64,000 nt of DNA from Obrimoposthia wandeli. Lineage: Eukaryota. The notes beneath the pieces were generated by a model. That model saw only the letters and a program-made list of their open reading frames with translations. It was not told where the DNA came from and ran no database searches. Position numbers and translations under genes: made by a program. This document shows positions 1-64,000 of the stretch, one piece after another. Where the stretch lies: NCBI GenBank assembly GCA_977020255.1, contig CDROCS010000122.1, positions 62,001 through 126,000 of the forward strand, read 5' to 3'. Each line of letters begins with the position of its first letter. Positions within the stretch are counted from its first letter, which is position 1.

Positions 1-167
1 GCACGGAAGCGAAGCTTATCTGCAGCATCTGATGCATTAGAGATCAGCTCGCGCAAAAAAATCTCTTTATTCGAATATAAAGAATGAATCATCAAATGAA
101 GTAATTGCTTTACTTCAGACTGGAAACCACGCGTTTCCTTGTTGATATGTGTACCTTGTTCGCTCAT
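1..167 (-). CDS. htpG: HtpG (Hsp90) chaperone, 5' part; runs off the window
   Basis: Manual translation [55 protein letters not shown] is the Hsp90 N-terminal signature; divergent from toxR as in Vibrionaceae. Confidence 0.96.
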
Positions 168-209
168 CTAGTACTCCGAAACAGTTAGTTTACGTAATTC
201 ATTAGATAT

Positions 210-234
210 ATATGGTCAAAGAATGTGTTTTCAA
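210..234 (-). promoter_or_regulatory. sigma32-type promoter for htpG
   Basis: Minus strand TTGAAA-13 nt-CCATAT upstream of the htpG ATG resembles the RpoH consensus. Confidence 0.7.
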
Positions 235-358
235 CCTAAAATAGACCTTTTCACATACTTTACATTTTTTCAGTGCGTGTTTTTATTTTTTTATATTCAG
301 ACTATATTCAGTACAAATATGATATATAGACGCATAAACTATATATCCGGGGCAAAAA

Positions 359-1231
359 ATGCTTAAAATTTCCACAAAATATTTAATCGGGCAACGATTC
401 CTTTTTGACCCTTACGATAACAGCCTGATCGATCAACACGAAAGTGATGAATTAACACGCCTAGGTAGCAATGAAAGCCGAGCTCTAGGTTTATTAATTG
501 AAGACCCAGGTGCGATTATCACGCGTAACCGCTTACATGATTATGTATGGCGAGAGCAAGGCTTTGAGGTTGATGACTCAAGCTTAACCCAAGCAATCTC
601 AACACTGCGAAAAGCATTAAAAGATTCGACAAAATCCCCAGATTTTATAAAAACCGTGCCAAAACGCGGCTATCAAATGATTGCGCCAGTTGAAGAATAC
701 AGCAGCGATACTAGCAGTTCAGAGTCCCCTGAAACAGAAGCCACTGATAATACTGACTCAACCGATGCAAGCAGCCATCACAAAAATGACATTCGCCATA
801 ATACGGCAGCAGCAACACACATTCATCCTTCATCAGACAAGCTGACTTCTAGTGCAGCAATACCGTCACAAAAAACCAAAGTATTAGGTTGGGTTGCTCT
901 TGCACTCGCATGCTTGTTACCCCTACTGGTTAATCTTAGTTTTCCACCTAAATCAGAAGCTTTTACACCATTATTAGAAGTAGATGGCATAACAGTCTCA
1001 ACGACGAAGGTTCACCCTGTTCTTAATAATTGGGAACCGATGATTTCTGAGTGTGTAACAACCTATTTAAAAAGCCATCAGGATACAATTCGCCCAGTTG
1101 AAATCATTGTAACGGGTGGTCAAAACAACTCAATTTGGTTGAACTATATTCACGACACATCAGTGCCAAATGAAAATGTAACGCTTCGCCTGCTAACAAG
1201 CCAAGAGGATAATTCGAAGCTATGCCAATAA
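359..1231 (+). CDS. toxR: ToxR transmembrane transcriptional regulator
   Basis: N-terminal OmpR-type winged helix (SLTQAISTLRKALKD...KTVPKRGY), S/T/D-rich linker, one TM helix, periplasmic domain; htpG-toxR-toxS synteny. Confidence 0.96.
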   Translation: MLKISTKYLIGQRFLFDPYDNSLIDQHESDELTRLGSNESRALGLLIEDPGAIITRNRLHDYVWREQGFEVDDSSLTQAISTLRKALKDSTKSPDFIKTVPKRGYQMIAPVEEYSSDTSSSESPETEATDNTDSTDASSHHKNDIRHNTAAATHIHPSSDKLTSSAAIPSQKTKVLGWVALALACLLPLLVNLSFPPKSEAFTPLLEVDGITVSTTKVHPVLNNWEPMISECVTTYLKSHQDTIRPVEIIVTGGQNNSIWLNYIHDTSVPNENVTLRLLTSQEDNSKLCQ

Positions 1232-1770
1232 AAAATAAATCTACCCAAATGCCCTCAGTTATCAAACGCTTTTGGCCATTTCTGATCTTGATCATTTCGG
1301 GAATATTTAGCACTTGGCTGTATTATTCAAGTGACTTTAAGTTAGACCAATTGCTGATGTCTCGTGAATGGCAATCAACCACAGTAAGCCGTATCGAAGA
1401 AACACAATTTGATACGCTAGGTATGCTACGTAGCGTGGAGCAAACGAGCCATGTTGTGTATTTACCCAATAAAACGTATTCGCGCATTACACTAATGAAA
1501 TTATTCAGTAATGAAGAATCTCCATTAACGTTACATATCTCTGAGTCTGGGAAATGGGATATTAGCGGTGGTTACTTATTAACGGAACCTGTTGAATTTA
1601 AAGATATTACATCAGGGAAAAATGCAGACTTTCAAAAGCAGCATCTTACTATTGTGAAAAAGGTTTTTCGTATGGATGCTCAACAAAGCCGTCGCATTGA
1701 TATTATCAATCAAAAATCAATGTTGCTAACAAGCTTAACTTACGGTTCAAATATTTTATATTCACTGTAA
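1222..1770 (+). CDS. toxS: ToxS membrane protein (alternative start 1249)
   Basis: N-terminal TM, SREWQS motif, overlaps the toxR stop. Confidence 0.94.
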   Translation: MPIKNKSTQMPSVIKRFWPFLILIISGIFSTWLYYSSDFKLDQLLMSREWQSTTVSRIEETQFDTLGMLRSVEQTSHVVYLPNKTYSRITLMKLFSNEESPLTLHISESGKWDISGGYLLTEPVEFKDITSGKNADFQKQHLTIVKKVFRMDAQQSRRIDIINQKSMLLTSLTYGSNILYSL

Positions 1771-1814
1771 GAATAATAACGATTGTAAAATATTATAAAG
1801 ACCGATTTAATTCT

Positions 1815-1845
1815 AAAACCACATCTTATTAGGTGTGGTTTTTTT
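1815..1845 (+). terminator. Intrinsic terminator after toxS
   Basis: AAAACCACA...TGTGGTTTT hairpin plus T run. Confidence 0.75.
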
Positions 1846-1978
1846 ATACATACATTTTGATGGTGAATAGATGTTGAATGCAGAAAAAGTAATTCAGATA
1901 AGCCAAGGCAACAAACATAATTCATTATTCTATCGTCTAAACAGACCCTCTTCTCTAACCCTTCCCCTAATCAGATCA

Positions 1979-2004
1979 AATAAGGAGCCACTAGGCTCCT
2001 TATT
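1979..2004 (-). terminator. Terminator after the porin gene
   Basis: AATAAGGAGCC-ACTA-GGCTCCTTATT perfect hairpin. Confidence 0.75.
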
Positions 2005-2036
2005 ACTATTCAATAATTTATTAGCTTATCGCTACA

Positions 2037-3068
2037 TTAAAATGCGTAACGAGCACCAATCATTGCTTCATTGTCAGCATTATCGCCTACATAAGAAACA
2101 TTCTTATCGTCATCAAGAAGTGCAAACTTATAGCTTACAAACGCAGTGAAGTTACCCATATAGTGTGCGTACTCAACCCCGATATTATTAATATCGAAAT
2201 CTTTAGAATCATCTGCACTTAGGTAGTTATATGTCGCATTTACATTATTATTACCAAAGTTATAACCTAAGTAAGCATCTACCGCATCGAAGTCACTTTC
2301 ATTCAGACCTGTACCACCATTGCTGTTTACCGCAGAAAGCTTACCGCCTTGGTAAGTCATCGCGACATCAATACCCATATCATGTTGGTATTGTGCAGCA
2401 ACAATAGCAACATTCGAATCAGCACGTTGATTACCTACGTTATTAATCTTTTGTTCACTACCAGAATAGCCTACACCTACGTCCAGACCGAAGCCAGTGT
2501 CGTAGCCTAGCATTGCATTCCAACCTTCATTTTTAGTTGATGTAGAATCAATGTTATAGCTTGCTTGGAAGTTTAGGTTGTTTGTCGCATAACCATAACG
2601 GATAACGTTTGCCGCGCGGTCAGAAGTAGATGCATTATACTCGTTGATGCTACCACTGAATGTTTCAGCTTTATCCGTCCAGTTTGTTAGGTAAGTTACA
2701 GCATTATCTTGGTGTCCGAAGGTTAAATCACCCATCTTTTTAGATGACAAACCCGCATACATATAACGAACTTCATTATCACCGCTGTACTCTTCATTTT
2801 CAGTAATTTCAAACTCTGTAAAACCAAGAACACTCAGATCATCATTGACAGCATGCTCACCACCAATATTCAAACGTACACGCGAGTTGTTTTCAAAGCT
2901 ATTATCATCGCCTGCTGTTTTATTTGCATCTGAAAAGTTAGCACGTACTTCAACACGACCACCAACATCAAGGCTTGTCGTGTCATCTTTATAAACTGTA
3001 GTAGCCATTACAGATGCACTTGCCATACAAGCACCACTAACAAGGATCGCGATTGTTGTCTTTTTCAT
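2037..3068 (-). CDS. General outer-membrane porin (OmpU/PhoE-like paralog)
   Basis: Signal peptide, GGRVEVR...NSRVRL porin motifs, C-terminal Phe (ARYAF); AGGAG RBS before ATG 3068. Confidence 0.9.
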   Translation of the reverse strand: MKKTTIAILVSGACMASASVMATTVYKDDTTSLDVGGRVEVRANFSDANKTAGDDNSFENNSRVRLNIGGEHAVNDDLSVLGFTEFEITENEEYSGDNEVRYMYAGLSSKKMGDLTFGHQDNAVTYLTNWTDKAETFSGSINEYNASTSDRAANVIRYGYATNNLNFQASYNIDSTSTKNEGWNAMLGYDTGFGLDVGVGYSGSEQKINNVGNQRADSNVAIVAAQYQHDMGIDVAMTYQGGKLSAVNSNGGTGLNESDFDAVDAYLGYNFGNNNVNATYNYLSADDSKDFDINNIGVEYAHYMGNFTAFVSYKFALLDDDKNVSYVGDNADNEAMIGARYAF

Positions 3069-3576
3069 GTTCACTCCTAACTGCCAGCGTATTTATTATT
3101 AGCCTTACTTGGCCAGATACACTTGGCTATGTTTAATTAAAATATCCGTAGTCGCCTGATGCGTTCATCCCCCGCCATGTGTTGTTACTCACTGGCGAGT
3201 ATTTTGAAACATCTTCCGTGGCTGTAGACTTCATTCCAATGATGGGAGGTATTAGACAATAGATAACAATGACTTATAAAGAAAAATAGACTTAAACATT
3301 ATTTATATAGTTATCGTTAGAAATTAACCTGATATAAAAACTAAACAGAGCTACAAAAAACTCAACAACCTAAAAACAAAAGACTAACCAACTGATATAA
3401 AATATATTTATGATATAGAAACCAAAGCGTACAAATAAAGAATGATAAATACTGATGGTTTTTAAAATGACAGTCAAAAGACAAAAAAATACCAACCACA
3501 GATTATCTCTATGATTGGTATCTATTACGAACTCTTTTCAATTCAATCGAAAGGTCTACTGTACAGTGTTAAGCAA

Positions 3577-4179
3577 TCAGTACAGTCTCTGGCGACCCGC
3601 CAATGAATGAGAAAGGGTTGTTCCATCAACAAGCTCGAGTTCACCACCTACAGGTACACCATGTGCAATACGCGTTGCTGGTACACCGTATTCATGGCAA
3701 AGTTCGGCAATATAATGCGCAGTTGCTTCACCCTCTACCGTAGGATTCGTCGCCAAAATCAATTCGGCAATCGTTTCTTTTTGTAGTCGGAACTCAAGCG
3801 TATCTAAGCCGATATCAGAAGGGCCAATACCATCTAATGGCGATAAGTGACCCATCAATACAAAGTAACGGCCAGAGAACTGCCCTGTTGATTCAACCGC
3901 AACAATATCTGCAGGGCTTTCTACCACACAGATCTGACCATTTTCCTGACGACGAGGATTGGCACAAACTGCACAAATGTCATCTTCAGTAAATGTACGG
4001 CAATCACGACAATGACCAATATCAGTCATTGCGCGACTTAATGCATCAGCAAGCTGTAAACCGCCTTGGCGATTTCGCTGCAACAAATTGAAAGCCATAC
4101 GCTGCGCCGACTTGGGACCAACCCCAGGTAGACAACGTAAAGCCTCCATTAATTGTTCCAGTAAATGACTGGTTCGCAT
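3577..4179 (-). CDS. recR: Recombination protein RecR
   Basis: [11 protein letters not shown] HhH, C4 zinc finger, TOPRIM (ATNPTVEGE). Confidence 0.98.
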
Positions 4180-4182
4180 TAA

Positions 4183-4512
4183 TTAAAATGGCATCTTAAA
4201 GCCAGCGGGTAAGTTCATACCGCCGGTAACACCTGCCATTTTTTCTTTCTGCGTTTCTTCAACACGACGTGCAGCATCGTTAAATGCCGCAGCAATAAGA
4301 TCTTCTAACATGTCTTTGTCGTCTTCCATCAAGCTATCATCTAGCTGAACACGACGAACACTGTGATTGCCCGTAATAGTCACTTTTACAAGGCCAGCAC
4401 CAGACTCACCAGTAACTTCCATATTTGCGACTTCTTCTTGCATTTTCTGCATGCGCTCTTGCATTTGCTGCGCTTGCTTCATCATGTTACCCATACCACC
4501 TTTACCAAACAT
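4183..4512 (-). CDS. ybaB: YbaB/EbfC nucleoid-associated protein
   Basis: MMKQAQQMQ...GESGAGLV...[11 protein letters not shown]; dnaX-ybaB-recR synteny. Confidence 0.97.
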
Positions 4513-4570
4513 ATTATCTCTCTCTATTGGTCTGGTTGAAATTCATTATGCTCTGTAGCAATTTGCTACA

Positions 4571-6832
4571 TTACAATGGCCTAATACTGTCTTCATCCAA
4601 CACTGCGGCAAAGCGCTGGCGGATAAAAGTGACATTAGCATCACTCTCTAAACTCTCTTTTGCTTGACCCAGCTTCTGCTGATAAAGCCCTTCTCGCCAT
4701 TCTAGTGGCGTCTGGCCTTTATCACTCAGCTCAATCTTTAAATCAATATCCGCACTCTGTAGCTCGCCAATTGCTTGCGCCAGCTGCTCTCGAGCTTTCG
4801 GATTATCTAAGTGACCCTGCGATTGGCGCAAAAACAAAGTAACCTGATTGTTATCTTGTTCAAACGCTGAATTTAACGCTAGCTGTTGAACCAACCGTCC
4901 TACATTTAGCTTAGTCACTAAATCGGACCAACTATCCTGATTTGCCGCTTCTTTGACAAGTAGTTTCGCCATTTCAGGGGTTTTTTCATGCTCTAGCGCT
5001 TGCTTTAATTTGCGTGGGGCAACTTCAAGCTTGGCTTCTTCTTCCGGTGCTACCGGCTGCATCGGCCTCCACTGATACTCATCTTTTTTCTCAGGCACAT
5101 TTGCTTGAGTACCATTTGTATGAGTCGCTATCATCGACGCCGGCATCGCACTGTTAGTTGCAGTGTTTCCTGTAGTAGGAACACGCATTCCCGTATGCTT
5201 GCTAGCAATACGGTCTAACACATTCGTTGCGACTTTTTTAGCTGGCGCCGGTTCACCCTTTTTTACAGGTTGCTCTTCATTACCACGTTTTGACTGGCTT
5301 CGTAACTTATTACGCGCAGCCAGTAAACCAGAAGCCGCTGAACGTGGTTGGGCTGGCGGTATATTCTGTGGTGCTTCAGGCTGCTCTGAATGAGGAGCTT
5401 GCTGTTGGTACTGTACAGGTGGCGGCGTCGGCTCTTGTCGAGAAGGAGCCTGTGGCATCGGCACTTGCTGATATTGCTGCTGCTCTGCTGGTACTGTACC
5501 CGCTGATTCCTGAATAGAACTTGGACTAGCGGCTAATTGCTGATCACTATGTTGTGGGGCTACAGCGTGAGGGGCTACAACTTGTGGAGTAGCGGCTTGT
5601 GGCTGCGATCCCATCTGTGCTTTTAATGCTTGAACACGCTGCATACCTTGTTGCGGCGCATTAGGCACTCTTCCAGATTGCATCGTCGGTGCAGCAGTAG
5701 GCTCGCTTGCTGGTACATTAATAGATTGAGGTGTAATGCCACTGCCCGATACCGGTCTGAACGCCAACATGCGCAGCAACACCATTTCTAGCCCTATACG
5801 ACCATCAGGTGCGAACGCTAAATCTTGACGACCTTGCAATGCAATTTGATAACACAGCTGAACATCTTGCGGTGCCATTGCTGAACTCAGCGTAATAATA
5901 CGATCAGCATCTGGGGCACTCATATCTAAGGCTGCCGGTAATGCCTGATGCATGGCAACACGGTGTAACTGTGCGGCTAATTCACGTAGTAAACTATCCC
6001 ATTCCACACCCACATTCGCGAGCTCTTCAAGCCCACCCATCGCGGTATTTGCTTGACCGTTAGAAACAGCCTCTAACAAAAACAATGCTTGATCTGTATT
6101 TAACGTACCCAACATCATTGAAACCGAATCAGCATGAACTTGGCCATTACCCAGCGCTATCGCTTGGTCAGTCAAACTTAATGCATCACGCATACTACCT
6201 TCGGCAGCACGTGATAATAGGCTTAATGCTTTCGGTTCAAAATCAACATTTTCTTGGGTTAAGACCTTTGATAACTGGCTTTGAATCTGATCATTGTCTA
6301 AATGCTTTAGATGAAACTGCAAACAACGAGATAAAATCGTCACTGGCAATTTTTGAGGATCAGTGGTGGCCAGAATAAATTTAACGTATTCCGGTGGCTC
6401 TTCCAGCGTCTTTAATAAGGCGTTAAAACTATGACGAGATAGCATGTGCACTTCATCAATTAAGTACACTTTAAAACGGCCACGTGCAGGCTTATACTGA
6501 ACGTTATCAAGTAACTCACGCGTATCTTCTACTTTTGTTCTTGATGCGGCATCGATCTCTAATAGATCAACAAAACGTCCCTCATCAATTTCTTTACACG
6601 TACCACATTGCCCACAAGGTGTTGCTGTAACACCTTGTTCACAGTTAAGCCCTTTGGCAAAAATTCGTGCAATAGAGGTTTTACCCACACCTCGGGTACC
6701 ACTAAATAAATATGCGTGGTGAAGGCGGTTATGCGTGAGAGCGTTAGACAGCGCAGTCAATACATGTGACTGCCCTACTACATCACTAAATTGATACGGT
6801 CGCCATTTCCGTGCCAGAACCTGATAACTCAT
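4571..6832 (-). CDS. dnaX: DNA polymerase III tau/gamma subunit
   Basis: MSYQVLARKWRP, GTRGVGKT Walker A, DEVHML, SRC motif; long Q/P-rich linker. Confidence 0.99.
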   Translation of the reverse strand: MSYQVLARKWRPYQFSDVVGQSHVLTALSNALTHNRLHHAYLFSGTRGVGKTSIARIFAKGLNCEQGVTATPCGQCGTCKEIDEGRFVDLLEIDAASRTKVEDTRELLDNVQYKPARGRFKVYLIDEVHMLSRHSFNALLKTLEEPPEYVKFILATTDPQKLPVTILSRCLQFHLKHLDNDQIQSQLSKVLTQENVDFEPKALSLLSRAAEGSMRDALSLTDQAIALGNGQVHADSVSMMLGTLNTDQALFLLEAVSNGQANTAMGGLEELANVGVEWDSLLRELAAQLHRVAMHQALPAALDMSAPDADRIITLSSAMAPQDVQLCYQIALQGRQDLAFAPDGRIGLEMVLLRMLAFRPVSGSGITPQSINVPASEPTAAPTMQSGRVPNAPQQGMQRVQALKAQMGSQPQAATPQVVAPHAVAPQHSDQQLAASPSSIQESAGTVPAEQQQYQQVPMPQAPSRQEPTPPPVQYQQQAPHSEQPEAPQNIPPAQPRSAASGLLAARNKLRSQSKRGNEEQPVKKGEPAPAKKVATNVLDRIASKHTGMRVPTTGNTATNSAMPASMIATHTNGTQANVPEKKDEYQWRPMQPVAPEEEAKLEVAPRKLKQALEHEKTPEMAKLLVKEAANQDSWSDLVTKLNVGRLVQQLALNSAFEQDNNQVTLFLRQSQGHLDNPKAREQLAQAIGELQSADIDLKIELSDKGQTPLEWREGLYQQKLGQAKESLESDANVTFIRQRFAAVLDEDSIRPL
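5253..5264 (-). promoter_or_regulatory. Programmed -1 frameshift site producing gamma
   Basis: In-frame A AAA AAG (5264-5258) followed by GGG TGA in the -1 frame (stop 5255-5253), the same arrangement as E. coli dnaX. Confidence 0.8.
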
Positions 6833-6996
6833 GTCGTATAGCCCTACAAAATCAAGAGTTCAATGCTAGCACAGAGAGGGTATTTGAGCGAGAGGGCGCA
6901 ATGATGAGCGCCCAATCATTAGCCAGATTTAAGTAATTCTGGCTAGAGGAAATAATTAACTATCCTAATCACTGCGTTTAATGATCCAAACAACCA

Positions 6997-7557
6997 TTAA
7001 TGGCCGTCGAAATCGCAAATGCTAAATACATTTAGGCCAATCCCTTTTAAACGCTCTTCACCGCCAATGTCTGGTAAATTAATAACGAACGCAGCATCTT
7101 CAACCACACCGCCTAAACGACGGGCTAGCTTTGTTGTGGCTTCAATTGTACCGCCAGTTGCGAGTAGATCATCAACAAGCAGAACCTTGTCACCTTCTAC
7201 AATAGCATCGACGTGAATTTCAAGTATGTCTTTGCCGTATTCCAATTCATAGCTTTCAGAAATAACTTCGCGTGGTAATTTACCCGGCTTACGCACTGGC
7301 ACAAAACCCACACCTAACTCTAATGCTAAAGGAGCACCAAACAGAAAACCACGCGCTTCAGTACCAATGACCTTGGTAATTCCTTTATTGCTGTAACGCT
7401 CAATCAGCACCTGCATAGTGGCACGATAAGCTTCAGGATCTTCCATCAGGCTTGTTACATCACGGAATAAGATACCTGGCTTAGGGTAATCAGAAATTGA
7501 TTTAATACTGTTTCTAATCAACGTTAGTTGTTCGTTATTTACGGTTTCTTTAGTCAT
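6997..7557 (-). CDS. apt: Adenine phosphoribosyltransferase
   Basis: [25 protein letters not shown] motif. Confidence 0.98.
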
Positions 7558-7712
7558 AGTAGTTTTCCACGCACCCAATATACTCTACGAGTTGAATGCT
7601 AAAAGCGAAGTAAATGCCAGCGTTGGCAGGCTTAAACAAAAATACCAAACTGAATGATTATCTGCTTAATCAAAGAGAATGGTTCAGTTTGGTATTCTTA
7701 CAGCCAGCAATT

Positions 7713-8111
7713 TTATTGCTTTTCTTGAGTTGTAGCAACCGACTCCATTACAGGCAATCGATTAAACCAAATAAGGAGTGTCGCAGCGATCACAATCAGC
7801 ATCATTTTATGCCAAAGAAGCGGGACGATATAAATAGAAAAAGCAAAACTCAGCACTATCGACATATTTGCTCGACGTTTTACAACAGTAGATACAGCAC
7901 GATGCTGATGCCAATTATTCAAGATAGAACCAAAATGAGGATGCCGATGTAGCCAATGACTTAAACGCGGCGAACCTCGCATAAAACAAGCACTCGCTAA
8001 CAATAGAAATGGCGTAGTGGGTAATAAAGGCAGAAAGATACCGATAACACCGAGTACAACACACATCCACCCTATCGTTATCAGCAGTGTCCGTTTAATC
8101 AAATCCCTCAT
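7713..8111 (-). CDS. ybaN: YbaN/DUF454 inner-membrane protein
   Basis: GIFLPLLPTTPFLLLA motif; adjacent to apt. Confidence 0.93.
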   Translation of the reverse strand: MRDLIKRTLLITIGWMCVVLGVIGIFLPLLPTTPFLLLASACFMRGSPRLSHWLHRHPHFGSILNNWHQHRAVSTVVKRRANMSIVLSFAFSIYIVPLLWHKMMLIVIAATLLIWFNRLPVMESVATTQEKQ

Positions 8112-8699
8112 TATCTACTCCAAAATACAACATTTTCTGATTCTAATGCCAAGTTACCCCAAGGTGCTCGCTTCAGCGAGAATTTATTGGATTGTAGGCA
8201 GGGCACTCATTTATAAACCTCGTGGTTCTACGTTGAAAATGAGATAAAAGAGAGAAGAAAAAATATCGGTTATAAGGGTGTGATAGTCATCTGTACAACA
8301 CGCAACAACGAAGTACGCCTATTGTACAAATGACATGCAATGTAGCGTTACAACATTAACGTGTAAACATACCTATTAATGTTAAACTTGCAGGTAGAGT
8401 AGCAATTAGTAATGCGCCTAAAAGGCCCACAAAATAAGTAAAACTGTATGGGTCTTTAAAATCATGGTCCATTTTATACTTCCTTCTTCGACTATTTTGA
8501 GCGACTGATAAGATTTCGATTCGAAGCTTCTTCGAGCTCCAATTATTGTTTGGCTACTATAGCGAATAAAGAAAGTGACAAAAACCGAAGGAAAATGAGG
8601 ATATTCGAGCAAAGAGTCATAAAGGTTTGATTCAAATCACAATCAAAGAATAAATGCGATCTAGACTGAATTCACCACCACTAAGAAAATAAAGCAGCT

Positions 8700-9062
8700 A
8701 TGACAACGTCAGACATTATTTACCAAGAATTGCAAAGTAACCTAGAACAAGAGCACCTGATGCTCGCAAAAGATCTCAAACACGAAATGCAGCTCAATAC
8801 ACTCGTACCATCAGCATTAAGCATTGAAAATGCAGATCTAAACAAACTGATCATGATGGCAAAATCCTCTTTTATTCCTAACTTGTTTGATCTGGCTATT
8901 CGAATGGAAAAAGTGGATGCAGCGGTATACTCAATTAAGTTAGGCATGTATGGCTTGTGCGTCGATTGCGAAGAAGAAATTGATGCATCAGAGCTAAAAG
9001 CCGATCCTGCTCAACCACGCTGCCATGCTTGTCGCGATCATAGTCGTTATCATCATGACTAG
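8700..9062 (+). CDS. TraR/DksA C4-type zinc-finger protein
   Basis: YGLCxxC-x17-CxxC at the C-terminus. Confidence 0.8.
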   Translation: MTTSDIIYQELQSNLEQEHLMLAKDLKHEMQLNTLVPSALSIENADLNKLIMMAKSSFIPNLFDLAIRMEKVDAAVYSIKLGMYGLCVDCEEEIDASELKADPAQPRCHACRDHSRYHHD

Positions 9063-9214
9063 GCATTACATAGCCAGTCCCCCGCAAACAAAAAAAACAA
9101 CAAACAAGAAAAGGGCAACGAATCATTTTAGATCCCTCGCCCTCATCTTGTTAGCAGCTTAAAAGCAAAGTACGTATAAAGGACTCGTACTCCTGCCCCT
9201 ATTAATCATTAGCG

Positions 9215-9865
9215 TTAGTTAAAATCATGCTCTGCAGCCCAGATCTTAAATGCTTTCTTTTCTTTGGCAGATGCCTTGGTATACCACATTTTAAGCTGAG
9301 TTAAAGAATCACCCGTGATTTCTATTTTTCCTGCTGCATCGACCTTCACCGCGACTTGTTCTAAATCAACCGCATAACCTTGCTCAAATACGATGCCATG
9401 CTTACTGTTGTATTTAGCAACTAGCTCTTCCATATTACTGTAAGAACCAAAACCATCACCTTGCAGCTCCACGGTTTTAAGCACTTCTTTTGTGCCATCG
9501 GTATATTCCAGAGCCCAATTTGCACCACGATCAAAGTAAGCGGTGGTTTGTGAAAGTGTCGTCAATGTTGGCAATACAATTTTGGCATTTTTATCTGCGA
9601 CATTCACATCAAACAAGTAAGGGCGTGTAGTGTAAATTGTATTTTTTGAGCCATTTTTCACTTCACCATCAAAGCGAATCACGATTTGGTGTTTACCATC
9701 GGCCAGCTCCACACTTTCAGTGGGTGACCAATAAGACGATTCCACCTTCTTACCATCAACCACTAACAACTCAATATTTTTACTGGTCGACAGGGTTGCA
9801 GCTTGCGCCCCAGCAGTCGCAAATACCATGATTGCCAACGATGTTAAAAGCGCACATTTTTTCAT
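9215..9865 (-). CDS. DUF2057 (YccT-like) exported protein
   Basis: Signal peptide, [10 protein letters not shown]-terminal [18 protein letters not shown]. Confidence 0.8.
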
Positions 9866-9991
9866 GTTAATAAATCCTTTTGTAAGACGGTAAATAATAT
9901 ACCCATTCATTTTGCCACTATTCTGTAATGACACGCTACATAGCATTAGAGAGTAAATCACCAGAAACAAAATGAATGCGGTGTAGATAGC

Positions 9992-10018
9992 AGAAAGCCG
10001 CCCAAAAGGCGGCTTTCT
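9992..10018 (-). terminator. Terminator after ompH
   Basis: AGAAAGCCGCC-CAAAA-GGCGGCTTTCT. Confidence 0.8.
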
Positions 10019-10046
10019 TAAGAAGTTATCTTAGATTGAATCAATC

Positions 10047-11012
10047 TTAGAAAGTTACTTCCATACCAGCTACGTAACCGAACTCAGAATCTGTTTCATC
10101 TGAAGTACCGATTTCGCCGTAAACTTTAACGTTGCTGTGAAGCTGCTGAGTAACGTTCGCGTAGAATACGTTTACATCTTCATCTTCAGGTGCCCAGTAT
10201 GTGTAACCTAGAGCGAAAGTAGTTTTGTCCATAGTGTATGAACCAGCTAGAGCTGCAGTATCTGCATCAACTTTAGTTGCAGTATTTGAAGCTAGCTCGT
10301 AGTCAACCTGACCAAAAGAAGCAGAGAATGCAAATGCATCCATTACGTATTCAGCTTCAAGATTGTAACCGTCAATGTTGATAGCTCGTGCTTTACCAGC
10401 TGCATCCTTGAAGATATCAAACTTATCAGAGCTTACGTCATCACCAGAATATAAGTAAACACGTGCATCAAGGTTACCAAAACGCGCACCTAAACGACCG
10501 TCATATACTGTTGTTTCATCACCATTGTCTTTGCCATCTTCTTGAAGAAGTGCAGATACACCAGCGTAGAATTGACCATTGTCAAAAATGTACTTGATAA
10601 CTTGATTGCCATCCGCCTGAACGAAGTCAACACCGTCGCCACCTAGTTCGTAATCTTTACCAATGCCTGAATCATCAGCAATTAAGTATTGACGACCGAA
10701 AGTAAGTGTACCGAAATCACCACCAACACCAACCCATAACTCATCGCTAGTTACTTCTTCGTCTTCAAACTTAAACGCAATACCAGAAACAGCATTCATT
10801 TGGTCAGAAATAGCAATTGTTGCGTTAACTGCTAGGTCACCATCATCCAAACGGATTTTAGACTTGCTATCTTTTGCATAGCCTTGGAAGTACTGAACTT
10901 CAGCCGCACCAGACATATCGACTTTAACGCCGTCTGCATCATATAGGTTGATGCCTGCATTTGCTGAACCAGCTGCAGTTAAAATTGCTAGTGCTACAAG
11001 AGTCTTTTTCAT
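10047..11012 (-). CDS. ompH: Porin OmpH (Photobacterium), OmpT-like
   Basis: MKKTLVALAILTAAGSANAGINLYDADGVKVD...FGYVAGMEVTF closely matches the recalled P. profundum OmpH; located before dinG like Vibrio ompT. Confidence 0.85.
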   Translation of the reverse strand: MKKTLVALAILTAAGSANAGINLYDADGVKVDMSGAAEVQYFQGYAKDSKSKIRLDDGDLAVNATIAISDQMNAVSGIAFKFEDEEVTSDELWVGVGGDFGTLTFGRQYLIADDSGIGKDYELGGDGVDFVQADGNQVIKYIFDNGQFYAGVSALLQEDGKDNGDETTVYDGRLGARFGNLDARVYLYSGDDVSSDKFDIFKDAAGKARAINIDGYNLEAEYVMDAFAFSASFGQVDYELASNTATKVDADTAALAGSYTMDKTTFALGYTYWAPEDEDVNVFYANVTQQLHSNVKVYGEIGTSDETDSEFGYVAGMEVTF

Positions 11013-11551
11013 GATAATCCACTGCCTTTTATTATTTAGAGTGAAATTCCGTTTAAAGAATTCCTTTTCTTATATTCCCTCGGCTAACTCTCTGTTTGAA
11101 ATGTAAACAGAAAAAGTAAACCAAGAGCTAGTAACTTGTTGAGCTCATCCTGACAGAGTTTCGTTCTGCGTGTCAAATACCCTAAATGCAAAAACAAAAA
11201 AACATAAAAATCATTTAAAAACAATAATATACATATAAAAAAGACTATATTCCCACCACAAAAAACAACAATCCACGCAAGATTACCCTTATTACTAAAT
11301 TACCAAAAACAGCACAATACACTGCGATAATCATTATTACGCACCTAAAACAGTCATTAAATATTATAAAACACCGGTTTTTATAGTTTTTTTATTCTGC
11401 CAAGGTATGCCCACATTGCCACTCTGCATGGTTCAATTTAATTTCGTGATATCCGTCGCACTTTATTTATAAAATATGCAGAAATTAGTCTCCGCTCACA
11501 TTTAGAGCTTCGTGCTATAATGCCCTTCCTTACCATTATGAAGTTTCAGAG

Positions 11552-13630
11552 ATGTTACACAGTCAGATTAAAAGTGATATCAAACAATGCTATGAGAACC
11601 TGGGAAACCAGCTGGATAACTTTATCCCTCGTCGTGCACAGAACTACCTTGTAGCTGAAATTGCTAAAACCCTGGCGGGTGAATATCATCAGAAACACCG
11701 AATGTTGGTGGGTGAAGCAGGTACAGGTATTGGTAAATCATTAGCCTACTTGATTGGAGGGATCCCCTTTGCACTTTTCAATAATAAAAAGTTATTGATT
11801 TCGACCGCAACGGTGGCATTACAAGAACAATTGATTAACAAAGATTTGCCATTGTTTAATCGTATTTACCCAAAAGAATTCAGCTTCATTCTGGCTAAAG
11901 GGCGTCAACGCTATTGCTGCAACCACAAATTGGAAGCCTGTTGCGCCACCGATAACGATCAACAAGTGGCATTATGGGAAGAAAAACCTAAAAAGTCGGA
12001 TTTAGATCTTTTAAAAAGAATGCTTAAAGCCACTCAAGACGGTAAATGGGATGGTGACCGCGACAGTTGGCCGACAACCATTCCAGATCGTGTCTGGCCA
12101 CAAATAATGGCCGATAAACACAGCTGCCATGCTGGTTTGCCCAAGCACCGTAGTTGTCCATTTGCGAAAGCGAGAGAACACTTAGACAAAGCCGATGTCA
12201 TTATTGCTAACCATGCTTTGCTAATGGCTGATATTGAATTAGGGGGGGGGGTGATTTTGCCCGAACCAGAGCAAACAATTTATGTCATCGATGAAGCGCA
12301 CCACCTGCCGAAGGTCGCAAGAGATTTCTCTTCAGCAGCATCCAGCTTAAAAGGCGCGGCAACTTGGTTAGAAAAGCTAAATCAAACCATTGGTAAACTG
12401 GCAGAACTGGCAGATTATAAAAAAGCCGCTCGCTTCCAAGATGCTATTTTAGAAAATATTCAGCACCTTATTCCAACATTACGGCAAGTAGCCAACAATG
12501 TTGATATCGGTATGTTCAGTAAAGACGGTATCTACCGTTTTGAACACGGTGAATTACCAGCATGGTTAGAACAAGAAGCAAAAGGCTGCAAAGATGCCAG
12601 TAAGAAAGCCTTACAATCATTAGGTAAAATACACGACTTAATTTCTGAACGTTTAAAAGATAACGAAATCCAGCAACGTTTAGGTGAACAAGCCCTTGCT
12701 GAATCAGGTGTTTATCTCCAACGTTTAGAAAATTTAGAAAAAGTATGGGCATTAATGGCACAGCCTAAAAAAGATAAAGGTGCCCCACTCGCACGTTGGA
12801 TAGAAAAGAACCCTGATAACGAAGGGGACTATATTATTCAGGTTTCACCACTTGAAGTCGGTTACCGTTTAGATCAGTTATTATGGAGCCGTGCAGCAGG
12901 TGCCATTTTGGTCTCTGCAACGCTGCGCGCTCTAAACCAATTTACTTACTTTTGTCGTCAAGTGGGTATCTATGAAATGGACAGCACGCGCTTTTTAGCC
13001 CTTGCTTCACCGTTTGATTATCAAAATAACGCTCGCTTAGTTATTCCAGCATTATCCCTTGAGCCTCAGGCGGATAAATTTACCGATCTATTAATCAAAA
13101 TATTACCAGAATATTTAGAAGGTGAAACCGCCAGTCTCGTGCTCTTTTCATCCTATTGGCAGATGAATAAAGTTGCCGATGAATTACGCCCACTCGCCAA
13201 GAAAAATAAATGGCAATTATTGGTACAAGGTGAAGAATCACGCCACATAACTCTAAAAAAACATAAAGATAATTGTAAAAACGGTAAACCTAGCATTTTA
13301 TTTGGCACCGGAAGCTTCTCTGAAGGGCTTGATTTGCCAGGCCATTTATTAAAAAACCTGATAATCACAAAAATCCCTTTCGGTGTACCGACCTCTCCGG
13401 TAGAAGAAGCCCATGCGGAATATATTGAAAGCTGTGGTGGTAATCCGTTTATGCAAATTTCAGTGCCTGAAGCCAGTAAAAAACTGATTCAATCTGTAGG
13501 TAGATTACTGCGTAAAGAAGATGACACAGGTCGAGTCGTACTGCTTGATCGTAGAATCATAAACCGTCGTTACGGCAAAGCCTTGTTGGATTCACTACCG
13601 CCATTTAAACGCGTTATAGAATATAATTAA
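11552..13630 (+). CDS. dinG: ATP-dependent DNA helicase DinG
   Basis: GEAGTGIGKS, DEAH, Fe-S Cys residues, SFSEGLD, QSVGRLLR. Confidence 0.97.
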   Translation: MLHSQIKSDIKQCYENLGNQLDNFIPRRAQNYLVAEIAKTLAGEYHQKHRMLVGEAGTGIGKSLAYLIGGIPFALFNNKKLLISTATVALQEQLINKDLPLFNRIYPKEFSFILAKGRQRYCCNHKLEACCATDNDQQVALWEEKPKKSDLDLLKRMLKATQDGKWDGDRDSWPTTIPDRVWPQIMADKHSCHAGLPKHRSCPFAKAREHLDKADVIIANHALLMADIELGGGVILPEPEQTIYVIDEAHHLPKVARDFSSAASSLKGAATWLEKLNQTIGKLAELADYKKAARFQDAILENIQHLIPTLRQVANNVDIGMFSKDGIYRFEHGELPAWLEQEAKGCKDASKKALQSLGKIHDLISERLKDNEIQQRLGEQALAESGVYLQRLENLEKVWALMAQPKKDKGAPLARWIEKNPDNEGDYIIQVSPLEVGYRLDQLLWSRAAGAILVSATLRALNQFTYFCRQVGIYEMDSTRFLALASPFDYQNNARLVIPALSLEPQADKFTDLLIKILPEYLEGETASLVLFSSYWQMNKVADELRPLAKKNKWQLLVQGEESRHITLKKHKDNCKNGKPSILFGTGSFSEGLDLPGHLLKNLIITKIPFGVPTSPVEEAHAEYIESCGGNPFMQISVPEASKKLIQSVGRLLRKEDDTGRVVLLDRRIINRRYGKALLDSLPPFKRVIEYN

Positions 13631-13690
13631 TGCCATCGATCAACTCAAAGCATTAAGCTGATTAAATACATTGAATAAGACTAATTAAAA

Positions 13691-13813
13691 ATGTTAGACA
13701 TGATTGAGCCGAGTATGATGCCCCTTCTCGGTCTTGTTGTTTTTTCTGCTGGATTTATAGATGCAGTTGCTGGTGTCGTTATTCTTGCTGGTAAACTTGC
13801 ATGGCAAGTTTGA
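13691..13813 (+). pseudogene. Internally deleted TSUP (TauE/SafE, YfcA-like) transporter
   Basis: 40-aa ORF MLDMIEPSMMPLLGLVVFSAGFIDAVAG|VVILAGKLAWQV joins the TSUP N-terminal GFIDAVAG motif to a C-terminal-like segment; sits between dinG and priC. Confidence 0.8.
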
Positions 13814-13834
13814 TTCTAATTAAGGTGTTTGTTT

Positions 13835-14386
13835 ATGTCTGATCTTTCACGTTTAGAAGCTATTGTAGACCAGCTCATTCACGAAGCGATACAGATTGAT
13901 CGCCAACGAAAAGAAGCTAAATATCCTTTATTTGACGAGCAGCTATTTCATTGTCGCAGTAAATTACTGACACCTTGCGTGAAAGAAATTCAGCATGAAA
14001 TATCGGTTTTACGCAAAGAACGTCAGGCAGGAAAATTACTCGCATCGCGTACCCAATACATCTGTGAAAGTATTGTCGCTCAGATTCAGGCGGTTCAACG
14101 AGAAATAGCAACACAAAATATTCGTAAAAACGAACCGAGAAAAAAAGCAGGTTGGCGTAAACCCATTAATGAATTGCGCCAAGATCTGGCCAAGCACAAA
14201 GAATGGGAAAGCCGATTAACCGCAATGGTTCGCGATAAAGAAATGCAACTGAATCGCTGTGGTACTTACGCAGAACAGCAAGGCATGCAAAAAGAAGTAT
14301 TAGCGCTTGAAGGCAGGTTAACTCGGTGCCGCTCATCATTAACCAATCTCGAAAAGAGTATTAACCACAGCGAGCGAGGCCATTAA
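13835..14386 (+). CDS. priC: Primosomal replication protein N'' (PriC)
   Basis: FDEQLF.C.S..L.PC..E, L.QDL..H..WE.RL, RL.RCR motifs. Confidence 0.9.
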   Translation: MSDLSRLEAIVDQLIHEAIQIDRQRKEAKYPLFDEQLFHCRSKLLTPCVKEIQHEISVLRKERQAGKLLASRTQYICESIVAQIQAVQREIATQNIRKNEPRKKAGWRKPINELRQDLAKHKEWESRLTAMVRDKEMQLNRCGTYAEQQGMQKEVLALEGRLTRCRSSLTNLEKSINHSERGH

Positions 14387-14461
14387 TGGATGTTGCCTCT
14401 TGGGTATAAATAGCACCATTGCTGTATTATCAATTATCAACATTCAACGCAGAGCTCTATT

Positions 14462-14623
14462 ATGTCAAAAGATGCCAACCCCTCACCTCTTTCTAATGCA
14501 CCAGAAGACGTTCAACTTGCAGTGGATCTGATTTACTTACTAGAAAGTAATGATATTAAGCCAGAAATAGCACTTGCCGCTCTTGAGATCGTCAAAAAAG
14601 ATCTAGAATCAAAAATACAATAA
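14462..14623 (+). CDS. ybaM: YbaM/RsmS (DUF2496) small protein, 53 aa; not in the ORF track
   Basis: Manual translation [53 protein letters not shown]; follows priC. Confidence 0.92.
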
Positions 14624-14870
14624 TTGTCGATTTATTCCCTAGTTCTCAATAATACCCTGAAACACTGGAGTCATAATATTGACTATTTCTGACAGAAGAA
14701 TAGTCAATTTTTTATTAAAATCTCATTTTTAGTATTATATCTATAATTTCATTCCCGACTGAATTTAAAAACCTTATAATAAAAGATTATGTCACCATAC
14801 TATAAAATAAAAATAATTTATTGGTGGCCGTTTTTTATTTCTCATATACTTCGTCACATAAGGCTTATTT

Positions 14871-16229
14871 ATGAAAAAGGAATTTCGTATTGCTGCACTT
14901 GCTGCGGCAATTACGTTATCAGGTTGTGCATCAGATTCAGATGCAACAGCAAACGTGGACCCACAAACCAATCAGGCACAACTGCAAGATCAGATTAGTA
15001 CTTTTAAAACAGAGATTAACGACGCAGAAAACGCATTAAAGGCAGCGGAAGCTAAAGATTTGACATGGTTTGCTACGCGTCAAATTACCGACGCTAAAGC
15101 CGCATTAAAAGAAGCCAAGGAATATTTTTCAGAGTATGAATCTGATTCATCAAATCTGAATGATAGCATTGGACTTTTTACGTCTCAAACATACCGTCAA
15201 GCAACAACAGAATCATTAGATACGTTTACAGATAATTTAAATAAAGCAAAATCAATATATGCTGAAACCGCGACTGTATTAGAAGACGCATTGAACTACC
15301 GAAAACAACTTGAAAAAATTGATGCTAAAAAACATTATCCTAAAACAGCACAGCAGCTAGAACGTCAACTTAAGACATTGGTTGATTACATGGCTAGCGA
15401 TAATAAAGATCGAGCGATTAAATCCCAACCGGAATTGGTTCGAAAACAGCATAACCTAGAAGTAAGAACAATCACAAAAATCTATTTATCTGATAACCAA
15501 AAAGAACTTCAACGCCAGAAGACGGCAGGTGTCGCACAACACGCGCCAAAAACATTACGACATGCTGAAGCAAAACTAAAAGCGTCTGAAACATTTATTG
15601 CAACAGAGCCTCGCGCTATTTCTTCTATTGCACATAAAGCAGAAGAAACCCGTTTTGAGCTTGCTCACTCACAGCTTATCGCAACCGCTGTACAAAACCT
15701 AAAAGCCATGCCAGATAAAGATTATGAACGCCATATTCTAAGTTATGAGCATATCTTAACTGATATTGGTGCCGCTCTAGATTCTGGTGATGTACGTGAT
15801 CAACCTGTTCTTCAGCAAGGAAAACACGTTGTTGCCTACATTAAAGCTAACCAAGAAAGTCAAAAAGACCTTATTGCGGCGTTAGAGTCACAATTAGCAG
15901 AAGCCGTTATGGCTCAAAAAACGACACAGCTAGCCTCAACTAACGCAGAAGCGGAAGAAACAGCAGCTGTCATTGAAACAATCGCAGAAACGCCTGCAAC
16001 TGAAACGGTTGACGCTGAAGCAATCGCAGAAATACCTGCAACTGAAACGGTTAACGCTGAAGCAATCGCAGAAATACCTGCAACTGAAACGGTTGATGAT
16101 GAAGCAATCGCAGAAATACCTGCAACTGAAACGGTTGACGCTGAAGCAATCGCAGAAATACCTGCAACTGAAACGGTTGATGATGAAGTAGTTACAGAAT
16201 CACCTACTGCTGAAGATGTAACCGTGTAA
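14871..16229 (+). CDS. Helical lipoprotein with acidic tandem-repeat tail
   Basis: Lipobox LSGC, long amphipathic helices, C-terminal 14-aa repeats. Confidence 0.8.
   Translation: MKKEFRIAALAAAITLSGCASDSDATANVDPQTNQAQLQDQISTFKTEINDAENALKAAEAKDLTWFATRQITDAKAALKEAKEYFSEYESDSSNLNDSIGLFTSQTYRQATTESLDTFTDNLNKAKSIYAETATVLEDALNYRKQLEKIDAKKHYPKTAQQLERQLKTLVDYMASDNKDRAIKSQPELVRKQHNLEVRTITKIYLSDNQKELQRQKTAGVAQHAPKTLRHAEAKLKASETFIATEPRAISSIAHKAEETRFELAHSQLIATAVQNLKAMPDKDYERHILSYEHILTDIGAALDSGDVRDQPVLQQGKHVVAYIKANQESQKDLIAALESQLAEAVMAQKTTQLASTNAEAEETAAVIETIAETPATETVDAEAIAEIPATETVNAEAIAEIPATETVDDEAIAEIPATETVDAEAIAEIPATETVDDEVVTESPTAEDVTV
15981..16190 (+). repeat. Five copies of a 42-bp coding tandem repeat
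   Basis: Unit ATCGCAGAAATACCTGCAACTGAAACGGTTGA(C/T)G(C/A)TGAAGCA encodes IAEIPATETV(D/N)(A/D)EA. Confidence 0.97.
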
Positions 16230-16315
16230 CTTGAATTAGAACATTCAATTTATGGCCAATAAAGGAGAGGGATTACCTCTCCTTTTACTTAATCAACATT
16301 CTGTACCAAGAGCCC

Positions 16316-16732
16316 TTAAAACTCTTGATTCATCTTTGTTAGGTATATCAATAAGTTTTTTCGCTCTGTATCGTCTAACTTAGCGGTAATATCTTGAGTT
16401 AACGATAAATGTAAATGATCGTGCTCTTGATACATCTCTACCCCTTTCTCGGTTAAATCAACGAGAATAGAGCGGCGATCTGACTCATGCGGACGGCGCT
16501 GTATTAATTCAGCCTGCACCATTTTATCGACTTGAACAGTTAACGTACCGGTTGTCACACCAATTTTATCTGCCAGCTCTTTCATTCGCATTGCGCCATG
16601 AGCGCCCAAAATCTCAACAATATGTACCTGTGGCAAAGAAAAGCCTTTCCCGCGCACAACAGATTGCTCCCAAGATGACAGCTTTTCGTAAAACTCAATG
16701 ATCGTGTGATTTAACTGTTCAATATCTTTCAT
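16316..16732 (-). CDS. MarR-family regulator
   Basis: MKELADKIGVTTGTLT..VDKMV...I.R.PH..DRRS..V.LT..G. Confidence 0.92.
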   Translation of the reverse strand: MKDIEQLNHTIIEFYEKLSSWEQSVVRGKGFSLPQVHIVEILGAHGAMRMKELADKIGVTTGTLTVQVDKMVQAELIQRRPHESDRRSILVDLTEKGVEMYQEHDHLHLSLTQDITAKLDDTERKNLLIYLTKMNQEF

Positions 16733-16751
16733 TCAATATCCGCAGCCGAAG

Positions 16752-17708
16752 CTAAGTACTTCGACACTCATTAACTTCAATGGTCAGGTGGCTAATCTTA
16801 GCGAAATTTGCCAGTAATTGCTTGTATTCCTCAGCCAATTTAGGCTTTGCACTCACGACTGAAATCATTGCTGCATAATGATCGGCACTGACTTTCCAAA
16901 TATGAATATCACTGACTCGGTCATCATTATCAGCCTCTAATTGACTGATGATTTTCTGGCGATAACCCTCATCGATACTTTGATCTAACAATATAGGCCC
17001 TGTCTGTTTCATTAGACCATAAGCCCAACGGGTAATAATAACCGCACCAACGATACCCATAATTGCATCAAGCCAATTCCAGCCGAAATACTTACCAAAA
17101 ATAAGCGCGACAATAGCCAATAATGATGTAAGAGCATCTGCCATTACGTGAAAATAAGCCGCTTTTAAATTGTGATCATGATGATGCTCGCCTTGGTGAT
17201 CGGTAGCATGCCCGTGATCGTGATGTGAATGATCATGCTGATGATCATCTTTCAGTAAATACACGCTCACAACATTAATAATTAAGCCTAATACCGCAAC
17301 TGCAATAGCTTCATTAAATTGAATCGCCTCTGGTGACCATAAACGCTGTAATGATTCAACCAGCATAACTAATGCCACCAGCCCCAAGGCTATCGCACTG
17401 GTAAAGCCACCGAGTACACTTACCTTACCAGTACCAAAAGAAAAGCCATCACTATTCGCATGTTTACGGGCGTAACGATAAGCAAAGATCGTGATCATAA
17501 ATGCGGCGGCATGTGTGCCCATATGCCAACCATCAGCAAGCAACGCCATAGAACCAAATACCGTCCCCGCAACAATCTCTGCCACCATCATCACTAGTGT
17601 TAGGCATAACACATAATAAGTTCGCCTCTCACCGCTATGATTTTGCGAGACAAAATCATGTTTATGTTTCCATGCTGCTAATGATTGTGTGTTCACCGAC
17701 TTCTCCAT
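16752..17708 (-). CDS. CDF Co/Ni/Zn efflux transporter, DmeF-like
   Basis: SMALLADGWHM, His-rich loop, AAYFHVMADA, DIHIW. Confidence 0.92.
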   Translation of the reverse strand: MEKSVNTQSLAAWKHKHDFVSQNHSGERRTYYVLCLTLVMMVAEIVAGTVFGSMALLADGWHMGTHAAAFMITIFAYRYARKHANSDGFSFGTGKVSVLGGFTSAIALGLVALVMLVESLQRLWSPEAIQFNEAIAVAVLGLIINVVSVYLLKDDHQHDHSHHDHGHATDHQGEHHHDHNLKAAYFHVMADALTSLLAIVALIFGKYFGWNWLDAIMGIVGAVIITRWAYGLMKQTGPILLDQSIDEGYRQKIISQLEADNDDRVSDIHIWKVSADHYAAMISVVSAKPKLAEEYKQLLANFAKISHLTIEVNECRST

Positions 17709-17779
17709 ATCCACTTCGTTTAAACGTTCTATCTTAAAATCATACAATGTGACAAGAAAATGATTTGATAGATATATAG

Positions 17780-17824
17780 TTTGACTATCAAAGTATATTG
17801 ACATTATATAGTTTGATTATCAAA
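17780..17824. promoter_or_regulatory. Tandem palindromic operator sites, probably for the MarR protein
   Basis: TTTGA-CTA-TCAAA (17780-17792) and TTTGA-TTA-TCAAA (17812-17824), each within an ATATAG...ATAT context, 32 bp apart. Confidence 0.7.
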
Positions 17825-17848
17825 CCATATTTTCAAACAAAACCCATT

Positions 17849-17879
17849 ACGATATGCCTTCCCCCTGATGGAACCTCAA
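17849..17879 (-). promoter_or_regulatory. Candidate MerR/CueR-type promoter toward CDF-marR
   Basis: TTGAGG-19 nt-TATCGT with dyad AGGTTCC-N7-GGAAGGC. Confidence 0.5.
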
Positions 17880-18005
17880 GCACCAGACATCGCTTTTATC
17901 GCTCACGTAATAAAAATAAAAATCTATCGATGACAAATACAATCATTAGGCGTACCTATCTCTAAGCCAATAACAATTAATATCACCAAAATTAAGGAAA
18001 TGAGA

Positions 18006-18119
18006 ATGGGGTGCTGCAATCAACCACCGAATGGCGGTTCAAATAATATAGGGTTACTCTTGAAAGTTGTTGCTGTGCTGTTTGTTGTCATTATGCTGTT
18101 AGCATTTTTGTTCAATTAA
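18006..18119 (+). CDS. 37-aa Cys-Cys single-TM small protein; not in the ORF track
   Basis: MGCCNQPPNGGSNNIGLLLKVVAVLFVVIMLLAFLFN; AAGGA RBS 7 nt upstream. Confidence 0.7.
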   Translation: MGCCNQPPNGGSNNIGLLLKVVAVLFVVIMLLAFLFN

Positions 18120-18170
18120 TTCGCAAAAATGAGCCACAAATAAATACTACGCTTACTATACTTCAATTAC

Positions 18171-18201
18171 TTGACCTTACCCTTAGGGAAAGGTTTAAGC
18201 T
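18171..18201 (+). promoter_or_regulatory. CueR-type copper-responsive promoter for the cus cluster
   Basis: TTGACC-19 nt-TAAGCT with dyad ACCTTACCCT-T-AGGGAAAGGT, close to the E. coli copA promoter. Confidence 0.88.
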
Positions 18202-18268
18202 TCGATTATCTCATTATGCCGCTATGCTGGTGGCTTCGTTAATCATGACTTAGGTAACAACACTAAAC

Positions 18269-18724
18269 ATGAATGTTAAATACTGTTCAGACAATTTTTT
18301 TGCTGTCGTACTGGTTGTAATCATTAGTTTGATTGCAAAGCCAGTAATGGGCATGTCTGTCAGTATGGAACCTATAACCAATACCCTTTCATCAACATCG
18401 ATGAACACGTCACAAGCAAAAAATCCAGCCTCGAAAACGGCGATGAACATGCCTGTAGACTGTCACGGTATGATGGGAGAAAACCAAACAACGACTAGCA
18501 CAGCAACAGTACAAACATCGATGAATATGATGAATTGTGCTTCTCACTCAGGGCAAATGAGCGGTTCTTGCTGTGACATGACGCAATGTAATGTGGTGTC
18601 TGGTTGGATTCCGACTAATCTCGCTTTCACTACGCACTTTCTTCGTAACAACCCTATTCCATCAACGCTAAACCTCAATCCGATAGCGCGAACAGAAACC
18701 TTGTTCCGCCCACCGATAGCATAG
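18269..18724 (+). CDS. Met/Cys-rich exported protein ending in RPPIA (DUF2946/CutF/CruR-like)
   Basis: N-terminal hydrophobic segment; DCHG, NCASH and SCCDMTQC; terminal FRPPIA; first gene after the CueR promoter. Confidence 0.7.
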   Translation: MNVKYCSDNFFAVVLVVIISLIAKPVMGMSVSMEPITNTLSSTSMNTSQAKNPASKTAMNMPVDCHGMMGENQTTTSTATVQTSMNMMNCASHSGQMSGSCCDMTQCNVVSGWIPTNLAFTTHFLRNNPIPSTLNLNPIARTETLFRPPIA

Positions 18725-18916
18725 CTCCCACTGTAAACACACTGCTGGCTATAAAACTGCATCTAGAATATTTAACACCTTTCTCTATGTCGCTACGCAG
18801 CAATTAAACCATTTAAATAGTGCAAATTATTTAAATGAGCAGTAATACCATTCGATATAAGTTGATGATTAGAAACTTATTTAGATGATTATCAAACCTA
18901 CAAAGTGGATGTATTT

Positions 18917-20269
18917 ATGCAACCAAGCATACTTTCCCGCGTATTAGCACTAACACTTATGACTGCCACTGTGCAGCCGGTGTTTGCGACTACGGATATA
19001 ACAAATTCAGGGTCGACTAATACCCAAATAAACACATCAATAAATGCGAATACTGAACTCAAACAATTGATCCGTTGGGCTATCGAACACGATGCTGGCA
19101 TTCAGCAAATACATTATCAAGCAGATGCTCTCCAAGATATGGGCGTAGCAACCTCTCAATGGATGGATCCAAAACTCAAAGTGGGTGTTGGTGGTTTACC
19201 AGTCGATAGCTTTGCCTTTGATGAAGATCCCATGACCAATATTTCTGTTGGATTAATGCAGCAGTTTGGCCGCGGTAATACGCTTGGTTTAAAACAGAAG
19301 CAGAGTGATCAACAAGCGAATAGCATTCGCGAGAAAGCCGGTATACGTGATCTCGAATTAGAAAACGCGATTACCACACAATGGAACGAGTTGGTTTTCC
19401 AGCAAAATGTCTATGACTTATTACAGCAAAATCAGGTGCTATTTAGAGAGCTTGAACATTACCTCAGTACTAATTACGGCGTTGGTTCAAATCAAACTCA
19501 AGATATTATTCAAGCCCAACTTCAAATCAGCCTTATTGATGACAAGCTGCAAGCTAATCAACAAATGCAGCAAAAAATCAAAGCTCAGCTATCAGAGTGG
19601 GTTGGCGACAATGCTTTTACCATACAAGCCAATAACTACCCTGATTGGTTTGCACTTAATGGTTATTTCTCGACAAATACAGGGGCCTCTTCATCAACAA
19701 CGCCGGAAGATAATTACCCAGCATTAGTTAACCACCCGTCTATTCGTATGAGCGATTTATTGATTAAAAGCAGTGAAACAGGCATCGATATTGCCAATGA
19801 AGCGTATCTACCTGAGTTTGGTGTTGAAGTCATGTATGGCTATCGACAAGCCAACGGCATGGGTGGGCAACCAGCCTCTGATTTAATGAGCGTCTACCTC
19901 ACCATGGATATCCCGCTATTTACCGAAAAACGCCAAGATAAAAAGTTATCTTCTGCGCAGCATCAACTTGGCGCGGCAAAAGCGCAACGCGATCTTCTTC
20001 TGCGACAAATGAACGCCAAAATAAATGCACTCACCGTTGATCGCTACAACCTAGAACAGCGCATCGAACGCTACCAAGATTCATTGTTAAAACGGGCTAA
20101 AGAAAAAACGCACGCCATTGAACGCGGCTATCAAAACAATACCAGCCAGTTAGATGAATATATTCGTGCCGCTAGTGATGAACTCACATTGGCTATCGAA
20201 CAAGAGCGTCTTCAAGCTGATTTACAAAAAACAAATAGTGGCTTGGCTTACCTGTTAAATAAATTTTAG
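18917..20269 (+). CDS. cusC: CusC/TolC-family outer-membrane factor
   Basis: Signal peptide, OMF heptad repeats, YLPEFGVEVMY; upstream of the MFP and RND genes. Confidence 0.85.
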   Translation: MQPSILSRVLALTLMTATVQPVFATTDITNSGSTNTQINTSINANTELKQLIRWAIEHDAGIQQIHYQADALQDMGVATSQWMDPKLKVGVGGLPVDSFAFDEDPMTNISVGLMQQFGRGNTLGLKQKQSDQQANSIREKAGIRDLELENAITTQWNELVFQQNVYDLLQQNQVLFRELEHYLSTNYGVGSNQTQDIIQAQLQISLIDDKLQANQQMQQKIKAQLSEWVGDNAFTIQANNYPDWFALNGYFSTNTGASSSTTPEDNYPALVNHPSIRMSDLLIKSSETGIDIANEAYLPEFGVEVMYGYRQANGMGGQPASDLMSVYLTMDIPLFTEKRQDKKLSSAQHQLGAAKAQRDLLLRQMNAKINALTVDRYNLEQRIERYQDSLLKRAKEKTHAIERGYQNNTSQLDEYIRAASDELTLAIEQERLQADLQKTNSGLAYLLNKF

Positions 20270-20277
20270 GAATAACA

Positions 20278-21858
20278 ATGAATAAGACATTTTCAGTCGC
20301 AGTCATCGCATTGGCTATTGGCGGTGCGCTTGGCTACTTTGCCGCAACAGCGTTCTCTCAACATAATGATGCTCAAGAGACGGCTACATCCAGTGAAAAA
20401 CAACCCTTGTACTGGGTCGCCCCCATGGACCCTAACTATCAGCGTGACAAACCCGGCAAGTCACCAATGGGAATGGACTTGATCCCATTCTACGAAGAAC
20501 AACAAACCGGAGGGAAGAAAGATCCCGCGGGAACAGTTTATATTTCTCCAGCAGTAGAAAATAACTTAGGGGTGAAAACCACCCACGTCGTTAATGAAAA
20601 ATTAACCCCCAAGATAGACACCGTCGGTTACATCGCTTTTGATGAAAGTCAGTTATGGCAAATTAACAGCCGTGTGAGTGGTTGGGTCCAAAAACTGAAT
20701 ATCAATGCCATTGGCGAAAAAGTACAAAAAGGCGATGTGTTATTTACGCTTTATTCACCTGAATTGGTTCGGGCACAAGAAGAATTGCTGAATGCAAAAC
20801 GCATTGGTAAAGCTGTACTCGTACAGGGCGCAAAAGAACGCCTCGCTTCTTTAGGTGTCGACAACAACCAAATAAATGCCGTATTACGCAACAGAAAATC
20901 AGTTAAGAATATTGCAATCAAAGCCCCTGCCGATGGCATTATTACTAGCCTAAACGTGCGAACTGGTGCTTATTTATCGCCAGCACAAAGCGTGATCAGT
21001 GGTGGCTCATTAGACAATATTTGGGTTGATGCCGAAGTATTTGAACGCCAATCTAACTGGATAAAGTCAGGTACAACAGCGGATATGACGCTTGATGCCT
21101 TACCCGGTAAGCATTGGCAAGGTAAGGTCGATTATGTCTACCCGATACTTGATCCTAATACCCGTACTTTACGTGTACGCCTTAAATTCGCCAACGCCAA
21201 TGGCGTACTAAAACCGAACATGTTTGCCAATATAACCTTGATGCCGCAAAGCAATAACAAGGTATTGATTGTACCTAACCAAGCCGTTATTCGTTCTGCG
21301 GGTATGTCGCGTGTGGTATTGGCGTTAGGGGATGGCAAATTCCGTTCAACGCGCGTTGAAACAGGCCGGGAATCAGGCAACCAAATCGAAATTGTTAACG
21401 GGCTTAATCCAAACGATACCATTGTCACGTCTTCACATTTCTTATTAGATTCGGAATCAAGTTTAAGCGCCGATCTTAGTCGAATAAGTAACCGTAACGA
21501 AACCAAAGCCGCCGTTAGCGCACCAATACACGATATGGCTAGTCATTCGACAGAGCAACCGGCAAAGCCGTCGGCAGACAATTCAGCGTGGACAACGGGT
21601 GTTATTCGCAGCGTGATGCTTGATCATAAAATGCTGACCATCCAACACTCCCCTATTCCAGAGTGGCAATGGCCCGCTATGCAAATGGATTTCATGGTGA
21701 AAGACGATGTTGATATGAAACAGTTTGTGGGTGGTCAAAGCATCCGATTTCTGATCGAAAAAACGGCTAAAGGGCAATATGTTGTCGCAGACGTTGATCA
21801 AGCCAATACCGATAACAATACCAATACCAATAATAACAATGTGGAGGTTGCACAATGA
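20278..21858 (+). CDS. cusB: CusB periplasmic adaptor with C-terminal CusF-like domain
   Basis: YWVAPMDP...PGKSPMGMDL, lipoyl-like motifs, terminal HxxIPEWQWPAMQMDF. Confidence 0.92.
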   Translation: MNKTFSVAVIALAIGGALGYFAATAFSQHNDAQETATSSEKQPLYWVAPMDPNYQRDKPGKSPMGMDLIPFYEEQQTGGKKDPAGTVYISPAVENNLGVKTTHVVNEKLTPKIDTVGYIAFDESQLWQINSRVSGWVQKLNINAIGEKVQKGDVLFTLYSPELVRAQEELLNAKRIGKAVLVQGAKERLASLGVDNNQINAVLRNRKSVKNIAIKAPADGIITSLNVRTGAYLSPAQSVISGGSLDNIWVDAEVFERQSNWIKSGTTADMTLDALPGKHWQGKVDYVYPILDPNTRTLRVRLKFANANGVLKPNMFANITLMPQSNNKVLIVPNQAVIRSAGMSRVVLALGDGKFRSTRVETGRESGNQIEIVNGLNPNDTIVTSSHFLLDSESSLSADLSRISNRNETKAAVSAPIHDMASHSTEQPAKPSADNSAWTTGVIRSVMLDHKMLTIQHSPIPEWQWPAMQMDFMVKDDVDMKQFVGGQSIRFLIEKTAKGQYVVADVDQANTDNNTNTNNNNVEVAQ

Positions 21859-24800
21859 TCAGTGCCATCATTCGCTGGTCGGTCAAAAACCGATTCATGG
21901 TACTTGTTGCCACGTTATTTCTGGTTGCTGCCGGTATATACAGCGTTAAAAACACCCCGATAGATGCCATTCCTGATCTCTCTGATGTTCAGGTTATAAT
22001 CAAAACCAGTTACCCAGGACAAGCACCGCAAGTTGTTGAAGACCAAGTCACTTACCCATTAACAACCGCCATGTTGGCTGTGCCAGGTGCTGAAACCGTA
22101 CGGGGATATTCCTTTTTTGGCGATTCCTATGTTTATATCATTTTCAACGATGATACCGACATGTACTGGGCGCGTTCGCGTGTGCTGGAGTACTTAAGCC
22201 AAGTCGCGCCCAAGTTACCGCCTAGCGCAAAACCTACCCTCGGACCCGATGCCACTGGTGTAGGCTGGGTATACAGCTACGTACTGACCGACAAATCTGG
22301 TAAGCATGATTTAAGCGAATTACGCAGCATGCAAGATTGGTTCTTAAAGTATGAGCTGCAAACCGTTGATGGGGTATCAGAAATTGCGACCGTAGGCGGT
22401 ATGGTGAAGCAATATCAAGTGCAGATTGATCCTTCAAAATTACGCGCTTATAACCTGACCTTACAGCAAGTGAATAAAGCGATTCAGGCTGGAAACCAAG
22501 AAGCTGGCGCGTCTGTTATTGAAGTGGCTGAAGCCGAGCATATGGTGCGAGCAACCGGTTACATTTCAAATATCTCTGATCTTAAAAATATACCATTGAA
22601 AGTCACCGACAAAGGCACACCATTACTACTTGGTGATATTGCTGATATTAATCTTGGCCCACAAATGCGCCGAGGTATTTCAGAGTTAAACGGTGAGGGT
22701 GAAGCTGTAGGTGGCATCATTGTGATGCGCTACGGTGAAAATGCCCGTGAAGTGATCCATAACGTTAAAGCAAAACTTGCCGATTTACAGCGCAGTTTGC
22801 CTGACGGCGTTGAAATCGTGCCCACTTATGATCGCTCAGAGCTCATCGATAATGCCGTAGAAAACCTCTATGAGAAATTGATGGAAGAGTTCATTGTCGT
22901 TATCGTAGTTTGCGCCCTGTTCTTATTCCACATTCGTTCGTCACTGGTCATTATGATCAGTATGCCCATTGGCATTTTGGTCGCATTTATCATCATGCAC
23001 TGGCAAGGCATTAATGCCAACATCATGTCACTGGGTGGTATTGCTATTGCCATTGGTGCAATGGTCGATGGCGCAATCGTCATGATAGAAAACGTACATA
23101 AACATATTGAGCGAACACCGTTAACCAATAAAAACCGTTGGCAAGTAATCACCAAAGCGGCTGAAGAAGTCGGTGCACCACTTTTCTTCTCGCTATTAAT
23201 CATTACATTAAGCTTTGTTCCCGTATTTGCCCTTGAAGGTCAAGAAGGCAAGATGTTCTCGCCGTTAGCATTCACTAAAACCTACGCGATGGCCGCTTCT
23301 GCTGGTTTGGCTATTACATTAGTGCCGGTGTTAATGGGGTATTTCATTCGCGGCAATATTTTGCCTGAACATAAAAACCCCGTTAACCGTGCTGTTATCG
23401 GCTTATACCGCCCCTTACTGAACCTTAGCCTGCGCTTTCCAAAAGCAATCATTATCGTTGCTTTTGCTTTAATGGCATCAGCGTATTACCCAATACACAA
23501 AATGGGCAGTGAATTCATTCCACCGTTGGATGAAGGCGATTTAATGTATATGCCAACAACCTACCCGGGTATTTCAATTGGTAAAGCCAGAGAACTGCTG
23601 CAACAAACCGATAAATTGATCAAAACAATTCCAGAAGTCAAAACGGTATGGGGCAAAATTGGTCGCGCTGAAACGGCGACCGATCCGGCACCATTAACCA
23701 TGGTTGAAACCATCATTCAATTTAAGCCTGAAAGCGAATGGCGAGAAGGTGTTACCAAGGCAAGTTTACGTAAAGAACTCGATGCATTGGTGCAGTTTCC
23801 AGGGGTAACAAATGCGTGGGTAATGCCAATTAAAACCCGCATCGATATGCTGGCGACTGGGATTAAGACCCCCATTGGCGTCAAGATTGCGGGGCCAGAC
23901 CTAAAAGTGATTGAAGGTATTGGTGAAGAACTTGAACAAGTACTGCAAGATATTAATGGTACAACCTCAGTATATGCAGAACGTGTCGCGGGTGGGCGTT
24001 ACCTTACTATCGATATTAAACGTCGTGCTGCTGCTCGTTACGGGCTCAACATTCAGGATATCCAACAAGTGATCAGTGCTGCTGTTGGCGGCATAAATGT
24101 CGGAGAAACCATTGAAGGCTTAGAACGTTACCCTATTAATGTGCGCTACCCGCAACAATATCGAGATTCCTTAGATAAATTACAAACCTTACCGCTCGTT
24201 ACCCCCAATGGGGCGCGTATTGCACTGGCAGATGTGGCAGATATACGTTTCGAAGATGGCCCCCCGATGATCAAAACAGAAAATGCACGTCCAAATGGCT
24301 GGGTATTTATCGACATTGAAGGCCGAGACTTGGGTTCGTACGTAAAGGAAGCCCAGCAACGCGTTGCTGAACAACTCAAACTTCCTGCTGGTTATTCACT
24401 TGTTTGGTCAGGGCAATATGAATACATGGAACGCGCCAAAGCCCGCTTAACCACCGTGGTTCCAGCTACCATCGCGATCATAATGGTTTTGCTGTACCTC
24501 AGCTTCCGTCGTGTTGGCGAGGTCATGATTATTATGGGTACATTACCACTCGCAATGGTCGGTGGCCTGTGGCTTATGCATATCCTCAACTACAACTTCT
24601 CTATTGCCGTTGGCGTTGGTTTTATTGCCTTATCCGGTGTTGCCGTTGAAATCGGGGTCATCATGTTGGTTTATCTCAACCAAGCGTGGCACTACAAACA
24701 GCTTCACGTAGAAGAAAACCAACAAACCTTGAGCAAAGCCGACCTCGCGACTGCAATCAAAGAAGGCGCAGGTTTACGGGTTCGCCCTGTAATGATGACT

Positions 24801-24980
24801 GTAGCAACTGTCATTATCGGCCTCATTCCCATCATGTATGGCGATGGTACGGGCTCTGAAGTGATGCAGCGTATCGCAGCACCCATGATCGGTGGCATGG
24901 CATCGGCATTACTGCTTACGCTCGTTGTATTGCCAGCAGTCTTTAAACTCTGGAAAGAAATAAGCCATAAGTTGAAATAA
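21855..24980 (+). CDS. cusA: CusA/SilA heavy-metal RND efflux pump
   Basis: PIDAIPDLSDVQV, GAMVDGAIV, EFIPPLDEG, RVRPVMMT. Confidence 0.96.
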   Translation: MISAIIRWSVKNRFMVLVATLFLVAAGIYSVKNTPIDAIPDLSDVQVIIKTSYPGQAPQVVEDQVTYPLTTAMLAVPGAETVRGYSFFGDSYVYIIFNDDTDMYWARSRVLEYLSQVAPKLPPSAKPTLGPDATGVGWVYSYVLTDKSGKHDLSELRSMQDWFLKYELQTVDGVSEIATVGGMVKQYQVQIDPSKLRAYNLTLQQVNKAIQAGNQEAGASVIEVAEAEHMVRATGYISNISDLKNIPLKVTDKGTPLLLGDIADINLGPQMRRGISELNGEGEAVGGIIVMRYGENAREVIHNVKAKLADLQRSLPDGVEIVPTYDRSELIDNAVENLYEKLMEEFIVVIVVCALFLFHIRSSLVIMISMPIGILVAFIIMHWQGINANIMSLGGIAIAIGAMVDGAIVMIENVHKHIERTPLTNKNRWQVITKAAEEVGAPLFFSLLIITLSFVPVFALEGQEGKMFSPLAFTKTYAMAASAGLAITLVPVLMGYFIRGNILPEHKNPVNRAVIGLYRPLLNLSLRFPKAIIIVAFALMASAYYPIHKMGSEFIPPLDEGDLMYMPTTYPGISIGKARELLQQTDKLIKTIPEVKTVWGKIGRAETATDPAPLTMVETIIQFKPESEWREGVTKASLRKELDALVQFPGVTNAWVMPIKTRIDMLATGIKTPIGVKIAGPDLKVIEGIGEELEQVLQDINGTTSVYAERVAGGRYLTIDIKRRAAARYGLNIQDIQQVISAAVGGINVGETIEGLERYPINVRYPQQYRDSLDKLQTLPLVTPNGARIALADVADIRFEDGPPMIKTENARPNGWVFIDIEGRDLGSYVKEAQQRVAEQLKLPAGYSLVWSGQYEYMERAKARLTTVVPATIAIIMVLLYLSFRRVGEVMIIMGTLPLAMVGGLWLMHILNYNFSIAVGVGFIALSGVAVEIGVIMLVYLNQAWHYKQLHVEENQQTLSKADLATAIKEGAGLRVRPVMMTVATVIIGLIPIMYGDGTGSEVMQRIAAPMIGGMASALLLTLVVLPAVFKLWKEISHKLK

Positions 24981-25112
24981 TGTCGCTATTTATCTCGCTA
25001 ACTAACGAAGTAAGTAACTCACAAATTAGGCCATTCACAAAGTAATTAAAAAGGCTGTGTTAATTAGCTCTCAAGTAGCACAGCCAATAACTAAAATAAA
25101 AAGGAATTAATA

Positions 25113-25669
25113 ATGAAAATATCTACATTACTCGCCCTGACTTTAGCTCTTTCTTCTACCACCGCTTTCGCATCGGGTGATCACGCTGATATGAACCACG
25201 ATAGTATGGACATGAGCAACATGCCCGATATGGATCATAGCAAGATGAATCTGGCATGGATCCTGACCAAAATGGAACACACGGCCCATGATGTCTGCAG
25301 GTGGTATGCCCAGTTCAAGGCAGCCGAGACTGATTCAAAGTCAACCTAAGCGATGATATGAGGCTAAATTTTGAGCCGTCATTGAACCTTAAACAAGGTG
25401 ATATTGTGCGTTTTGTTATCATCAATAATGGTCAAATACCGCATGAATTTTCAATTGGCAGTATTGATGAACAAAAAAAGCACCGCGACATGATGCGATC
25501 AATGCCGAATATGGAACACAGCGATGGCAGCACGATCAGTTTAAAAGCAGGAGAGAAAGGCGAGATTACGTGGCATTTCATGGGGCAGCCTTTTGTTGAA
25601 ATGGCATGCAATATTCCCGGTCATGCAGAAGCTGGAATGAAAATGAATGTCGTCTTAGCGGCAAAATAA
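25113..25669 (+). pseudogene. Frameshifted CopI-like periplasmic cupredoxin
   Basis: Signal peptide plus His/Met-rich N-terminus in one frame, middle segment in a second, HEF...ACNIPGHAEAGM domain in a third; shifts near 25290 and 25337-25339. Confidence 0.82.
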
Positions 25670-25841
25670 ATGACGACTTCTCGTTTGTAATAACTGGTTT
25701 GTAAAATTTGGCGCATCAACTTGGTGCGTTTTTTCTCATGAACAGTTAATCAATAATAATTAAAAAGCGGCATTACCGATCAATCCATAGATTGACCGAT
25801 AACACCGCTTTTTTAATAACTAAAGAATCAAGTTGTTAAGT

Positions 25842-26330
25842 TTACACACCAGCACGCTTCAACAGGCCATTCATTAATGATGAACTTGCTTTCACTTGCT
25901 TAGATTTATTCTTTAATTCACGCACCAATGCGACATCATGGATATCGTTCGCAATATAGATCATTGACTTATACATATCACGCGGAGTCTTAATGCGTGC
26001 TGTGTCATTAAGTGGTGCGATAATTTTAATGACATCGCCACCTGTTTTTTTATTCTCATTAGCATACTTTAGAATTGAATCGAACAACTTGTCCAAATCA
26101 ATCATAAAATCAGAGTTTTCTACACCCTGCTTCTTAATCTCTTTCTGGTTTCTCTTTCTTACTCGGTTGATAACAAATGCAGGCGTGTTAAGTTTCTTAT
26201 AAGCGATGAAACCTGCAAGAATGAGTAAGGCAACACCACCCGCTACATAACCCCAGATAGAACCTGACGACTCAACAACTGGTTGAATCACCTCGGCAGT
26301 ATTTGTAACAGACACTGGTACATCAGACAT
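25842..26330 (-). CDS. Hypothetical single-TM membrane protein
   Basis: One TM helix followed by a basic soluble domain; followed by a bidirectional hairpin at 25760-25815. Confidence 0.7.
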   Translation of the reverse strand: MSDVPVSVTNTAEVIQPVVESSGSIWGYVAGGVALLILAGFIAYKKLNTPAFVINRVRKRNQKEIKKQGVENSDFMIDLDKLFDSILKYANENKKTGGDVIKIIAPLNDTARIKTPRDMYKSMIYIANDIHDVALVRELKNKSKQVKASSSLMNGLLKRAGV

Positions 26331-26607
26331 ATTTATGACCTTTAACTAGAATAATACGGAACATCACAGACATTATGCATTTAGTTCCAACAGGACTATG
26401 CGTTTTATCAACATTTAAGTTGAATAGAGTGACAGAGATCTAAGGTTTGACAATTTATTACGCATATTCAGCAATAATATCCCCCATCACTGCTGCAATG
26501 CATCCGACATACAGATTACTACAGGCATATTTCATGGCTAAATATGCAGATAATGGAAACCCGATAAAGTAGTGCTACTCTTTCATTATAGTGGTTATTC
26601 ACTTACT

Positions 26608-27897
26608 TTATTCTTTCAACAATCTTCCACTTTTATTGTACACGGTCGAGGTTTTTACAGGAGAAGAGATATACCTTTCTTTCGCAGCTAACAATGCAAA
26701 AAAACTCCACACCACACTGAGTCCAGCACAGATACTCAACGGTAATATCCAATTCCCTACTGATTCGTGCAACGCCCCCATTGCAATAGGTCCTGACGCC
26801 GCCAACAGATAACCACAGCATTGTGCCATACCTGATAGTGCCGCTGCTTGATGTGCATTTTGCGTGCGCAAACTGACGAATGCGAGCGCAAGAATAAAAC
26901 CACCACCCGCTCCCACACCAACTAACATTGCCCAAAGCATGGCAAGCGAAGGTATGGTGATCAATCCAACAATGCCGATGAAAACCAGTAAGGTCATGCA
27001 TACAGTCAACGCACGTTTGTCGTGAATTTTAGCCATCAAAGGGATCAAAATAATCGCCGGTACAGCCGTTGCCAATTGAAGCATGCCGTGGATAAATCCT
27101 GCTTCTTGGTGGCTATAACCATAGTCGATCAAAATAACGGGTAACCAACTGATAAAGATATACATCAGCAGCGAGTTCAACGCTAAGAAAATAGTAATAT
27201 GCCAAGCACTGGTTGAACGCCAAAGGTAGCTATGGCTATCAATCTCTGCTGTATCTGCTGTTGGGGCGCTGTGTTTTTTTAACTGTGGTAGCCAAAGCCC
27301 AATCGCAATCACTGGAAAAATAACAATTCCCCCCAAAGATAGTGACCAATCAGGGATGACAGTAATAGATAATGCATCTGCCATATTCATCACTGGAATC
27401 GCCAAACTCGCACTTAACGTTGAACCAACCCCCATCATCAATACATAAACAGCTGTAATCGTCGCCACCTTATTGGGGAAATCACGCTTCAATAAACTGG
27501 GCAGTAAAACATTCGCGATAGCAATACCGGCACCAATAATCACAGTGCCAATAAACAGCCAACTTGCAGAGCCCAACGATCTGACAATAATGCCCGTCAG
27601 TATTAACACCAGTGCAGCCATCAATGATTGTTCAAGCCCACGATTACGCCCCAGAATTGACGCAATAGGAGAGAAAAAAGCAAACGCTAACAATGGCAAG
27701 GTGGTTAACATACCAGCTTGCATTGCAGATAAATGTAACTGTTCGCGAATCACGTCTAGCAAAGGGCCAACACCCGTAATAGGGCTGCGTAAGTTAATTG
27801 ATATCAGTAAAATGCCCACAATAAGCAGAAAAGGTGTCGATGCTTTTGGGGACGTTGGTAATATTGGAGGCGTTGAAGATAAAAGCGGTTGTGGCAT
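26608..27897 (-). CDS. nimT: MFS transporter, CynX/NimT (YeaN) family
   Basis: NLRSPITGVGPLL, NVLLPSLLKRDFP, LSGMAQCCGYLLAASGP; divergent AraC gene. Confidence 0.8.
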   Translation of the reverse strand: MPQPLLSSTPPILPTSPKASTPFLLIVGILLISINLRSPITGVGPLLDVIREQLHLSAMQAGMLTTLPLLAFAFFSPIASILGRNRGLEQSLMAALVLILTGIIVRSLGSASWLFIGTVIIGAGIAIANVLLPSLLKRDFPNKVATITAVYVLMMGVGSTLSASLAIPVMNMADALSITVIPDWSLSLGGIVIFPVIAIGLWLPQLKKHSAPTADTAEIDSHSYLWRSTSAWHITIFLALNSLLMYIFISWLPVILIDYGYSHQEAGFIHGMLQLATAVPAIILIPLMAKIHDKRALTVCMTLLVFIGIVGLITIPSLAMLWAMLVGVGAGGGFILALAFVSLRTQNAHQAAALSGMAQCCGYLLAASGPIAMGALHESVGNWILPLSICAGLSVVWSFFALLAAKERYISSPVKTSTVYNKSGRLLKE

Positions 27898-27995
27898 AAA
27901 AATGCTCCTGTTATTCACAATAGCACTAGATTACTCTTCATTTTCTTTACCGTATTGGGCTATATTGACAATATATATCTATAAACAGTCATTAT

Positions 27996-28784
27996 ATGTT
28001 ACCTTTTCAGCCTTACTTTCCCGAATTCGACTCTGACGAGTACCCTCAAAAAGTTGTTGCTTTGCAACTTACCGGAGGTGAAAAAGAAGCCGAAACACCG
28101 TTTCATCAACACCGAAAATGTCAGATCGTGATCCCCTTAACAGGCTTCGTGAAATGCAAAATAGCAGATGCTATTTGGATGGTGCCCCCACATTGTGCAG
28201 TGTGGATCCCAAGCCACGTACCACATAGCAACAAGATCTCGGCTGACGCGAATGTCTGTATGCTTTTTATCGATCCTGATGCGATTGTTATGCCAGATCA
28301 GAGCTGCACGATTTCCATCTCACCATTGGTTCGAGAATTAATCGTTCACCTCACGATACAAGATCAACATTACTTACCCACCAGCCAAACGGCACGACTA
28401 GTGAATGTATTGATCGAGCAATTAACCACGATGCCGACAGAGCACTTTGATTTTCCTATTCCAGTCGAGCCAAGGCTGAATGCGATCGCTTTAAGATTAC
28501 TTGCTGATCCATCAGATCGACGAACGGTCAGTGAATGGGCTGAACAATTTGCAATGAGTGAACGTACCTTGGCACGCCTAGTCAAACAAGAAATTGGGTT
28601 AACGTTTGGAAAATGGCGCGGACAACTGCATATCGTAGTAGCACTACAAAAACTAGCGTCAGGCGATTCAGTACAGCGGATTGCAGATCACTTGGGATAT
28701 GAATCGGTTAGTGCGTTTATTACGTTCTTTAAGAAAACCCTCGGACGCCCTCCAAAACAATATATGAAAGGGCGTGAGGCATAG
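27996..28784 (+). CDS. nimR: AraC-family regulator, NimR (YeaM)-like
   Basis: Cupin (HQH, AIWMVP, VPHS) plus AraC HTH (LGYESVSAFITFFKK). Confidence 0.8.
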   Translation: MLPFQPYFPEFDSDEYPQKVVALQLTGGEKEAETPFHQHRKCQIVIPLTGFVKCKIADAIWMVPPHCAVWIPSHVPHSNKISADANVCMLFIDPDAIVMPDQSCTISISPLVRELIVHLTIQDQHYLPTSQTARLVNVLIEQLTTMPTEHFDFPIPVEPRLNAIALRLLADPSDRRTVSEWAEQFAMSERTLARLVKQEIGLTFGKWRGQLHIVVALQKLASGDSVQRIADHLGYESVSAFITFFKKTLGRPPKQYMKGREA

Positions 28785-28862
28785 TTACTAACTAAAAATA
28801 AAGTCGCTAGTTCCTCTCAGAATATAGCGACTTTATTGTATTTAAGTTAAACGCGTATTGGC

Positions 28863-30893
28863 TTAACCTTTAGATTTGATCCAATTATCAATACTTGTCT
28901 CTACCACTTCCATGGGTTGATCACCGTATTTAAGCAGCTGATCATGAAACTCTGCCCAGTCGAAGTCATTACCCAATTCAGACTGTGCTTTCTCCAGCAT
29001 TTCCTTGATCACCAAATAGCCAGATTTATACGAAACGGCCTGACCAACATACGCAGCATAACGGAAACTTTCCGATTCGATATCACCATCACCCAACGCA
29101 GAGTTACTACGCATATACACACGTGCCTCATCAATACTCCACCCTTTGGCATGAATACCAGTATCGACAGCCAAGCGCATATTTCGGAGTTGGGCTTCAT
29201 TCAAGCTACCAAAATATTGTAAGGCATTACACTCTTCGGCATCTTGATAAATCCCACCTTGGAATTCACCATAATTCAGATCCACTTTACACATACCGGT
29301 CGCATTAACAAAAGTTGGTTTACCCGCTTCATTCAACTCACCATATATACCCATTTCCATACCCAGCCATTCGGTATATAACGCCCACCCCTCGGCATAG
29401 GCGGTATACCAAACATTCTCAATATATTCCGGCTTATTGGCTGGTGGGTATTCAATAGAATAGGCATTTTGGAAGTGGTGACCCGGTGCTGCTTCATGCA
29501 ACAACAAAGTAGAGACATTCCACTTTTGCAGGCTGTAATCAGGATTGGTATTTAGGTTAAACTCATTGCCACCGTAAGAGCCCACCCCGTCATACAACTC
29601 ACGACTTGCAGGAACTGGTACAATGCTGTAATCAGTTTCAATTGGCTTAAAGTACTTAGCTACAACATCGTTAGCATCATTTTTAAATTTGTAGTAATCG
29701 AGCAATGCTGCCTCACAGGCAGATGGTACTGATGCAGATATACAGGCTTGCGCATACGGCGTACCCGTAATAGTCCGGTTATCTCGGCCATAGAAGAAAG
29801 TTTCACTATTCAGATAAGCAAAAAACTCAGAAAGATCAATATTGCCATTATCGTCCGCTAACGTGAACGTTCTATTTTGAACATTGTCGTCAGTATCTCG
29901 CCACTCGGCAGACACCGTTTTTCCGCGTTTCTCAACAATCAGTTTGGCGACTCGCTCCATCTCAGCTTTTGCATCTGCTACCAAATCTTCACCCAACTGG
30001 CTGAGCTCCATTGCTGGTTTACCCGTAGTACTGTTGCGATCCAGTTGCCACTGATACCATGCCTGCCCATTAGGTAAATCGCCCCAACCGATGTTTTTGT
30101 CGGCTGTAGAGCCGCTATCACTACCACTACCACGAGCGGTACTTATATAACTGGCGCTGCCTAGGTATTCTACCAATTTGTCTGTTGCCGTAGTCGCATC
30201 ATCCACTGCCCGTTGGTATTCAGCAATAAAAGCTGGCTCATAATCACGACTGTGACTATTGATGTCATTCAGACCGATTTTTAGTAAGGCAGATGCGCCT
30301 TTTGTACTCTCGACCAAGCGTTCAATCAGCACTTTAGGCAACTGTGAGCGCTCAACTTGACCCATTGAATACTGAGAATGTAAATTGTTAACCCAAGCTG
30401 TAAATTCACGAACAACCTGAACATGGCTTTTATAGGTTTCAACATCTTTTTGCTTAGCACCCGCCGTTTCTGCATTCCACTCAATATAGTTATAAAAATG
30501 GGTGATCGGAATCGTGAAATTACCAAAACGGGTATTAGGCAACGACGCTCCACGAATATCGATGTTTCGGTCAAAACGGAACGTGTCGTAATAAATTTTA
30601 TCTTCATCTGATAATGCACTGCGATCGAGCGCTTCAAGTTTATCTAGGTATAGCCTATCTACTGACTGTCGCGAAGAAGCCATCTGATCGGTTATCTGAC
30701 CAAACGTCGTATTATCGAGTATATCCATCGCCTCTTGGTAACCAGAAAATACGCCCCTCATATCAACAGCAACATCTGGTGTTAGTTTGGGCTGCTCAAT
30801 AATGTTGGTTTCGTCGTTACAACCTGCGAGCGTAGTTAACGCTAATATCGCCAGCGACAAAGAAGACAGGCGCATAGTTCCACTATGTTTCAT
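28863..30893 (-). CDS. DUF885 family lipoprotein (putative zinc metallopeptidase)
   Basis: Lipobox LAGC, HEAAPGHH, EGWALY, LVVDTG-like RLAVDTGIH, GQAVSYKSG. Confidence 0.88.
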   Translation of the reverse strand: MKHSGTMRLSSLSLAILALTTLAGCNDETNIIEQPKLTPDVAVDMRGVFSGYQEAMDILDNTTFGQITDQMASSRQSVDRLYLDKLEALDRSALSDEDKIYYDTFRFDRNIDIRGASLPNTRFGNFTIPITHFYNYIEWNAETAGAKQKDVETYKSHVQVVREFTAWVNNLHSQYSMGQVERSQLPKVLIERLVESTKGASALLKIGLNDINSHSRDYEPAFIAEYQRAVDDATTATDKLVEYLGSASYISTARGSGSDSGSTADKNIGWGDLPNGQAWYQWQLDRNSTTGKPAMELSQLGEDLVADAKAEMERVAKLIVEKRGKTVSAEWRDTDDNVQNRTFTLADDNGNIDLSEFFAYLNSETFFYGRDNRTITGTPYAQACISASVPSACEAALLDYYKFKNDANDVVAKYFKPIETDYSIVPVPASRELYDGVGSYGGNEFNLNTNPDYSLQKWNVSTLLLHEAAPGHHFQNAYSIEYPPANKPEYIENVWYTAYAEGWALYTEWLGMEMGIYGELNEAGKPTFVNATGMCKVDLNYGEFQGGIYQDAEECNALQYFGSLNEAQLRNMRLAVDTGIHAKGWSIDEARVYMRSNSALGDGDIESESFRYAAYVGQAVSYKSGYLVIKEMLEKAQSELGNDFDWAEFHDQLLKYGDQPMEVVETSIDNWIKSKG

Positions 30894-31304
30894 TGTGTAT
30901 TCCTTTTTATTTTTATAACCGTATCTCATTGATGAGTAATGCAATTCATCGGCAAGGCTAAAGGAATACATATATTGATATTGTGAAAGCATTCACGCTA
31001 TGACATGTCGACTTTTTATTCAACTACACGCTTATTCCTATTTATGTACTTTTATTCAATGCGCTAATAAGAAGGGCTGATAGAGCGATCACTTAATTGC
31101 ATTAATACAAAGGGCTGGTGCATATATAAAAATGAAGTCGAGCGAAGTAAAAAACCAAATTTTGAGTGGAGATCAAACTTATTGAATCAAATGTGAACTC
31201 AGTACAGATATTATTTCAATAAATCGAATAAAGCTGAGAAACCACAAATAGCAGGTAAAAAAAATGGCTTCCGAAGAAGCCACTATATTATCTAGTTATG
31301 ACGA

Positions 31305-32537
31305 CTAGTATTCCCAGTGCTCAAGACTGTGAGCGCCAGAGAATTGGTTAGGGAAATAATCTTCACATGTACCTTCACGCCATACATCGGCTGTTGCACA
31401 GTGTAGACCACCACCAAATGCGTAAGCATCTCGTAAATCAACCGGAATGACATCAAAGCCAAGCTTATCGAATTGATCCATTTGTGCTGTTTCAGAGGCT
31501 TCAACACAAACCGTTTTATGATCTAAGATCAACGTATTCATCGACAACCAAGTGCTTGAGTAACAAAGCGCTGGTGGGTTATCCCACGCTGGGCTGACCG
31601 CTTCCACAATTTCCCAATCATTTTTCTCGAAGATCTCACGCTGACCTTTAAATAATGGACGATTAGGGTTCAGCAACATTAAGCCAGGACGTAGCGGACA
31701 GAAGGTCGCATCAATATGAATTGGATGGTTATCTTCAAAGCTTAGCGTGTGAACACGGTAACCTTGAGATTCATACTTACGCTTTATCCAACGAATACCC
31801 GCTAAGTTGGTAGTAAGACCGTGTTGCACAAAAATATCTTTACCTAAACGCATTACATCAGCGGCATCGAACAGAATATCAGTTTCTTTGGTGCTGTACT
31901 CTTTACGCAGTGAGCGCTCCATAGTTTCTGCATCAGACAAGTATTCATAAGCTGCCACATAGTCCATACGGAAGCTATCATCAGACAAACGTGGACGTGG
32001 TGCTTGCTCGATCATACAATTTGGATCTGATTCAAAATACTCACGCATCAAATCAACGTAAGCTAAATATTCAAAGTAACGGCTACGGAAGCTCATTGGT
32101 GCCATCAGCATGCTCTTACCCATAGTAAGTAGACAGTCACGTGGTGGCATTACACCAAAACCAGAACTGATGCTGAAATCAGGTGTGGTAATGCGCTCAT
32201 GCCAGTCTACTGCCCCTGGGCGGTCAACAATGATGTTGCGATCTTCTAAAATCTTCGCAAAACCATTCAAACATTCATTGGCACGTTCGATAGATTCTTG
32301 AGTACGACGACCTGCTTTACCCCCCCTCATTGGAGAACCCGCTGGAATTTTTTCATTACTTGCCGGGCAAGCTTCCGGAATATGTTGATTATCCGCTATA
32401 CCAACAATAACGTGACGAAGTGGATCGAAGTCATTATAAGATTCAACATGCAGACCTTGTCTTACATAAGGTACACCAGAATCTTTTCTTTCTGGTGGTA
32501 AAGAGGCATTAGGGTATAGATCGTTAGAAATACTCAT
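31305..32537 (-). CDS. L-arginine amidinotransferase (AGAT/StrB1 family)
   Basis: PRD, FDAAD, HID and GGGLHC catalytic motifs, WLSMN; GGAG RBS before ATG 32537. Confidence 0.93.
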   Translation of the reverse strand: MSISNDLYPNASLPPERKDSGVPYVRQGLHVESYNDFDPLRHVIVGIADNQHIPEACPASNEKIPAGSPMRGGKAGRRTQESIERANECLNGFAKILEDRNIIVDRPGAVDWHERITTPDFSISSGFGVMPPRDCLLTMGKSMLMAPMSFRSRYFEYLAYVDLMREYFESDPNCMIEQAPRPRLSDDSFRMDYVAAYEYLSDAETMERSLRKEYSTKETDILFDAADVMRLGKDIFVQHGLTTNLAGIRWIKRKYESQGYRVHTLSFEDNHPIHIDATFCPLRPGLMLLNPNRPLFKGQREIFEKNDWEIVEAVSPAWDNPPALCYSSTWLSMNTLILDHKTVCVEASETAQMDQFDKLGFDVIPVDLRDAYAFGGGLHCATADVWREGTCEDYFPNQFSGAHSLEHWEY

Positions 32538-33035
32538 TACAAATCTCCAATAGAATGAATATAAATCAAGAAGTCGTGCTTCCATATATTATTAATGTTG
32601 TCACTTTATATTCGAGTAATAATATGCCAGCCATTAACCATGATAAATATTATTAATAATCATTTGTTTATTCTGATTAGCAGTTATATTCGCTGCTCTT
32701 CAATAACACTAATATCGCGCTAAAAGCCGATCGATAATAGTCATTTAATGCTAACAACTGACTGTTCCCTGCTCTGATGTTGTTTTTATTATATAACCAA
32801 TAAAAAAATCATTGCGAGTGCTGATAAACAATGCAATTCATTACAAAATATTCACATGCCGCATAATTATTCACAAATCAGTCCTTTAAATAGACGGTAA
32901 TTATTACTCCTACTCCATAGTGGCATCGCATTGATACTATTTATAACTGTGTAACATCACATTTATACCTTGATTAGTTGGCATTCATTTTTTTCAAGGG
33001 TAAACATAATGCAATACGACAAGGGAGGTACGATT

Positions 33036-33947
33036 ATGTGTCAACGTGTTATTGCCAACACCCCTAAATTTCTGATGTTCGACTTACAAAAAATAGAAGA
33101 AACCGAACACATGATATTTGGAGCAGACTATATATTAATACGTCCTAAAACAGCGGGATGCACACTACATTTAGCCAATACCCACTACCAGTTAAGAGTA
33201 GGGCAACTGATATTACTCGCACCATTTAACCCATTCAGGCTATCACTAGACCAGCATCAAAAGGTGCCAACCGACTGTGATACATTGCATTTTAGATTAA
33301 ATGCAATGGGACAAACATTCGTTGATAGTGTTCAATTCTATACCATCAAAACCATGCTAGAGCAGTCACGCAGTGGTACTCTATTCGAAGGTCAGGGTAT
33401 TTCTGATATCCACCATTTATTAGATAAGATGGAAAATTCCTTTGAGTTTTCTCAAGTGCTAAATTTGCTTGGTTTGCTTGAAAAATTATCAGCAATGATA
33501 CCAGCCCGCTACCTTGCTAATAACCGTTTTGAAGTAAATAACATTAAACGCACAGAAAACCGCGTCCATATTGCACAAGAATATATTGCGAATAATTTAG
33601 CAGAACAATTATCTGTTGCATTGGTAGCAGAACAGCTTCATATGGCTGATAGTACTTTTTCGCGGTTTTTTCATGCTAACCTTGGGGTCACATTTCGGCA
33701 ATATGTTATTGAACAACGCGTTAGGCAAGCGGCGAGGTATTTAGTCACGACAGATTGGACTATTGCTCATATCGGCTCGGAAGTAGGCTTTTCATCTTTA
33801 TCAAACTTTAATTCAAAGTTTAAAAGCCTATTACGTGCTACGCCACGAGAATACCGTGCGAACCATGTTGATATGCGTAAAGATATTGAAAGCAGTCGAG
33901 CTGTCGAAGGTCAAATACAAAAACAGCTATCAGATACGATGCTATAA
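33036..33947 (+). CDS. AraC-family regulator divergent from the amidinotransferase
   Basis: C-terminal double HTH (VGFSSLSNFNSKFK...TPREYR); GGAGG RBS. Confidence 0.92.
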   Translation: MCQRVIANTPKFLMFDLQKIEETEHMIFGADYILIRPKTAGCTLHLANTHYQLRVGQLILLAPFNPFRLSLDQHQKVPTDCDTLHFRLNAMGQTFVDSVQFYTIKTMLEQSRSGTLFEGQGISDIHHLLDKMENSFEFSQVLNLLGLLEKLSAMIPARYLANNRFEVNNIKRTENRVHIAQEYIANNLAEQLSVALVAEQLHMADSTFSRFFHANLGVTFRQYVIEQRVRQAARYLVTTDWTIAHIGSEVGFSSLSNFNSKFKSLLRATPREYRANHVDMRKDIESSRAVEGQIQKQLSDTML

Positions 33948-34052
33948 CTGCCACCGACGGCTTTTCAACAAATAGTTTTTTATAACTAGATTTGACTAAA
34001 TAGCGTTGAGTATTTTAAAAGAGAGTAACAATAACTTGTTACTCTCTTTTTA

Positions 34053-35513
34053 TTAGTGAGAAGGGAATGAAACAGTTGCTGGTTGGTGATTAAAATATTT
34101 AGCGACTAACCAATACGTACCACAAGCAAGTAGTGAAGAATAAATTGGCGCCTCAACCCAGCCCAAGTTGAATTGTAAAAAGAGTAAACAACCCGAACTA
34201 AATCCGATGACCATCGAAAATAACGCCGCATATATATTGGCAGGCACAAAATGAGCAAGCAATGTAGGGGCAACCAATGCAGCCATTAATGTTCCTGAGC
34301 CCAATATTGCCAACATAGACAGCATAAAAGGAGGAGCAAGCAACATAAGCACAAACCCCGTTCCACCTAATAACCACACCGCACTTCGGTTCAATATAAG
34401 TAACGATTTTTCTGATAACCGACAATTGGGCCAAATAGCCTGACGTAAATCGTGTGATACAGAACCCGCAATCGCATGCAAAACAGAATTAGCTGTCGAC
34501 TTCATCGCAAATAAAATAAACAGTGTGACAACCGAAGACACAGAAGGGGATAAAAAATTGGCGAGGAAGGTCGGCATCGCTTCATCTGGTGTGGCGAGTC
34601 CAGGCACTTTTAAGCGGGTGTATAATCCCGCTAAGGGCACGAGGCTAAGCAAACAGGCAATGGGCGTCATATATGCAGCCACATGGTGTAGCTTGGTGGT
34701 TTTTGCTAACGCCATAAACCGAACAGACATATAAGGTAATGTTGCACTGTAGATAAATGCGTATGGCAATACCATGAGTACATGCCAAACCGAGGAACCA
34801 TAGGGGCCAGAATCAGTCGGAGCAAGTAATTCAGGATCAATCGCATTTAAACCTGAAATCAGCTCACTGGGTGACATATCGGAAAAAATAGTCACAACAA
34901 TAATAAGTGCTGATACGCACATTCCGACCACCATAAAAGCATCGGTAAATGCGACAGCTGCTAACCCACCAATCGAGGTATATAAAATAATAATACCCAC
35001 CATTAATAATGCAGCCGTATCTTGATCGATACCTAACCATTGTCCAGCCAGTAATCCAAGTGCCTTTATTTGCCCCACCAAGAAAACCAACAATAAAATA
35101 ATAGTAATAATAGCAGCAAAGGCTTGAGTGAAACGCTTAACAATTTCGGGGCCTTCGTGACTACGGGCAATGTATTCAGGAATAGTAAAACTGCCCATTT
35201 GTTCAGCTTTCTGATGTAAAAAACGCGCACAAAATAAGACGGCAAAGACCATCGCTGGTGCAAAAAAGAAGTTACCAACGAGTTCAATTGCACCGTATTT
35301 ATAGGCAACACCTGGGGATCCCATGAATCCCCAGCCTGAAAACCCTGTCGCAACAATCGTCGCAGCACCAATGAAAGGGCCAAGGCAATTAGCGGCTAAT
35401 AAAAAACCACCTTCGCCATCACCTGTTTTCATGATTTTATTACTGTACAGCGCGAGTCCTACCATGATGCTCACCGTCACCAATAGGAGCACCCAGTTAA
35501 ATGAGGTGATCAT
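34053..35513 (-). CDS. Sodium:solute symporter (SSS, PutP-like)
   Basis: SGWGFMGSPG, TIPEY, YTSIGGLAAVAFTD, AMKSTANS; about 13 TM helices. Confidence 0.9.
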   Translation of the reverse strand: MITSFNWVLLLVTVSIMVGLALYSNKIMKTGDGEGGFLLAANCLGPFIGAATIVATGFSGWGFMGSPGVAYKYGAIELVGNFFFAPAMVFAVLFCARFLHQKAEQMGSFTIPEYIARSHEGPEIVKRFTQAFAAIITIILLLVFLVGQIKALGLLAGQWLGIDQDTAALLMVGIIILYTSIGGLAAVAFTDAFMVVGMCVSALIIVVTIFSDMSPSELISGLNAIDPELLAPTDSGPYGSSVWHVLMVLPYAFIYSATLPYMSVRFMALAKTTKLHHVAAYMTPIACLLSLVPLAGLYTRLKVPGLATPDEAMPTFLANFLSPSVSSVVTLFILFAMKSTANSVLHAIAGSVSHDLRQAIWPNCRLSEKSLLILNRSAVWLLGGTGFVLMLLAPPFMLSMLAILGSGTLMAALVAPTLLAHFVPANIYAALFSMVIGFSSGCLLFLQFNLGWVEAPIYSSLLACGTYWLVAKYFNHQPATVSFPSH

Positions 35514-35525
35514 CGTAGCCTCCTG

Positions 35526-36461
35526 TTAATGTTCTAGTTGACTATTTTTGAGAGCAACACGCTTCTTGGTCATACTAATAACAATCTCGCCCATGCCGCC
35601 GCCAATCACTAAGATGCCACCGATACTTTGAAGTAACGTGAGTGATTCACCAAACATCGCAATACCAATGCCAGCTCCAACTACCGTTTCAAGGTATGAC
35701 ACACACGCTAACTCAGCTGCTTTCAGGTGTTTAGCTGCAATAGTCAGTAGAGTCAGGGCACCAAACCCAATGAAGAACCCCATCGAAATTAACCAGATCC
35801 AAGAGCTGGTATTCATATCAGCAAGCGAAGGAGGTTTAACGACAAAACATACCCCAATAGCCACAGCACCAAACAAGAAGTTGAAGAAAGAGCGTGAGTC
35901 TGAGCTTACATCAGTACGATAGCGACTAAAGAACAAATACAAACCGTAGCCTACCCCTGAAGCCAGCCCAAGCATATCACCGATGAAGTTCTCTTTTGAG
36001 AAAGACAGGGATACAGTTAACCCAGAAGTCGCACTGTAATTAATAATCCCGATGATAAATAAACACCCAATGAATACTGCTGTTAATAGTGAAGCAGTCA
36101 ACTTAGATATTTTTTCTTTAAGAAAAATAGCCGCTAAAATGGTCGAGAACACCGGTCCGGTGTAGATAAGAAATACCGCATTGGCTAAAGTTGTGTATTG
36201 AGTAGAAGAAACATAAGCCGCTAGACATAACCCCAAACAGGCACCGCTTGCAATAACCGTTGGTGTTATTTTGGTGGCTTTTATCAGTGATGTTTTACCT
36301 TGATAAAACATCAGACCTAAAATACAAATCGCGCCAACAGTCATGCGGGTAAATGCGATAACATCACCGCTAGTATTAATATTTCTGGCAAACAATCCAA
36401 CACACCCCATCAGGGCTGCCGAAACTATCATCGTGGAATAGCCCAACGTTTTGGTATTCAT
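35526..36461 (-). CDS. DMT/EamA-family transporter
   Basis: Two EamA repeats, 10 TM, LANAVFLIYTGP. Confidence 0.88.
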   Translation of the reverse strand: MNTKTLGYSTMIVSAALMGCVGLFARNINTSGDVIAFTRMTVGAICILGLMFYQGKTSLIKATKITPTVIASGACLGLCLAAYVSSTQYTTLANAVFLIYTGPVFSTILAAIFLKEKISKLTASLLTAVFIGCLFIIGIINYSATSGLTVSLSFSKENFIGDMLGLASGVGYGLYLFFSRYRTDVSSDSRSFFNFLFGAVAIGVCFVVKPPSLADMNTSSWIWLISMGFFIGFGALTLLTIAAKHLKAAELACVSYLETVVGAGIGIAMFGESLTLLQSIGGILVIGGGMGEIVISMTKKRVALKNSQLEH

Positions 36462-36610
36462 GATTTACTCCTTTGATTATTGTCATCAGGATGATCGCAG
36501 AGCATTCCACCGCCAGTAATTTGGTAATAACCGTACACCAGCATTACCACCACACATAGAGCAACATTAGCGAGTATAAATACATCGACAGACCAATATC
36601 CTGTAAGCAT
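36458..36610 (-). CDS. 50-aa single-TM small protein coupled to the DMT gene; not in the ORF track
   Basis: MLTGYWSVDVFILANVALCVVVMLVYGYYQITGGGMLCDHPDDNNQRSKS; its TGA overlaps the DMT ATG (ATGA); AAGGGA RBS. Confidence 0.75.
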   Translation of the reverse strand: MLTGYWSVDVFILANVALCVVVMLVYGYYQITGGGMLCDHPDDNNQRSKS

Positions 36611-36915
36611 CTTCATTCCCTTTTCAAGGCTAAAATAACAACAATGAACATGTTGTAATTGACATTTATATTGATTGAGTACTGACTCAATAACTAGTCA
36701 AAACCTGCCGTCTACTTGCTAATTACTGCTCAATAGTTGAAAACACGATCAAAAAAGGCAACCCGAAGGCTGCCTTATTGAAGAAGTAAAGGTCACGATT
36801 AAGCTAGCGATTCAATACGGTTTTCATATCTATTAATTGGTTAAATTATCTTTTTTTACTTAATCACTAATACTGGTACTGTTGATTTAAAGCTGACGAT
36901 TCCTAGTTTATTCAT

Positions 36916-37632
36916 TTATGAACAAACAACCTTACCTTGCTTTAAATGAATAGTATGATCTGCTAATTGTTGTGCTTGTCGTATTGAATGAGAGACCATT
37001 ACAACAGTGTAACGGGTGGCTAATTTAACAATCAGTGTTTCTATGTGGGCTTCCGTTAATGGATCTAATGATGCCGTTGGTTCATCAAGAAGTAATATTT
37101 CTGGTTCAAGGGCAAGTGTTCGTGCCAGACAAAGGCGTTGTTGTTGACCTCCTGAAAGCACATCTGCGGGCATCGCTAATCTATTTTTGACATCATGCCA
37201 CAAAGCAGCATCGCTTAAGGCCGCATAGGCTCGATCCTGAGCTTCTGCCCCCGCGACACCACAAACCACTTTCAACGGTAAGAGTAAATTATCTAAAATA
37301 CTGCCAGGTAGCAGTTGTGGATGTTGAAAAACCATACCTACTTTGCGACGTAGTTTTGGCAGCTGACCCTTATTAAGGTCATGAACATCAGTTACTTTTC
37401 CATCAAGATGCAACTTAATCTCACCTTGCGAATGACAGCCATCGAAGCAGTCATTTAGGCGATTAATGGCTCTAAGTAACGTTGTTTTACCAGAACCCGA
37501 TGGCCCAGTAAGCAGATGAATTTTATTTTTAAACAACTCGATGTTTATATTGCTAATAACGGGCTTATTTCCAAAAGAAATCGTCAAGTCGGATATTGTG
37601 CCTGCCAATTGTGAAGACATATTTGAATGCAT
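36916..37632 (-). CDS. pstB: PstB-like ABC ATPase
   Basis: GPSGSGKT, LSGGQQQRL, LLLDEP. Confidence 0.8.
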   Translation of the reverse strand: MHSNMSSQLAGTISDLTISFGNKPVISNINIELFKNKIHLLTGPSGSGKTTLLRAINRLNDCFDGCHSQGEIKLHLDGKVTDVHDLNKGQLPKLRRKVGMVFQHPQLLPGSILDNLLLPLKVVCGVAGAEAQDRAYAALSDAALWHDVKNRLAMPADVLSGGQQQRLCLARTLALEPEILLLDEPTASLDPLTEAHIETLIVKLATRYTVVMVSHSIRQAQQLADHTIHLKQGKVVCS

Positions 37633-37633
37633 A

Positions 37634-38494
37634 TTAGGTTCGCCTTATAGAGGGTCGCAATAAAAGGCTTGCGGCAGTAAAAATAGTGGCAGTGATACAC
37701 AAAAGGGTGATTGCTGCACCAAAAGCCATTTGAAGCTCAGATTGACTTTGATATTGGGCACTGTAATAGAAAATAGTAAATGGCAAGGCCTCGTAACGTT
37801 CAAATACCCCACCAGGAAGACCTGCATTTACAACAACGCCTGTTAGCATGATCACCGCTGTATCTTCAGCAGCACGACCCGTTGCCAACATTACACCGCC
37901 AATAATACCTTTTGATGCTTTCGGCAGCAGAACCCTTCGGATGGCTTGCCAATGAGTCATGCCAAGAGCAAGAGCCGTTATTTCAAGTGAAGATGGTAAT
38001 GCTTTTAGTGCGGTACGAGTTGCGACCGCTAAGTACGGAATAATTAATAGTGCAAGGCTAAACGCAGAGACAATTAAACACGTATTCGCAGAAGGTAACA
38101 GCCCCTTTCTGAGAAATAAGATCAACGTAAAACCGAACAGACCCATTAGTATCGAAGGGATGCCAGCAAGAATATCAATGCCAAGCGCAAGAAGTCGCTT
38201 AAACCGTGATTCAGAGCTTATAGCAAGCCATATTCCTGTGGCGACTCCGGGAACAAGAGCCAAAGACAAAGAAAGAAAAACGACGGTTATTGTGCCTACG
38301 CAGGCAGGCCAAATTCCATCCCATATAGGTTCAAGCCCAAGTATCCCTTTTATTACATCGGTATCGCCAAAAAACAACGATAGACTAAATGCAGGGGCAC
38401 CTTGTTTAATGGTGAACCCAAGCAGTAACGCTAAACTTCCTAATAACCCGACGGTACAAATAAGGCACCAAAAATGGAATAACCGTTCTTTCAT
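37634..38494 (-). CDS. pstA: PstA-like permease
   Basis: LAGIPSILMGLFG, EAA-like loop, GRAAEDTA. Confidence 0.8.
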   Translation of the reverse strand: MKERLFHFWCLICTVGLLGSLALLLGFTIKQGAPAFSLSLFFGDTDVIKGILGLEPIWDGIWPACVGTITVVFLSLSLALVPGVATGIWLAISSESRFKRLLALGIDILAGIPSILMGLFGFTLILFLRKGLLPSANTCLIVSAFSLALLIIPYLAVATRTALKALPSSLEITALALGMTHWQAIRRVLLPKASKGIIGGVMLATGRAAEDTAVIMLTGVVVNAGLPGGVFERYEALPFTIFYYSAQYQSQSELQMAFGAAITLLCITATIFTAASLLLRPSIRRT

Positions 38495-39357
38495 CTCATG
38501 CCCTTTAAAGAACGCTTGTAATGCACATGTTCTATTTTCCTGATGAGTAGTGTAACGCTGACACTGATAGTAAGAAGAAGTAACCCAGAGGCAAATAAAG
38601 AGTTATACGTTGCGCTACCGTTCTCAGTTGCTAAAACAAGCCCGATGTGGGCTGTTAATGTTCGGACTGAATCAAAAACGCTGCTTGTTAATTGTGGTGC
38701 GTTCCCCGCGAGCATAAGTGGCAAAAGAGTATCACCTATAGCCCGGCTAAAACCGAGTAACGCCGCTGCAGCCATCGCTTTGGTCGCGTTAGGTAAAATG
38801 ATATACAACACTGTTTGTATATCGCTAAACCCCATCGCCGTGGCGTTAAGATGGATTTGCGAGGCCACTTCTCGACAATGGGTATCTAATATCATAATCA
38901 TTACAGGCAATATCAACATAACAACCATAACGGCAGTGGCAAGTATGCTGTAGCCTGAACCATACATGAAAGTTTCTCTGAGTAGCGGCACAAGCAAAAA
39001 AACGGCAGCAATTCCATACACAACGGTCGGAATGCCTGACATCATTCTAATGACCCGCCGAATCCATTTAGTCGCTTTTTTATAACGTGTAAGTTGGAAA
39101 AATCCGGCTACACCAATAGCAATTGGAAAGGCCAGAATTAATGACATTAATGCAACCATTCCAGAGCCTGCGATCATGGGCAGAATACCAAAATCCCCCT
39201 GCTCAGGCTGCCAATTAAGAGAGAGTACCGAAACATCTGAATGAAAGAATAACGGTAGCGCAAACCAGAATAGAAAACCGAATAGTAAGGCAATAAGTGC
39301 GAACACTGTGGCGCTTAATACCAACAGTATTCGCTCGGCTGTGAAAGTAGATGCCAT
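38491..39357 (-). CDS. pstC: PstC-like permease
   Basis: SGIPTVVYG, SRAIGDT, TLTAHI. Confidence 0.8.
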   Translation of the reverse strand: MASTFTAERILLVLSATVFALIALLFGFLFWFALPLFFHSDVSVLSLNWQPEQGDFGILPMIAGSGMVALMSLILAFPIAIGVAGFFQLTRYKKATKWIRRVIRMMSGIPTVVYGIAAVFLLVPLLRETFMYGSGYSILATAVMVVMLILPVMIMILDTHCREVASQIHLNATAMGFSDIQTVLYIILPNATKAMAAAALLGFSRAIGDTLLPLMLAGNAPQLTSSVFDSVRTLTAHIGLVLATENGSATYNSLFASGLLLLTISVSVTLLIRKIEHVHYKRSLKGMR

Positions 39358-39374
39358 TGACTTATTGATTCTAT

Positions 39375-40208
39375 TTATTGCATTTTCAGTGGTATATAAC
39401 CCGATGCGCGTACATACTTCGCACCCTGTGGGCTATAAATAAAATCAACAAATGTACGAACTAAGCCTTCCGGTTCACCTTTAGTATTCATAAACAATTT
39501 ACGGACAATAGGATACTCACCAGAAGCACAAGCTTCGTTCGTTGGATGTACTTGATCTAAAGTTGGTGCTTTTACTGTATTGTCGATATAGCCGACACTG
39601 CTGTAACCAATAGCACCGGGATCACGAGCAATGGCAGTTTTCATTGCCCCATTTGATGGAACAACATTCGCATGATTCACCATCGATATGTTCTGCAATA
39701 ATTTAGTGGCGAAAACAGCACGAGTACCACTCGCTTCATCACGCGTAAAAATGTTGATTGAGCGGTCATCCCCACCCAGTTGCTGCCAGTTGTTAATTTT
39801 ACCTGAATAGATATCAATAACTTGCTGGGTTGTTAATGATTGAATTGGGTTGGCTGGATTGATAATAGTTGCAACACCATCAATAGCAAAAGGGAGTGAT
39901 ACTAACCCATAAGCAGCCTCACTGGGCTTTAATGCTCGACCTGTATTCCCTATATCGACTAACCCTTTGGCAACTTGTTGGGCGCCGACCCCTGAACCAC
40001 CACCCGCAATAGTAATACGGATATCGCTATTTGCTTTCATAATCGCTTTGGCTGCTTGTTTCATTACGGGAATATGCGCAGTACCTCCAGCTATATTAAT
40101 CGTGCCAGAAAGCCCTTCAAATTTATCGAGATCTGTTGCTTGGGTCAGTAATGGCACAAAGCACACACCACAAAGAAGTAGTCTAATAACACTGGATTTA
40201 CACCACAT
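39375..40208 (-). CDS. pstS: PstS-like substrate-binding protein
   Basis: Signal peptide, GGGSGVG, RDEASGTR, SNG, IGYSS. Confidence 0.8.
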   Translation of the reverse strand: MWCKSSVIRLLLCGVCFVPLLTQATDLDKFEGLSGTINIAGGTAHIPVMKQAAKAIMKANSDIRITIAGGGSGVGAQQVAKGLVDIGNTGRALKPSEAAYGLVSLPFAIDGVATIINPANPIQSLTTQQVIDIYSGKINNWQQLGGDDRSINIFTRDEASGTRAVFATKLLQNISMVNHANVVPSNGAMKTAIARDPGAIGYSSVGYIDNTVKAPTLDQVHPTNEACASGEYPIVRKLFMNTKGEPEGLVRTFVDFIYSPQGAKYVRASGYIPLKMQ

Positions 40209-40802
40209 ACAATATCCTTTTTATTCTCGATAAATATAAATAGCAGAAAGTCGTCATATAATTAGGACTAAGCGGCTATATTTGTATTATGAATGATAAT
40301 GGTCATTATCCATTGATTTGAATCATATTTTCATTTAGATATGTAGAACATAATTAAAAAGGTTTTATATGTGAGAACAAGCGCATCACCTTCAAAGACA
40401 CTATGAAAAAAACCAGTTATTCACAGCTTAAGTTCCAGCAATTTACCACAAGGGTAAAAAGCATGAATTCATAGCCCCCACTATAGCTAATCATACCAAC
40501 GACCTATCCGTCTTTATGGTTTTTAACTACTGCTAGATTGAATGTTCTAAATATAATTCGACAACCATTACTTAATTCATATTAGCACTGAAAAATTTAT
40601 ATGGCTTTTTCACATGAGTATATTTAGATTAACGACAATGTAAGGGGGAAAACCATTTTTTGAGTAATAAATATCACCTCAGATAATATAACTCATTCGA
40701 TAACGACGAGAAGGTCTCGATTTTAAAAATAAATTAACGAACATTTAAAAATAAAGGCGCCACTCTGTAATAAGTAGAATGGCGCGATGAAATATATCTT
40801 TA

Positions 40803-41945
40803 TTACTGAACAGAGATGTATTTGTCGTTAGTCAATAACTCGATAACGATATTTACATTATCACTCACTTGCTTCGCTACACGGCCTGGGAACGCTTCAT
40901 CTAGCTTATCCAACTTGTCATATTCGGTATGCCAAATTTTACCCCACTTGGTTTCCGTACCTTGGTCACAAGCTGTCTTGGTATCAGAATCATAGCAATC
41001 CCACATTTCTGGATTAGTGGTTTGTGAGTAACCATCATATCCATCTGCGCCATTAATATTGAAGTTAGTTGCTTCAACATAAGCAATCGGTATTCCGGCA
41101 CAAGCAAATCCAGCATGGTCAGACCATGAGCCAGTCTCTCCTTCTGGATAACCTTCAAGTGCTGGATGGATAATATATTTCTCATCTTCACCATTTACAT
41201 CTATCGAAGCTTGTAACATAGCATCGCGGAATGTTGACTCTGTTGTATAGTTGGTTTCGTTGAGGCCTATAGATTCACACTCACGCTTATATTCATTATA
41301 ATCAGAATGGGCAGCATGAACATAAACGATATCACCACCGCCAACTGTGTCATAGTTGATCATACCTATAACGTTATCTAGTTCGTCGTTATCAATGGCA
41401 TTTTTAACATAATACAATGAACCGTTAAGACCATTCTCTTCAGCACCAGGAAATAATATACGGACGTTATATGGCAGATCGGTTAGTTGAAGTTTTTCAG
41501 CAATTGCAATTGCGGCAGCAAGGCCTGCTCCATTGTCTGTCGCCCCTAAAGAGCCATGGTCTGACCCCGTAGAGTCATAGTGGGCAGAAAGCACAATCGT
41601 TTTATCCTGAGCTCCCTTCTTTTCAAGAATATAATTATTAGAAATAAATGTGGTATCAACACCATCCACTTCTTTAATATAAGTAAAGGGCTGAATCGTT
41701 ACATCATAACCAAACCCTGTTAGCTTATCGTATATCCATGCACCTGTTTCGAGTTCTTGTTGTGTGCTTGCTTCTCGAGCGCCTATGCCTTGTGTTTCAT
41801 CAGCAATTTCGACCAAATAATCCATCGCTTTTGCGCCATAATCAATCTCTGCTGTTTTACCTTCTTCGTTATTATTATCGTTATTACAACCAGCAAGAGT
41901 AAGCGCTACCGCCAATGCGGAGAAGTAAAAAATTCCATTTTTCAT
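40803..41945 (-). CDS. M28 aminopeptidase lipoprotein, Iap-like
   Basis: Lipobox LAGC, AHYD, GATDNGAG, GAEE, NYD, SDH. Confidence 0.88.
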   Translation of the reverse strand: MKNGIFYFSALAVALTLAGCNNDNNNEEGKTAEIDYGAKAMDYLVEIADETQGIGAREASTQQELETGAWIYDKLTGFGYDVTIQPFTYIKEVDGVDTTFISNNYILEKKGAQDKTIVLSAHYDSTGSDHGSLGATDNGAGLAAAIAIAEKLQLTDLPYNVRILFPGAEENGLNGSLYYVKNAIDNDELDNVIGMINYDTVGGGDIVYVHAAHSDYNEYKRECESIGLNETNYTTESTFRDAMLQASIDVNGEDEKYIIHPALEGYPEGETGSWSDHAGFACAGIPIAYVEATNFNINGADGYDGYSQTTNPEMWDCYDSDTKTACDQGTETKWGKIWHTEYDKLDKLDEAFPGRVAKQVSDNVNIVIELLTNDKYISVQ

Positions 41946-42378
41946 GATCGTACCTTCTATTTATTATTGGCATATAAAAAACCATGGGTATTATCTGCAA
42001 TATTGGGTATACAACTGTGATATCCATCGTATTTAAATTTAAATTGTGATATTTGTTATTAAGGTGTGTGTCACATCACTTTTACTGAATAATCAATCTA
42101 ATTGACCGTCATCATTATTACTTTGAAAAAATATTCATTTATTATTCAGTTGATACACATGCTTTACTGGATTTATTTAACACCTATGTTGCTATAGATA
42201 ACTTATGTGTTAAGTAATGAAAGACAAAAATATATTTTATTTCTATTTAAATTTCGGTGGGTCGAAATTATTGGGTATTATCTTATTCGATTCAACAGAA
42301 CCGCGTTGACAACAAAGCTAGAAATTGAAAGGGTAAGTTTGCTAACACATCCGTTGCAGCCATCACGGAAAGATAACT

Positions 42379-43011
42379 ATGAACAATGATAATTGTTACT
42401 TTTACGAGCCGAGTAAAGGTCATGGACTGCCCCATGATCCATTAAATGCAATTGTAGGTCCGCGACCAATAGGTTGGATCTCATCTAGAAATTCACAAGG
42501 GCAACGAAACCTTGCACCCTACAGTTTTTTCAACTGCTTTAATTATCACCCACCGATTATAGGCTTTACTAGTGTTGGCTGGAAAGATAGTGTTGCTAAT
42601 ATTGCCGAAACCAAAGAATTCATTTGGAATTTAACCACCAAAGAACTTGCCGAGAAAATGAATCAAAGCTCGGTCGCTTTATCTAATGAATCTGATGAAT
42701 TTGAGTTTGCAGACTTAACGCCTTTAGAAGGAGAAGTTGTAGCAGCTGACAGAGTAGCTGAAAGCCCAGTTAATTTTGAATGTAAGCTAACGCAGCTGAT
42801 CCAGTTGAAAGATATTAATGGTGAAAAGCTCGATACCTGGTTAGTACTCGGAGAAGTCGTCGCCGTGCATATCGCTAAGCATTTAATTAACTCAGACGGT
42901 GTTTACCAAACAGCATTAGCCGAGCCAGTGTTACGTGCAGGTGGTCCCTCTGCTTATTACAGCATTACAGAAAATAATCGCTTCGATTTACAACGCCCGA
43001 AAAAGCCTTAA
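42379..43011 (+). CDS. Flavin reductase-like FMN-binding protein
   Basis: PRPIGWISS...NLAPYSFFN, VAESPVNFEC. Confidence 0.9.
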   Translation: MNNDNCYFYEPSKGHGLPHDPLNAIVGPRPIGWISSRNSQGQRNLAPYSFFNCFNYHPPIIGFTSVGWKDSVANIAETKEFIWNLTTKELAEKMNQSSVALSNESDEFEFADLTPLEGEVVAADRVAESPVNFECKLTQLIQLKDINGEKLDTWLVLGEVVAVHIAKHLINSDGVYQTALAEPVLRAGGPSAYYSITENNRFDLQRPKKP

Positions 43012-43102
43012 CTTAACTGTTTGCTGAAGCGCTCAAACAACATAGGGATTTCATAGTAAGGAGTATTGAAACGCCTTACTATGAACAGGTAGATTTTCAG
43101 TA

Positions 43103-43387
43103 TTATTCTTTGATTACGCCAGCAACTTTAGTTTGATCCACACCGATGATGCGATTTAACACACCAAGGAATGATGAGGTATCCGAAACCGTCGATTTAA
43201 CCGTAACGATTTCAGCATTGTTGGGTACTAGATCCATTGCTCGCTCTTGAGTATCACCACCAGGGAATTGCAAAAACAGCACATTGACACTTTCTGCATG
43301 CGCATCAAACGTTTTGTCTGTTTGATGAATACCAGAGCAGCCAGACAAACCTAAAGCAATTAGAGACAGTAATAATAATTTTTTCAT
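43103..43387 (-). CDS. Small hypothetical lipoprotein
   Basis: Lipobox LSGC. Confidence 0.75.
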   Translation of the reverse strand: MKKLLLLSLIALGLSGCSGIHQTDKTFDAHAESVNVLFLQFPGGDTQERAMDLVPNNAEIVTVKSTVSDTSSFLGVLNRIIGVDQTKVAGVIKE

Positions 43388-43545
43388 TTTTAATCCATTT
43401 GAAATACAATAAAACGATGTATTATTAAGCCATTAAAAGTAATTAGTTGCAACGTATAAGTTAAAGTTTGATGAAAAAATTTTGGGGAGTTAGAAACAAA
43501 AAAGGCCGCCAGTTGGCAGCCTTTCGAAAAATCGTCGTTAAAATG

Positions 43546-43701
43546 TTATTTTTCGTTTCTACATCCATACTTGTCACAAGTAACTTTTTCTGTTGAGGCT
43601 ACCCAATGCTTTGAACGTACTTTTGTGTTGATGCGACATCCTGTAACTCCACCTTTAATTCCTTTATGTACGATATTTGTTGGGGTGTGTTTTACAGTCA
43701 T
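43546..43701 (-). CDS. 51-aa His/Cys-rich small protein
   Basis: MTVKHTPTNIVHKGIKGGVTGCRINTKVRSKHWVASTEKVTCDKYGCRNEK; AAGGA RBS; terminator-like hairpin at 43495-43524. Confidence 0.75.
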   Translation of the reverse strand: MTVKHTPTNIVHKGIKGGVTGCRINTKVRSKHWVASTEKVTCDKYGCRNEK

Positions 43702-43730
43702 TTTTGAATCCTTTTGGGTGATTAGATAAA

Positions 43731-43857
43731 CGTTATGGATAATGAATATTCGAGGGGAAGCAAGTATCAGATGCAACAGTCATGACTTGATTCATTTAGC
43801 ACTGACAAACTTAAAAAGGTTATTTTCACAGGAGTGTTTTAGCTTGCAGTAAGACAA
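43731..43857 (-). pseudogene. tnsA: tnsA 5' remnant (copy A)
   Basis: KLKHS..NLFKFVSAK/NQVMTV/DTCFPLEYS across an indel; homologous to copy B. Confidence 0.8.
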
Positions 43858-43870
43858 AATAAAGCCGCTA

Positions 43871-43947
43871 ATTTGTTGTTTTACTACAACAAAAATAGCC
43901 TATACAAGGTATTAGAGGATATATGTAGGTTTATGATAAAAACACCA
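43871..43947 (-). mobile_element. Tn7-like right end, copy A (one TnsB-type site deleted)
   Basis: TGGTGTTTTTATCATAAACCTACATAT; 29 bp identical to copy B; tnsA remnant lies inside it. Confidence 0.75.
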
Positions 43948-43951
43948 AACA

Positions 43952-44065
43952 TGTTACCTACGGCATAAACTGACATAATGCCACTAAACTGCCAGCATGT
44001 TAACACAATATCGGCACCATTAGTTGGCATAATGTGAAGCATATCTCAACATAAACTAAGATTAA
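43952..44065 (+). mobile_element. Tn7-like left-end candidate
   Basis: TGTTACCTACGG-CATAAACTGACATAAT, then spaced sites CCATTAGTTGGCATAAT (44017-44033) and CAACATAAACT. Confidence 0.65.
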
Positions 44066-44099
44066 CAACGATAACAGTTACCAGATTTCGACTGGTATT

Positions 44100-44235
44100 C
44101 CACAAATCATCCGCAATTAAATCACTCGCTTTATTGTTTTGGCGATAATGGTGTTGTTTGCTATCTGGAATAACCAATTTGATTAAGATCTCTTAGACAT
44201 CGTTAAATTCGCGACTTTGATCCGCAAAAAAACTT
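44100..44235 (-). pseudogene. Eroded ECF sigma factor (SigZ-like) fragment
   Basis: Frame-hopping peptides FLRIKVAN / DV*EILIK / WLFQIANNTII / RQNNKASDLIADDLW. Confidence 0.55.
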
Positions 44236-44350
44236 CAATCATGTCTTCCTCAAACGGATGTTTCGTTGTTGATATCTTCTTCACCCATTAAGAATATTTG
44301 GTTCTATGATTGATAAGGTTAATGATGAATACATTTAAGAAGGAGATGTC

Positions 44351-45055
44351 ATGTTACATCAATTAGTGCTATTTCTTATGGCTCCAGTATTGTTACCTCA
44401 AGGGATTTATATACGTAAATCAACGCCTAAATTAAAAGAGGCGGCAGGTCCACGTCATGGCATTGAAGGACAAGGTAAGTCTCTTCGTCTACTGATTATT
44501 GGCGATTCTTCTGCGGCAGGGGTTGGCGTTGAACATCAATCAAAGGCATTATCAGGGCAACTTATTAGCGCGCTATGTGATCAGTTTAGAATAGATTGGC
44601 AGTTAATCGCTAAAACGGGAGTTACTACAAAGAAAGTATGGCGAAAGCTTTCAGAACACCCTAAGCAAGATTACGACATTATTATTGTCTCTTTAGGGGT
44701 GAACGATGTGACGTCGCAATTGAGTTCAAGAGAATGGATGAAACAACAAAAACACCTCATTGCTCAGTTACGTGATTATTTTTCTTGCCAACAAATTATT
44801 CTCACCAAGATCCCTCCGATGGATAAGTTTCCTGCGCTTCCCAACCCGCTTCGTTGGTATTTAGGCAGTAAAGCCAAAGCCTTTAATCGAAAGCTTGCAC
44901 TCTGGGTTTCTACTCAAAGTGATTGCGAAATAATTACCATTGAGCATCAATTAGAACCTAATCAAATGGCGAGTGATGGATTCCATCCCGGAGCTGAGAT
45001 CTACCAACACTGGGGAAATACTACAGCTCAAACCATTAAAGCACGCTGGTTATAA
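44351..45055 (+). CDS. SGNH/GDSL hydrolase
   Basis: GDSSAAG, GVND, DGFHP blocks. Confidence 0.92.
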   Translation: MLHQLVLFLMAPVLLPQGIYIRKSTPKLKEAAGPRHGIEGQGKSLRLLIIGDSSAAGVGVEHQSKALSGQLISALCDQFRIDWQLIAKTGVTTKKVWRKLSEHPKQDYDIIIVSLGVNDVTSQLSSREWMKQQKHLIAQLRDYFSCQQIILTKIPPMDKFPALPNPLRWYLGSKAKAFNRKLALWVSTQSDCEIITIEHQLEPNQMASDGFHPGAEIYQHWGNTTAQTIKARWL

Positions 45056-45073
45056 CTATAGGTTTAGGTAACA

Positions 45074-45129
45074 ACAAAAATAGCTTATGCATACTTATAG
45101 CGCCAAGTATGCAGACCTATCACCAACGC
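45074..45129 (-). mobile_element. Tn7-like right end, copy C (truncated)
   Basis: Sites GATAGGTCTGCATAC and TATAAGTATGCATAA 22 bp apart as in copy B; GGTG terminus-like sequence and AACGC flank retained. Confidence 0.7.
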
Positions 45130-45373
45130 AATTTGAACACCTCGTTATATATCTATGTGAAGAGTAATTTCACATAGGTGCTTTAGATTACGTAATTCAA
45201 CACGAATTGAACCCGTAATATCAAGATTTAGAGCTACAAAATCCCACTCAATTGTGACTTTAATTCTCTTCTCTAAAAAGCAAAAAACTCCCCAGCACTA
45301 AGTACCAGAGAGTTTTACTGTAAACCTAATTATTAATCTAGCGACTAACTAACGTGATTAGTTAAACTGGAGA

Positions 45374-46978
45374 TTATTTAACTTGGTTAGTCGATACCTG
45401 AGGTTTATCAACTTCCGTCAATAACCCTTTAAACAGGCTCACACTGCCCAACAGAAGAATAATCGTAAACGGCATTGCTGCAATAATGGTGATTGATTGC
45501 AGAGCTTGAATAGATTGAGTGCCACCAATCCACAACATAACCATTGCGATAGCACCAGAGATAACAGCCCAAACTACTTTCTGCTTAACGGGTACTTCTA
45601 ACTTACCACCCGCAGTCATGCCATCAATAACAATAGAACCCGAATCTAATGTTGTCACAAAGAAAACGATAATCAGTGCTACAGCAATAAAGGATAGAAT
45701 ATCCCCGTACGGGTAAGCATCTAGCATATGGAACAAGCTTAGAGATACATCGGTAATCCCTTGATCTACACCTAATTTCCCAACTTTATCTATTACTTGT
45801 TGAATAGCAACGCCACCGAAGATTGACATCCAAGCCGTTGTTACCATTGTCGGAATAAGCATTACACAAAGAAGGAATTCGCGAACGGTGCGACCTCTAG
45901 ATATACGAGCTACAAACATACCAAAGAAAGGTGCATACGCAACCCACCACGCCCAATAGAACACAGTCCAACCATGCAACCACGTTGTATCATCACGACC
46001 CGAGGTTTGGCTTAACGGAATAATATTTTTCACATAACCCGTTACAGCGGTTACTAAGGAATCCAATACTGTAGTGAAATTCAAAACAGCAATAAGGCCA
46101 AGAAATATAAATGCAATGACCATATTTAGGTTGCTGAGAAACTTAACCCCGCCATCCATACCACGCAGAACAGAAATAATGGCTAAGCCCATAATCAATA
46201 CGATAATGGACTGTTGAAGGTAGATATTATTTTCCATTCCGAAAACATGGCTGATACCACTAGCCGCCTGTGTGCCCCCTAAACCAAGAGAAGTCGCTAG
46301 GCCAAACAAAGTAACTAATACCGTTAAGATATCAATCACATCACCTGTTTTCCCCCAAACTCGATCGCCTAATAATGGGTAAAACACAGAGCGCATTGAG
46401 AGTGGCAACCCTTTATTGTAAACAAAATAGGCAAGGCAAAGTGCTGTCATGCCATAGATAGCCCATGCATGTAAGCCCCAATGGAAGACGGTTGCGCCTA
46501 ATGCCAGTTCACGCCCTGCCTCTGTAAAAGGTTCTACATTAAGCGGAGTTCCAAACCAGTTAGTAAAGAACGCGGTTGGTTCAGCAACACCCCAAAAAAT
46601 AAGTCCAATGCCCATACCTGCAGCGAATAACATTGAAATCCAAGAGGCTTTCGAATAATCAGGAGTCGCTCCTTCCCCGCCTAAGCGAATTTTACCTAAA
46701 GGTGAAAACGCTATAATAATGGCAAAGATTAACAAGATGTTGGCTCCCCACATAAAGAGGAAGTCAAAATTTGATAGCACAGCACCCTTAATGGAATCAA
46801 TAGCTGCTTTTGCATCTACTGGCGGTAATGCGAGAAGGGTGACAATGAAGAGAATAGATAAGCCGACTGAGGCTACGAAAACTGTGTTATGGACATCCAT
46901 GCCCCATTTACTGATGTTATCTTGACCAACTTGATAATCAGTAGAATCGATACTGTACTTTTTTGATTTAAAACCCAT
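45374..46978 (-). CDS. BCCT (betaine/choline/carnitine) transporter
   Basis: LFAAGMGIGL, FHWGLHAWAIY, WTVFYWAWW, FFVTTLDSG. Confidence 0.95.
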   Translation of the reverse strand: MGFKSKKYSIDSTDYQVGQDNISKWGMDVHNTVFVASVGLSILFIVTLLALPPVDAKAAIDSIKGAVLSNFDFLFMWGANILLIFAIIIAFSPLGKIRLGGEGATPDYSKASWISMLFAAGMGIGLIFWGVAEPTAFFTNWFGTPLNVEPFTEAGRELALGATVFHWGLHAWAIYGMTALCLAYFVYNKGLPLSMRSVFYPLLGDRVWGKTGDVIDILTVLVTLFGLATSLGLGGTQAASGISHVFGMENNIYLQQSIIVLIMGLAIISVLRGMDGGVKFLSNLNMVIAFIFLGLIAVLNFTTVLDSLVTAVTGYVKNIIPLSQTSGRDDTTWLHGWTVFYWAWWVAYAPFFGMFVARISRGRTVREFLLCVMLIPTMVTTAWMSIFGGVAIQQVIDKVGKLGVDQGITDVSLSLFHMLDAYPYGDILSFIAVALIIVFFVTTLDSGSIVIDGMTAGGKLEVPVKQKVVWAVISGAIAMVMLWIGGTQSIQALQSITIIAAMPFTIILLLGSVSLFKGLLTEVDKPQVSTNQVK

Positions 46979-47242
46979 AAATTATGATGTTCACATATCC
47001 GAATCAACGAATATAAGGACCAACTCCATATCCAATTACTACTTGATTAGCTAGCCGCACCATATAAACAAACATGATAAAAATCACCGCTGTCGGTGAT
47101 TAATGGCTTTTTGCTCAATCCCAAGCGGCGTATTGTAACACAAAATGGCGATCCTTGATTAGATGTTAGCCAGTTGCTTTAGGGCTTCTCTGTCTGCAAT
47201 CATCACAAATGGCTCAAATCTATCCGCGCTACTGCTATCTAA

Positions 47243-47582
47243 TCAATGCTTGTAACTCAAGCCAGAGTAACGATGAAGAAGTTTGAGGTTATTAAGGACG
47301 GGATTTACCCTGATTTGTTTCTCTGTGATTAATACCAAAGGAATACCCAGTTCGCCTGCCTTTTGTTGCTACGCTGGAAAACGCAATTGAAAATCCTCTT
47401 TCAATTATTTTGAAATCTGGCGTATATGGGCAATAAAAAACGCTATCGATGATGAATATTCGAGGTGAAAGCAAATATCGAACTCAAGATATGACTCAAC
47501 TGTCATGACTTGATTTGCCTTTGTGCTAACAAACTTAAAAAGGCTCTTTGACGTGGGAGTGTTTTAGCTTTCGGCGGTACAT
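47243..47582 (-). pseudogene. tnsA: tnsA pseudogene (copy B), type I-F3 CAST-like
   Basis: MYRRKLKHSHVK/LFKFVSTKANQVMTVESYLEFDICFHLEYS/PYTPDFKI/QKAGELGIPLVLITEKQIRVNPVLNNLKLLHRYSG; frameshifts, a stop, and the EVK catalytic segment is missing. Confidence 0.9.
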
Positions 47583-47595
47583 AATAGACCAGCCC

Positions 47596-47694
47596 ATTTG
47601 TTGTTTTACTACAACAAAAATAGCTTATGCAGACTTATAGTGCAATTTATGCAGGGTAGTAGGGAAGATATGCAGGATTATGGTGAAAACACCA
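47596..47694 (-). mobile_element. Tn7-like right end, copy B, adjacent to ffs
   Basis: Three contiguous sites (47668-47682, 47647-47661, 47625-47639; consensus YATAA-N2-CTG-CATAA) between the ffs 3' end and tnsA; the exact terminus is ambiguous (TGT 47691 or TGG 47694). Confidence 0.8.
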
Positions 47695-47704
47695 AACGCT
47701 AGAT

Positions 47705-47820
47705 GGGTGGAAGCCCCCACCAGCCACATCCCGGCACACACGTCACCTGCTGCGGTTGCTCCCTTCCGGGTCTGGCCGAGTTCACAGGTTAGTGTTGCGG
47801 GAGGACCAATGGGGGCCTCC
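47705..47820 (-). ncRNA. ffs: 4.5S SRP RNA
   Basis: GGAGGCCCCC...CCGGAAGGGAGCA...GTGTGCCGGGATGTGGCTGGTGGGGGCTTCC; GGAA tetraloop, paired ends; ybaZ-ybaY-tesB synteny. Confidence 0.97.
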
Positions 47821-47855
47821 ATAGATTCTTTCAGTTCTTCTTGAGAACGGGAAGG

Positions 47856-47884
47856 ATTATCTACCAAGGCTTCATACAATGCAA
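47856..47884 (-). promoter_or_regulatory. ffs sigma70 promoter
   Basis: TTGCAT-17 nt-GATAAT. Confidence 0.65.
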
Positions 47885-47978
47885 GGTGTTATATCACTTC
47901 ACCGAACCAACTGCTGAATTATCACTCAAAGTGATTTATTATGGTTAAAAAGTAATTACAAATCAGTGAGGTATCGCC

Positions 47979-48710
47979 CTAGACTTCTTCAGGGTCTTCC
48001 AGTAGATATTCACCTAATAATGCCCCACCCAGAATCAATAGCCATGCAACTAAAACAGGGTTGGGCACGTCAAACTGCGGCACAATCACTAATGTAGCAA
48101 ACCCTACTGCGGGTAATACCCAAGCCAAGCGAGGCACCCAATCTCCGACCTTGACCTTTTTCATGCCCTGCAGTGCAGCAATTACCCCTGTGATACACAA
48201 GGCAACTAACGCTGCATGCTGTAATCCCCCAACCCATAACGGCACCACTAAAAATAACGGCCACCACGTATTACCTTCTACTGTGCGCCAAGATCGAGCT
48301 GCATACCAAATAATACATACCGCTATAATTTGCACAACGGTGGCACCAACACTACCGGGTAACTTCCCTTCACCTTGCAAAGCCATTAACCCAACGTCCA
48401 TTGCAAGAACAACAGAAACAAGTAATGCGCCTAATTGCCAATTACTTTTAGGCGAGAAAGTCACAGAAAAAATAGGTAACATCATAAAAAGGCTAATTGA
48501 TAATGCTAAAGATTGCCCCGGTAATACGGCACCAAAAGAGGCTAAGCCTATCAATAAAAGCCAAGCAGCGGCTCCACCTTGAGGGAGTAACCACAGTGCA
48601 GGAATCGCTAAAGCGAGTGCGGGAACATCTCCTTGACTATAACCTAGGGCAGTAACTCCTAATACAGTCAAAGCTATGCTGACAAAAATGAGTAACGCGG
48701 CATACAACAT
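47979..48710 (-). CDS. Hypothetical polytopic membrane protein
   Basis: About 8-9 hydrophobic segments, acidic tail. Confidence 0.8.
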   Translation of the reverse strand: MLYAALLIFVSIALTVLGVTALGYSQGDVPALALAIPALWLLPQGGAAAWLLLIGLASFGAVLPGQSLALSISLFMMLPIFSVTFSPKSNWQLGALLVSVVLAMDVGLMALQGEGKLPGSVGATVVQIIAVCIIWYAARSWRTVEGNTWWPLFLVVPLWVGGLQHAALVALCITGVIAALQGMKKVKVGDWVPRLAWVLPAVGFATLVIVPQFDVPNPVLVAWLLILGGALLGEYLLEDPEEV

Positions 48711-48807
48711 GGCAGCACCTCCTTGCGTTATCCGATAGTGTGATCGAAATACATTGAAAACAGCAACTATCGGTCGATATCAAATTTATTTTACATCAGG
48801 TTTAAAT

Positions 48808-49110
48808 ATGGACGATTTTTCAGCTCAAATCTACACCCAAGTACATCAAATTCCATATGGAAAAGTATCTACTTATGGGGAAATAGCTAAATTTTCAGGT
48901 TTTCCTGGTTATGCACGTCATGTTGGGCGCTTAATGGCAACATTACCTGAAGGGTCGAAAATACCTTGGCACCGAGTCGTTAATGCTAAAGGGATGATAT
49001 CGTTAACTGGTAATGATCTGATTCGTCAGCGGGAAAAATTACTTGCAGAAGGTATAGAAGTATCAGAAAGTGGCAAAATATCGCTGCGCCATTACCAGTG
49101 GAACTGGTGA
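48808..49110 (+). CDS. ybaZ: Alkyltransferase-like protein (MGMT family)
   Basis: IPYGKVSTYG, PWHRVVN (Trp in place of Cys). Confidence 0.92.
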   Translation: MDDFSAQIYTQVHQIPYGKVSTYGEIAKFSGFPGYARHVGRLMATLPEGSKIPWHRVVNAKGMISLTGNDLIRQREKLLAEGIEVSESGKISLRHYQWNW

Positions 49111-49251
49111 GCCAGTGTAGCGAGCGTGTGGCTTACCTCTATTGCCATGCCAAGCGACCTCAATCTCGCTGAAACGAGCATCTTGAGGTAACTTGGGTAT
49201 ACAGCATAATGTTTTTATTAAGCGATAAAGATCGAATTCAGGTTGTTTCTT

Positions 49252-49671
49252 TTATTGTACTTTAACCAGCATTAAATCTAGATTATTGGTTGTAGACGCA
49301 TCTGTAATCACATGGTTTGCAGTATCGGTAATAAAAATCAATTTGCCGTTTACTTCAATACGAGCACTAATCGCATAAGTATGATTACTTTTTATGTCTT
49401 GGAGTTCGTATCCAAGCGAAAAGTCATAAGGAGCTTGCTTGCCTTCAGACATAAATGCCTGACTGCTAATGACTTCTGCAGCTACATCCATTTTCGATAC
49501 ATCAGATAAAGTCACTGTAATACGCGCATTATTAGGAAGCGCAATACGCTCACGATAAGCGATAGAGCCTGTTACTGTTCCCATATCATTGTCATTTGGC
49601 ACTAAAGTAGTACACGCTGTAACAACAAGAGCTGAAATCAGCGTAAATAGTAGTGCAAAAAACTTTTTCAT
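49252..49671 (-). CDS. ybaY: YbaY family lipoprotein
   Basis: Lipobox VTAC, YRERIALP, LSDVS. Confidence 0.9.
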   Translation of the reverse strand: MKKFFALLFTLISALVVTACTTLVPNDNDMGTVTGSIAYRERIALPNNARITVTLSDVSKMDVAAEVISSQAFMSEGKQAPYDFSLGYELQDIKSNHTYAISARIEVNGKLIFITDTANHVITDASTTNNLDLMLVKVQ

Positions 49672-49791
49672 GATTAACCCTTAAAAACTAAACTCCATTA
49701 AGCTGAGATGTAATTACTATTTAATAACACATGAGTTTGTGTTCTAGTCTGGTAATAACTCCTTAATAATAACATGGTAATAGGATCCACA

Positions 49792-50661
49792 ATGAGTAAA
49801 GAACTGAATGAACTTCTCAATCTTTTACAATTAGAACGACTGGAGCAAGGTTTATTCCGTGGTCAGAGTGAACATTTGGGTTTACCTCAGGTTTATGGTG
49901 GTCAAGTTATCGGTCAATCTCTTTCTGCCGCAAAAGAAACGGTTGATAGCCAGCGCCATGTTCATTCCTTTCACAGCTACTTTTTATTACCTGGCGATCC
50001 TGAAAAACCCATTATTTACGATGTTGAAAAACTACGTGATGGTAAAAGCTTCAGTACCCGCCGAGTGAAAGCGATTCAAAATGGCAGACCTATTTTTTAC
50101 TTAACCGCCTCTTATCAAGCAGAGGAAGCAGGATTTGAACACCAATCAACCATGCCAAATATTGCGGGCCCTGAAGGGTTAGCGTCAGAGCAAGAACTGG
50201 TTCAATCTATTGCGCAGTATCTTCCTAAAAAAGCCGTTGAGACCTTTGGTCGCGATCGCCCTATCGAAGTACGCCCTGTTAATGTTGTTAACCCACTAAA
50301 CCCGAAAGCCTCAGAACCCAAACAGTATCTTTGGATTAAGGCTAACGGCGAGATGCCTAATGATCCTCGTATCCACCAATATGTGTTGGCTTACGCATCT
50401 GATTGGGGATTTCTGGTTACAGCACTGCAACCACACGGCATCACACTCTTAACCCCGAAAATGCAGGTTGCCACGATTGATCACTCAATGTGGTTCCACC
50501 GCCCTTTCCGTCTTGATGAGTGGCTACTTTATGTTATCGAAAGCCCATCAGCCAGTGGTGCACGAGGCTTGGTTCGTGGTGAAATTTACAACCAAAAAGG
50601 TGAACTTGTCGCTTCAGCCGTTCAAGAAGGTTTAATGCGCCAACGTCAAGATTCTGTGTAA
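49792..50661 (+). CDS. tesB: Acyl-CoA thioesterase II
   Basis: [30 protein letters not shown]. Confidence 0.97.
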
Positions 50662-50768
50662 AACACACTTCTCGTCATCATTTATCTGCACCATGTGAAA
50701 AGTGAAGGGGGATTATTCATCATAAATAATCCCCTTCTGCTTTCTCTTTTTATCTGTCTTACCGTTTA

Positions 50769-52547
50769 TTAAATAGCGACTATTTTCTCTTCTTCTAACT
50801 GATGTAAATGCTCACTCGCCTGTTGCAGTTGATACATCTGCCAATAATGTCCTTGTTCCATCAATAACTGCTGATGCGTTCCACGCTCGGTAATATCGCC
50901 ACGGTGCAGCACCACAATTTCATCAGCATCCATAATGGTTGATAAACGGTGGGCGATAACCACAATGCTCATATCTTGACGTAAGACATTCAACGCCAGC
51001 TGAATTTTCTTCTCTGTTCCCGAATCAATGTTTGCCGTTGCTTCATCTAAAATCAAGATTTTCGGTTTTGCCACCAGCACTCGAGCCAATGCAAGTAGCT
51101 GCTTTTGGCCCGCCGACAAGTTCGCCTCTCCACTACCAAATAACGTATCTAGACCGTCTGAATATTGTCGAATTTGCTCGGCAAGCCCTACTTTATCTAA
51201 AGCGTCCCAAATCACAGCGTCTGTAACATTACGCCCTAATTGAATGTTTTCCCTTACCGTGTCACTCAAAATATGCGGGTCTTGTTGAACCATCGCGATA
51301 CCATCACGAAATACCGTTTTATGTAATTGAGTAAGTGGGCGCTTATCAACCAAAATGTGCCCTTGTGATGCAGGATAAAAGCCCATCATCAACGAAGCTA
51401 ATGTACTTTTACCGCTGCCAGTATGGCCCACCAATGCCAAGAACCCACGGTGATGCAGGTGTATATCAATATTGTTTAAAACCGTCTGCTCACCGTCGTA
51501 ACTAAAGCTGACATTCTGACATTGCAACTCACCCTGTTGAATCACTTGTTGATCATCACCATAGTCTTGCTGCTTTGCGTCGATCAAAGCAAAAATACGT
51601 TCACTGGCAACCAAGGCTTGCTGCAATAAGGATAATTGCTGCGTCATTTCAATTAATGGCTCCGTTACGCGCCCCAAGTAACTGATAAACGCATAGAGCA
51701 CACCAACGCCGATTAATTCAACGCCACTCACCCCAAATAATGCCACCAATGATATTAAAGCAATACCCGATAGCAAATCGATGAGTGGGCGCAATAACAA
51801 ACCGTTTAGCTTCATGACCCCGACTTGTGCCCGTAAATGACTGTTTGTCAGTGATGAAAACTGTTCACTGAATGCACGCTCTTGGCGCATCAATTGAATT
51901 AAGCTCATTCCCTGAATAGATTCACTCATCGAGGCATTTATATCAGCCAGTAAATCTCGCATTTTTCGATAAGCATTGGCACTTTTCCGCTGATAAATCA
52001 CCATGATAAAAATAACAATGGGTAATAAAATCAAGACAATAATAGTTAAGCGCCAACTTAAAAGACTCATGACCACCAGCATGACACTGATCAGGGTGAC
52101 ATTTTTTAATACTGTTGCAATAACAAAGACATAAAAATCTTTAATCGATTCAGTGTCATTGGTAATTCGTGAAATAAGCTTGCCCGTTGGCATGTAGTCA
52201 AACGCTGATAATGGTTGATTAAGTACTTTACCAAATAGCTGCTTGCGTACCGTCTGTACTACGCCAATCGCGATCGTATTAAAACGAATGGATTGGGCAT
52301 ATTTTAGCCCTGCCCCAATAATCATTAAACCAACGTAAGCAGCCGCTAATATCGCGATGGCTTCTATCGGGTAATTATCTTTCGCAATATAGTTATCAAT
52401 AAAATGGTGAATTAACCACGGCCCTGATACATCAGCCAGAGCCCCTGCAAACAAAAGCCCAATTGCGATGGTCAATTTCTTTTTATCGTTCAAGGCATAC
52501 CGTAATAAACGTATTAAAACAGCTTTGTTAACGGCTTTATTTTCCAT
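50769..52547 (-). CDS. mdlB: ABC transporter fused permease/ATPase MdlB
   Basis: GHTGSGKS, LSAGQKQ, LDEATANID; coupled to mdlA. Confidence 0.9.
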   Translation of the reverse strand: MENKAVNKAVLIRLLRYALNDKKKLTIAIGLLFAGALADVSGPWLIHHFIDNYIAKDNYPIEAIAILAAAYVGLMIIGAGLKYAQSIRFNTIAIGVVQTVRKQLFGKVLNQPLSAFDYMPTGKLISRITNDTESIKDFYVFVIATVLKNVTLISVMLVVMSLLSWRLTIIVLILLPIVIFIMVIYQRKSANAYRKMRDLLADINASMSESIQGMSLIQLMRQERAFSEQFSSLTNSHLRAQVGVMKLNGLLLRPLIDLLSGIALISLVALFGVSGVELIGVGVLYAFISYLGRVTEPLIEMTQQLSLLQQALVASERIFALIDAKQQDYGDDQQVIQQGELQCQNVSFSYDGEQTVLNNIDIHLHHRGFLALVGHTGSGKSTLASLMMGFYPASQGHILVDKRPLTQLHKTVFRDGIAMVQQDPHILSDTVRENIQLGRNVTDAVIWDALDKVGLAEQIRQYSDGLDTLFGSGEANLSAGQKQLLALARVLVAKPKILILDEATANIDSGTEKKIQLALNVLRQDMSIVVIAHRLSTIMDADEIVVLHRGDITERGTHQQLLMEQGHYWQMYQLQQASEHLHQLEEEKIVAI

Positions 52548-54289
52548 TATGCCTCCTTGATTGCGCGTTCTAATTGCTGATAACGATGCATCTCTGCATA
52601 CCACGCATCGTCTTTAATCAAGTTATGGTGCTTGCCTTGCTCAACGATTTGACCATGCTGCAACACTAAAATTTGATCCGCTTGCTCTAATGCCGTTAAA
52701 CGGTGAGCAATCACGATGACTGTTTGCTTTGTTTTGGTGGCTTGTAAATTCTGCAAAATCGTATGTTCGGTTTTACCGTCAACCGCAGACAGTGCATCGT
52801 CCAATACCAATATTTCGGCCTCAAGCAGTAATGCCCGTGCAATGGCAATACGCTGTTTTTGACCACCAGACAGTGTGATCCCTTTTTCACCCACTAAGGT
52901 GTTATACCCTTCTGGAAATTGAAGAATATCATCATCTATACACGCTAATTGTGCCGCTTGGCGAACCTGCTCATGGCTGGCTTCAGGCCGACCGAGTGCA
53001 ATATTGTCGGCTATAGAACGAGAGAATAAAAAAGGCGTTTGACTGACCACGGCAAATCGACTGCGCCATTGATGCAAATCGGCCGCTTTTATCGATACGT
53101 CACCATAAGTAATGTGACCATGCTGTAATTCTTGCTGGCGCAGTAATAACGCCAGCAAGGTTGATTTACCACTGCCAATTGGCCCTGCAATACCAAGTAT
53201 CTGCCCTGCTCGTAAATCAAATAATACATGCTGCATAGCGGGGTGTTGTTGTTTACCCCAATGAAATCGCTCAATAGCCACATGCAATGTTTGACCTGTC
53301 ATTTCTAGCGTGTTTTCGCCACTCACAATGCTAGGCTGCTGATCAAAGATGTGCTGCAAACGCTTTAATGCTGCCGAACCTCGCTCTAGAATATTAAATA
53401 CCCATGCCAGCGCTAACATTGGCCAAATCATTAACCCTTGGTAAAGCGTGAACGCAGTAAGATCCCCCAACGTTAGCCGACCTTGCGACACCATATAACC
53501 GCCCCCCGCAATACTGAGGAAAAAAGACATGCCAATCGTTAGCTGAATAACGGGATCAAATTTGGCGTCGATCTGCTCCACCGCCAAATTTTTCTGCCCG
53601 ACAGCATCGACAACCGCATCAAATTCCTGCTGTTGCCGTTGCTCTAAGCCAAATGCCCGAATCATTCTGACACCATTTAATGACTCTTGGGTTTTATCGG
53701 TAAGATCAGAAAATGCGGCTTGTGATTCAGAGAAACGTGTATGTAATTGGCGACCAAAACCAAAGACGATAAACGCCATAACCGGCATCGGTAACAGGGC
53801 TAGAATAGTGAGCTCCCAGCTTAACTGCGTCGTCATTACCAGAATAACGGCTAACCCCATGATCAATGAATCTGCAGCGGTTAACACACCTTCTCCTGCC
53901 GTCATCACCACAGCATTCACATCATTGGTTGAACGCGCCATTAAATCACCGGTTTTATAGCGTTCAAAAAAAATAGGGGAATGGGATGAAAAATGACGAT
54001 AAAGCCTGTTCCTTAATACGGAGCCTAACTTTGCAGCGGCACCAAACAGCCACACTCGCCATATAATGCGCAGCACGTATACAAGGGTCCAGAGAAGGAC
54101 AATTCCCCCCAGCCACATAAACATCGTCGACGAACTCATATCACCCGATACGACACCATCCACAATCCAGCCAATTGCACGAGGTGGAAGTAATTCAAAG
54201 GCAGATACCAAACACAAAATAAAAATAGCACCACTATAACGGCGCCATTCTTGGCGGAAAAACCACCGGAGTTGCCAAAAAACCTGCAT
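52547..54289 (-). CDS. mdlA: ABC transporter fused permease/ATPase MdlA
   Basis: GEGVLT, GPIGSGKS, LSGGQKQR, LDDALSAVD. Confidence 0.92.
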   Translation of the reverse strand: MQVFWQLRWFFRQEWRRYSGAIFILCLVSAFELLPPRAIGWIVDGVVSGDMSSSTMFMWLGGIVLLWTLVYVLRIIWRVWLFGAAAKLGSVLRNRLYRHFSSHSPIFFERYKTGDLMARSTNDVNAVVMTAGEGVLTAADSLIMGLAVILVMTTQLSWELTILALLPMPVMAFIVFGFGRQLHTRFSESQAAFSDLTDKTQESLNGVRMIRAFGLEQRQQQEFDAVVDAVGQKNLAVEQIDAKFDPVIQLTIGMSFFLSIAGGGYMVSQGRLTLGDLTAFTLYQGLMIWPMLALAWVFNILERGSAALKRLQHIFDQQPSIVSGENTLEMTGQTLHVAIERFHWGKQQHPAMQHVLFDLRAGQILGIAGPIGSGKSTLLALLLRQQELQHGHITYGDVSIKAADLHQWRSRFAVVSQTPFLFSRSIADNIALGRPEASHEQVRQAAQLACIDDDILQFPEGYNTLVGEKGITLSGGQKQRIAIARALLLEAEILVLDDALSAVDGKTEHTILQNLQATKTKQTVIVIAHRLTALEQADQILVLQHGQIVEQGKHHNLIKDDAWYAEMHRYQQLERAIKEA

Positions 54290-54621
54290 AGAACCTCACA
54301 AAATAGCCATGCTTTATCCACTTTAGATGGATACGTAGACGTCAGCTTAAAGCATTTAGCTATTAACTAAATACACGATGGGCAATAGATACGATGAAAA
54401 ATAAAAATAAACTGATAACACTTATTTTCAAGATGTTAGAGGGAAATTCAACCACAAAATAGTGGCCAAATTAAAAACAGAGGTTAATCCTGCTTATGTG
54501 ACAAGCAGGATCTAAAAGCATGTGCAATGAAGCGATAACACGGTAAAACGCCAGATTTATAGCCGTTGCTTTATACACAGCTGTAGCTTATAAACCGTCG
54601 TAGTTTATAAACCGCCATCGT

Positions 54622-55083
54622 TTATAAAGGCAATGCGGTGGTATATTTCAAAGGCTCCATCGCAAACGTAGACGTCACATTAGTTAACCCTTCTATGCTG
54701 TTAACCAACTTTTTGTAAAACTTATCAAATGCAGCCATATCAGCAACTTGCACTTTCATCATGTAATCATATTCACCAGCCATACGATAGAACTCCATTA
54801 CCTCTGGAAATTCAGACACTGTCTCGACAAAGCAGTGATACCACTCTTTCGAATGATTACTGGTTTTGATCTGTACGAATGCAGTAAACGATAACCCCAA
54901 CTTGATAGGATCAAGTAATGCGACACGCTTTTGGAGTATCCCGCTTTCTTCTAGTCGTTTAAGGCGTTTCCAACAAGGTGTTGTTGTCAGATTCACCGCT
55001 TCTGCTAAATCGGATAAGGGCATTGTGCCATTCTGCTGCAACAACCGAAGCAATGTTCTATCAACGTTATCTAATTTGTTCAT
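54622..55083 (-). CDS. decR: Lrp/AsnC regulator DecR (YbaO)
   Basis: [40 protein letters not shown]. Confidence 0.88.
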
Positions 55084-55263
55084 TTCTTTCTCTTGAAATT
55101 TAAAATGGAGAATATTTTTCTTCATTTTAGGTTTTTTACAACAAACAAAGCAAAGCTTTTTCTCTCAGGTGCAGTACTATAATTCTTATGGTGTAAATAA
55201 GAATAATACCTCGTCACAAAATGAATAATTAAATCAGCCTAATCAAAGATTTAAGGGTAGAAG

Positions 55264-56349
55264 ATGAACAATGAATTGCAGCCAAAAAAAAGAAACCCTC
55301 AATGGGTAAATAACGCCATACGTAAAATTGAAGCCGACTACCAGCGATCAGCAGATACGCACCTGATCAAGCTTGATATTGCTTGTTTAGCAGGCATCGA
55401 TATTTATCTAAAAGATGAAAGCACTCACCCAACGGGTAGTCTTAAACACCGTTTGGCACGTTCATTGTTTTTATATGCGTTATGTAATGGCTGGATTAAT
55501 GAAGATACCACCATTATAGAATCATCATCAGGCAGTACTGCGGTATCTGAAGCCTATTTTGCACGCTTATTAGGTCTGTCTTTTATTGCCGTTGTTCCTC
55601 GTAAAACCGCGTGTAAAAAGATTGAGCAAATACAATTTTATGGGGGGCGTGCACATTTTGTGGATAGCCCAAATGCCATCTATGAAGAATCGCGCCGTCT
55701 GGCACAAGAGTTAAATGGCCATTACATGGATCAGTTTACCTTTGCAGAGCGTGCCACAGATTGGCGTGGGAATAACAATATCGCAAACAGCATTTTTGAA
55801 CAGATGCAGTTAGAAGCGCACCCTATTCCAACTTGGATCGTAATGAGCCCAGGTACGGGTGGTACATCTGCCACTATTGGCCGCTATATTCGCTATCAAA
55901 TGCACGATACCAAATTGTGTGTAGTCGACCCTGAAAACTCAGTATTCCACACCTATTTCAAAACCCGAGATATTCATTTAACAGGCACCGTGGGCAGCCG
56001 TATTGAAGGTATTGGTCGTCCACGCGTAGAGCCAAGCTTTATTCCTGATGTTATCGATGAAATGCGCACAATTCCAGATGCCGCCAGCGTTGCCACCGTG
56101 CATTGGCTTGAGAAATTACTGGGGCGTAAAGCGGGCGCATCAACAGGTACCAACCTCTTTGGCGTACTGCAACTCGCGAGTGAGATGAAAGCCCGTGGCG
56201 AGACTGGATCTATCGTGACCTTGCTGTGCGACAGCGGTGAGCGCTACCTCGATACCTATTTTGACGCTGAATGGGTACAAGAAAACATCGGTGATCTCTC
56301 TCCTTATCTTGATCAATTAGCCGCATTTGAACAAACAGGCACGCTGTAA
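55264..56349 (+). CDS. cdsH: PLP-dependent cysteine synthase-family enzyme (cysteine desulfhydrase CdsH)
   Basis: [22 protein letters not shown]; divergent from decR. Confidence 0.8.
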
Positions 56350-56424
56350 ATAAGCGATTCATTTTCAGCCTATTTTGATTCATTAATGCATCTATCCAAT
56401 TTGTTGTGTTTGTACCTTTCGTTT

Positions 56425-56450
56425 GCCGTAGCTTGTCTACGGCTTTTTTT
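56425..56450 (+). terminator. Terminator after cdsH
   Basis: GCCGTAG-CTTGT-CTACGGC-T7. Confidence 0.85.
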
Positions 56451-56557
56451 TACACTTTTTTCCATACCCGCTCTAGGGTACGATAGCCGCTCATCTACAT
56501 ATTATTAAGTCGGTACCGACTGTTTTTCGGTAAGGCTACAAATAAGGACACATTCCC

Positions 56558-57256
56558 ATGCGTAAAGCTGTTGTCGTATTCAGTGGTGGACAAGATTCCA
56601 CGACTTGTCTAATTCAAGCCATTGAGAACTACGACGAAGTGCATTGCATCACTTTTGATTATGGTCAGCGTCATAAGCTGGAAATTGAAGTGGCGCAATC
56701 GATCACTAAAGAGTTGGGTATCACCGCCCATAAAGTGATGGATGTTGGCTTGCTCAATGAGCTAGCGATCAGCTCTTTAACTCGCGACAATATTGAAGTG
56801 TCACACGAGCTACAAGCCAACGGTTTGCCTAACTCGTTTGTTCCAGGTAGGAATATTTTATTTCTCACATTATCTGGTATTTATGCGTATCAGATTGGTG
56901 CTGAAGCCATTATCACTGGTGTCTGTGAAACCGATTTTTCTGGTTACCCTGATTGCCGTGATGAATTTGTAAAATCACTGAATCAATCATTGGTGCTAGG
57001 TATGGATCGCGCATTAAAGATCGAAACACCATTGATGTGGCTGAACAAAGCGGAAACATGGGCATTAGCCGATCAATATAAGCAATTAGATTTTGTGCGT
57101 GAGAAAACCTTAACCTGTTATAACGGTATTATTGGCGATGGCTGTGGCGATTGCCCGTCTTGCGACCTACGCCGTGCTGGCTTAGAAGATTACTTAACGA
57201 ATAAAGACGCTATCATGGCAAGTTTGGTGGCAAAGCAAGCTGAAGGGCAAGCTTAA
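56558..57256 (+). CDS. queC: 7-cyano-7-deazaguanine synthase
   Basis: [22 protein letters not shown]...GCG.CPSC. Confidence 0.97.
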
Positions 57257-57385
57257 TGTCGTTGGAATGAGTAAAAGTATTTTAATTTACAAAATCCTTT
57301 AATTTACATGCAGATATAAAAAACCGGAGCATAGACTCCGGTTTTTTAATTCGACTACCATTGAGAAGTCATCACTCTTACACGA

Positions 57386-58318
57386 TTAATCGCGGTACAG
57401 AGAGAACTCATCTTTGCAATCGAGTAACTGTTGGCGTGTCATCATGAATACACCATGACCACCATTAGAAAACTCAATCCAAGTAAATGGAATGTTTGGA
57501 TATTGCTGCTCCATGTGAACCATAGAGTTACCCACTTCACAAATCAGAATACCGTCGTCTTTCAGGTAATCTGGTGCATTTGAAAGAATTCGACGAACCA
57601 GTTTCAAACCATCCGTACCTGCCGCTAAGCCAAGCTCTGGCTCATGGCGGAATTCTTCGGGTAGATTGTCCATATCTTCCTGATCAACATAAGGAGGATT
57701 GGTTACAATCAGATCGTATTTATCTTTAGGTACATCACGTAATAGATCAGAACGTAGCGGAATAACCTGCTGCTCTAAACCATGATCGTGAATATTTTGC
57801 TCAGCCACTGCTAATGCATCGATTGAAATATCAACCAGATCCACTTCTGCATCAGGGAATGCATGTGCACAAGCAATACCAATACAACCACTACCTGTAC
57901 ACAAATCCATGATTCGTGTTGGTGCTTGTTGTAAAAACGGTTCAAATTGCGTTTCAATCAGTTCAGCAATCGGTGAACGCGGTACAAGGACACGCTCATC
58001 AACGAAAAATTCTAAACCACAGAAATACGCTTTGTTTGTCATGTATGACACTGGTGTACGGTCATTGATACGACGAATAACACGTTCAACGACACGTAAA
58101 CGTTCGCTGCTCGTCAGGCGTGAAAAACGCACTTCTGACGGAATATCAAGTGGTAAATACAGTGTTGGAAGTACAAGCTGAACTGCTTCATCCCAAGCAT
58201 TATCTGTACCATGACCATAAAAAAGACCAGCAGCATTGAAACGGCTGACAGTCCAACGTAGCATGTCTTGCAAAGTGTGAAGTTCATTGACAGCTTCGTC
58301 GACAAAAATCTTATCCAA
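57386..58318 (-). CDS. prmB: 50S ribosomal protein L3 glutamine methyltransferase
   Basis: [24 protein letters not shown]. Confidence 0.97.
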
Positions 58319-58371
58319 AATAGCCTCCGAAAAACGCTACAATACCGCCATACAGATGTTGGAATTTCATT

Positions 58372-58902
58372 ATGAGCAAAAAAAATCCTAACTTAGAAGA
58401 TGAATTGTCACTCTTCCAAGATGCGGTAAAAGGCGTAAAAAAGTTCACGCATGATACCATAATCACGCGACGCCAACAGAACTCAAAGGTTGATAAAGCC
58501 AAGGTCTCGAGTAAAGAAACCCAAAATCATGAGTTTTATTTCTCTGATGAGTTTGAACCGCACCTAAATGAGCATGGTCCGACGCAATATGCGCGTACTG
58601 GTGTGTCTAAATATGAAGTGAAAAAGTTGCGACGTGGTATCTATGTACCCGACATGTATTTAGATATGCATGGTATGACGCAGCAAGAAGCCAAACGAGA
58701 GTTAGCCGCCATGTTAGCTGCTTGCATTAAAGAGAGTGTATCTTGTGCCTGTGTAATGCACGGTATTGGTAAACATATTCTGAAGAAGAAAGCCCCCTTA
58801 TGGTTGGCACAACATCCCGATGTAATGGCCTTTCACCAAGCACCTTTAGAGTTTGGTGGTAACGGTGCGTTGTTGGTATTAATTGACATTCCTGAGCGAT
58901 AG
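58372..58902 (+). CDS. smrB: Endonuclease SmrB
   Basis: LDMHG, MHGIG, GGNGA Smr domain. Confidence 0.93.
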   Translation: MSKKNPNLEDELSLFQDAVKGVKKFTHDTIITRRQQNSKVDKAKVSSKETQNHEFYFSDEFEPHLNEHGPTQYARTGVSKYEVKKLRRGIYVPDMYLDMHGMTQQEAKRELAAMLAACIKESVSCACVMHGIGKHILKKKAPLWLAQHPDVMAFHQAPLEFGGNGALLVLIDIPER

Positions 58903-59020
58903 TGCCGGATATATACATTCAATTCGCAATTAACCCCAGATAATACATCGACTTAGGCCATGCACGTTTCTAAGTTAGAATGTTAGCATCTGGGCGTTAT
59001 CGCATCAAAAATAACGCTTA

Positions 59021-59383
59021 TTAGTACGTATATTTCGCTAATGAACCCACATTAATAACCTGACCTTCTTGAATCAGCGTTACTTCACCACTCTCGCAAA
59101 TTTGCATCCGTGTTTTCACTGATGATTCACTGTAGTAGTGCTCACAAGAGCCATTACGTGCACTATCAATACGTGAAAATATAGTAATTGAACCCGCAAC
59201 CATTAATCCGCCCGGAGAAGCAAAAGTCAATGTGCTACCCGACGTAGAAATACGCATCTCTTCACTAATACCATTCGCCCATTTAATGGCACCATTAGCA
59301 TTAATTGTTGGCCTTTGAGGGCCCCCCTGAACACAACCAACAAGTAGTGCAGTACTAACAACTGCTAATATTTTTGTTTTCAT
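59021..59383 (-). CDS. Hypothetical lipoprotein
   Basis: Lipobox LVGC, beta-rich. Confidence 0.7.
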   Translation of the reverse strand: MKTKILAVVSTALLVGCVQGGPQRPTINANGAIKWANGISEEMRISTSGSTLTFASPGGLMVAGSITIFSRIDSARNGSCEHYYSESSVKTRMQICESGEVTLIQEGQVINVGSLAKYTY

Positions 59384-59600
59384 TATTACGGTTTCTTCTA
59401 TTTCAAAGTGGAAAAATGAGGCTCAATAAAAAGCGGCAAAGCAATGCACTTATGATTAACCACAAGCAAAAACTGTTCCACTTTGTGATTCCGTGAGATG
59501 GAATAAGATAATCGTGATAATCGACGATTTCATAAATACAAAAAAACGCCAATTTAATATTAAAATCAGCGCTTTATAATATTAAATGTTCAAGTCTTAT

Positions 59601-60071
59601 TTATACGGGCACGTCTTGCCATAAAAATTCAGCCACCTCGGTATCAGGATCGTAGTCAATAGCGGCAATCGCTGACGTTCTAAACATAGGGGGCTGTATA
59701 CCCTTAACGATATCGGCCGTTAAATACCCTACTAGAGGAAGATGAGAAACCAACATCACGGTTTCAGGTCGTTCAATCGCAATCAATGCTTTAAGGTAAG
59801 CCGCAACATCTTCAGAATCACCATAAGGCGTAATGTTATCAGCCGTTACCACTTTTTTCGCTTCGGGTAACTCGGCGGTCATAACTTGCCACGTTTGCTG
59901 CGCGCGCAAGTAGGGGCTAACCCAAACCAGATCGAGGCTGCCTTCTAAATGTGTCGCTAACTGGCTCGCTACCTGCTTAGATTGCTGCTCGCCTCGTGTC
60001 GTTAGAGGACGTTCAGCGTCACTCGGGGCAAAGTTTTGAGCTTCACCGTGCCGCATGATAAAAATTCGCAT
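59601..60071 (-). CDS. sixA: Phosphohistidine phosphatase SixA
   Basis: MRHGEA, SPYLRA.QT, SHLP. Confidence 0.96.
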   Translation of the reverse strand: MRIFIMRHGEAQNFAPSDAERPLTTRGEQQSKQVASQLATHLEGSLDLVWVSPYLRAQQTWQVMTAELPEAKKVVTADNITPYGDSEDVAAYLKALIAIERPETVMLVSHLPLVGYLTADIVKGIQPPMFRTSAIAAIDYDPDTEVAEFLWQDVPV

Positions 60072-60351
60072 GTATCTTCTTATCCAATCATGAATATCTG
60101 ACGCTATGCTAGCAATTTCAACTAAATCAGCATAGCCATTCGAGCAATTCTATTGCTATTCCGTGACAATGGGATCACTCTCATCTTTATACTCAATAAT
60201 TGGACAGATTGATCACCACTTTAACAAGCCTGCCTTTTATTTTACCTATTTTTATCTATTCACCTGATTTAACGTATAGATAAATAAGATAATTAGACTC
60301 ATTTCCAATTTGCCAGCTTGCGGTATGACGGTCATAATTACTTAATTCCCT

Positions 60352-63135
60352 TTGATAAAGGTTCTTCCTGTGCACATTAGCCCCAACGACCATAAGCAAT
60401 ACCGCTATTTGACCTTAGCTAATGAGCTCAAGGTACTTTTAGTGCACGATGCCGATGCACCACGCTCAGCGGCAGCATTATCCGTTCAGATCGGTCACTT
60501 TGATGATCCTGATGATCGACAAGGGATGGCGCATTTTCTCGAACATATGCTGTTTTTAGGGACCAAAAAGTACCCGCGTATCGGTGAATTCCAAACCTTC
60601 ATAAACCGCAGCGGTGGCAGTAATAATGCGTGGACAGGCACAGAAAATACGACCTTTTTCTTTGAAGTTAGCCCCCATGCTTTTGAAGAAGGACTAGATC
60701 GCTTTGGTCAATTTTTCACCGCGCCATTATTTAATGAAGAAGCCGTCGATAAAGAACGTCAAGCTGTTGATTCAGAATATAAATTAAAACTAAAAGATGA
60801 CGTGCGACGTCTTTATCAAGTGCATAAAGAAACCATTAATCCCACCCACCCTTTTACTAAATTTTCTGTGGGTGATTTAACCACGCTAGATGATCGAAGT
60901 AATACGTCGATTAGAGATGAGTTATTAGATTTTTATCAAACACATTATTCAGCAAATCGAATGGGCTTGGTGCTGTTAGGCTCCCAATCGCTGGATGAAC
61001 TGGAAGCATATACTCAGGATTTCTTCAGTCATATCAATAATACGGGGCTAGCGAAACCAGACATACCAGTACCGCTTGTCACCGAAAAGGAAACTAAACA
61101 ATTTATTCAGATTGAACCGATAAAAGATGTTCGTAAGCTCACGTTATCTTTTACCATGCCATCGGTAGATGCCTATTATCAGCAAAAACCGCTGTCTTAC
61201 ATCGCCCATATGTTGGGTAATGAAGGCGCAGGCAGCTTGATGTCAGTCTTAAAAGATCGAGGCCTGATTAATAGTTTATCCGCTGGTGGTGGTGTCAATG
61301 GCAGCAATTTTCGCGAGTTTACCATTAGCTTGAACTTAACACTCAAAGGTCTTGAATATACCGATGATATTGTTAAGTCCGTATTCCAGTACATTGCCTT
61401 AATACAGCAGCAAGGCATGGAAGAATGGCGCTATGAAGAGAAAAAATCGGTTTTAGAACTGGCATTTCGCTACCAAGAAAAAAGCCGACCACTTGATACG
61501 GTAAGCTACTTGGTAATGAACTTACTGCATTATGTACCGGATGATGTCATTTATGGTGATTACATGATGGCAGGCTACAATGAACCGTTAATTCGTGAAC
61601 TACTGACCTACTTACGCCCAGAAAACATGCGCTTAGTACTAGCAGCTCAAGGCGGTCATTACGACCAAACGGCACTCTGGTATGACACGCCCTACTCTGT
61701 AACACCTTTCACAAGTAAGCAATTAACGAACTGGATGAATGTTGTTCTCGACCCTGAACACCTTTTGCCAGAGAAAAACCCGTACCTCTGTGAACGCCTT
61801 ACCCCTCATGAGCTCACACCTGAATCAGAATTACCCCCACAGTTAATTCAAGATTTACCCGGCTTTCGCCTTTGGTATAAGCAAGAACATGATTTTCGCG
61901 TACCGAAAGGGGTGATTTACGTTGCTATCGATAGTCCTCACGCGGTTAATTCGCCCCGTAATATTGTCAAAACACGTTTATGTGTAGAAATGCTGCTTGA
62001 AGCGATAAACGAAAAAGCCTACCCCGCTGAAATTGCGGGTATGTCATATAATTTATACGCGCATCAAGGCGGTGTAACACTGCAACTGTCTGGCTTCAGT
62101 GAAAAACAGCCCTTATTGATGAAGTTGATATTGGAATGCTTTGCCAGCCGTAAATTCGATAAAGATCGTTTCACGAACATCAAAGCACAAATGCTACGTA
62201 ACTGGCGTAATGCGGCAGAAGATAAGCCCATCTCACAGCTTTTTAATGAGCTTACTGGCTTACTTCAACCCAATAACCCGCCCTACCCGGTATTAATTGA
62301 AGCACTTGAATCTATCGATGTTGATGAGCTTCCGTCTTTTGTTGAATCAATGTTTGCAGAGCTGCACATTGATACCTTTGTTTACGGAAATTGGTTAAAA
62401 GAAGACACGCTAAAGTTAGCTGAAATACTGAAAGATGCATTCCGTGTTACCGATCAGCTTTATGGCGAATCCCAACGACCACTGGTTCAGCTTAATAAGT
62501 CAGGTACGCTACATTACGAAATCAATGGCAAGCATGCCGATTCCGCGATTCTAATGTATTACCAATCACGTGAAGTTACCCCGCGTAAAATTGCGGTATA
62601 CACGTTAGCCAATCATTTAATGTCGACAACGTTCTTCCATGAGCTAAGAACGAAGCAACAGTTAGGCTATATGGTCGGTACCGCCAATTTACCCCTAAAC
62701 CGTCACCCCGGTTTAATTTTATATATTCAATCTCCAGTAGCGGGTCCACTACTGTTATCTGAGGCTATCGACGATTTTACCAATGCCTTCTCGCTCGTAT
62801 TATTAGAGCTAAATGAAGAACAATGGCTAGCAAGTAAACAAGGGCTAATCGCGCAAATCTCAGAGCCTGATACCAACCTTCGTAGCCGTGCGCAGCGGTT
62901 CTGGGTCAGCATCGGCAATAAAGACGAAACATTTAGCCAGCGTAAAAACGTCGTTGAAGCACTCAAAAATGTAAGCCGTGCCGATATGGTGCGATTTATC
63001 GTCGATATTATAAAACCACGTACCGCAAACCGTGTAGTGATGCATTACCAAGGCCAAGCACATCAAAACTTTGAACCGTTGGATATAGGTCAACCCATTG
63101 AATCAATAACTGAGTTCCAGCAAAACGCACGTTAA
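60352..63135 (+). CDS. M16 insulinase/pitrilysin-family peptidase (start may be GTG 60370)
   Basis: HFLEHMLF HxxEH motif, NAWT, ELRTKQQLGY. Confidence 0.93.
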   Translation: MIKVLPVHISPNDHKQYRYLTLANELKVLLVHDADAPRSAAALSVQIGHFDDPDDRQGMAHFLEHMLFLGTKKYPRIGEFQTFINRSGGSNNAWTGTENTTFFFEVSPHAFEEGLDRFGQFFTAPLFNEEAVDKERQAVDSEYKLKLKDDVRRLYQVHKETINPTHPFTKFSVGDLTTLDDRSNTSIRDELLDFYQTHYSANRMGLVLLGSQSLDELEAYTQDFFSHINNTGLAKPDIPVPLVTEKETKQFIQIEPIKDVRKLTLSFTMPSVDAYYQQKPLSYIAHMLGNEGAGSLMSVLKDRGLINSLSAGGGVNGSNFREFTISLNLTLKGLEYTDDIVKSVFQYIALIQQQGMEEWRYEEKKSVLELAFRYQEKSRPLDTVSYLVMNLLHYVPDDVIYGDYMMAGYNEPLIRELLTYLRPENMRLVLAAQGGHYDQTALWYDTPYSVTPFTSKQLTNWMNVVLDPEHLLPEKNPYLCERLTPHELTPESELPPQLIQDLPGFRLWYKQEHDFRVPKGVIYVAIDSPHAVNSPRNIVKTRLCVEMLLEAINEKAYPAEIAGMSYNLYAHQGGVTLQLSGFSEKQPLLMKLILECFASRKFDKDRFTNIKAQMLRNWRNAAEDKPISQLFNELTGLLQPNNPPYPVLIEALESIDVDELPSFVESMFAELHIDTFVYGNWLKEDTLKLAEILKDAFRVTDQLYGESQRPLVQLNKSGTLHYEINGKHADSAILMYYQSREVTPRKIAVYTLANHLMSTTFFHELRTKQQLGYMVGTANLPLNRHPGLILYIQSPVAGPLLLSEAIDDFTNAFSLVLLELNEEQWLASKQGLIAQISEPDTNLRSRAQRFWVSIGNKDETFSQRKNVVEALKNVSRADMVRFIVDIIKPRTANRVVMHYQGQAHQNFEPLDIGQPIESITEFQQNAR

Positions 63136-63301
63136 AGCTAGCGACTTTTACAACCTTCATTACGGCATTTATGCAGTAATGAATACGTATATAGAAGGAT
63201 ATAAGCACTTATAAAAAAGGTCTGCCGCTATAAGAAACAGGGCAGACCTTTTGAATGCACATTTTGAATAACAAATGGCACATATTCAGATTTTATAGGC
63301 G

Positions 63302-64000
63302 CTATGAATAGAAAGATTGCTCTTCATTCGCCATCGCAACCAACTTATTACACGGTGCAAAACGCTTACCGTATTTGTCTGAATGATCCTTCAGCATTTC
63401 GACTACCCTTTTAGCCCCCAACGTATCCATATAACGGAATGGACCACCAAGGAATGGCGGAAAGCCAATGCCGAAGATTGCGCCGATATCACCATCACGT
63501 GCTGATTTAATAACACCTTCATCAAGGCATCGTGCCGCTTCATTCAACATCATTAGCGTACATCGCAGCGCAATATCTTGCCCCGCAGCTTTTTGCGATG
63601 GCTCTAGAGAAAGCAGCTTATAAACACTTTTATCGACTTCTTTCTTCTTCGTATTGTATAGGTAGAATCCTTTGCCGCTCTTACGTCCTTTACGACCATC
63701 ACTCAGTAATAGATCGAACACATCAGGCGCTTTAAATCGTTCGCCTAATTCAGCCAATAATATCGGGCTGATCTTCGCACCAATATCGACACCGACTTCA
63801 TCAAGCAAGGTTATCGGCCCTACAGGGAAACCGAAATCCAATAATGAACGATCGATATGTTCGATAGGCTCACCGCTTAATAACACGGCAGCGGCTTCAT
63901 TCATATATGGCGCTAAAATGCGGTTAACATAAAAACCCGCTTTATCAGCGACAACAATGGGGGTTTTACCCTGCTTCTTCGCCAAAGCAACAACCGTTGC
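63302..64000 (-). CDS. fadJ: Fatty-acid oxidation complex alpha subunit FadJ, 3' part
   Basis: [39 protein letters not shown]; next to sixA. Confidence 0.9.

What the first reader, a model, noticed from the sequence alone, without database searches (positions are those of the whole stretch)
31305..36610. Stand-alone amidinotransferase locus with AraC regulator, Na+ symporter, DMT transporter and small membrane protein
Seen: an AGAT-family enzyme with the full Asp-His-Cys triad motifs is divergent from an AraC gene, beside a small-ORF/DMT/SSS operon. No methyltransferase, NRPS or PKS is nearby. Known: characterised bacterial amidinotransferases (StrB1, CyrA, SxtG, AmtA) sit in natural-product clusters, and the reaction is reversible. 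Inference: an undescribed guanidino-compound salvage or exchange module, for example importing guanidinoacetate or a related animal-derived guanidine and moving the amidino group onto ornithine to make arginine, or making and exporting a guanidino metabolite.
Basis: partly seen in the sequence, partly recalled or inferred. Interest (0 to 1): 0.78.

Follow-up and report, generated by a model that had tools for sequence, protein, structure and literature searches.

The report
Guanidino-compound uptake and transamidination module
A marine Photobacterium-like bacterium carries a conserved five-gene unit that most likely imports a guanidino compound from animal hosts (probably guanidinoacetate) and moves its amidino group onto ornithine to make arginine; in other bacteria the same enzyme sits in operons that burn arginine and glycine for ATP, which points to an energy-yielding pathway I found no description of.

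Summary
The enzyme (31305-32537, minus strand) is a true AGAT-family amidinotransferase: E 1e-74 to human AGAT, catalytic Asp/His/Cys and substrate-binding residues aligned, and a predicted fold that matches 1jdw. It lies divergent from an AraC regulator and next to a small-ORF/DMT/SSS operon. No PKS, NRPS or methyltransferase lies in the 64 kb.

The five genes travel together in 9 other Vibrionaceae species, with different flanks. A tandem AraC-type operator occurs only twice in the window, once before each of the two transcription units.

Relatives in five phyla pair the enzyme with the same SSS plus its conserved 33-52-aa peptide, with the same DMT, or with a ProP-like MFS. Many place it inside arcA-arcB-arcC operons, next to glycine-reductase B subunits, or after glyA-folD.

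Best reading (about 0.6): a guanidino donor, probably guanidinoacetate, plus ornithine gives arginine plus glycine. Relatives then burn both products. The window itself has no arc or grd genes, so the fate of arginine in this organism is open.

I found no published description of this pathway. A published proteome shows the enzyme and ArcABC co-induced in Actinobaculum in urinary catheter biofilms.

The parts
31305..32537 (-). AGAT-family amidinotransferase, 410 aa from M17 (the mechanical ORF runs on to 32585)
   Evidence: E 1e-74 to human AGAT, with the catalytic and substrate-binding residues aligned. The predicted fold matches 1jdw at TM 0.84 by target. The start is set by the conserved MSISND N-terminus and a GGAG site.
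31263..31284 (-). Terminator-like hairpin followed by a T run, just after the amidinotransferase stop
   Evidence: Consensus scan, 9-pair stem.
32738..32772 (-). Tandem AraC-type operator (GCA-N18-GCA-N5-Y-N2-CTA), about 200 nt upstream of the amidinotransferase start
   Evidence: One of only two matches in the 64 kb. Present upstream of the enzyme gene in all 10 Vibrionaceae loci. Lies in the most conserved block of the intergenic alignment.
32970..33947 (+). AraC/XylS-family regulator, divergent from the enzyme gene. The likely start is 33036 (303 aa). The N-terminal domain belongs to no known family.
   Evidence: HTH_18 and HTH_AraC match residues 220-297 only. An AGGGAGG site precedes the ATG at 33036. 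Orthologues are 59-83% identical and lie in the same position in 9 loci.
34017..34050 (.). Perfect 15-nt inverted repeat between the convergent ends of AraC and SSS; probable two-way terminator
   Evidence: Inverted repeat I5, 100% complementary, 4-nt loop.
34053..35513 (-). Sodium:solute symporter (SSS, PanF/PutP-like), the candidate importer of the guanidino donor
   Evidence: PF00474 E 6e-28; TIGR00813. Orthologues 39-54% identical sit directly after the enzyme gene in Endozoicomonadaceae, Bacillota and Synergistota; the same gene order with an SSS also occurs in Brevinema, identity not measured. An unrelated SSS is only 24% identical to an enzyme-linked one from Bacillota.
35526..36461 (-). 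DMT/EamA transporter, the candidate exporter of the de-amidinated product
   Evidence: Two EamA stretches. Orthologues 34-66% identical sit directly after the enzyme gene in Kistimonas, Craterilacuibacter, 10 Actinomycetota loci and Cutibacterium acnes.
36458..36616 (-). 52-aa single-pass membrane peptide, first gene of the transporter operon; probable accessory subunit of the SSS
   Evidence: An N-terminal motif M-x-TG-[YS]-W-x-x-D-x-F-I followed by a hydrophobic stretch is conserved in 9 Vibrionaceae loci. The same kind of peptide (strict motif in four loci, a looser form in four; two further 40-48-aa genes seen as calls only) lies directly upstream of the SSS (or of DMT-SSS) in loci L011, L013, L033, L043, L047, L053, L081, L083, L088, L089 and L090. 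It has no Pfam or NCBIfam family.
36695..36729 (-). Second copy of the tandem AraC-type operator, 79 nt upstream of the small ORF
   Evidence: The other of the two matches in the window. Exact-pattern matches lie at the same place in 5 of 9 Vibrionaceae loci, and the rest differ slightly in the distal half-site.
36755..36776 (-). Terminator of the upstream pstB-like gene; marks the upstream boundary of the transporter operon
   Evidence: 9-pair GC-rich stem followed by TTTTT.

Best explanation
The locus is a regulated uptake-and-transamidination module for a guanidino compound. The most likely compound is guanidinoacetate from animal tissue or excreta; creatine or another guanidino acid is possible.

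Proposed steps:
1. The SSS, together with its small membrane peptide, imports the compound with Na+.
2. The cytoplasmic amidinotransferase runs in the direction opposite to creatine synthesis. It transfers the amidino group to ornithine, giving arginine and the free amine (glycine if the donor is guanidinoacetate).
3. The DMT exports or exchanges that product.
4. The divergent AraC regulator switches on both promoters through a shared tandem operator.

In many relatives the arginine is then consumed by the arginine deiminase pathway, which yields ATP and regenerates ornithine, so ornithine acts catalytically. The glycine is consumed by a glycine-type reductase or by SHMT.

Shown here: gene identities, conservation of the module, the shared operator, and the cross-phylum gene linkage.
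Inferred: the direction of the reaction, the donor, the role of each transporter, and the fate of arginine in this particular genome, where no arc or grd genes lie within 64 kb.
For: 1. The enzyme is a bona fide AGAT relative. The Cys/His/Asp triad and the Asp170, Asp305, Arg322 and Ser354/355 equivalents are retained, which fits arginine/ornithine as one substrate pair.
2. The five genes are kept together in 9 other Vibrionaceae loci while the flanking genes differ.
3. The tandem operator occurs only before the two transcription units in the window, and it is conserved in orthologous loci.
4. Orthologous SSS plus small peptide, DMT, or ProP-like MFS genes sit directly beside the enzyme gene in five phyla and in three separate branches of the enzyme tree.
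5. The enzyme gene lies inside or beside arcA/arcB/arcC in 11 Actinomycetota loci, Crenobacter, Fretibacterium, Shewanella marina (enzyme 88% identical to the window's), L081, L083-85 and L089.
6. Glycine-reductase B subunits (GrdX, GrdE/G-like, and a GrdB-like protein with an in-frame UGA) are adjacent in L011, L081/82, L083-85 and L087, and lie 7 kb away in L090. glyA-folD precede the arc-enzyme operon in Actinomyces and Schaalia. Sinks for both arginine and glycine in one operon make sense only if the enzyme produces them.
7. A published proteome of Actinobaculum massiliense shows the amidinotransferase and ArcA, ArcB and ArcC all more than 8-fold more abundant in urinary catheter biofilms than in vitro (PMC6314084). 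The gene order in that species is arcA-arcB-arcC-enzyme-DMT-MFS-TetR (L073).
8. From established biochemistry: AGAT transamidination is freely reversible, so irreversible arginine deimination would pull it towards arginine.
Against: - No enzyme activity, transport or regulation has been measured for any member of this group.
- The window has no arc or grd genes. In this genome the arginine could simply be assimilated.
- Many marine Alpha- and Gammaproteobacteria carry the enzyme with no informative neighbours, so the family may have other roles.
- The window's clade sits on a long branch (1.27 changes per site) and could have a shifted specificity.
- The specificity of the linked Grd subunits is unresolved. 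They score nearest to the sarcosine models but below every curated cut-off.
- DMT proteins are often exporters, which would also suit a biosynthetic reading.
- The operator pattern was derived from the two sites it then 'finds'. Only its absence elsewhere and its conservation in other species count as evidence.
Confidence: 0.6

Rival explanations
1. Biosynthesis and export. The enzyme runs in the canonical AGAT direction, arginine plus an imported acceptor such as glycine, lysine, taurine or GABA. It makes a guanidino metabolite (guanidinoacetate, homoarginine, taurocyamine and the like) that the DMT exports as an osmolyte, signal or toxin precursor.
For: All characterised family members (AGAT, CyrA, SxtG, StrB1, AmtA, HsvA) work in this direction (one search hits and established literature). 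EamA/DMT proteins are frequently amino-acid exporters. An SSS of the PutP/PanF type could import the acceptor.
Against: There is no downstream tailoring gene, PKS, NRPS or methyltransferase. In relatives the gene is embedded with arginine deiminase and glycine reductase or SHMT, which would compete for both substrates of a forward reaction. Loci with Grd adjacent to the enzyme gene lack the DMT (L011, L081, L083), as expected if the DMT disposes of glycine. L090 keeps the DMT with a Grd gene 7 kb away.
Confidence: 0.15
2. Same transamidination-to-arginine mechanism but a different donor. Candidates are creatine (giving sarcosine), 4-guanidinobutyrate, 3-guanidinopropionate, homoarginine or taurocyamine. 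In that case guanidinoacetate is not the physiological substrate in this Photobacterium-type clade.
For: The window's clade is separated by a long, fully supported branch and differs near the 300-loop: NHPIH against DPYPIH in the main family and DPNPMH in human AGAT. The linked Grd subunits score best against the sarcosine-reductase models. Fish muscle, a typical Photobacterium habitat, is rich in creatine (general knowledge).
Against: Those Grd scores are far below the sarcosine cut-offs (560-592 against 780). glyA-folD linkage in Actinomyces points to glycine. Both enzyme clades share the same kinds of neighbours. Creatine is not a known AGAT substrate. Tissierella creatinophila, which ferments creatine and has no annotated creatinase (PMC5364220), did not appear among the top 120 listed hits for the Tissierellaceae enzyme. 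Its Grd locus lacks the enzyme and carries an SSS that is not of the enzyme-linked type, 24% identical.
Confidence: 0.2
3. No functional unit. The enzyme/AraC pair and the transporter operon are unrelated neighbours.
For: They are separate transcription units. In this window the downstream pathway genes are missing.
Against: The five genes stay together in 9 further species with different flanks. The same transporter families are adjacent in five phyla. The two units share an operator.
Confidence: 0.03

Closest known systems
L-arginine:glycine amidinotransferase (AGAT/GATM; PDB 1jdw)
   Same: Full-length homology (about 37% identity in the structural alignment; E 1e-74). The Cys-His-Asp triad and the Asp170, Asp305, Arg322 and Ser354/355 equivalents are retained, and the predicted pentein fold is the same.
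   Different: AGAT is a eukaryotic biosynthetic enzyme that makes guanidinoacetate for creatine. Here the bacterial enzyme is linked to importers and, in relatives, to catabolic sinks for arginine and glycine, which implies the reverse physiological direction. It also has an extra 27-residue N-terminus and a changed 300-loop.
Bacterial natural-product amidinotransferases (CyrA, SxtG, StrB1, AmtA, HsvA)
   Same: Same family. HsvA, SxtG and StrB1 are the next best sequence and structure matches.
   Different: Those enzymes sit in PKS, NRPS, aminoglycoside or toxin clusters and donate amidino groups from arginine. No such genes occur here.
Agmatine deiminase pathway (AguA, putrescine carbamoyltransferase, carbamate kinase, agmatine/putrescine antiporter)
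   Same: By analogy, it is a route that turns the guanidino group of a non-arginine compound into carbamoyl phosphate and ATP, coupled to dedicated transport.
   Different: It deiminates agmatine directly. The module proposed here first moves the amidino group to ornithine, so that the ordinary arginine deiminase pathway does the work and ornithine cycles.
Hydrolytic guanidino-acid catabolism (creatinase, guanidinoacetase, guanidinobutyrase GbuA, guanidinopropionase GpuA)
   Same: The presumed substrates and the amine products are the same.
   Different: These ureohydrolase or creatinase enzymes release urea and conserve no energy from the amidino group. They belong to unrelated protein families.
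SSS transporters with small accessory membrane proteins (for example YhdT with PanF, YjcH with ActP, the VC_2705-type small subunit)
   Same: A short membrane peptide is encoded immediately upstream of, and co-inherited with, an SSS permease.
   Different: The peptide here matches no Pfam or NCBIfam family. In Vibrionaceae and in the Kistimonas-type loci (L013, L090) a DMT gene is inserted between the peptide gene and the SSS gene.

Membership tests
AGAT-type amidinotransferase (guanidino-group modifying enzyme superfamily) | Full-length sequence similarity to characterised amidinotransferases | tested here: met
   phmmer E 1.2e-74 to human AGAT over residues 44-411; HsvA 4e-62, SxtG 4e-54, StrB1 5e-45.
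AGAT-type amidinotransferase (guanidino-group modifying enzyme superfamily) | Catalytic Cys-His-Asp triad (human C407, H303, D254) | tested here: met
   C396, H290 and D240 align to them and are invariant in 17 sequences.
AGAT-type amidinotransferase (guanidino-group modifying enzyme superfamily) | Residues binding the guanidino and alpha-amino-acid moieties (human D170, D305, R322, S354/S355; their roles are recalled from the AGAT structure papers) | tested here: met
   D150, D292, R309 and S343/S344 align and are invariant.
AGAT-type amidinotransferase (guanidino-group modifying enzyme superfamily) | Pentein (five-fold beta/alpha propeller) fold | tested here: met
   AlphaFold model with mean pLDDT 69.6. 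Foldseek top hits are 2jdx, 4jdw and 1jdw, E about 1e-36, TM 0.84 by target.
AGAT-type amidinotransferase (guanidino-group modifying enzyme superfamily) | Transamidination activity | not testable with these tools
   Needs an enzyme assay.
Natural-product cluster amidinotransferase (CyrA/SxtG/StrB1/AmtA type) | Neighbouring PKS, NRPS, aminoglycoside or tailoring genes | tested here: not met
   The neighbours are AraC, SSS, DMT, DUF885 and a Pst-like ABC system. No PKS, NRPS or methyltransferase occurs in 64 kb.
Arginine-deiminase-coupled operon (as in the Actinomycetota, Bacillota and L081 relatives) | arcA, arcB and arcC adjacent to the amidinotransferase gene | tested here: not met
   tblastn with ADI, OTC and carbamate kinase finds nothing in the window. 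The feature is met in about 18 related loci.
Sodium:solute symporter family (PF00474) | Full-length match to the SSF profile | tested here: met
   PF00474 residues 37-437, E 6e-28; TIGR00813 E 4e-32, below the curated cut-offs of the PanF and PutP equivalogs.
DMT superfamily, EamA type | Two EamA repeats | tested here: met
   PF00892, two stretches, E 1e-26.
AraC/XylS regulators | C-terminal double helix-turn-helix | tested here: met
   HTH_18 E 2e-20 and HTH_AraC E 4e-13. The N-terminal 190 residues match no known ligand domain.

The most novel reading that the evidence does not exclude
AGAT-family enzymes define a widespread, undescribed energy-conserving pathway in host-associated and marine bacteria. 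Guanidinoacetate (or creatine) is imported by a dedicated two-component SSS. Its amidino group is passed to a catalytic pool of ornithine, and the resulting arginine is fermented through the arginine deiminase pathway to ATP. The released glycine (or sarcosine) feeds a selenoprotein reductase for a second ATP. The window's five-gene unit would be the mobile front end of this pathway.
Probability: 0.45. Interest if true: 0.85.

Novelty: new variant of a known kind. Interest (0 to 1): 0.76.

Why it matters
- Guanidinoacetate and creatine are abundant in urine, muscle, fish flesh and animal secretions. The known bacterial routes hydrolyse them to urea without gaining energy from the amidino group.
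- A transamidination shunt into the arginine deiminase pathway would be a new way to gain ATP and ammonia from these compounds. It would give a first physiological role to a large family that NCBI currently mislabels 'serine/threonine protein kinase'.
- The family occurs in oral Actinomyces, Cutibacterium acnes, Fretibacterium, gut Eggerthellaceae, the urinary bacterium Actinobaculum and fish-spoilage Photobacterium.
- It would reinterpret a published proteomic observation that was attributed to polyketide synthesis (PMC6314084).
- It would define a new small subunit for an SSS transporter.
- It bears on alkali production in dental plaque, on the fate of creatine and guanidinoacetate in the gut, and on seafood spoilage.

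Tried and rejected
- Pfam on the enzyme gave no significant hit (ADI, E 0.058). Identity rests on the PDB sequence search and the fold search.
- A riboswitch in the long 5' leader, for example a guanidine class: Rfam found nothing relevant.
- A mobile-element signature around the module: no flanking repeats, although the flanks differ between species.
- arc and grd genes in the window: absent. Earlier scan notes on this genome mention no arginine deiminase or glycine reductase. The rest of the genome could not be searched.
- The idea that the enzyme fills the missing creatinase step of Tissierella creatinophila (PMC5364220): not supported. The organism did not appear among the top 120 listed hits. 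Its Grd locus holds no amidinotransferase, and its SSS is only 24% identical to the enzyme-linked type.
- Deciding glycine versus sarcosine specificity of the linked Grd subunits from NCBIfam scores and source names: inconclusive.
- Metatranscriptome contigs from marine sediment (four studies) cover pieces of all five genes at 90-99% identity. Because they are contigs, they prove neither transcription nor co-transcription.
- Neighbourhoods in Granulosicoccaceae, Arenicellales, Poriferihabitaceae and most Rhodobacterales hold housekeeping genes only.
- Eight literature searches found no prior description of an amidinotransferase linked to the arginine deiminase pathway.
- Protein P0002 (Psychromonas sp. 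CD1) could not be located in the contig index.


Full report
**Observation.** The window holds the following genes on the stated strands:
- an amidinotransferase ORF, 31305-32585 (-);
- a divergent AraC-family gene, 32970-33947 (+);
- a three-gene operon convergent with AraC: a 52-aa ORF (36458-36616), a DMT/EamA transporter (35526-36461) and a sodium:solute symporter (34053-35513), all on the minus strand.

The enzyme gets no significant Pfam hit (ADI, E 0.058). A sequence search of the PDB gives E 1.2e-74 to human L-arginine:glycine amidinotransferase over nearly its whole length, followed by HsvA, SxtG and StrB1.

From that alignment, human D254, H303 and C407 correspond to D240, H290 and C396. 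The residues I recall as binding the substrate in AGAT (D170, D305, R322, S354/355) correspond to D150, D292, R309 and S343/344. All are invariant in a 17-sequence alignment. An AlphaFold model (mean pLDDT 69.6) finds the AGAT structures first, with TM 0.84 by target.

The true start is M17 at 32537. Every orthologue begins MSISND after a GGAG site. AraC probably starts at 33036, behind an AGGGAGG site.

No PKS, NRPS or methyltransferase lies anywhere in the 64 kb. The flanks are a DUF885 protein and a Pst-like ABC system.

**Is it a unit?** A scan of one genome per species returned 80 loci. The nearest are Photobacterium species (93% to P. kasasachensis), so the window is Photobacterium-like.
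- In 9 Vibrionaceae loci the same five genes occur in the same order. Identities to the window are: enzyme 90-93%, SSS 77-90%, DMT 78-95%, AraC 59-83%, small ORF 41-85%.
- The genes outside the five differ from species to species. The unit therefore moves or is retained as a block.
- Alignment of the two promoter regions across species shows one strongly conserved block in each. Both blocks contain two half-sites 21 nt apart of the form GCA-N18-GCA-N5-Y-N2-CTA, reminiscent of AraC I1/I2 sites.
- That pattern occurs exactly twice in the window: at 32738-32772 before the enzyme gene and at 36695-36729 before the small ORF. The expected number is 0.30.
- In the other loci it lies before the enzyme gene in all 10 Vibrionaceae loci and before the small ORF in 5 of 9. 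There is one stray match in the remaining 76 loci.
- The pattern was derived from these sites, so what counts is its conservation and its absence elsewhere. It supports common control by the adjacent regulator.
- Terminator-like hairpins bound the units at 31263-31284, 34017-34050 and 36755-36776.

**The small ORF is real.** Its N-terminal motif (M-x-TG-[YS]-W-x-x-D-x-F-I, then a hydrophobic helix) recurs in several places:
- in the 9 Vibrionaceae loci;
- upstream of DMT-SSS in Kistimonas and in L090;
- directly upstream of the SSS in Parendozoicomonas, L081/82, three Bacillota loci, Fretibacterium, L083-85, Brevinema (L088) and L089.

The strict pattern matches L011, L043 and L081/82. L013, L033, L047 and L053 carry a looser form of the motif. 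For L083/85, L088, L089 and L090 I saw only a called 39-48-aa gene in the same place and did not read its sequence.

It has no Pfam or NCBIfam family. It behaves as an accessory subunit of this SSS subfamily. Members of that subfamily are 39-54% identical across phyla, whereas an unrelated SSS is only 24% identical to an enzyme-linked SSS from Bacillota.

**What the relatives say about function.** De novo clustering of neighbours, family scans and further contigs gave these contexts:
- Actinomycetota (Actinomyces, Schaalia, Mobiluncus, Propioniciclava, Actinobaculum): arcA-arcB-arcC-enzyme-DMT-MFS(ProP-like)-TetR. In Actinomyces and Schaalia this is preceded by glyA-folD.
- Cutibacterium acnes: enzyme-DMT-MFS-TetR.
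- Craterilacuibacter and Crenobacter: enzyme with DMT, MFS, arcB and arcC.
- Fretibacterium: enzyme-peptide-SSS-arcA.
- A Bacillota lineage seen in 426 index blocks: GntR-enzyme-peptide-SSS-GrdX-GrdE/G-like-GrdB-like(UGA)-arcA(-arcB).
- L089: arcA-arcB-enzyme-peptide-SSS.

Within the window's own enzyme clade (15 rows, 100% support):
- Shewanella marina has enzyme-arcA.
- Parendozoicomonas and L087 have Grd subunits-AraC-enzyme.
- L081 has Grd subunits, AraC, SSS with peptide, enzyme, ArgR, a YfcC-type basic-amino-acid antiporter, arcA and arcB in 14 kb.

The enzyme is thus repeatedly placed with an importer and with enzymes that consume arginine (the arginine deiminase pathway) and glycine (a glycine-type reductase, or SHMT). 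AGAT chemistry is reversible (established biochemistry). The reading that fits all contexts is: guanidino donor + ornithine -> arginine + amine. The arginine deiminase pathway then pulls the reaction and regenerates ornithine.

The DMT is absent where Grd lies directly beside the enzyme gene (L011, L081, L083) and present in most loci without Grd. L090 has both, with Grd 7 kb away. This fits a role in exporting the amine product, but it is inference.

SSS and MFS appear to be alternative importers.

**Independent experimental hint.** In Actinobaculum massiliense the 'L-arginine:glycine amidinotransferase' (locus 01650) and ArcA, ArcB and ArcC (01647-01649) were all more than 8-fold more abundant in urinary catheter biofilms than in vitro. 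The authors tentatively tied them to a polyketide pathway (PMC6314084). The gene order in L073 shows they form one operon. Urine is a guanidinoacetate-rich fluid (general knowledge).

**Donor.** Guanidinoacetate is favoured for three reasons: it is the cognate AGAT pair, the enzyme is linked to glycine reductase, and it is linked to glyA-folD. Creatine (giving sarcosine) is not excluded. The linked Grd subunits score nearest to the sarcosine models, but far below their cut-offs, and source names are mixed. The window's clade sits on a long branch with a changed 300-loop.

I tested whether the enzyme could fill the missing creatinase step of Tissierella creatinophila (PMC5364220). It did not appear among the top 120 listed hits, and its Grd locus lacks the enzyme.

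**Limits.**
- The window has no arc or grd genes, and I could not search the rest of the genome. Earlier scan notes mention an arginine biosynthesis operon and an agmatine deiminase locus with a broken carbamate kinase on other pieces of this genome. In this organism the arginine may therefore be assimilated rather than fermented.
- Many marine free-living or sponge-associated bacteria carry the enzyme with uninformative neighbours.
- RNA-library contigs from marine sediments cover parts of all five genes but prove neither transcription nor co-transcription.
- No riboswitch was found.

**Novelty.** Eight full-text searches found no description of an amidinotransferase coupled to the arginine deiminase pathway or to glycine reductase. 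NCBI names the family 'serine/threonine protein kinase'.

The parts are known families. The combination, the implied reverse physiological direction, and the SSS small subunit are new. I rate it a new variant of a known kind, of high interest, with the mechanism about 60% likely.

Noticed in passing
proteins P0002, P0023, P0067, P0092, P0153 and others: NCBI and UniRef name this amidinotransferase family 'serine/threonine protein kinase'. This is a systematic misannotation that hides the family from keyword searches. JGI calls it glycine amidinotransferase.
   Followed up: partly
window 36916-40208 (-): This is a pstSCAB-like ABC transporter. Its PstB, PstA and PstC scores are well below the curated equivalog cut-offs (for example PstB 239 against 343 bits), and only the PstS-family subfamily model passes. 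It may be a second, divergent phosphate-type or related oxyanion system.
   Followed up: no
window 26608-28784: A second divergent pair lies just beyond the DUF885 gene: an MFS transporter (436 aa, -) and an AraC-family regulator (262 aa, +). The MFS is not of the ProP-like type linked to the enzyme elsewhere.
   Followed up: partly
window 28863-30992 (-): A 709-aa DUF885 protein lies directly downstream of the amidinotransferase gene. It is not found next to the module in any of the other loci, so it is probably unrelated.
   Followed up: partly
L001, L003-L009, L012 versus the window: The five-gene module has different flanking genes in different Photobacterium species, even in the closest relative (enzyme 93% identical). 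No repeats or transposase mark its borders in the window.
   Followed up: partly
L038:1875-4222 and L019:2151-4342: In Actinomyces and Schaalia, glyA (SHMT) and folD lie directly upstream of arcA-arcB-arcC-amidinotransferase-DMT-MFS-TetR. This suggests that glycine from the transamidination is fed into one-carbon and serine metabolism.
   Followed up: partly
L091 (Tissierella creatinophila LTDM01000004.1) 7085-12607: The creatine and creatinine fermenter has a 33-aa ORF plus an SSS of a different subfamily, divergent from GrdX-GrdE/G-like-GrdB-like genes. The genome paper reports no creatinase gene, so how it splits creatine remains open.
   Followed up: partly
L081:5508-5846 and 7286-7837: A Y1 transposase and a resolvase gene are interspersed in the Grd-AraC-SSS-enzyme-arc cluster of this metagenomic contig. 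This hints that the cluster was assembled or moved by mobile elements.
   Followed up: no
L002 (Photobacterium aquae) 2245-9085: Here the enzyme gene is followed by an AraC gene, an ArtJ/ArtI-type arginine ABC transporter, a second AraC paralogue and a ProP-like MFS, in place of the small-ORF/DMT/SSS operon.
   Followed up: partly

Follow-up and report, generated by a model that had tools for sequence, protein, structure and literature searches.

The window, i.e. the whole stretch of 64,000 nucleotides that was analyzed, contains transposon ends, tnsA pseudogenes and intact cargo genes downstream of its ffs gene. The following features were assigned, given from ffs outward:

47715-47811, minus strand: ffs, encoding the bacterial small SRP RNA and providing the attachment site (match to Rfam RF00169 over the full model 1-97, 71.1 bits)
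47742-47773, minus strand: homing protospacer inside ffs, with a CC PAM at 47774-47775
47695-47699, minus strand: duplication copy GCGTT (AACGC on the plus strand) on the ffs side of R1, from empty-site comparison
47583-47694, minus strand: right end R1, lineage A, with three contiguous 22-bp TnsB-type sites and a palindrome (nhmmer E 1.1e-27)
47259-47582, minus strand: tnsA pseudogene 1, of chimeric composition (tblastn E 8e-30 to 1e-39)
45374-46978, minus strand: intact gene for a BCCT (betaine/choline/carnitine-type) transporter of 534 aa (Pfam BCCT, E 1.6e-161)
45125-45129, minus strand: second duplication copy GCGTT on the ffs side of R2, from direct sequence reading
45071-45124, minus strand: right end R2, eroded and A-like (nhmmer E 1.3e-7)
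44351-45055, plus strand: intact gene for a GDSL/SGNH hydrolase of 234 aa (Pfam Lipase_GDSL_2, E 1.6e-17)
43952-44054, plus strand: left end (terminus TGTT) whose three spaced ...CATAA sites have the opposite orientation to the right ends (nhmmer E 3.9e-18)
43865-43947, minus strand: right end R3, with a 22-bp internal deletion, probably of the oldest layer (nhmmer E 2.6e-8)
43728-43857, minus strand: tnsA pseudogene 3, of which a 5' fragment is left, internally deleted, with TTG in place of ATG and cut off at ~43728

Right ends were searched with nhmmer over the 64 kb, using a profile of eight elements of other species, none of them from this window. Three minus-strand matches were obtained (47580-47692, E 1.1e-27; 43865-43937, E 2.6e-8; 45071-45114, E 1.3e-7); the next matches were weak, with E 0.029 at the left end, whose TnsB-type sites are inverted, and then E 0.19. 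A repeated transposon end with three sites beside ffs had been proposed in a sequence-only reading of this DNA, and the other-species profile recovered it in three copies. In R1, the contiguous 22-bp sites (47625-47646, 47647-47668 and 47669-47690) each have CTGCATA(A) at their end and are followed by the palindrome (47597-47618) and the tnsA start at 47582. The element terminus reads TGGTG from 47694, i.e. TGG in place of TGT, unlike the orthologous end of strain 3TCK, which still begins TGTAGTTTG. This unusual TGGTG terminus is common to R1, R2 and R3. Of the three sites of R2, the inner one is intact, the outer one shortened and the middle one lost, and the first T of the terminus is gone; over 44 nt, R2 shares 89% identity with R1. 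In 3TCK and L093, the same lipase gene is preceded by a different end, of lineage B. R3 is common to L087, L093 and L099-type strains. R1 and R3 diverge by ~18-20%, as compared to 5-8% for flanking DNA between strains. The ends of lineage A are ~80% identical over 288 bp to those of intact CASTs (CRISPR-associated Tn7-like transposons) at ffs in Photobacterium.

Remnants of tnsA had been noted after the first and third ends, and the translated search that had been named as a refutation test found TnsA similarity: tblastn with the TnsA of an intact CAST gave E 8e-30 at 47258-47548, and closer relatives gave E 1e-39. The homology stops at ~47259 and does not extend to 47100 as had been assumed. 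Pseudogene 1 carries frameshifts and two internal deletions, and the stretch with the conserved VEVK motif is deleted. It is a chimera of two element lineages. Its 5' part (47427-47582) belongs to lineage A, with 87-93% identity to L089 and 64% to L008; its 3' part (47259-47426) belongs to lineage B, with 83-93% identity to L008, 97-100% to L086 and 49-72% to L089. Pseudogene 3 together with its end was matched by blastn to L017, L024 and L007 (72% over 181-194 bp, E 1e-22 to 5e-20) and by tblastn with E 8e-7; L093 retains a longer version (residues 1-58, 79-81% identity to lineage A). The tnsA relics are 58-66% identical to the CAST of a P. toruni plasmid and 80-92% identical to chromosomal Photobacterium elements. 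With Pfam alone, the short tnsA pieces were not detected.

The left end is absent from the list of the sequence-only reading, which had correctly named the three right ends. Its profile was built from L011, L089 and L093 only, and 43952-44054 is the single significant match in 64 kb. The junction of this left end carries TGTT, not GCGTT. Profile searches of 45130-45400 and 43380-43740 found no further left end; hence two layers are without a demonstrable left boundary. Both cargo genes are intact. The BCCT gene scored 433 bits against an NCBIfam BCCT subfamily, over the cut-off of that model; in L086 it comes after a lineage-B right end and a tnsA relic, and it is absent from L093 and 3TCK. 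In the latter two strains the hydrolase gene is part of a larger element that also carries a LamB-LacI-PTS-PfkB-GH32 sucrose cluster. The element assigned below to layer 4 has kept its own right end and the sucrose-utilisation cluster in sister strains.

When the 64 kb were searched by tblastn for tnsB, tnsC, tniQ and cas genes, with all six proteins from an intact relative as queries, no match had an E-value lower than 0.69. No I-F repeat core of a CRISPR array was found in the window, nor any CRISPR family in the Rfam search. The claimed loss of tnsBC, tniQ, cas genes and array is in line with these results. The window therefore contains relics and not a working member of the family. Its copies cannot transpose by themselves, and the cargo genes that stayed intact have become fixed, ordinary genes of the host. 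Since no CRISPR/Cas component is present in the window, RNA guidance is taken for these copies from their relatives.

Among 80 genomic TnsA relatives, of which 10 kb each were fetched, 50 have ffs ~130 bp upstream of tnsA in the same orientation; the arrangement ffs-right end-tnsA noted earlier for the window is thus shared. The tniQ and cas genes were visible in ~17 of the 80. Four plasmid relatives were examined and all proved to be I-F3 CASTs, three with the full set of tnsABC, xre, tniQ, cas8/5, cas7 and cas6; the fetched stretch of the fourth (L005) stops at csy3. The closest relatives with enough sequence (L006, L007, L009 and L010) carry tniQ, cas8/5, cas7 and cas6. Intact CASTs at ffs in Photobacterium were found in P. 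chitinilyticum (L009), P. proteolyticum (L010), Photobacterium sp. Alg240-V54 (L006) and the sister strain L091. The proposed I-F3 CAST identity agrees with these nearest intact relatives. For lineage B, the nearest full-length relative (L008) has tnsABC, and no cas genes were seen within the 10 kb fetched.

The distance from the protospacer end to the element terminus is 47 bp, as compared to 46-48 bp in the relatives, with which PAM and protospacer agree too; insertion at ~47-50 bp from such a protospacer is characteristic of I-F3b elements. In the P. toruni CAST, the last spacer, which is atypical (L001, 25790-25821), matches 47742-47773 with 10 mismatches, four of them at every-6th positions; this match is weak alone, as an equally good chance match exists at 39396-39427 (n=1). 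In L022 and L023, ffs-matching spacers with 7-8 mismatches are located downstream of cas6. Mismatched spacers directed at ffs are known for I-F3b elements, to which the ffs site has been assigned (Petassi et al. 2020, bioRxiv 10.1101/2020.07.02.184150).

The ffs site of P. swingsii is empty and reads ...CATCTAGCGTT followed by unrelated DNA. The divergence occurs exactly after GCGTT, homology to the window ends at the terminus, and neither transposon ends nor tnsA were found in 10 kb, so that the sequences in question are absent from an empty site. GCGTT is single there and is repeated in the window at R1 and R2; in strain 3TCK and in L011 it also sits between left and right ends. Of the att-like bases CCAAAC/AACGC proposed earlier, AACGC is retained as the duplication at R1 and R2, and CCA belongs to the element. 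At the R3 junction the duplication is degenerate, with just TGTT left (43948-43951). The genes downstream of ffs in P. swingsii and P. jeanii are wholly different, and none of them is present in the window.

In sister strains of the P. profundum group, the layers are present in differing combinations. L093 has the hydrolase layer and lacks the BCCT layer. 3TCK has a left end, GCGTT and a right end between two layers, and its cargo differs. L087 shows a different A/B crossover and a different deletion. In L091, an intact CAST of a third lineage adjoins ffs (tniQ and cas8/5 seen; TnsA 33-36% identical to lineages A and B), and the stretch downstream of it contains three right ends and four left ends. 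Stacked elements were also found in L011 and in P. holothuriae (L054/L067).

On the observed homologies, junction geometry, empty site, strain differences and tnsA chimera, the locus very probably holds a stack of dead type I-F3b CASTs, inserted at the homing site that this family has downstream of ffs. It is a well-resolved case of a known process, with no new system or mechanism. At least three insertions had been proposed, and this holds: there are three right ends, a duplication copy accompanies each of two of them, and some strains have only part of the layers. The number is an undercount; the chimeric tnsA and the strain comparison imply that ~5 elements probably contributed.

We infer the order and number of events, as well as the RNA-guided step for these dead copies, from the known biology of the CAST family. 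The terminal atypical crRNA of an incoming element, together with TniQ-Cascade, would have bound the protospacer in ffs (47742-47773, PAM CC). TnsC would then have placed TnsAB for insertion 47 bp further on, with the right end and tnsA toward ffs and with duplication of GCGTT. Because the protospacer outlasts insertion, later elements could insert at the same point, and such arrivals would have displaced earlier ones away from ffs. Once resident, the elements would have been eroded where they stood, through deletions and frameshifts and through recombination of homologous parts lying in tandem, and would have lost tnsB, tnsC, tniQ, cas genes and arrays. From ffs outward, layer 1 would comprise R1 and the 5' part of tnsA (lineage A), and layer 2 the 3' part of tnsA and the BCCT transporter (lineage B). 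Layer 3 would be R2, an eroded A-like right end. Layer 4 would comprise the GDSL hydrolase and the left end as the remainder of a lineage-B element, and layer 5, probably the oldest, R3 and the tnsA stub.

Alternatively, the stretch from R1 (47694) to the left end (43952) could be a single non-autonomous composite mini-transposon with BCCT and hydrolase genes, mobilised in trans as a unit, beside one older relic. In favour of this, R1 and the sole recognisable left end have the inverted orientation that two ends of one element should have, and the flanking bases are GCGTT beside R1 and TGTT beside the left end. However, R2, a right end lying inside this stretch, is accompanied by a GCGTT copy of its own. 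In sister strains the halves are found apart (hydrolase without BCCT in L093, BCCT behind a lineage-B end in L086), and at the matching position 3TCK has other cargo and a complete junction of left and right ends. The chimeric origin of the tnsA relic from two lineages and the R1 terminus of TGG, not TGT, also argue against a unit, and we consider this explanation improbable. Assignment to the mobilisable mini Tn7-like elements was rejected on the unmatched duplications (GCGTT and TGTT), the extra internal right end and the separation of the halves in L093 and L086.

Origin from Tn7-like elements that target ffs by a DNA-binding TniQ/TnsD protein and are not CRISPR-associated is less probable still. 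It would fit a window without cas gene or repeat and the many relatives without tniQ or cas in the fetched 10 kb, but tniQ-cas genes are carried by the closest sufficiently long relatives (L006, L007, L009, L010), tniQ and cas8/5 by the third-lineage element of L091, terminal ffs-matching spacers occur in relatives, and the literature places the ffs site in I-F3b (Petassi et al. 2020). Local segmental duplication or rearrangement of one inserted element, as the R1/R2 identity and the terminus shared by R1, R2 and R3 might suggest, is just as hard to sustain given the R1-R3 difference, above that between strains in the flanks, the independent occurrence of layers in different strains, and left-end/duplication/right-end junctions that exactly fit insertion at one fixed point.

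As a fossil CAST stack, the locus shares with I-F3b CASTs at ffs (e.g. the Aeromonas salmonicida S44 element) the site downstream of ffs, the right end and tnsA toward ffs, the triplet of adjoining TnsB-type sites, the 5-bp duplication and the TnsA homology; in its relatives, the last, atypical spacer matches ffs with ~10 mismatches. It differs in that just ends, tnsA pseudogenes and cargo are kept and several elements are piled up and partly fused. Genus, site and junction geometry are the same as for the intact Photobacterium CASTs at ffs, but those retain tnsABC and tniQ-cas, whereas the copies of the window are dead. Tn6677 of Vibrio cholerae, the reference RNA-guided Tn7-like element (I-F3a), integrates under RNA guidance at a fixed distance downstream of its target. 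It is likened here by overall system and kind of end architecture; it belongs to a different branch and homes to guaC. Islands at attTn7/glmS, in work by Parks and Peters 2007 and Peters et al. 2014, were reportedly built by successive insertions of Tn7-like elements at one site. Tn6022/AbaR and nrdB relics in Acinetobacter baumannii likewise show reuse of one site, relic ends, tns loss, recombination and cargo left behind (PMC11014353). In contrast to the attTn7/glmS and A. baumannii islands, the elements of the window are I-F3b, and their site would have been chosen by a guide RNA and not by a TnsD-type protein.

A wider proposal is regarded as doubtful. The ffs site of the P. profundum group may be a standing platform of cargo exchange, at which CAST lineages arrive despite resident ends. 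Recombination between tandem tnsA genes or ends would fuse neighbours, immobilise cargo (BCCT, RND efflux, sucrose use, hydrolase) and shuffle it among strains, and right-end arrays with the crippled TGG terminus would act as natural target-immunity decoys against cognate elements. Such decoys, if real, would explain the apparent alternation of lineages A and B in successive layers.

The analysis explains an un-annotated 4-kb stretch, and the BCCT osmolyte transporter and GDSL hydrolase genes as having arrived as transposon cargo. The locus is a natural multi-layer record at a CAST homing site. Within the same species, the range extends from absence of the BCCT layer in one strain to an intact CAST adjoining ffs in another, and the empty site is provided by another species, P. 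swingsii. The record bears on the natural leakiness of target immunity, as tandem and even identical-end CASTs occur at ffs, and on the collapse of dead elements by recombination.

The small SRP RNA gene ffs was the only RNA gene found by Rfam in the window, and the layers beside it are described from its 3' end toward lower coordinates, R1, R2 and R3 being right ends at increasing distance and R3 marking the oldest layer. For right ends of CRISPR-associated Tn7-like transposons (CASTs), all 64 kb were searched with a profile of eight elements of other species (L006-L011, L017, L024), extending from the terminus to the tnsA start. The left-end profile was built from other genomes only (L011, L089, L093).

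Features of the ffs locus
47979-48710, minus strand, gene for a VP0952-family biofilm-associated membrane protein, beside ffs (NCBIfam, 340 bits)
47715-47811, minus strand, ffs (Rfam, 71 bits)
47580-47692, minus strand, R1 (right-end profile, E 1.1e-27)
45071-45114, minus strand, R2 (right-end profile, E 1.3e-7)
43952-44054, plus strand, left end (left-end profile, single match in the window, E 3.9e-18)
43865-43937, minus strand, R3 (right-end profile, E 2.6e-8)
43728-43857, minus strand, tnsA relic 3 (blastn together with its end, E 1e-22; tblastn, E 8e-7)

The three copies of one end-like sequence noticed in the sequence-only reading were thus recovered by repeat finding, by alignment and by the foreign-species profile. 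The next-best right-end match (E 0.029) fell on the TnsB-type sites of the left end, which are inverted, and all others had E 0.19 or worse; a mixed 22-bp site matrix was dropped for whole-end profiles after giving many background matches of similar score. In R1, three 22-bp sites, each with CTGCATA(A) at its end, directly adjoin one another; beyond them lie the palindrome TTGTAGTAAAACAACAA and, at 47582, the start codon of tnsA. A deletion has removed 22 bp from R3, and R2 keeps the inner site and a shortened outer site. The terminus of the left end is TGTT, and three ...CATAA sites are spaced along it; it points the opposite way to the right ends and directly adjoins R3. Left-end remnants suspected by eye beside R2 (45130-45180) and for the oldest layer (about 43437-43470) gave no match, and profile searches, including those restricted to these stretches, detected no left end adjoining R2 or on the far side of the oldest relic.

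Comparison with relatives and an empty site placed the element terminus at 47694, read TGGTGTTTT in the window and TGTAGTTTG in relatives, and identified the duplicated target as GCGTT (47695-47699). The same comparison ruled out a terminus at TGT (47691) with a TTTGG duplication. A second GCGTT (45125-45129) adjoins R2; the R3 side keeps TGTT only.

Pfam detected no family in the tnsA pieces because they are too short and broken, so translated searches were needed; blastn of the tnsA relic against plasmids gave no match. The suspected TnsA similarity was borne out: a 52-aa piece (47408-47563) matched annotated TnsA on eight Vibrionaceae and Aeromonas plasmids (best E 6e-11), and the window was matched by full plasmid TnsA with E 8e-30 and by closer chromosomal relatives with E 1e-39. 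In relic 1, adjoining R1, the reading frame shifts after about codon 13 and two internal segments are deleted, one of them the segment with the conserved VEVK motif. Its homology stops near residue 138 (about 47259); an extension to about 47100, as first proposed, did not hold, the aligned identity being at random level past 47259. In relic 3, adjoining R3, the start codon ATG is changed to TTG and an internal deletion is present. Directly after it lies a 51-aa ORF (MTVKHTPTNIV..., 43546-43701, minus strand) without a Pfam or NCBIfam family, which is conserved, together with a neighbouring 94-aa lipoprotein gene, in the sister strains L093 and L098-L101; it may be former cargo or a native gene.

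The four plasmid relatives that were opened are all type I-F3 CASTs. Three carry tnsA, tnsB, tnsC, an xre-type regulator, tniQ, a cas8/5 fusion, cas7 and cas6, and the fetched stretch of the fourth (L005) ends at csy3. When the aligned TnsA proteins of the plasmid relatives were used to scan one genome per species, 80 loci were recovered. The arrangement of ffs, right end and tnsA was confirmed as recurrent: at 50 of these loci, ffs and tnsA share one orientation, and about 130 bp separate the end of the upstream ffs from tnsA. tniQ and cas genes lay within the 10 kb fetched at about 17 of the 80, among them the Photobacterium elements closest to the window (L007, L009 and L010). The tnsA pieces share 80-92% protein identity with the Photobacterium elements L007-L011 (L008 included), L017 and L024, and R1 with the 5' part of tnsA shares about 80% DNA identity over 288 bp with L011, L017, L007 and L024. 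As had been claimed, the machinery is lost: tnsB, tnsC, tniQ, cas8/5, cas7 and cas6 were not found in the window (best E 0.69), nor was an I-F repeat core. From these relatives we infer that the window's elements were RNA-guided. For lineage B, one of two element lineages told apart by tnsA and right-end sequence, no cas genes were seen within the 10 kb fetched of the nearest full-length relative (L008).

The CAST of P. toruni (L001) has a two-spacer array, the last spacer of which, with atypical repeats around it, matches ffs; mismatched ffs spacers of similar kind lie downstream of cas6 in L022 and L023. Aligned to the window, the L001 spacer matched 47742-47773 except at 10 bases, four of the mismatches falling at every-sixth positions, and a CC PAM stands in front of the match. 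An equal match (22/32, without a CC PAM) at 39396-39427 on the minus strand is most likely due to chance (expected about 0.03 per window). Because the 10-mismatch match is therefore not unique, the homing-site argument rests on position, PAM and distance. In the window, 47 bp lie between the end of the protospacer and the first element base; in relatives the spacing is 46-48 bp.

The order of the VP0952-family gene and ffs is conserved across Photobacterium. The window's VP0952-family protein is 96% identical to one of Photobacterium profundum, which places the window in the P. profundum species group. The contexts of this protein and of its relatives were fetched and compared with the window.

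Sites downstream of ffs in related strains
P. swingsii (L094-L096): ...CATCTAGCGTT, then unrelated DNA; homology to the window stops at the terminus
Sister strain 3TCK and kin (L089, L090, L092): lineage-A right end with proper TGT terminus, tnsA residues 1-109, RND pump with TetR, left end, GCGTT, lineage-B right end, hydrolase
L086: lineage-B right end and lineage-B tnsA relic ahead of the BCCT transporter gene, then GCGTT and R2
L087: window-like, with another A/B crossover and another deletion; retains a segment lost from the window
L093: lineage-B right end (GTCATAA-type sites), hydrolase, LamB-LacI-PTS-PfkB-GH32 cluster, left end, R3, a longer tnsA stub and the same 51-aa and 94-aa genes as in the window; no BCCT layer
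L091/L099 (one strain): intact third-lineage CAST adjoining ffs (tnsA, tnsB, tnsC, xre, tniQ, cas8/5); downstream, three right ends and four left ends, alternating

The P. swingsii site is empty, with no end and no tnsA in 10 kb, so that the comparison supplied both an empty site and, in L091/L099, an intact relative. L091/L099 was read in two fetched stretches that lie about 17 kb apart. Its 2.07-kb unit at L099 17075-19143 is bounded by a full left end and a full lineage-A right end and holds a single gene of 391 aa without a Pfam family; this unit could either be a mini element that is non-autonomous or have arisen by deletion in place. Yet another left end follows at 19148. Synteny with P. 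swingsii and P. jeanii did not show where the island ends on the left, as the genes downstream of their ffs are absent from the window.

By its identities to the two lineages, tnsA relic 1 is composed of parts of different origin. Positions 47427-47582 are 87-93% identical to lineage A (L089) and 64% to lineage B (L008), whereas 47259-47426 are 49-72% identical to lineage A (L089) and 83-93% (L008) or 97-100% (L086) to lineage B. Homology between 3TCK and the window also ends at 47427, the point of the A/B switch. In the simplest reading, a lineage-A element would have inserted in front of a lineage-B element that carried the BCCT gene, and the two tandem tnsA genes would then have recombined, deleting everything between them; L087 would have undergone the same recombination at another crossover point. 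Replacement through recombination with another strain is a possible origin of the chimera as well.

The three right ends agree with the earlier claim that the site was used at least three times, and the strain comparison speaks against reading 43952-47693 as one mini-transposon. In L093 and 3TCK the hydrolase is preceded by a lineage-B end; R2 is A-like and differs from that end, and therefore probably marks a further element. Together, the layers suggest about five contributing insertions, namely A, B, the element of R2, the hydrolase element and the R3 element, their order and number being deduced from the layers. Islands at attTn7 are also built by successive Tn7-like insertions. Stacks at ffs occur elsewhere: in L011 (uncultured Photobacterium), a left end, GCGTT and a second right end lie 9.9 kb after the first, and Pseudoalteromonas holothuriae (L054/L067, same contig) has two tandem CASTs with identical right ends, joined as left end, TTTTT, right end. 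Target immunity evidently failed to prevent a second, near-identical insertion in P. holothuriae. An alternation of layers caused by lineage-specific target immunity is weakened by this case and by the likeness of the A and B left ends.

Further observations were made among the CAST relatives. In Photobacterium sp. DA100 (L002, 2.1-Mb replicon), a lone unannotated tnsA-like stretch (about 12004, 59% identity), without tnsB, tnsC, cas genes or ffs nearby, probably represents a further relic, at another site. In the plasmid CAST of Aeromonas caviae (L003, 11776-11807 and 21623-21654), one spacer perfectly matches 32 nt located 161 bp upstream of the element's own tnsA, a clean example of an insertion made by the plasmid-targeting pathway. 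Marinobacter nauticus (L013) carries two ffs-like copies 5 kb apart (4667-4754 and 9774-9861), the second directly preceding a CAST; it seems that something other than the CAST inserted at ffs or duplicated it. In Photobacterium sagamiensis (L024, 1896-1938), only the 3' 43 nt of ffs precede the right end and tnsA, unrelated DNA takes the place of the 5' part, and tnsA is not followed by tnsB or tnsC.

As judged from the sequence, nothing in the stack would transpose, since the transposase and targeting genes are gone and the right termini are altered. Two intact ORFs, encoding a BCCT transporter of 534 aa (Pfam E 1.6e-161) and a GDSL hydrolase of 234 aa, have most likely become ordinary genes of the host. 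That I-F3b CASTs home to ffs is established (Petassi et al. 2020, bioRxiv 10.1101/2020.07.02.184150), and successive Tn7-like insertions are known to leave islands and relics, e.g. Tn6022 and nrdB in A. baumannii (PMC11014353). The literature searched contained no account of a CAST stack at the ffs locus of P. profundum. The stack is a new, unusually well-resolved example of a known process and not a new system. Both the protospacer in ffs and its PAM are intact, so new I-F3b CASTs can still enter the site, as is evident from the live CAST of a sister strain.
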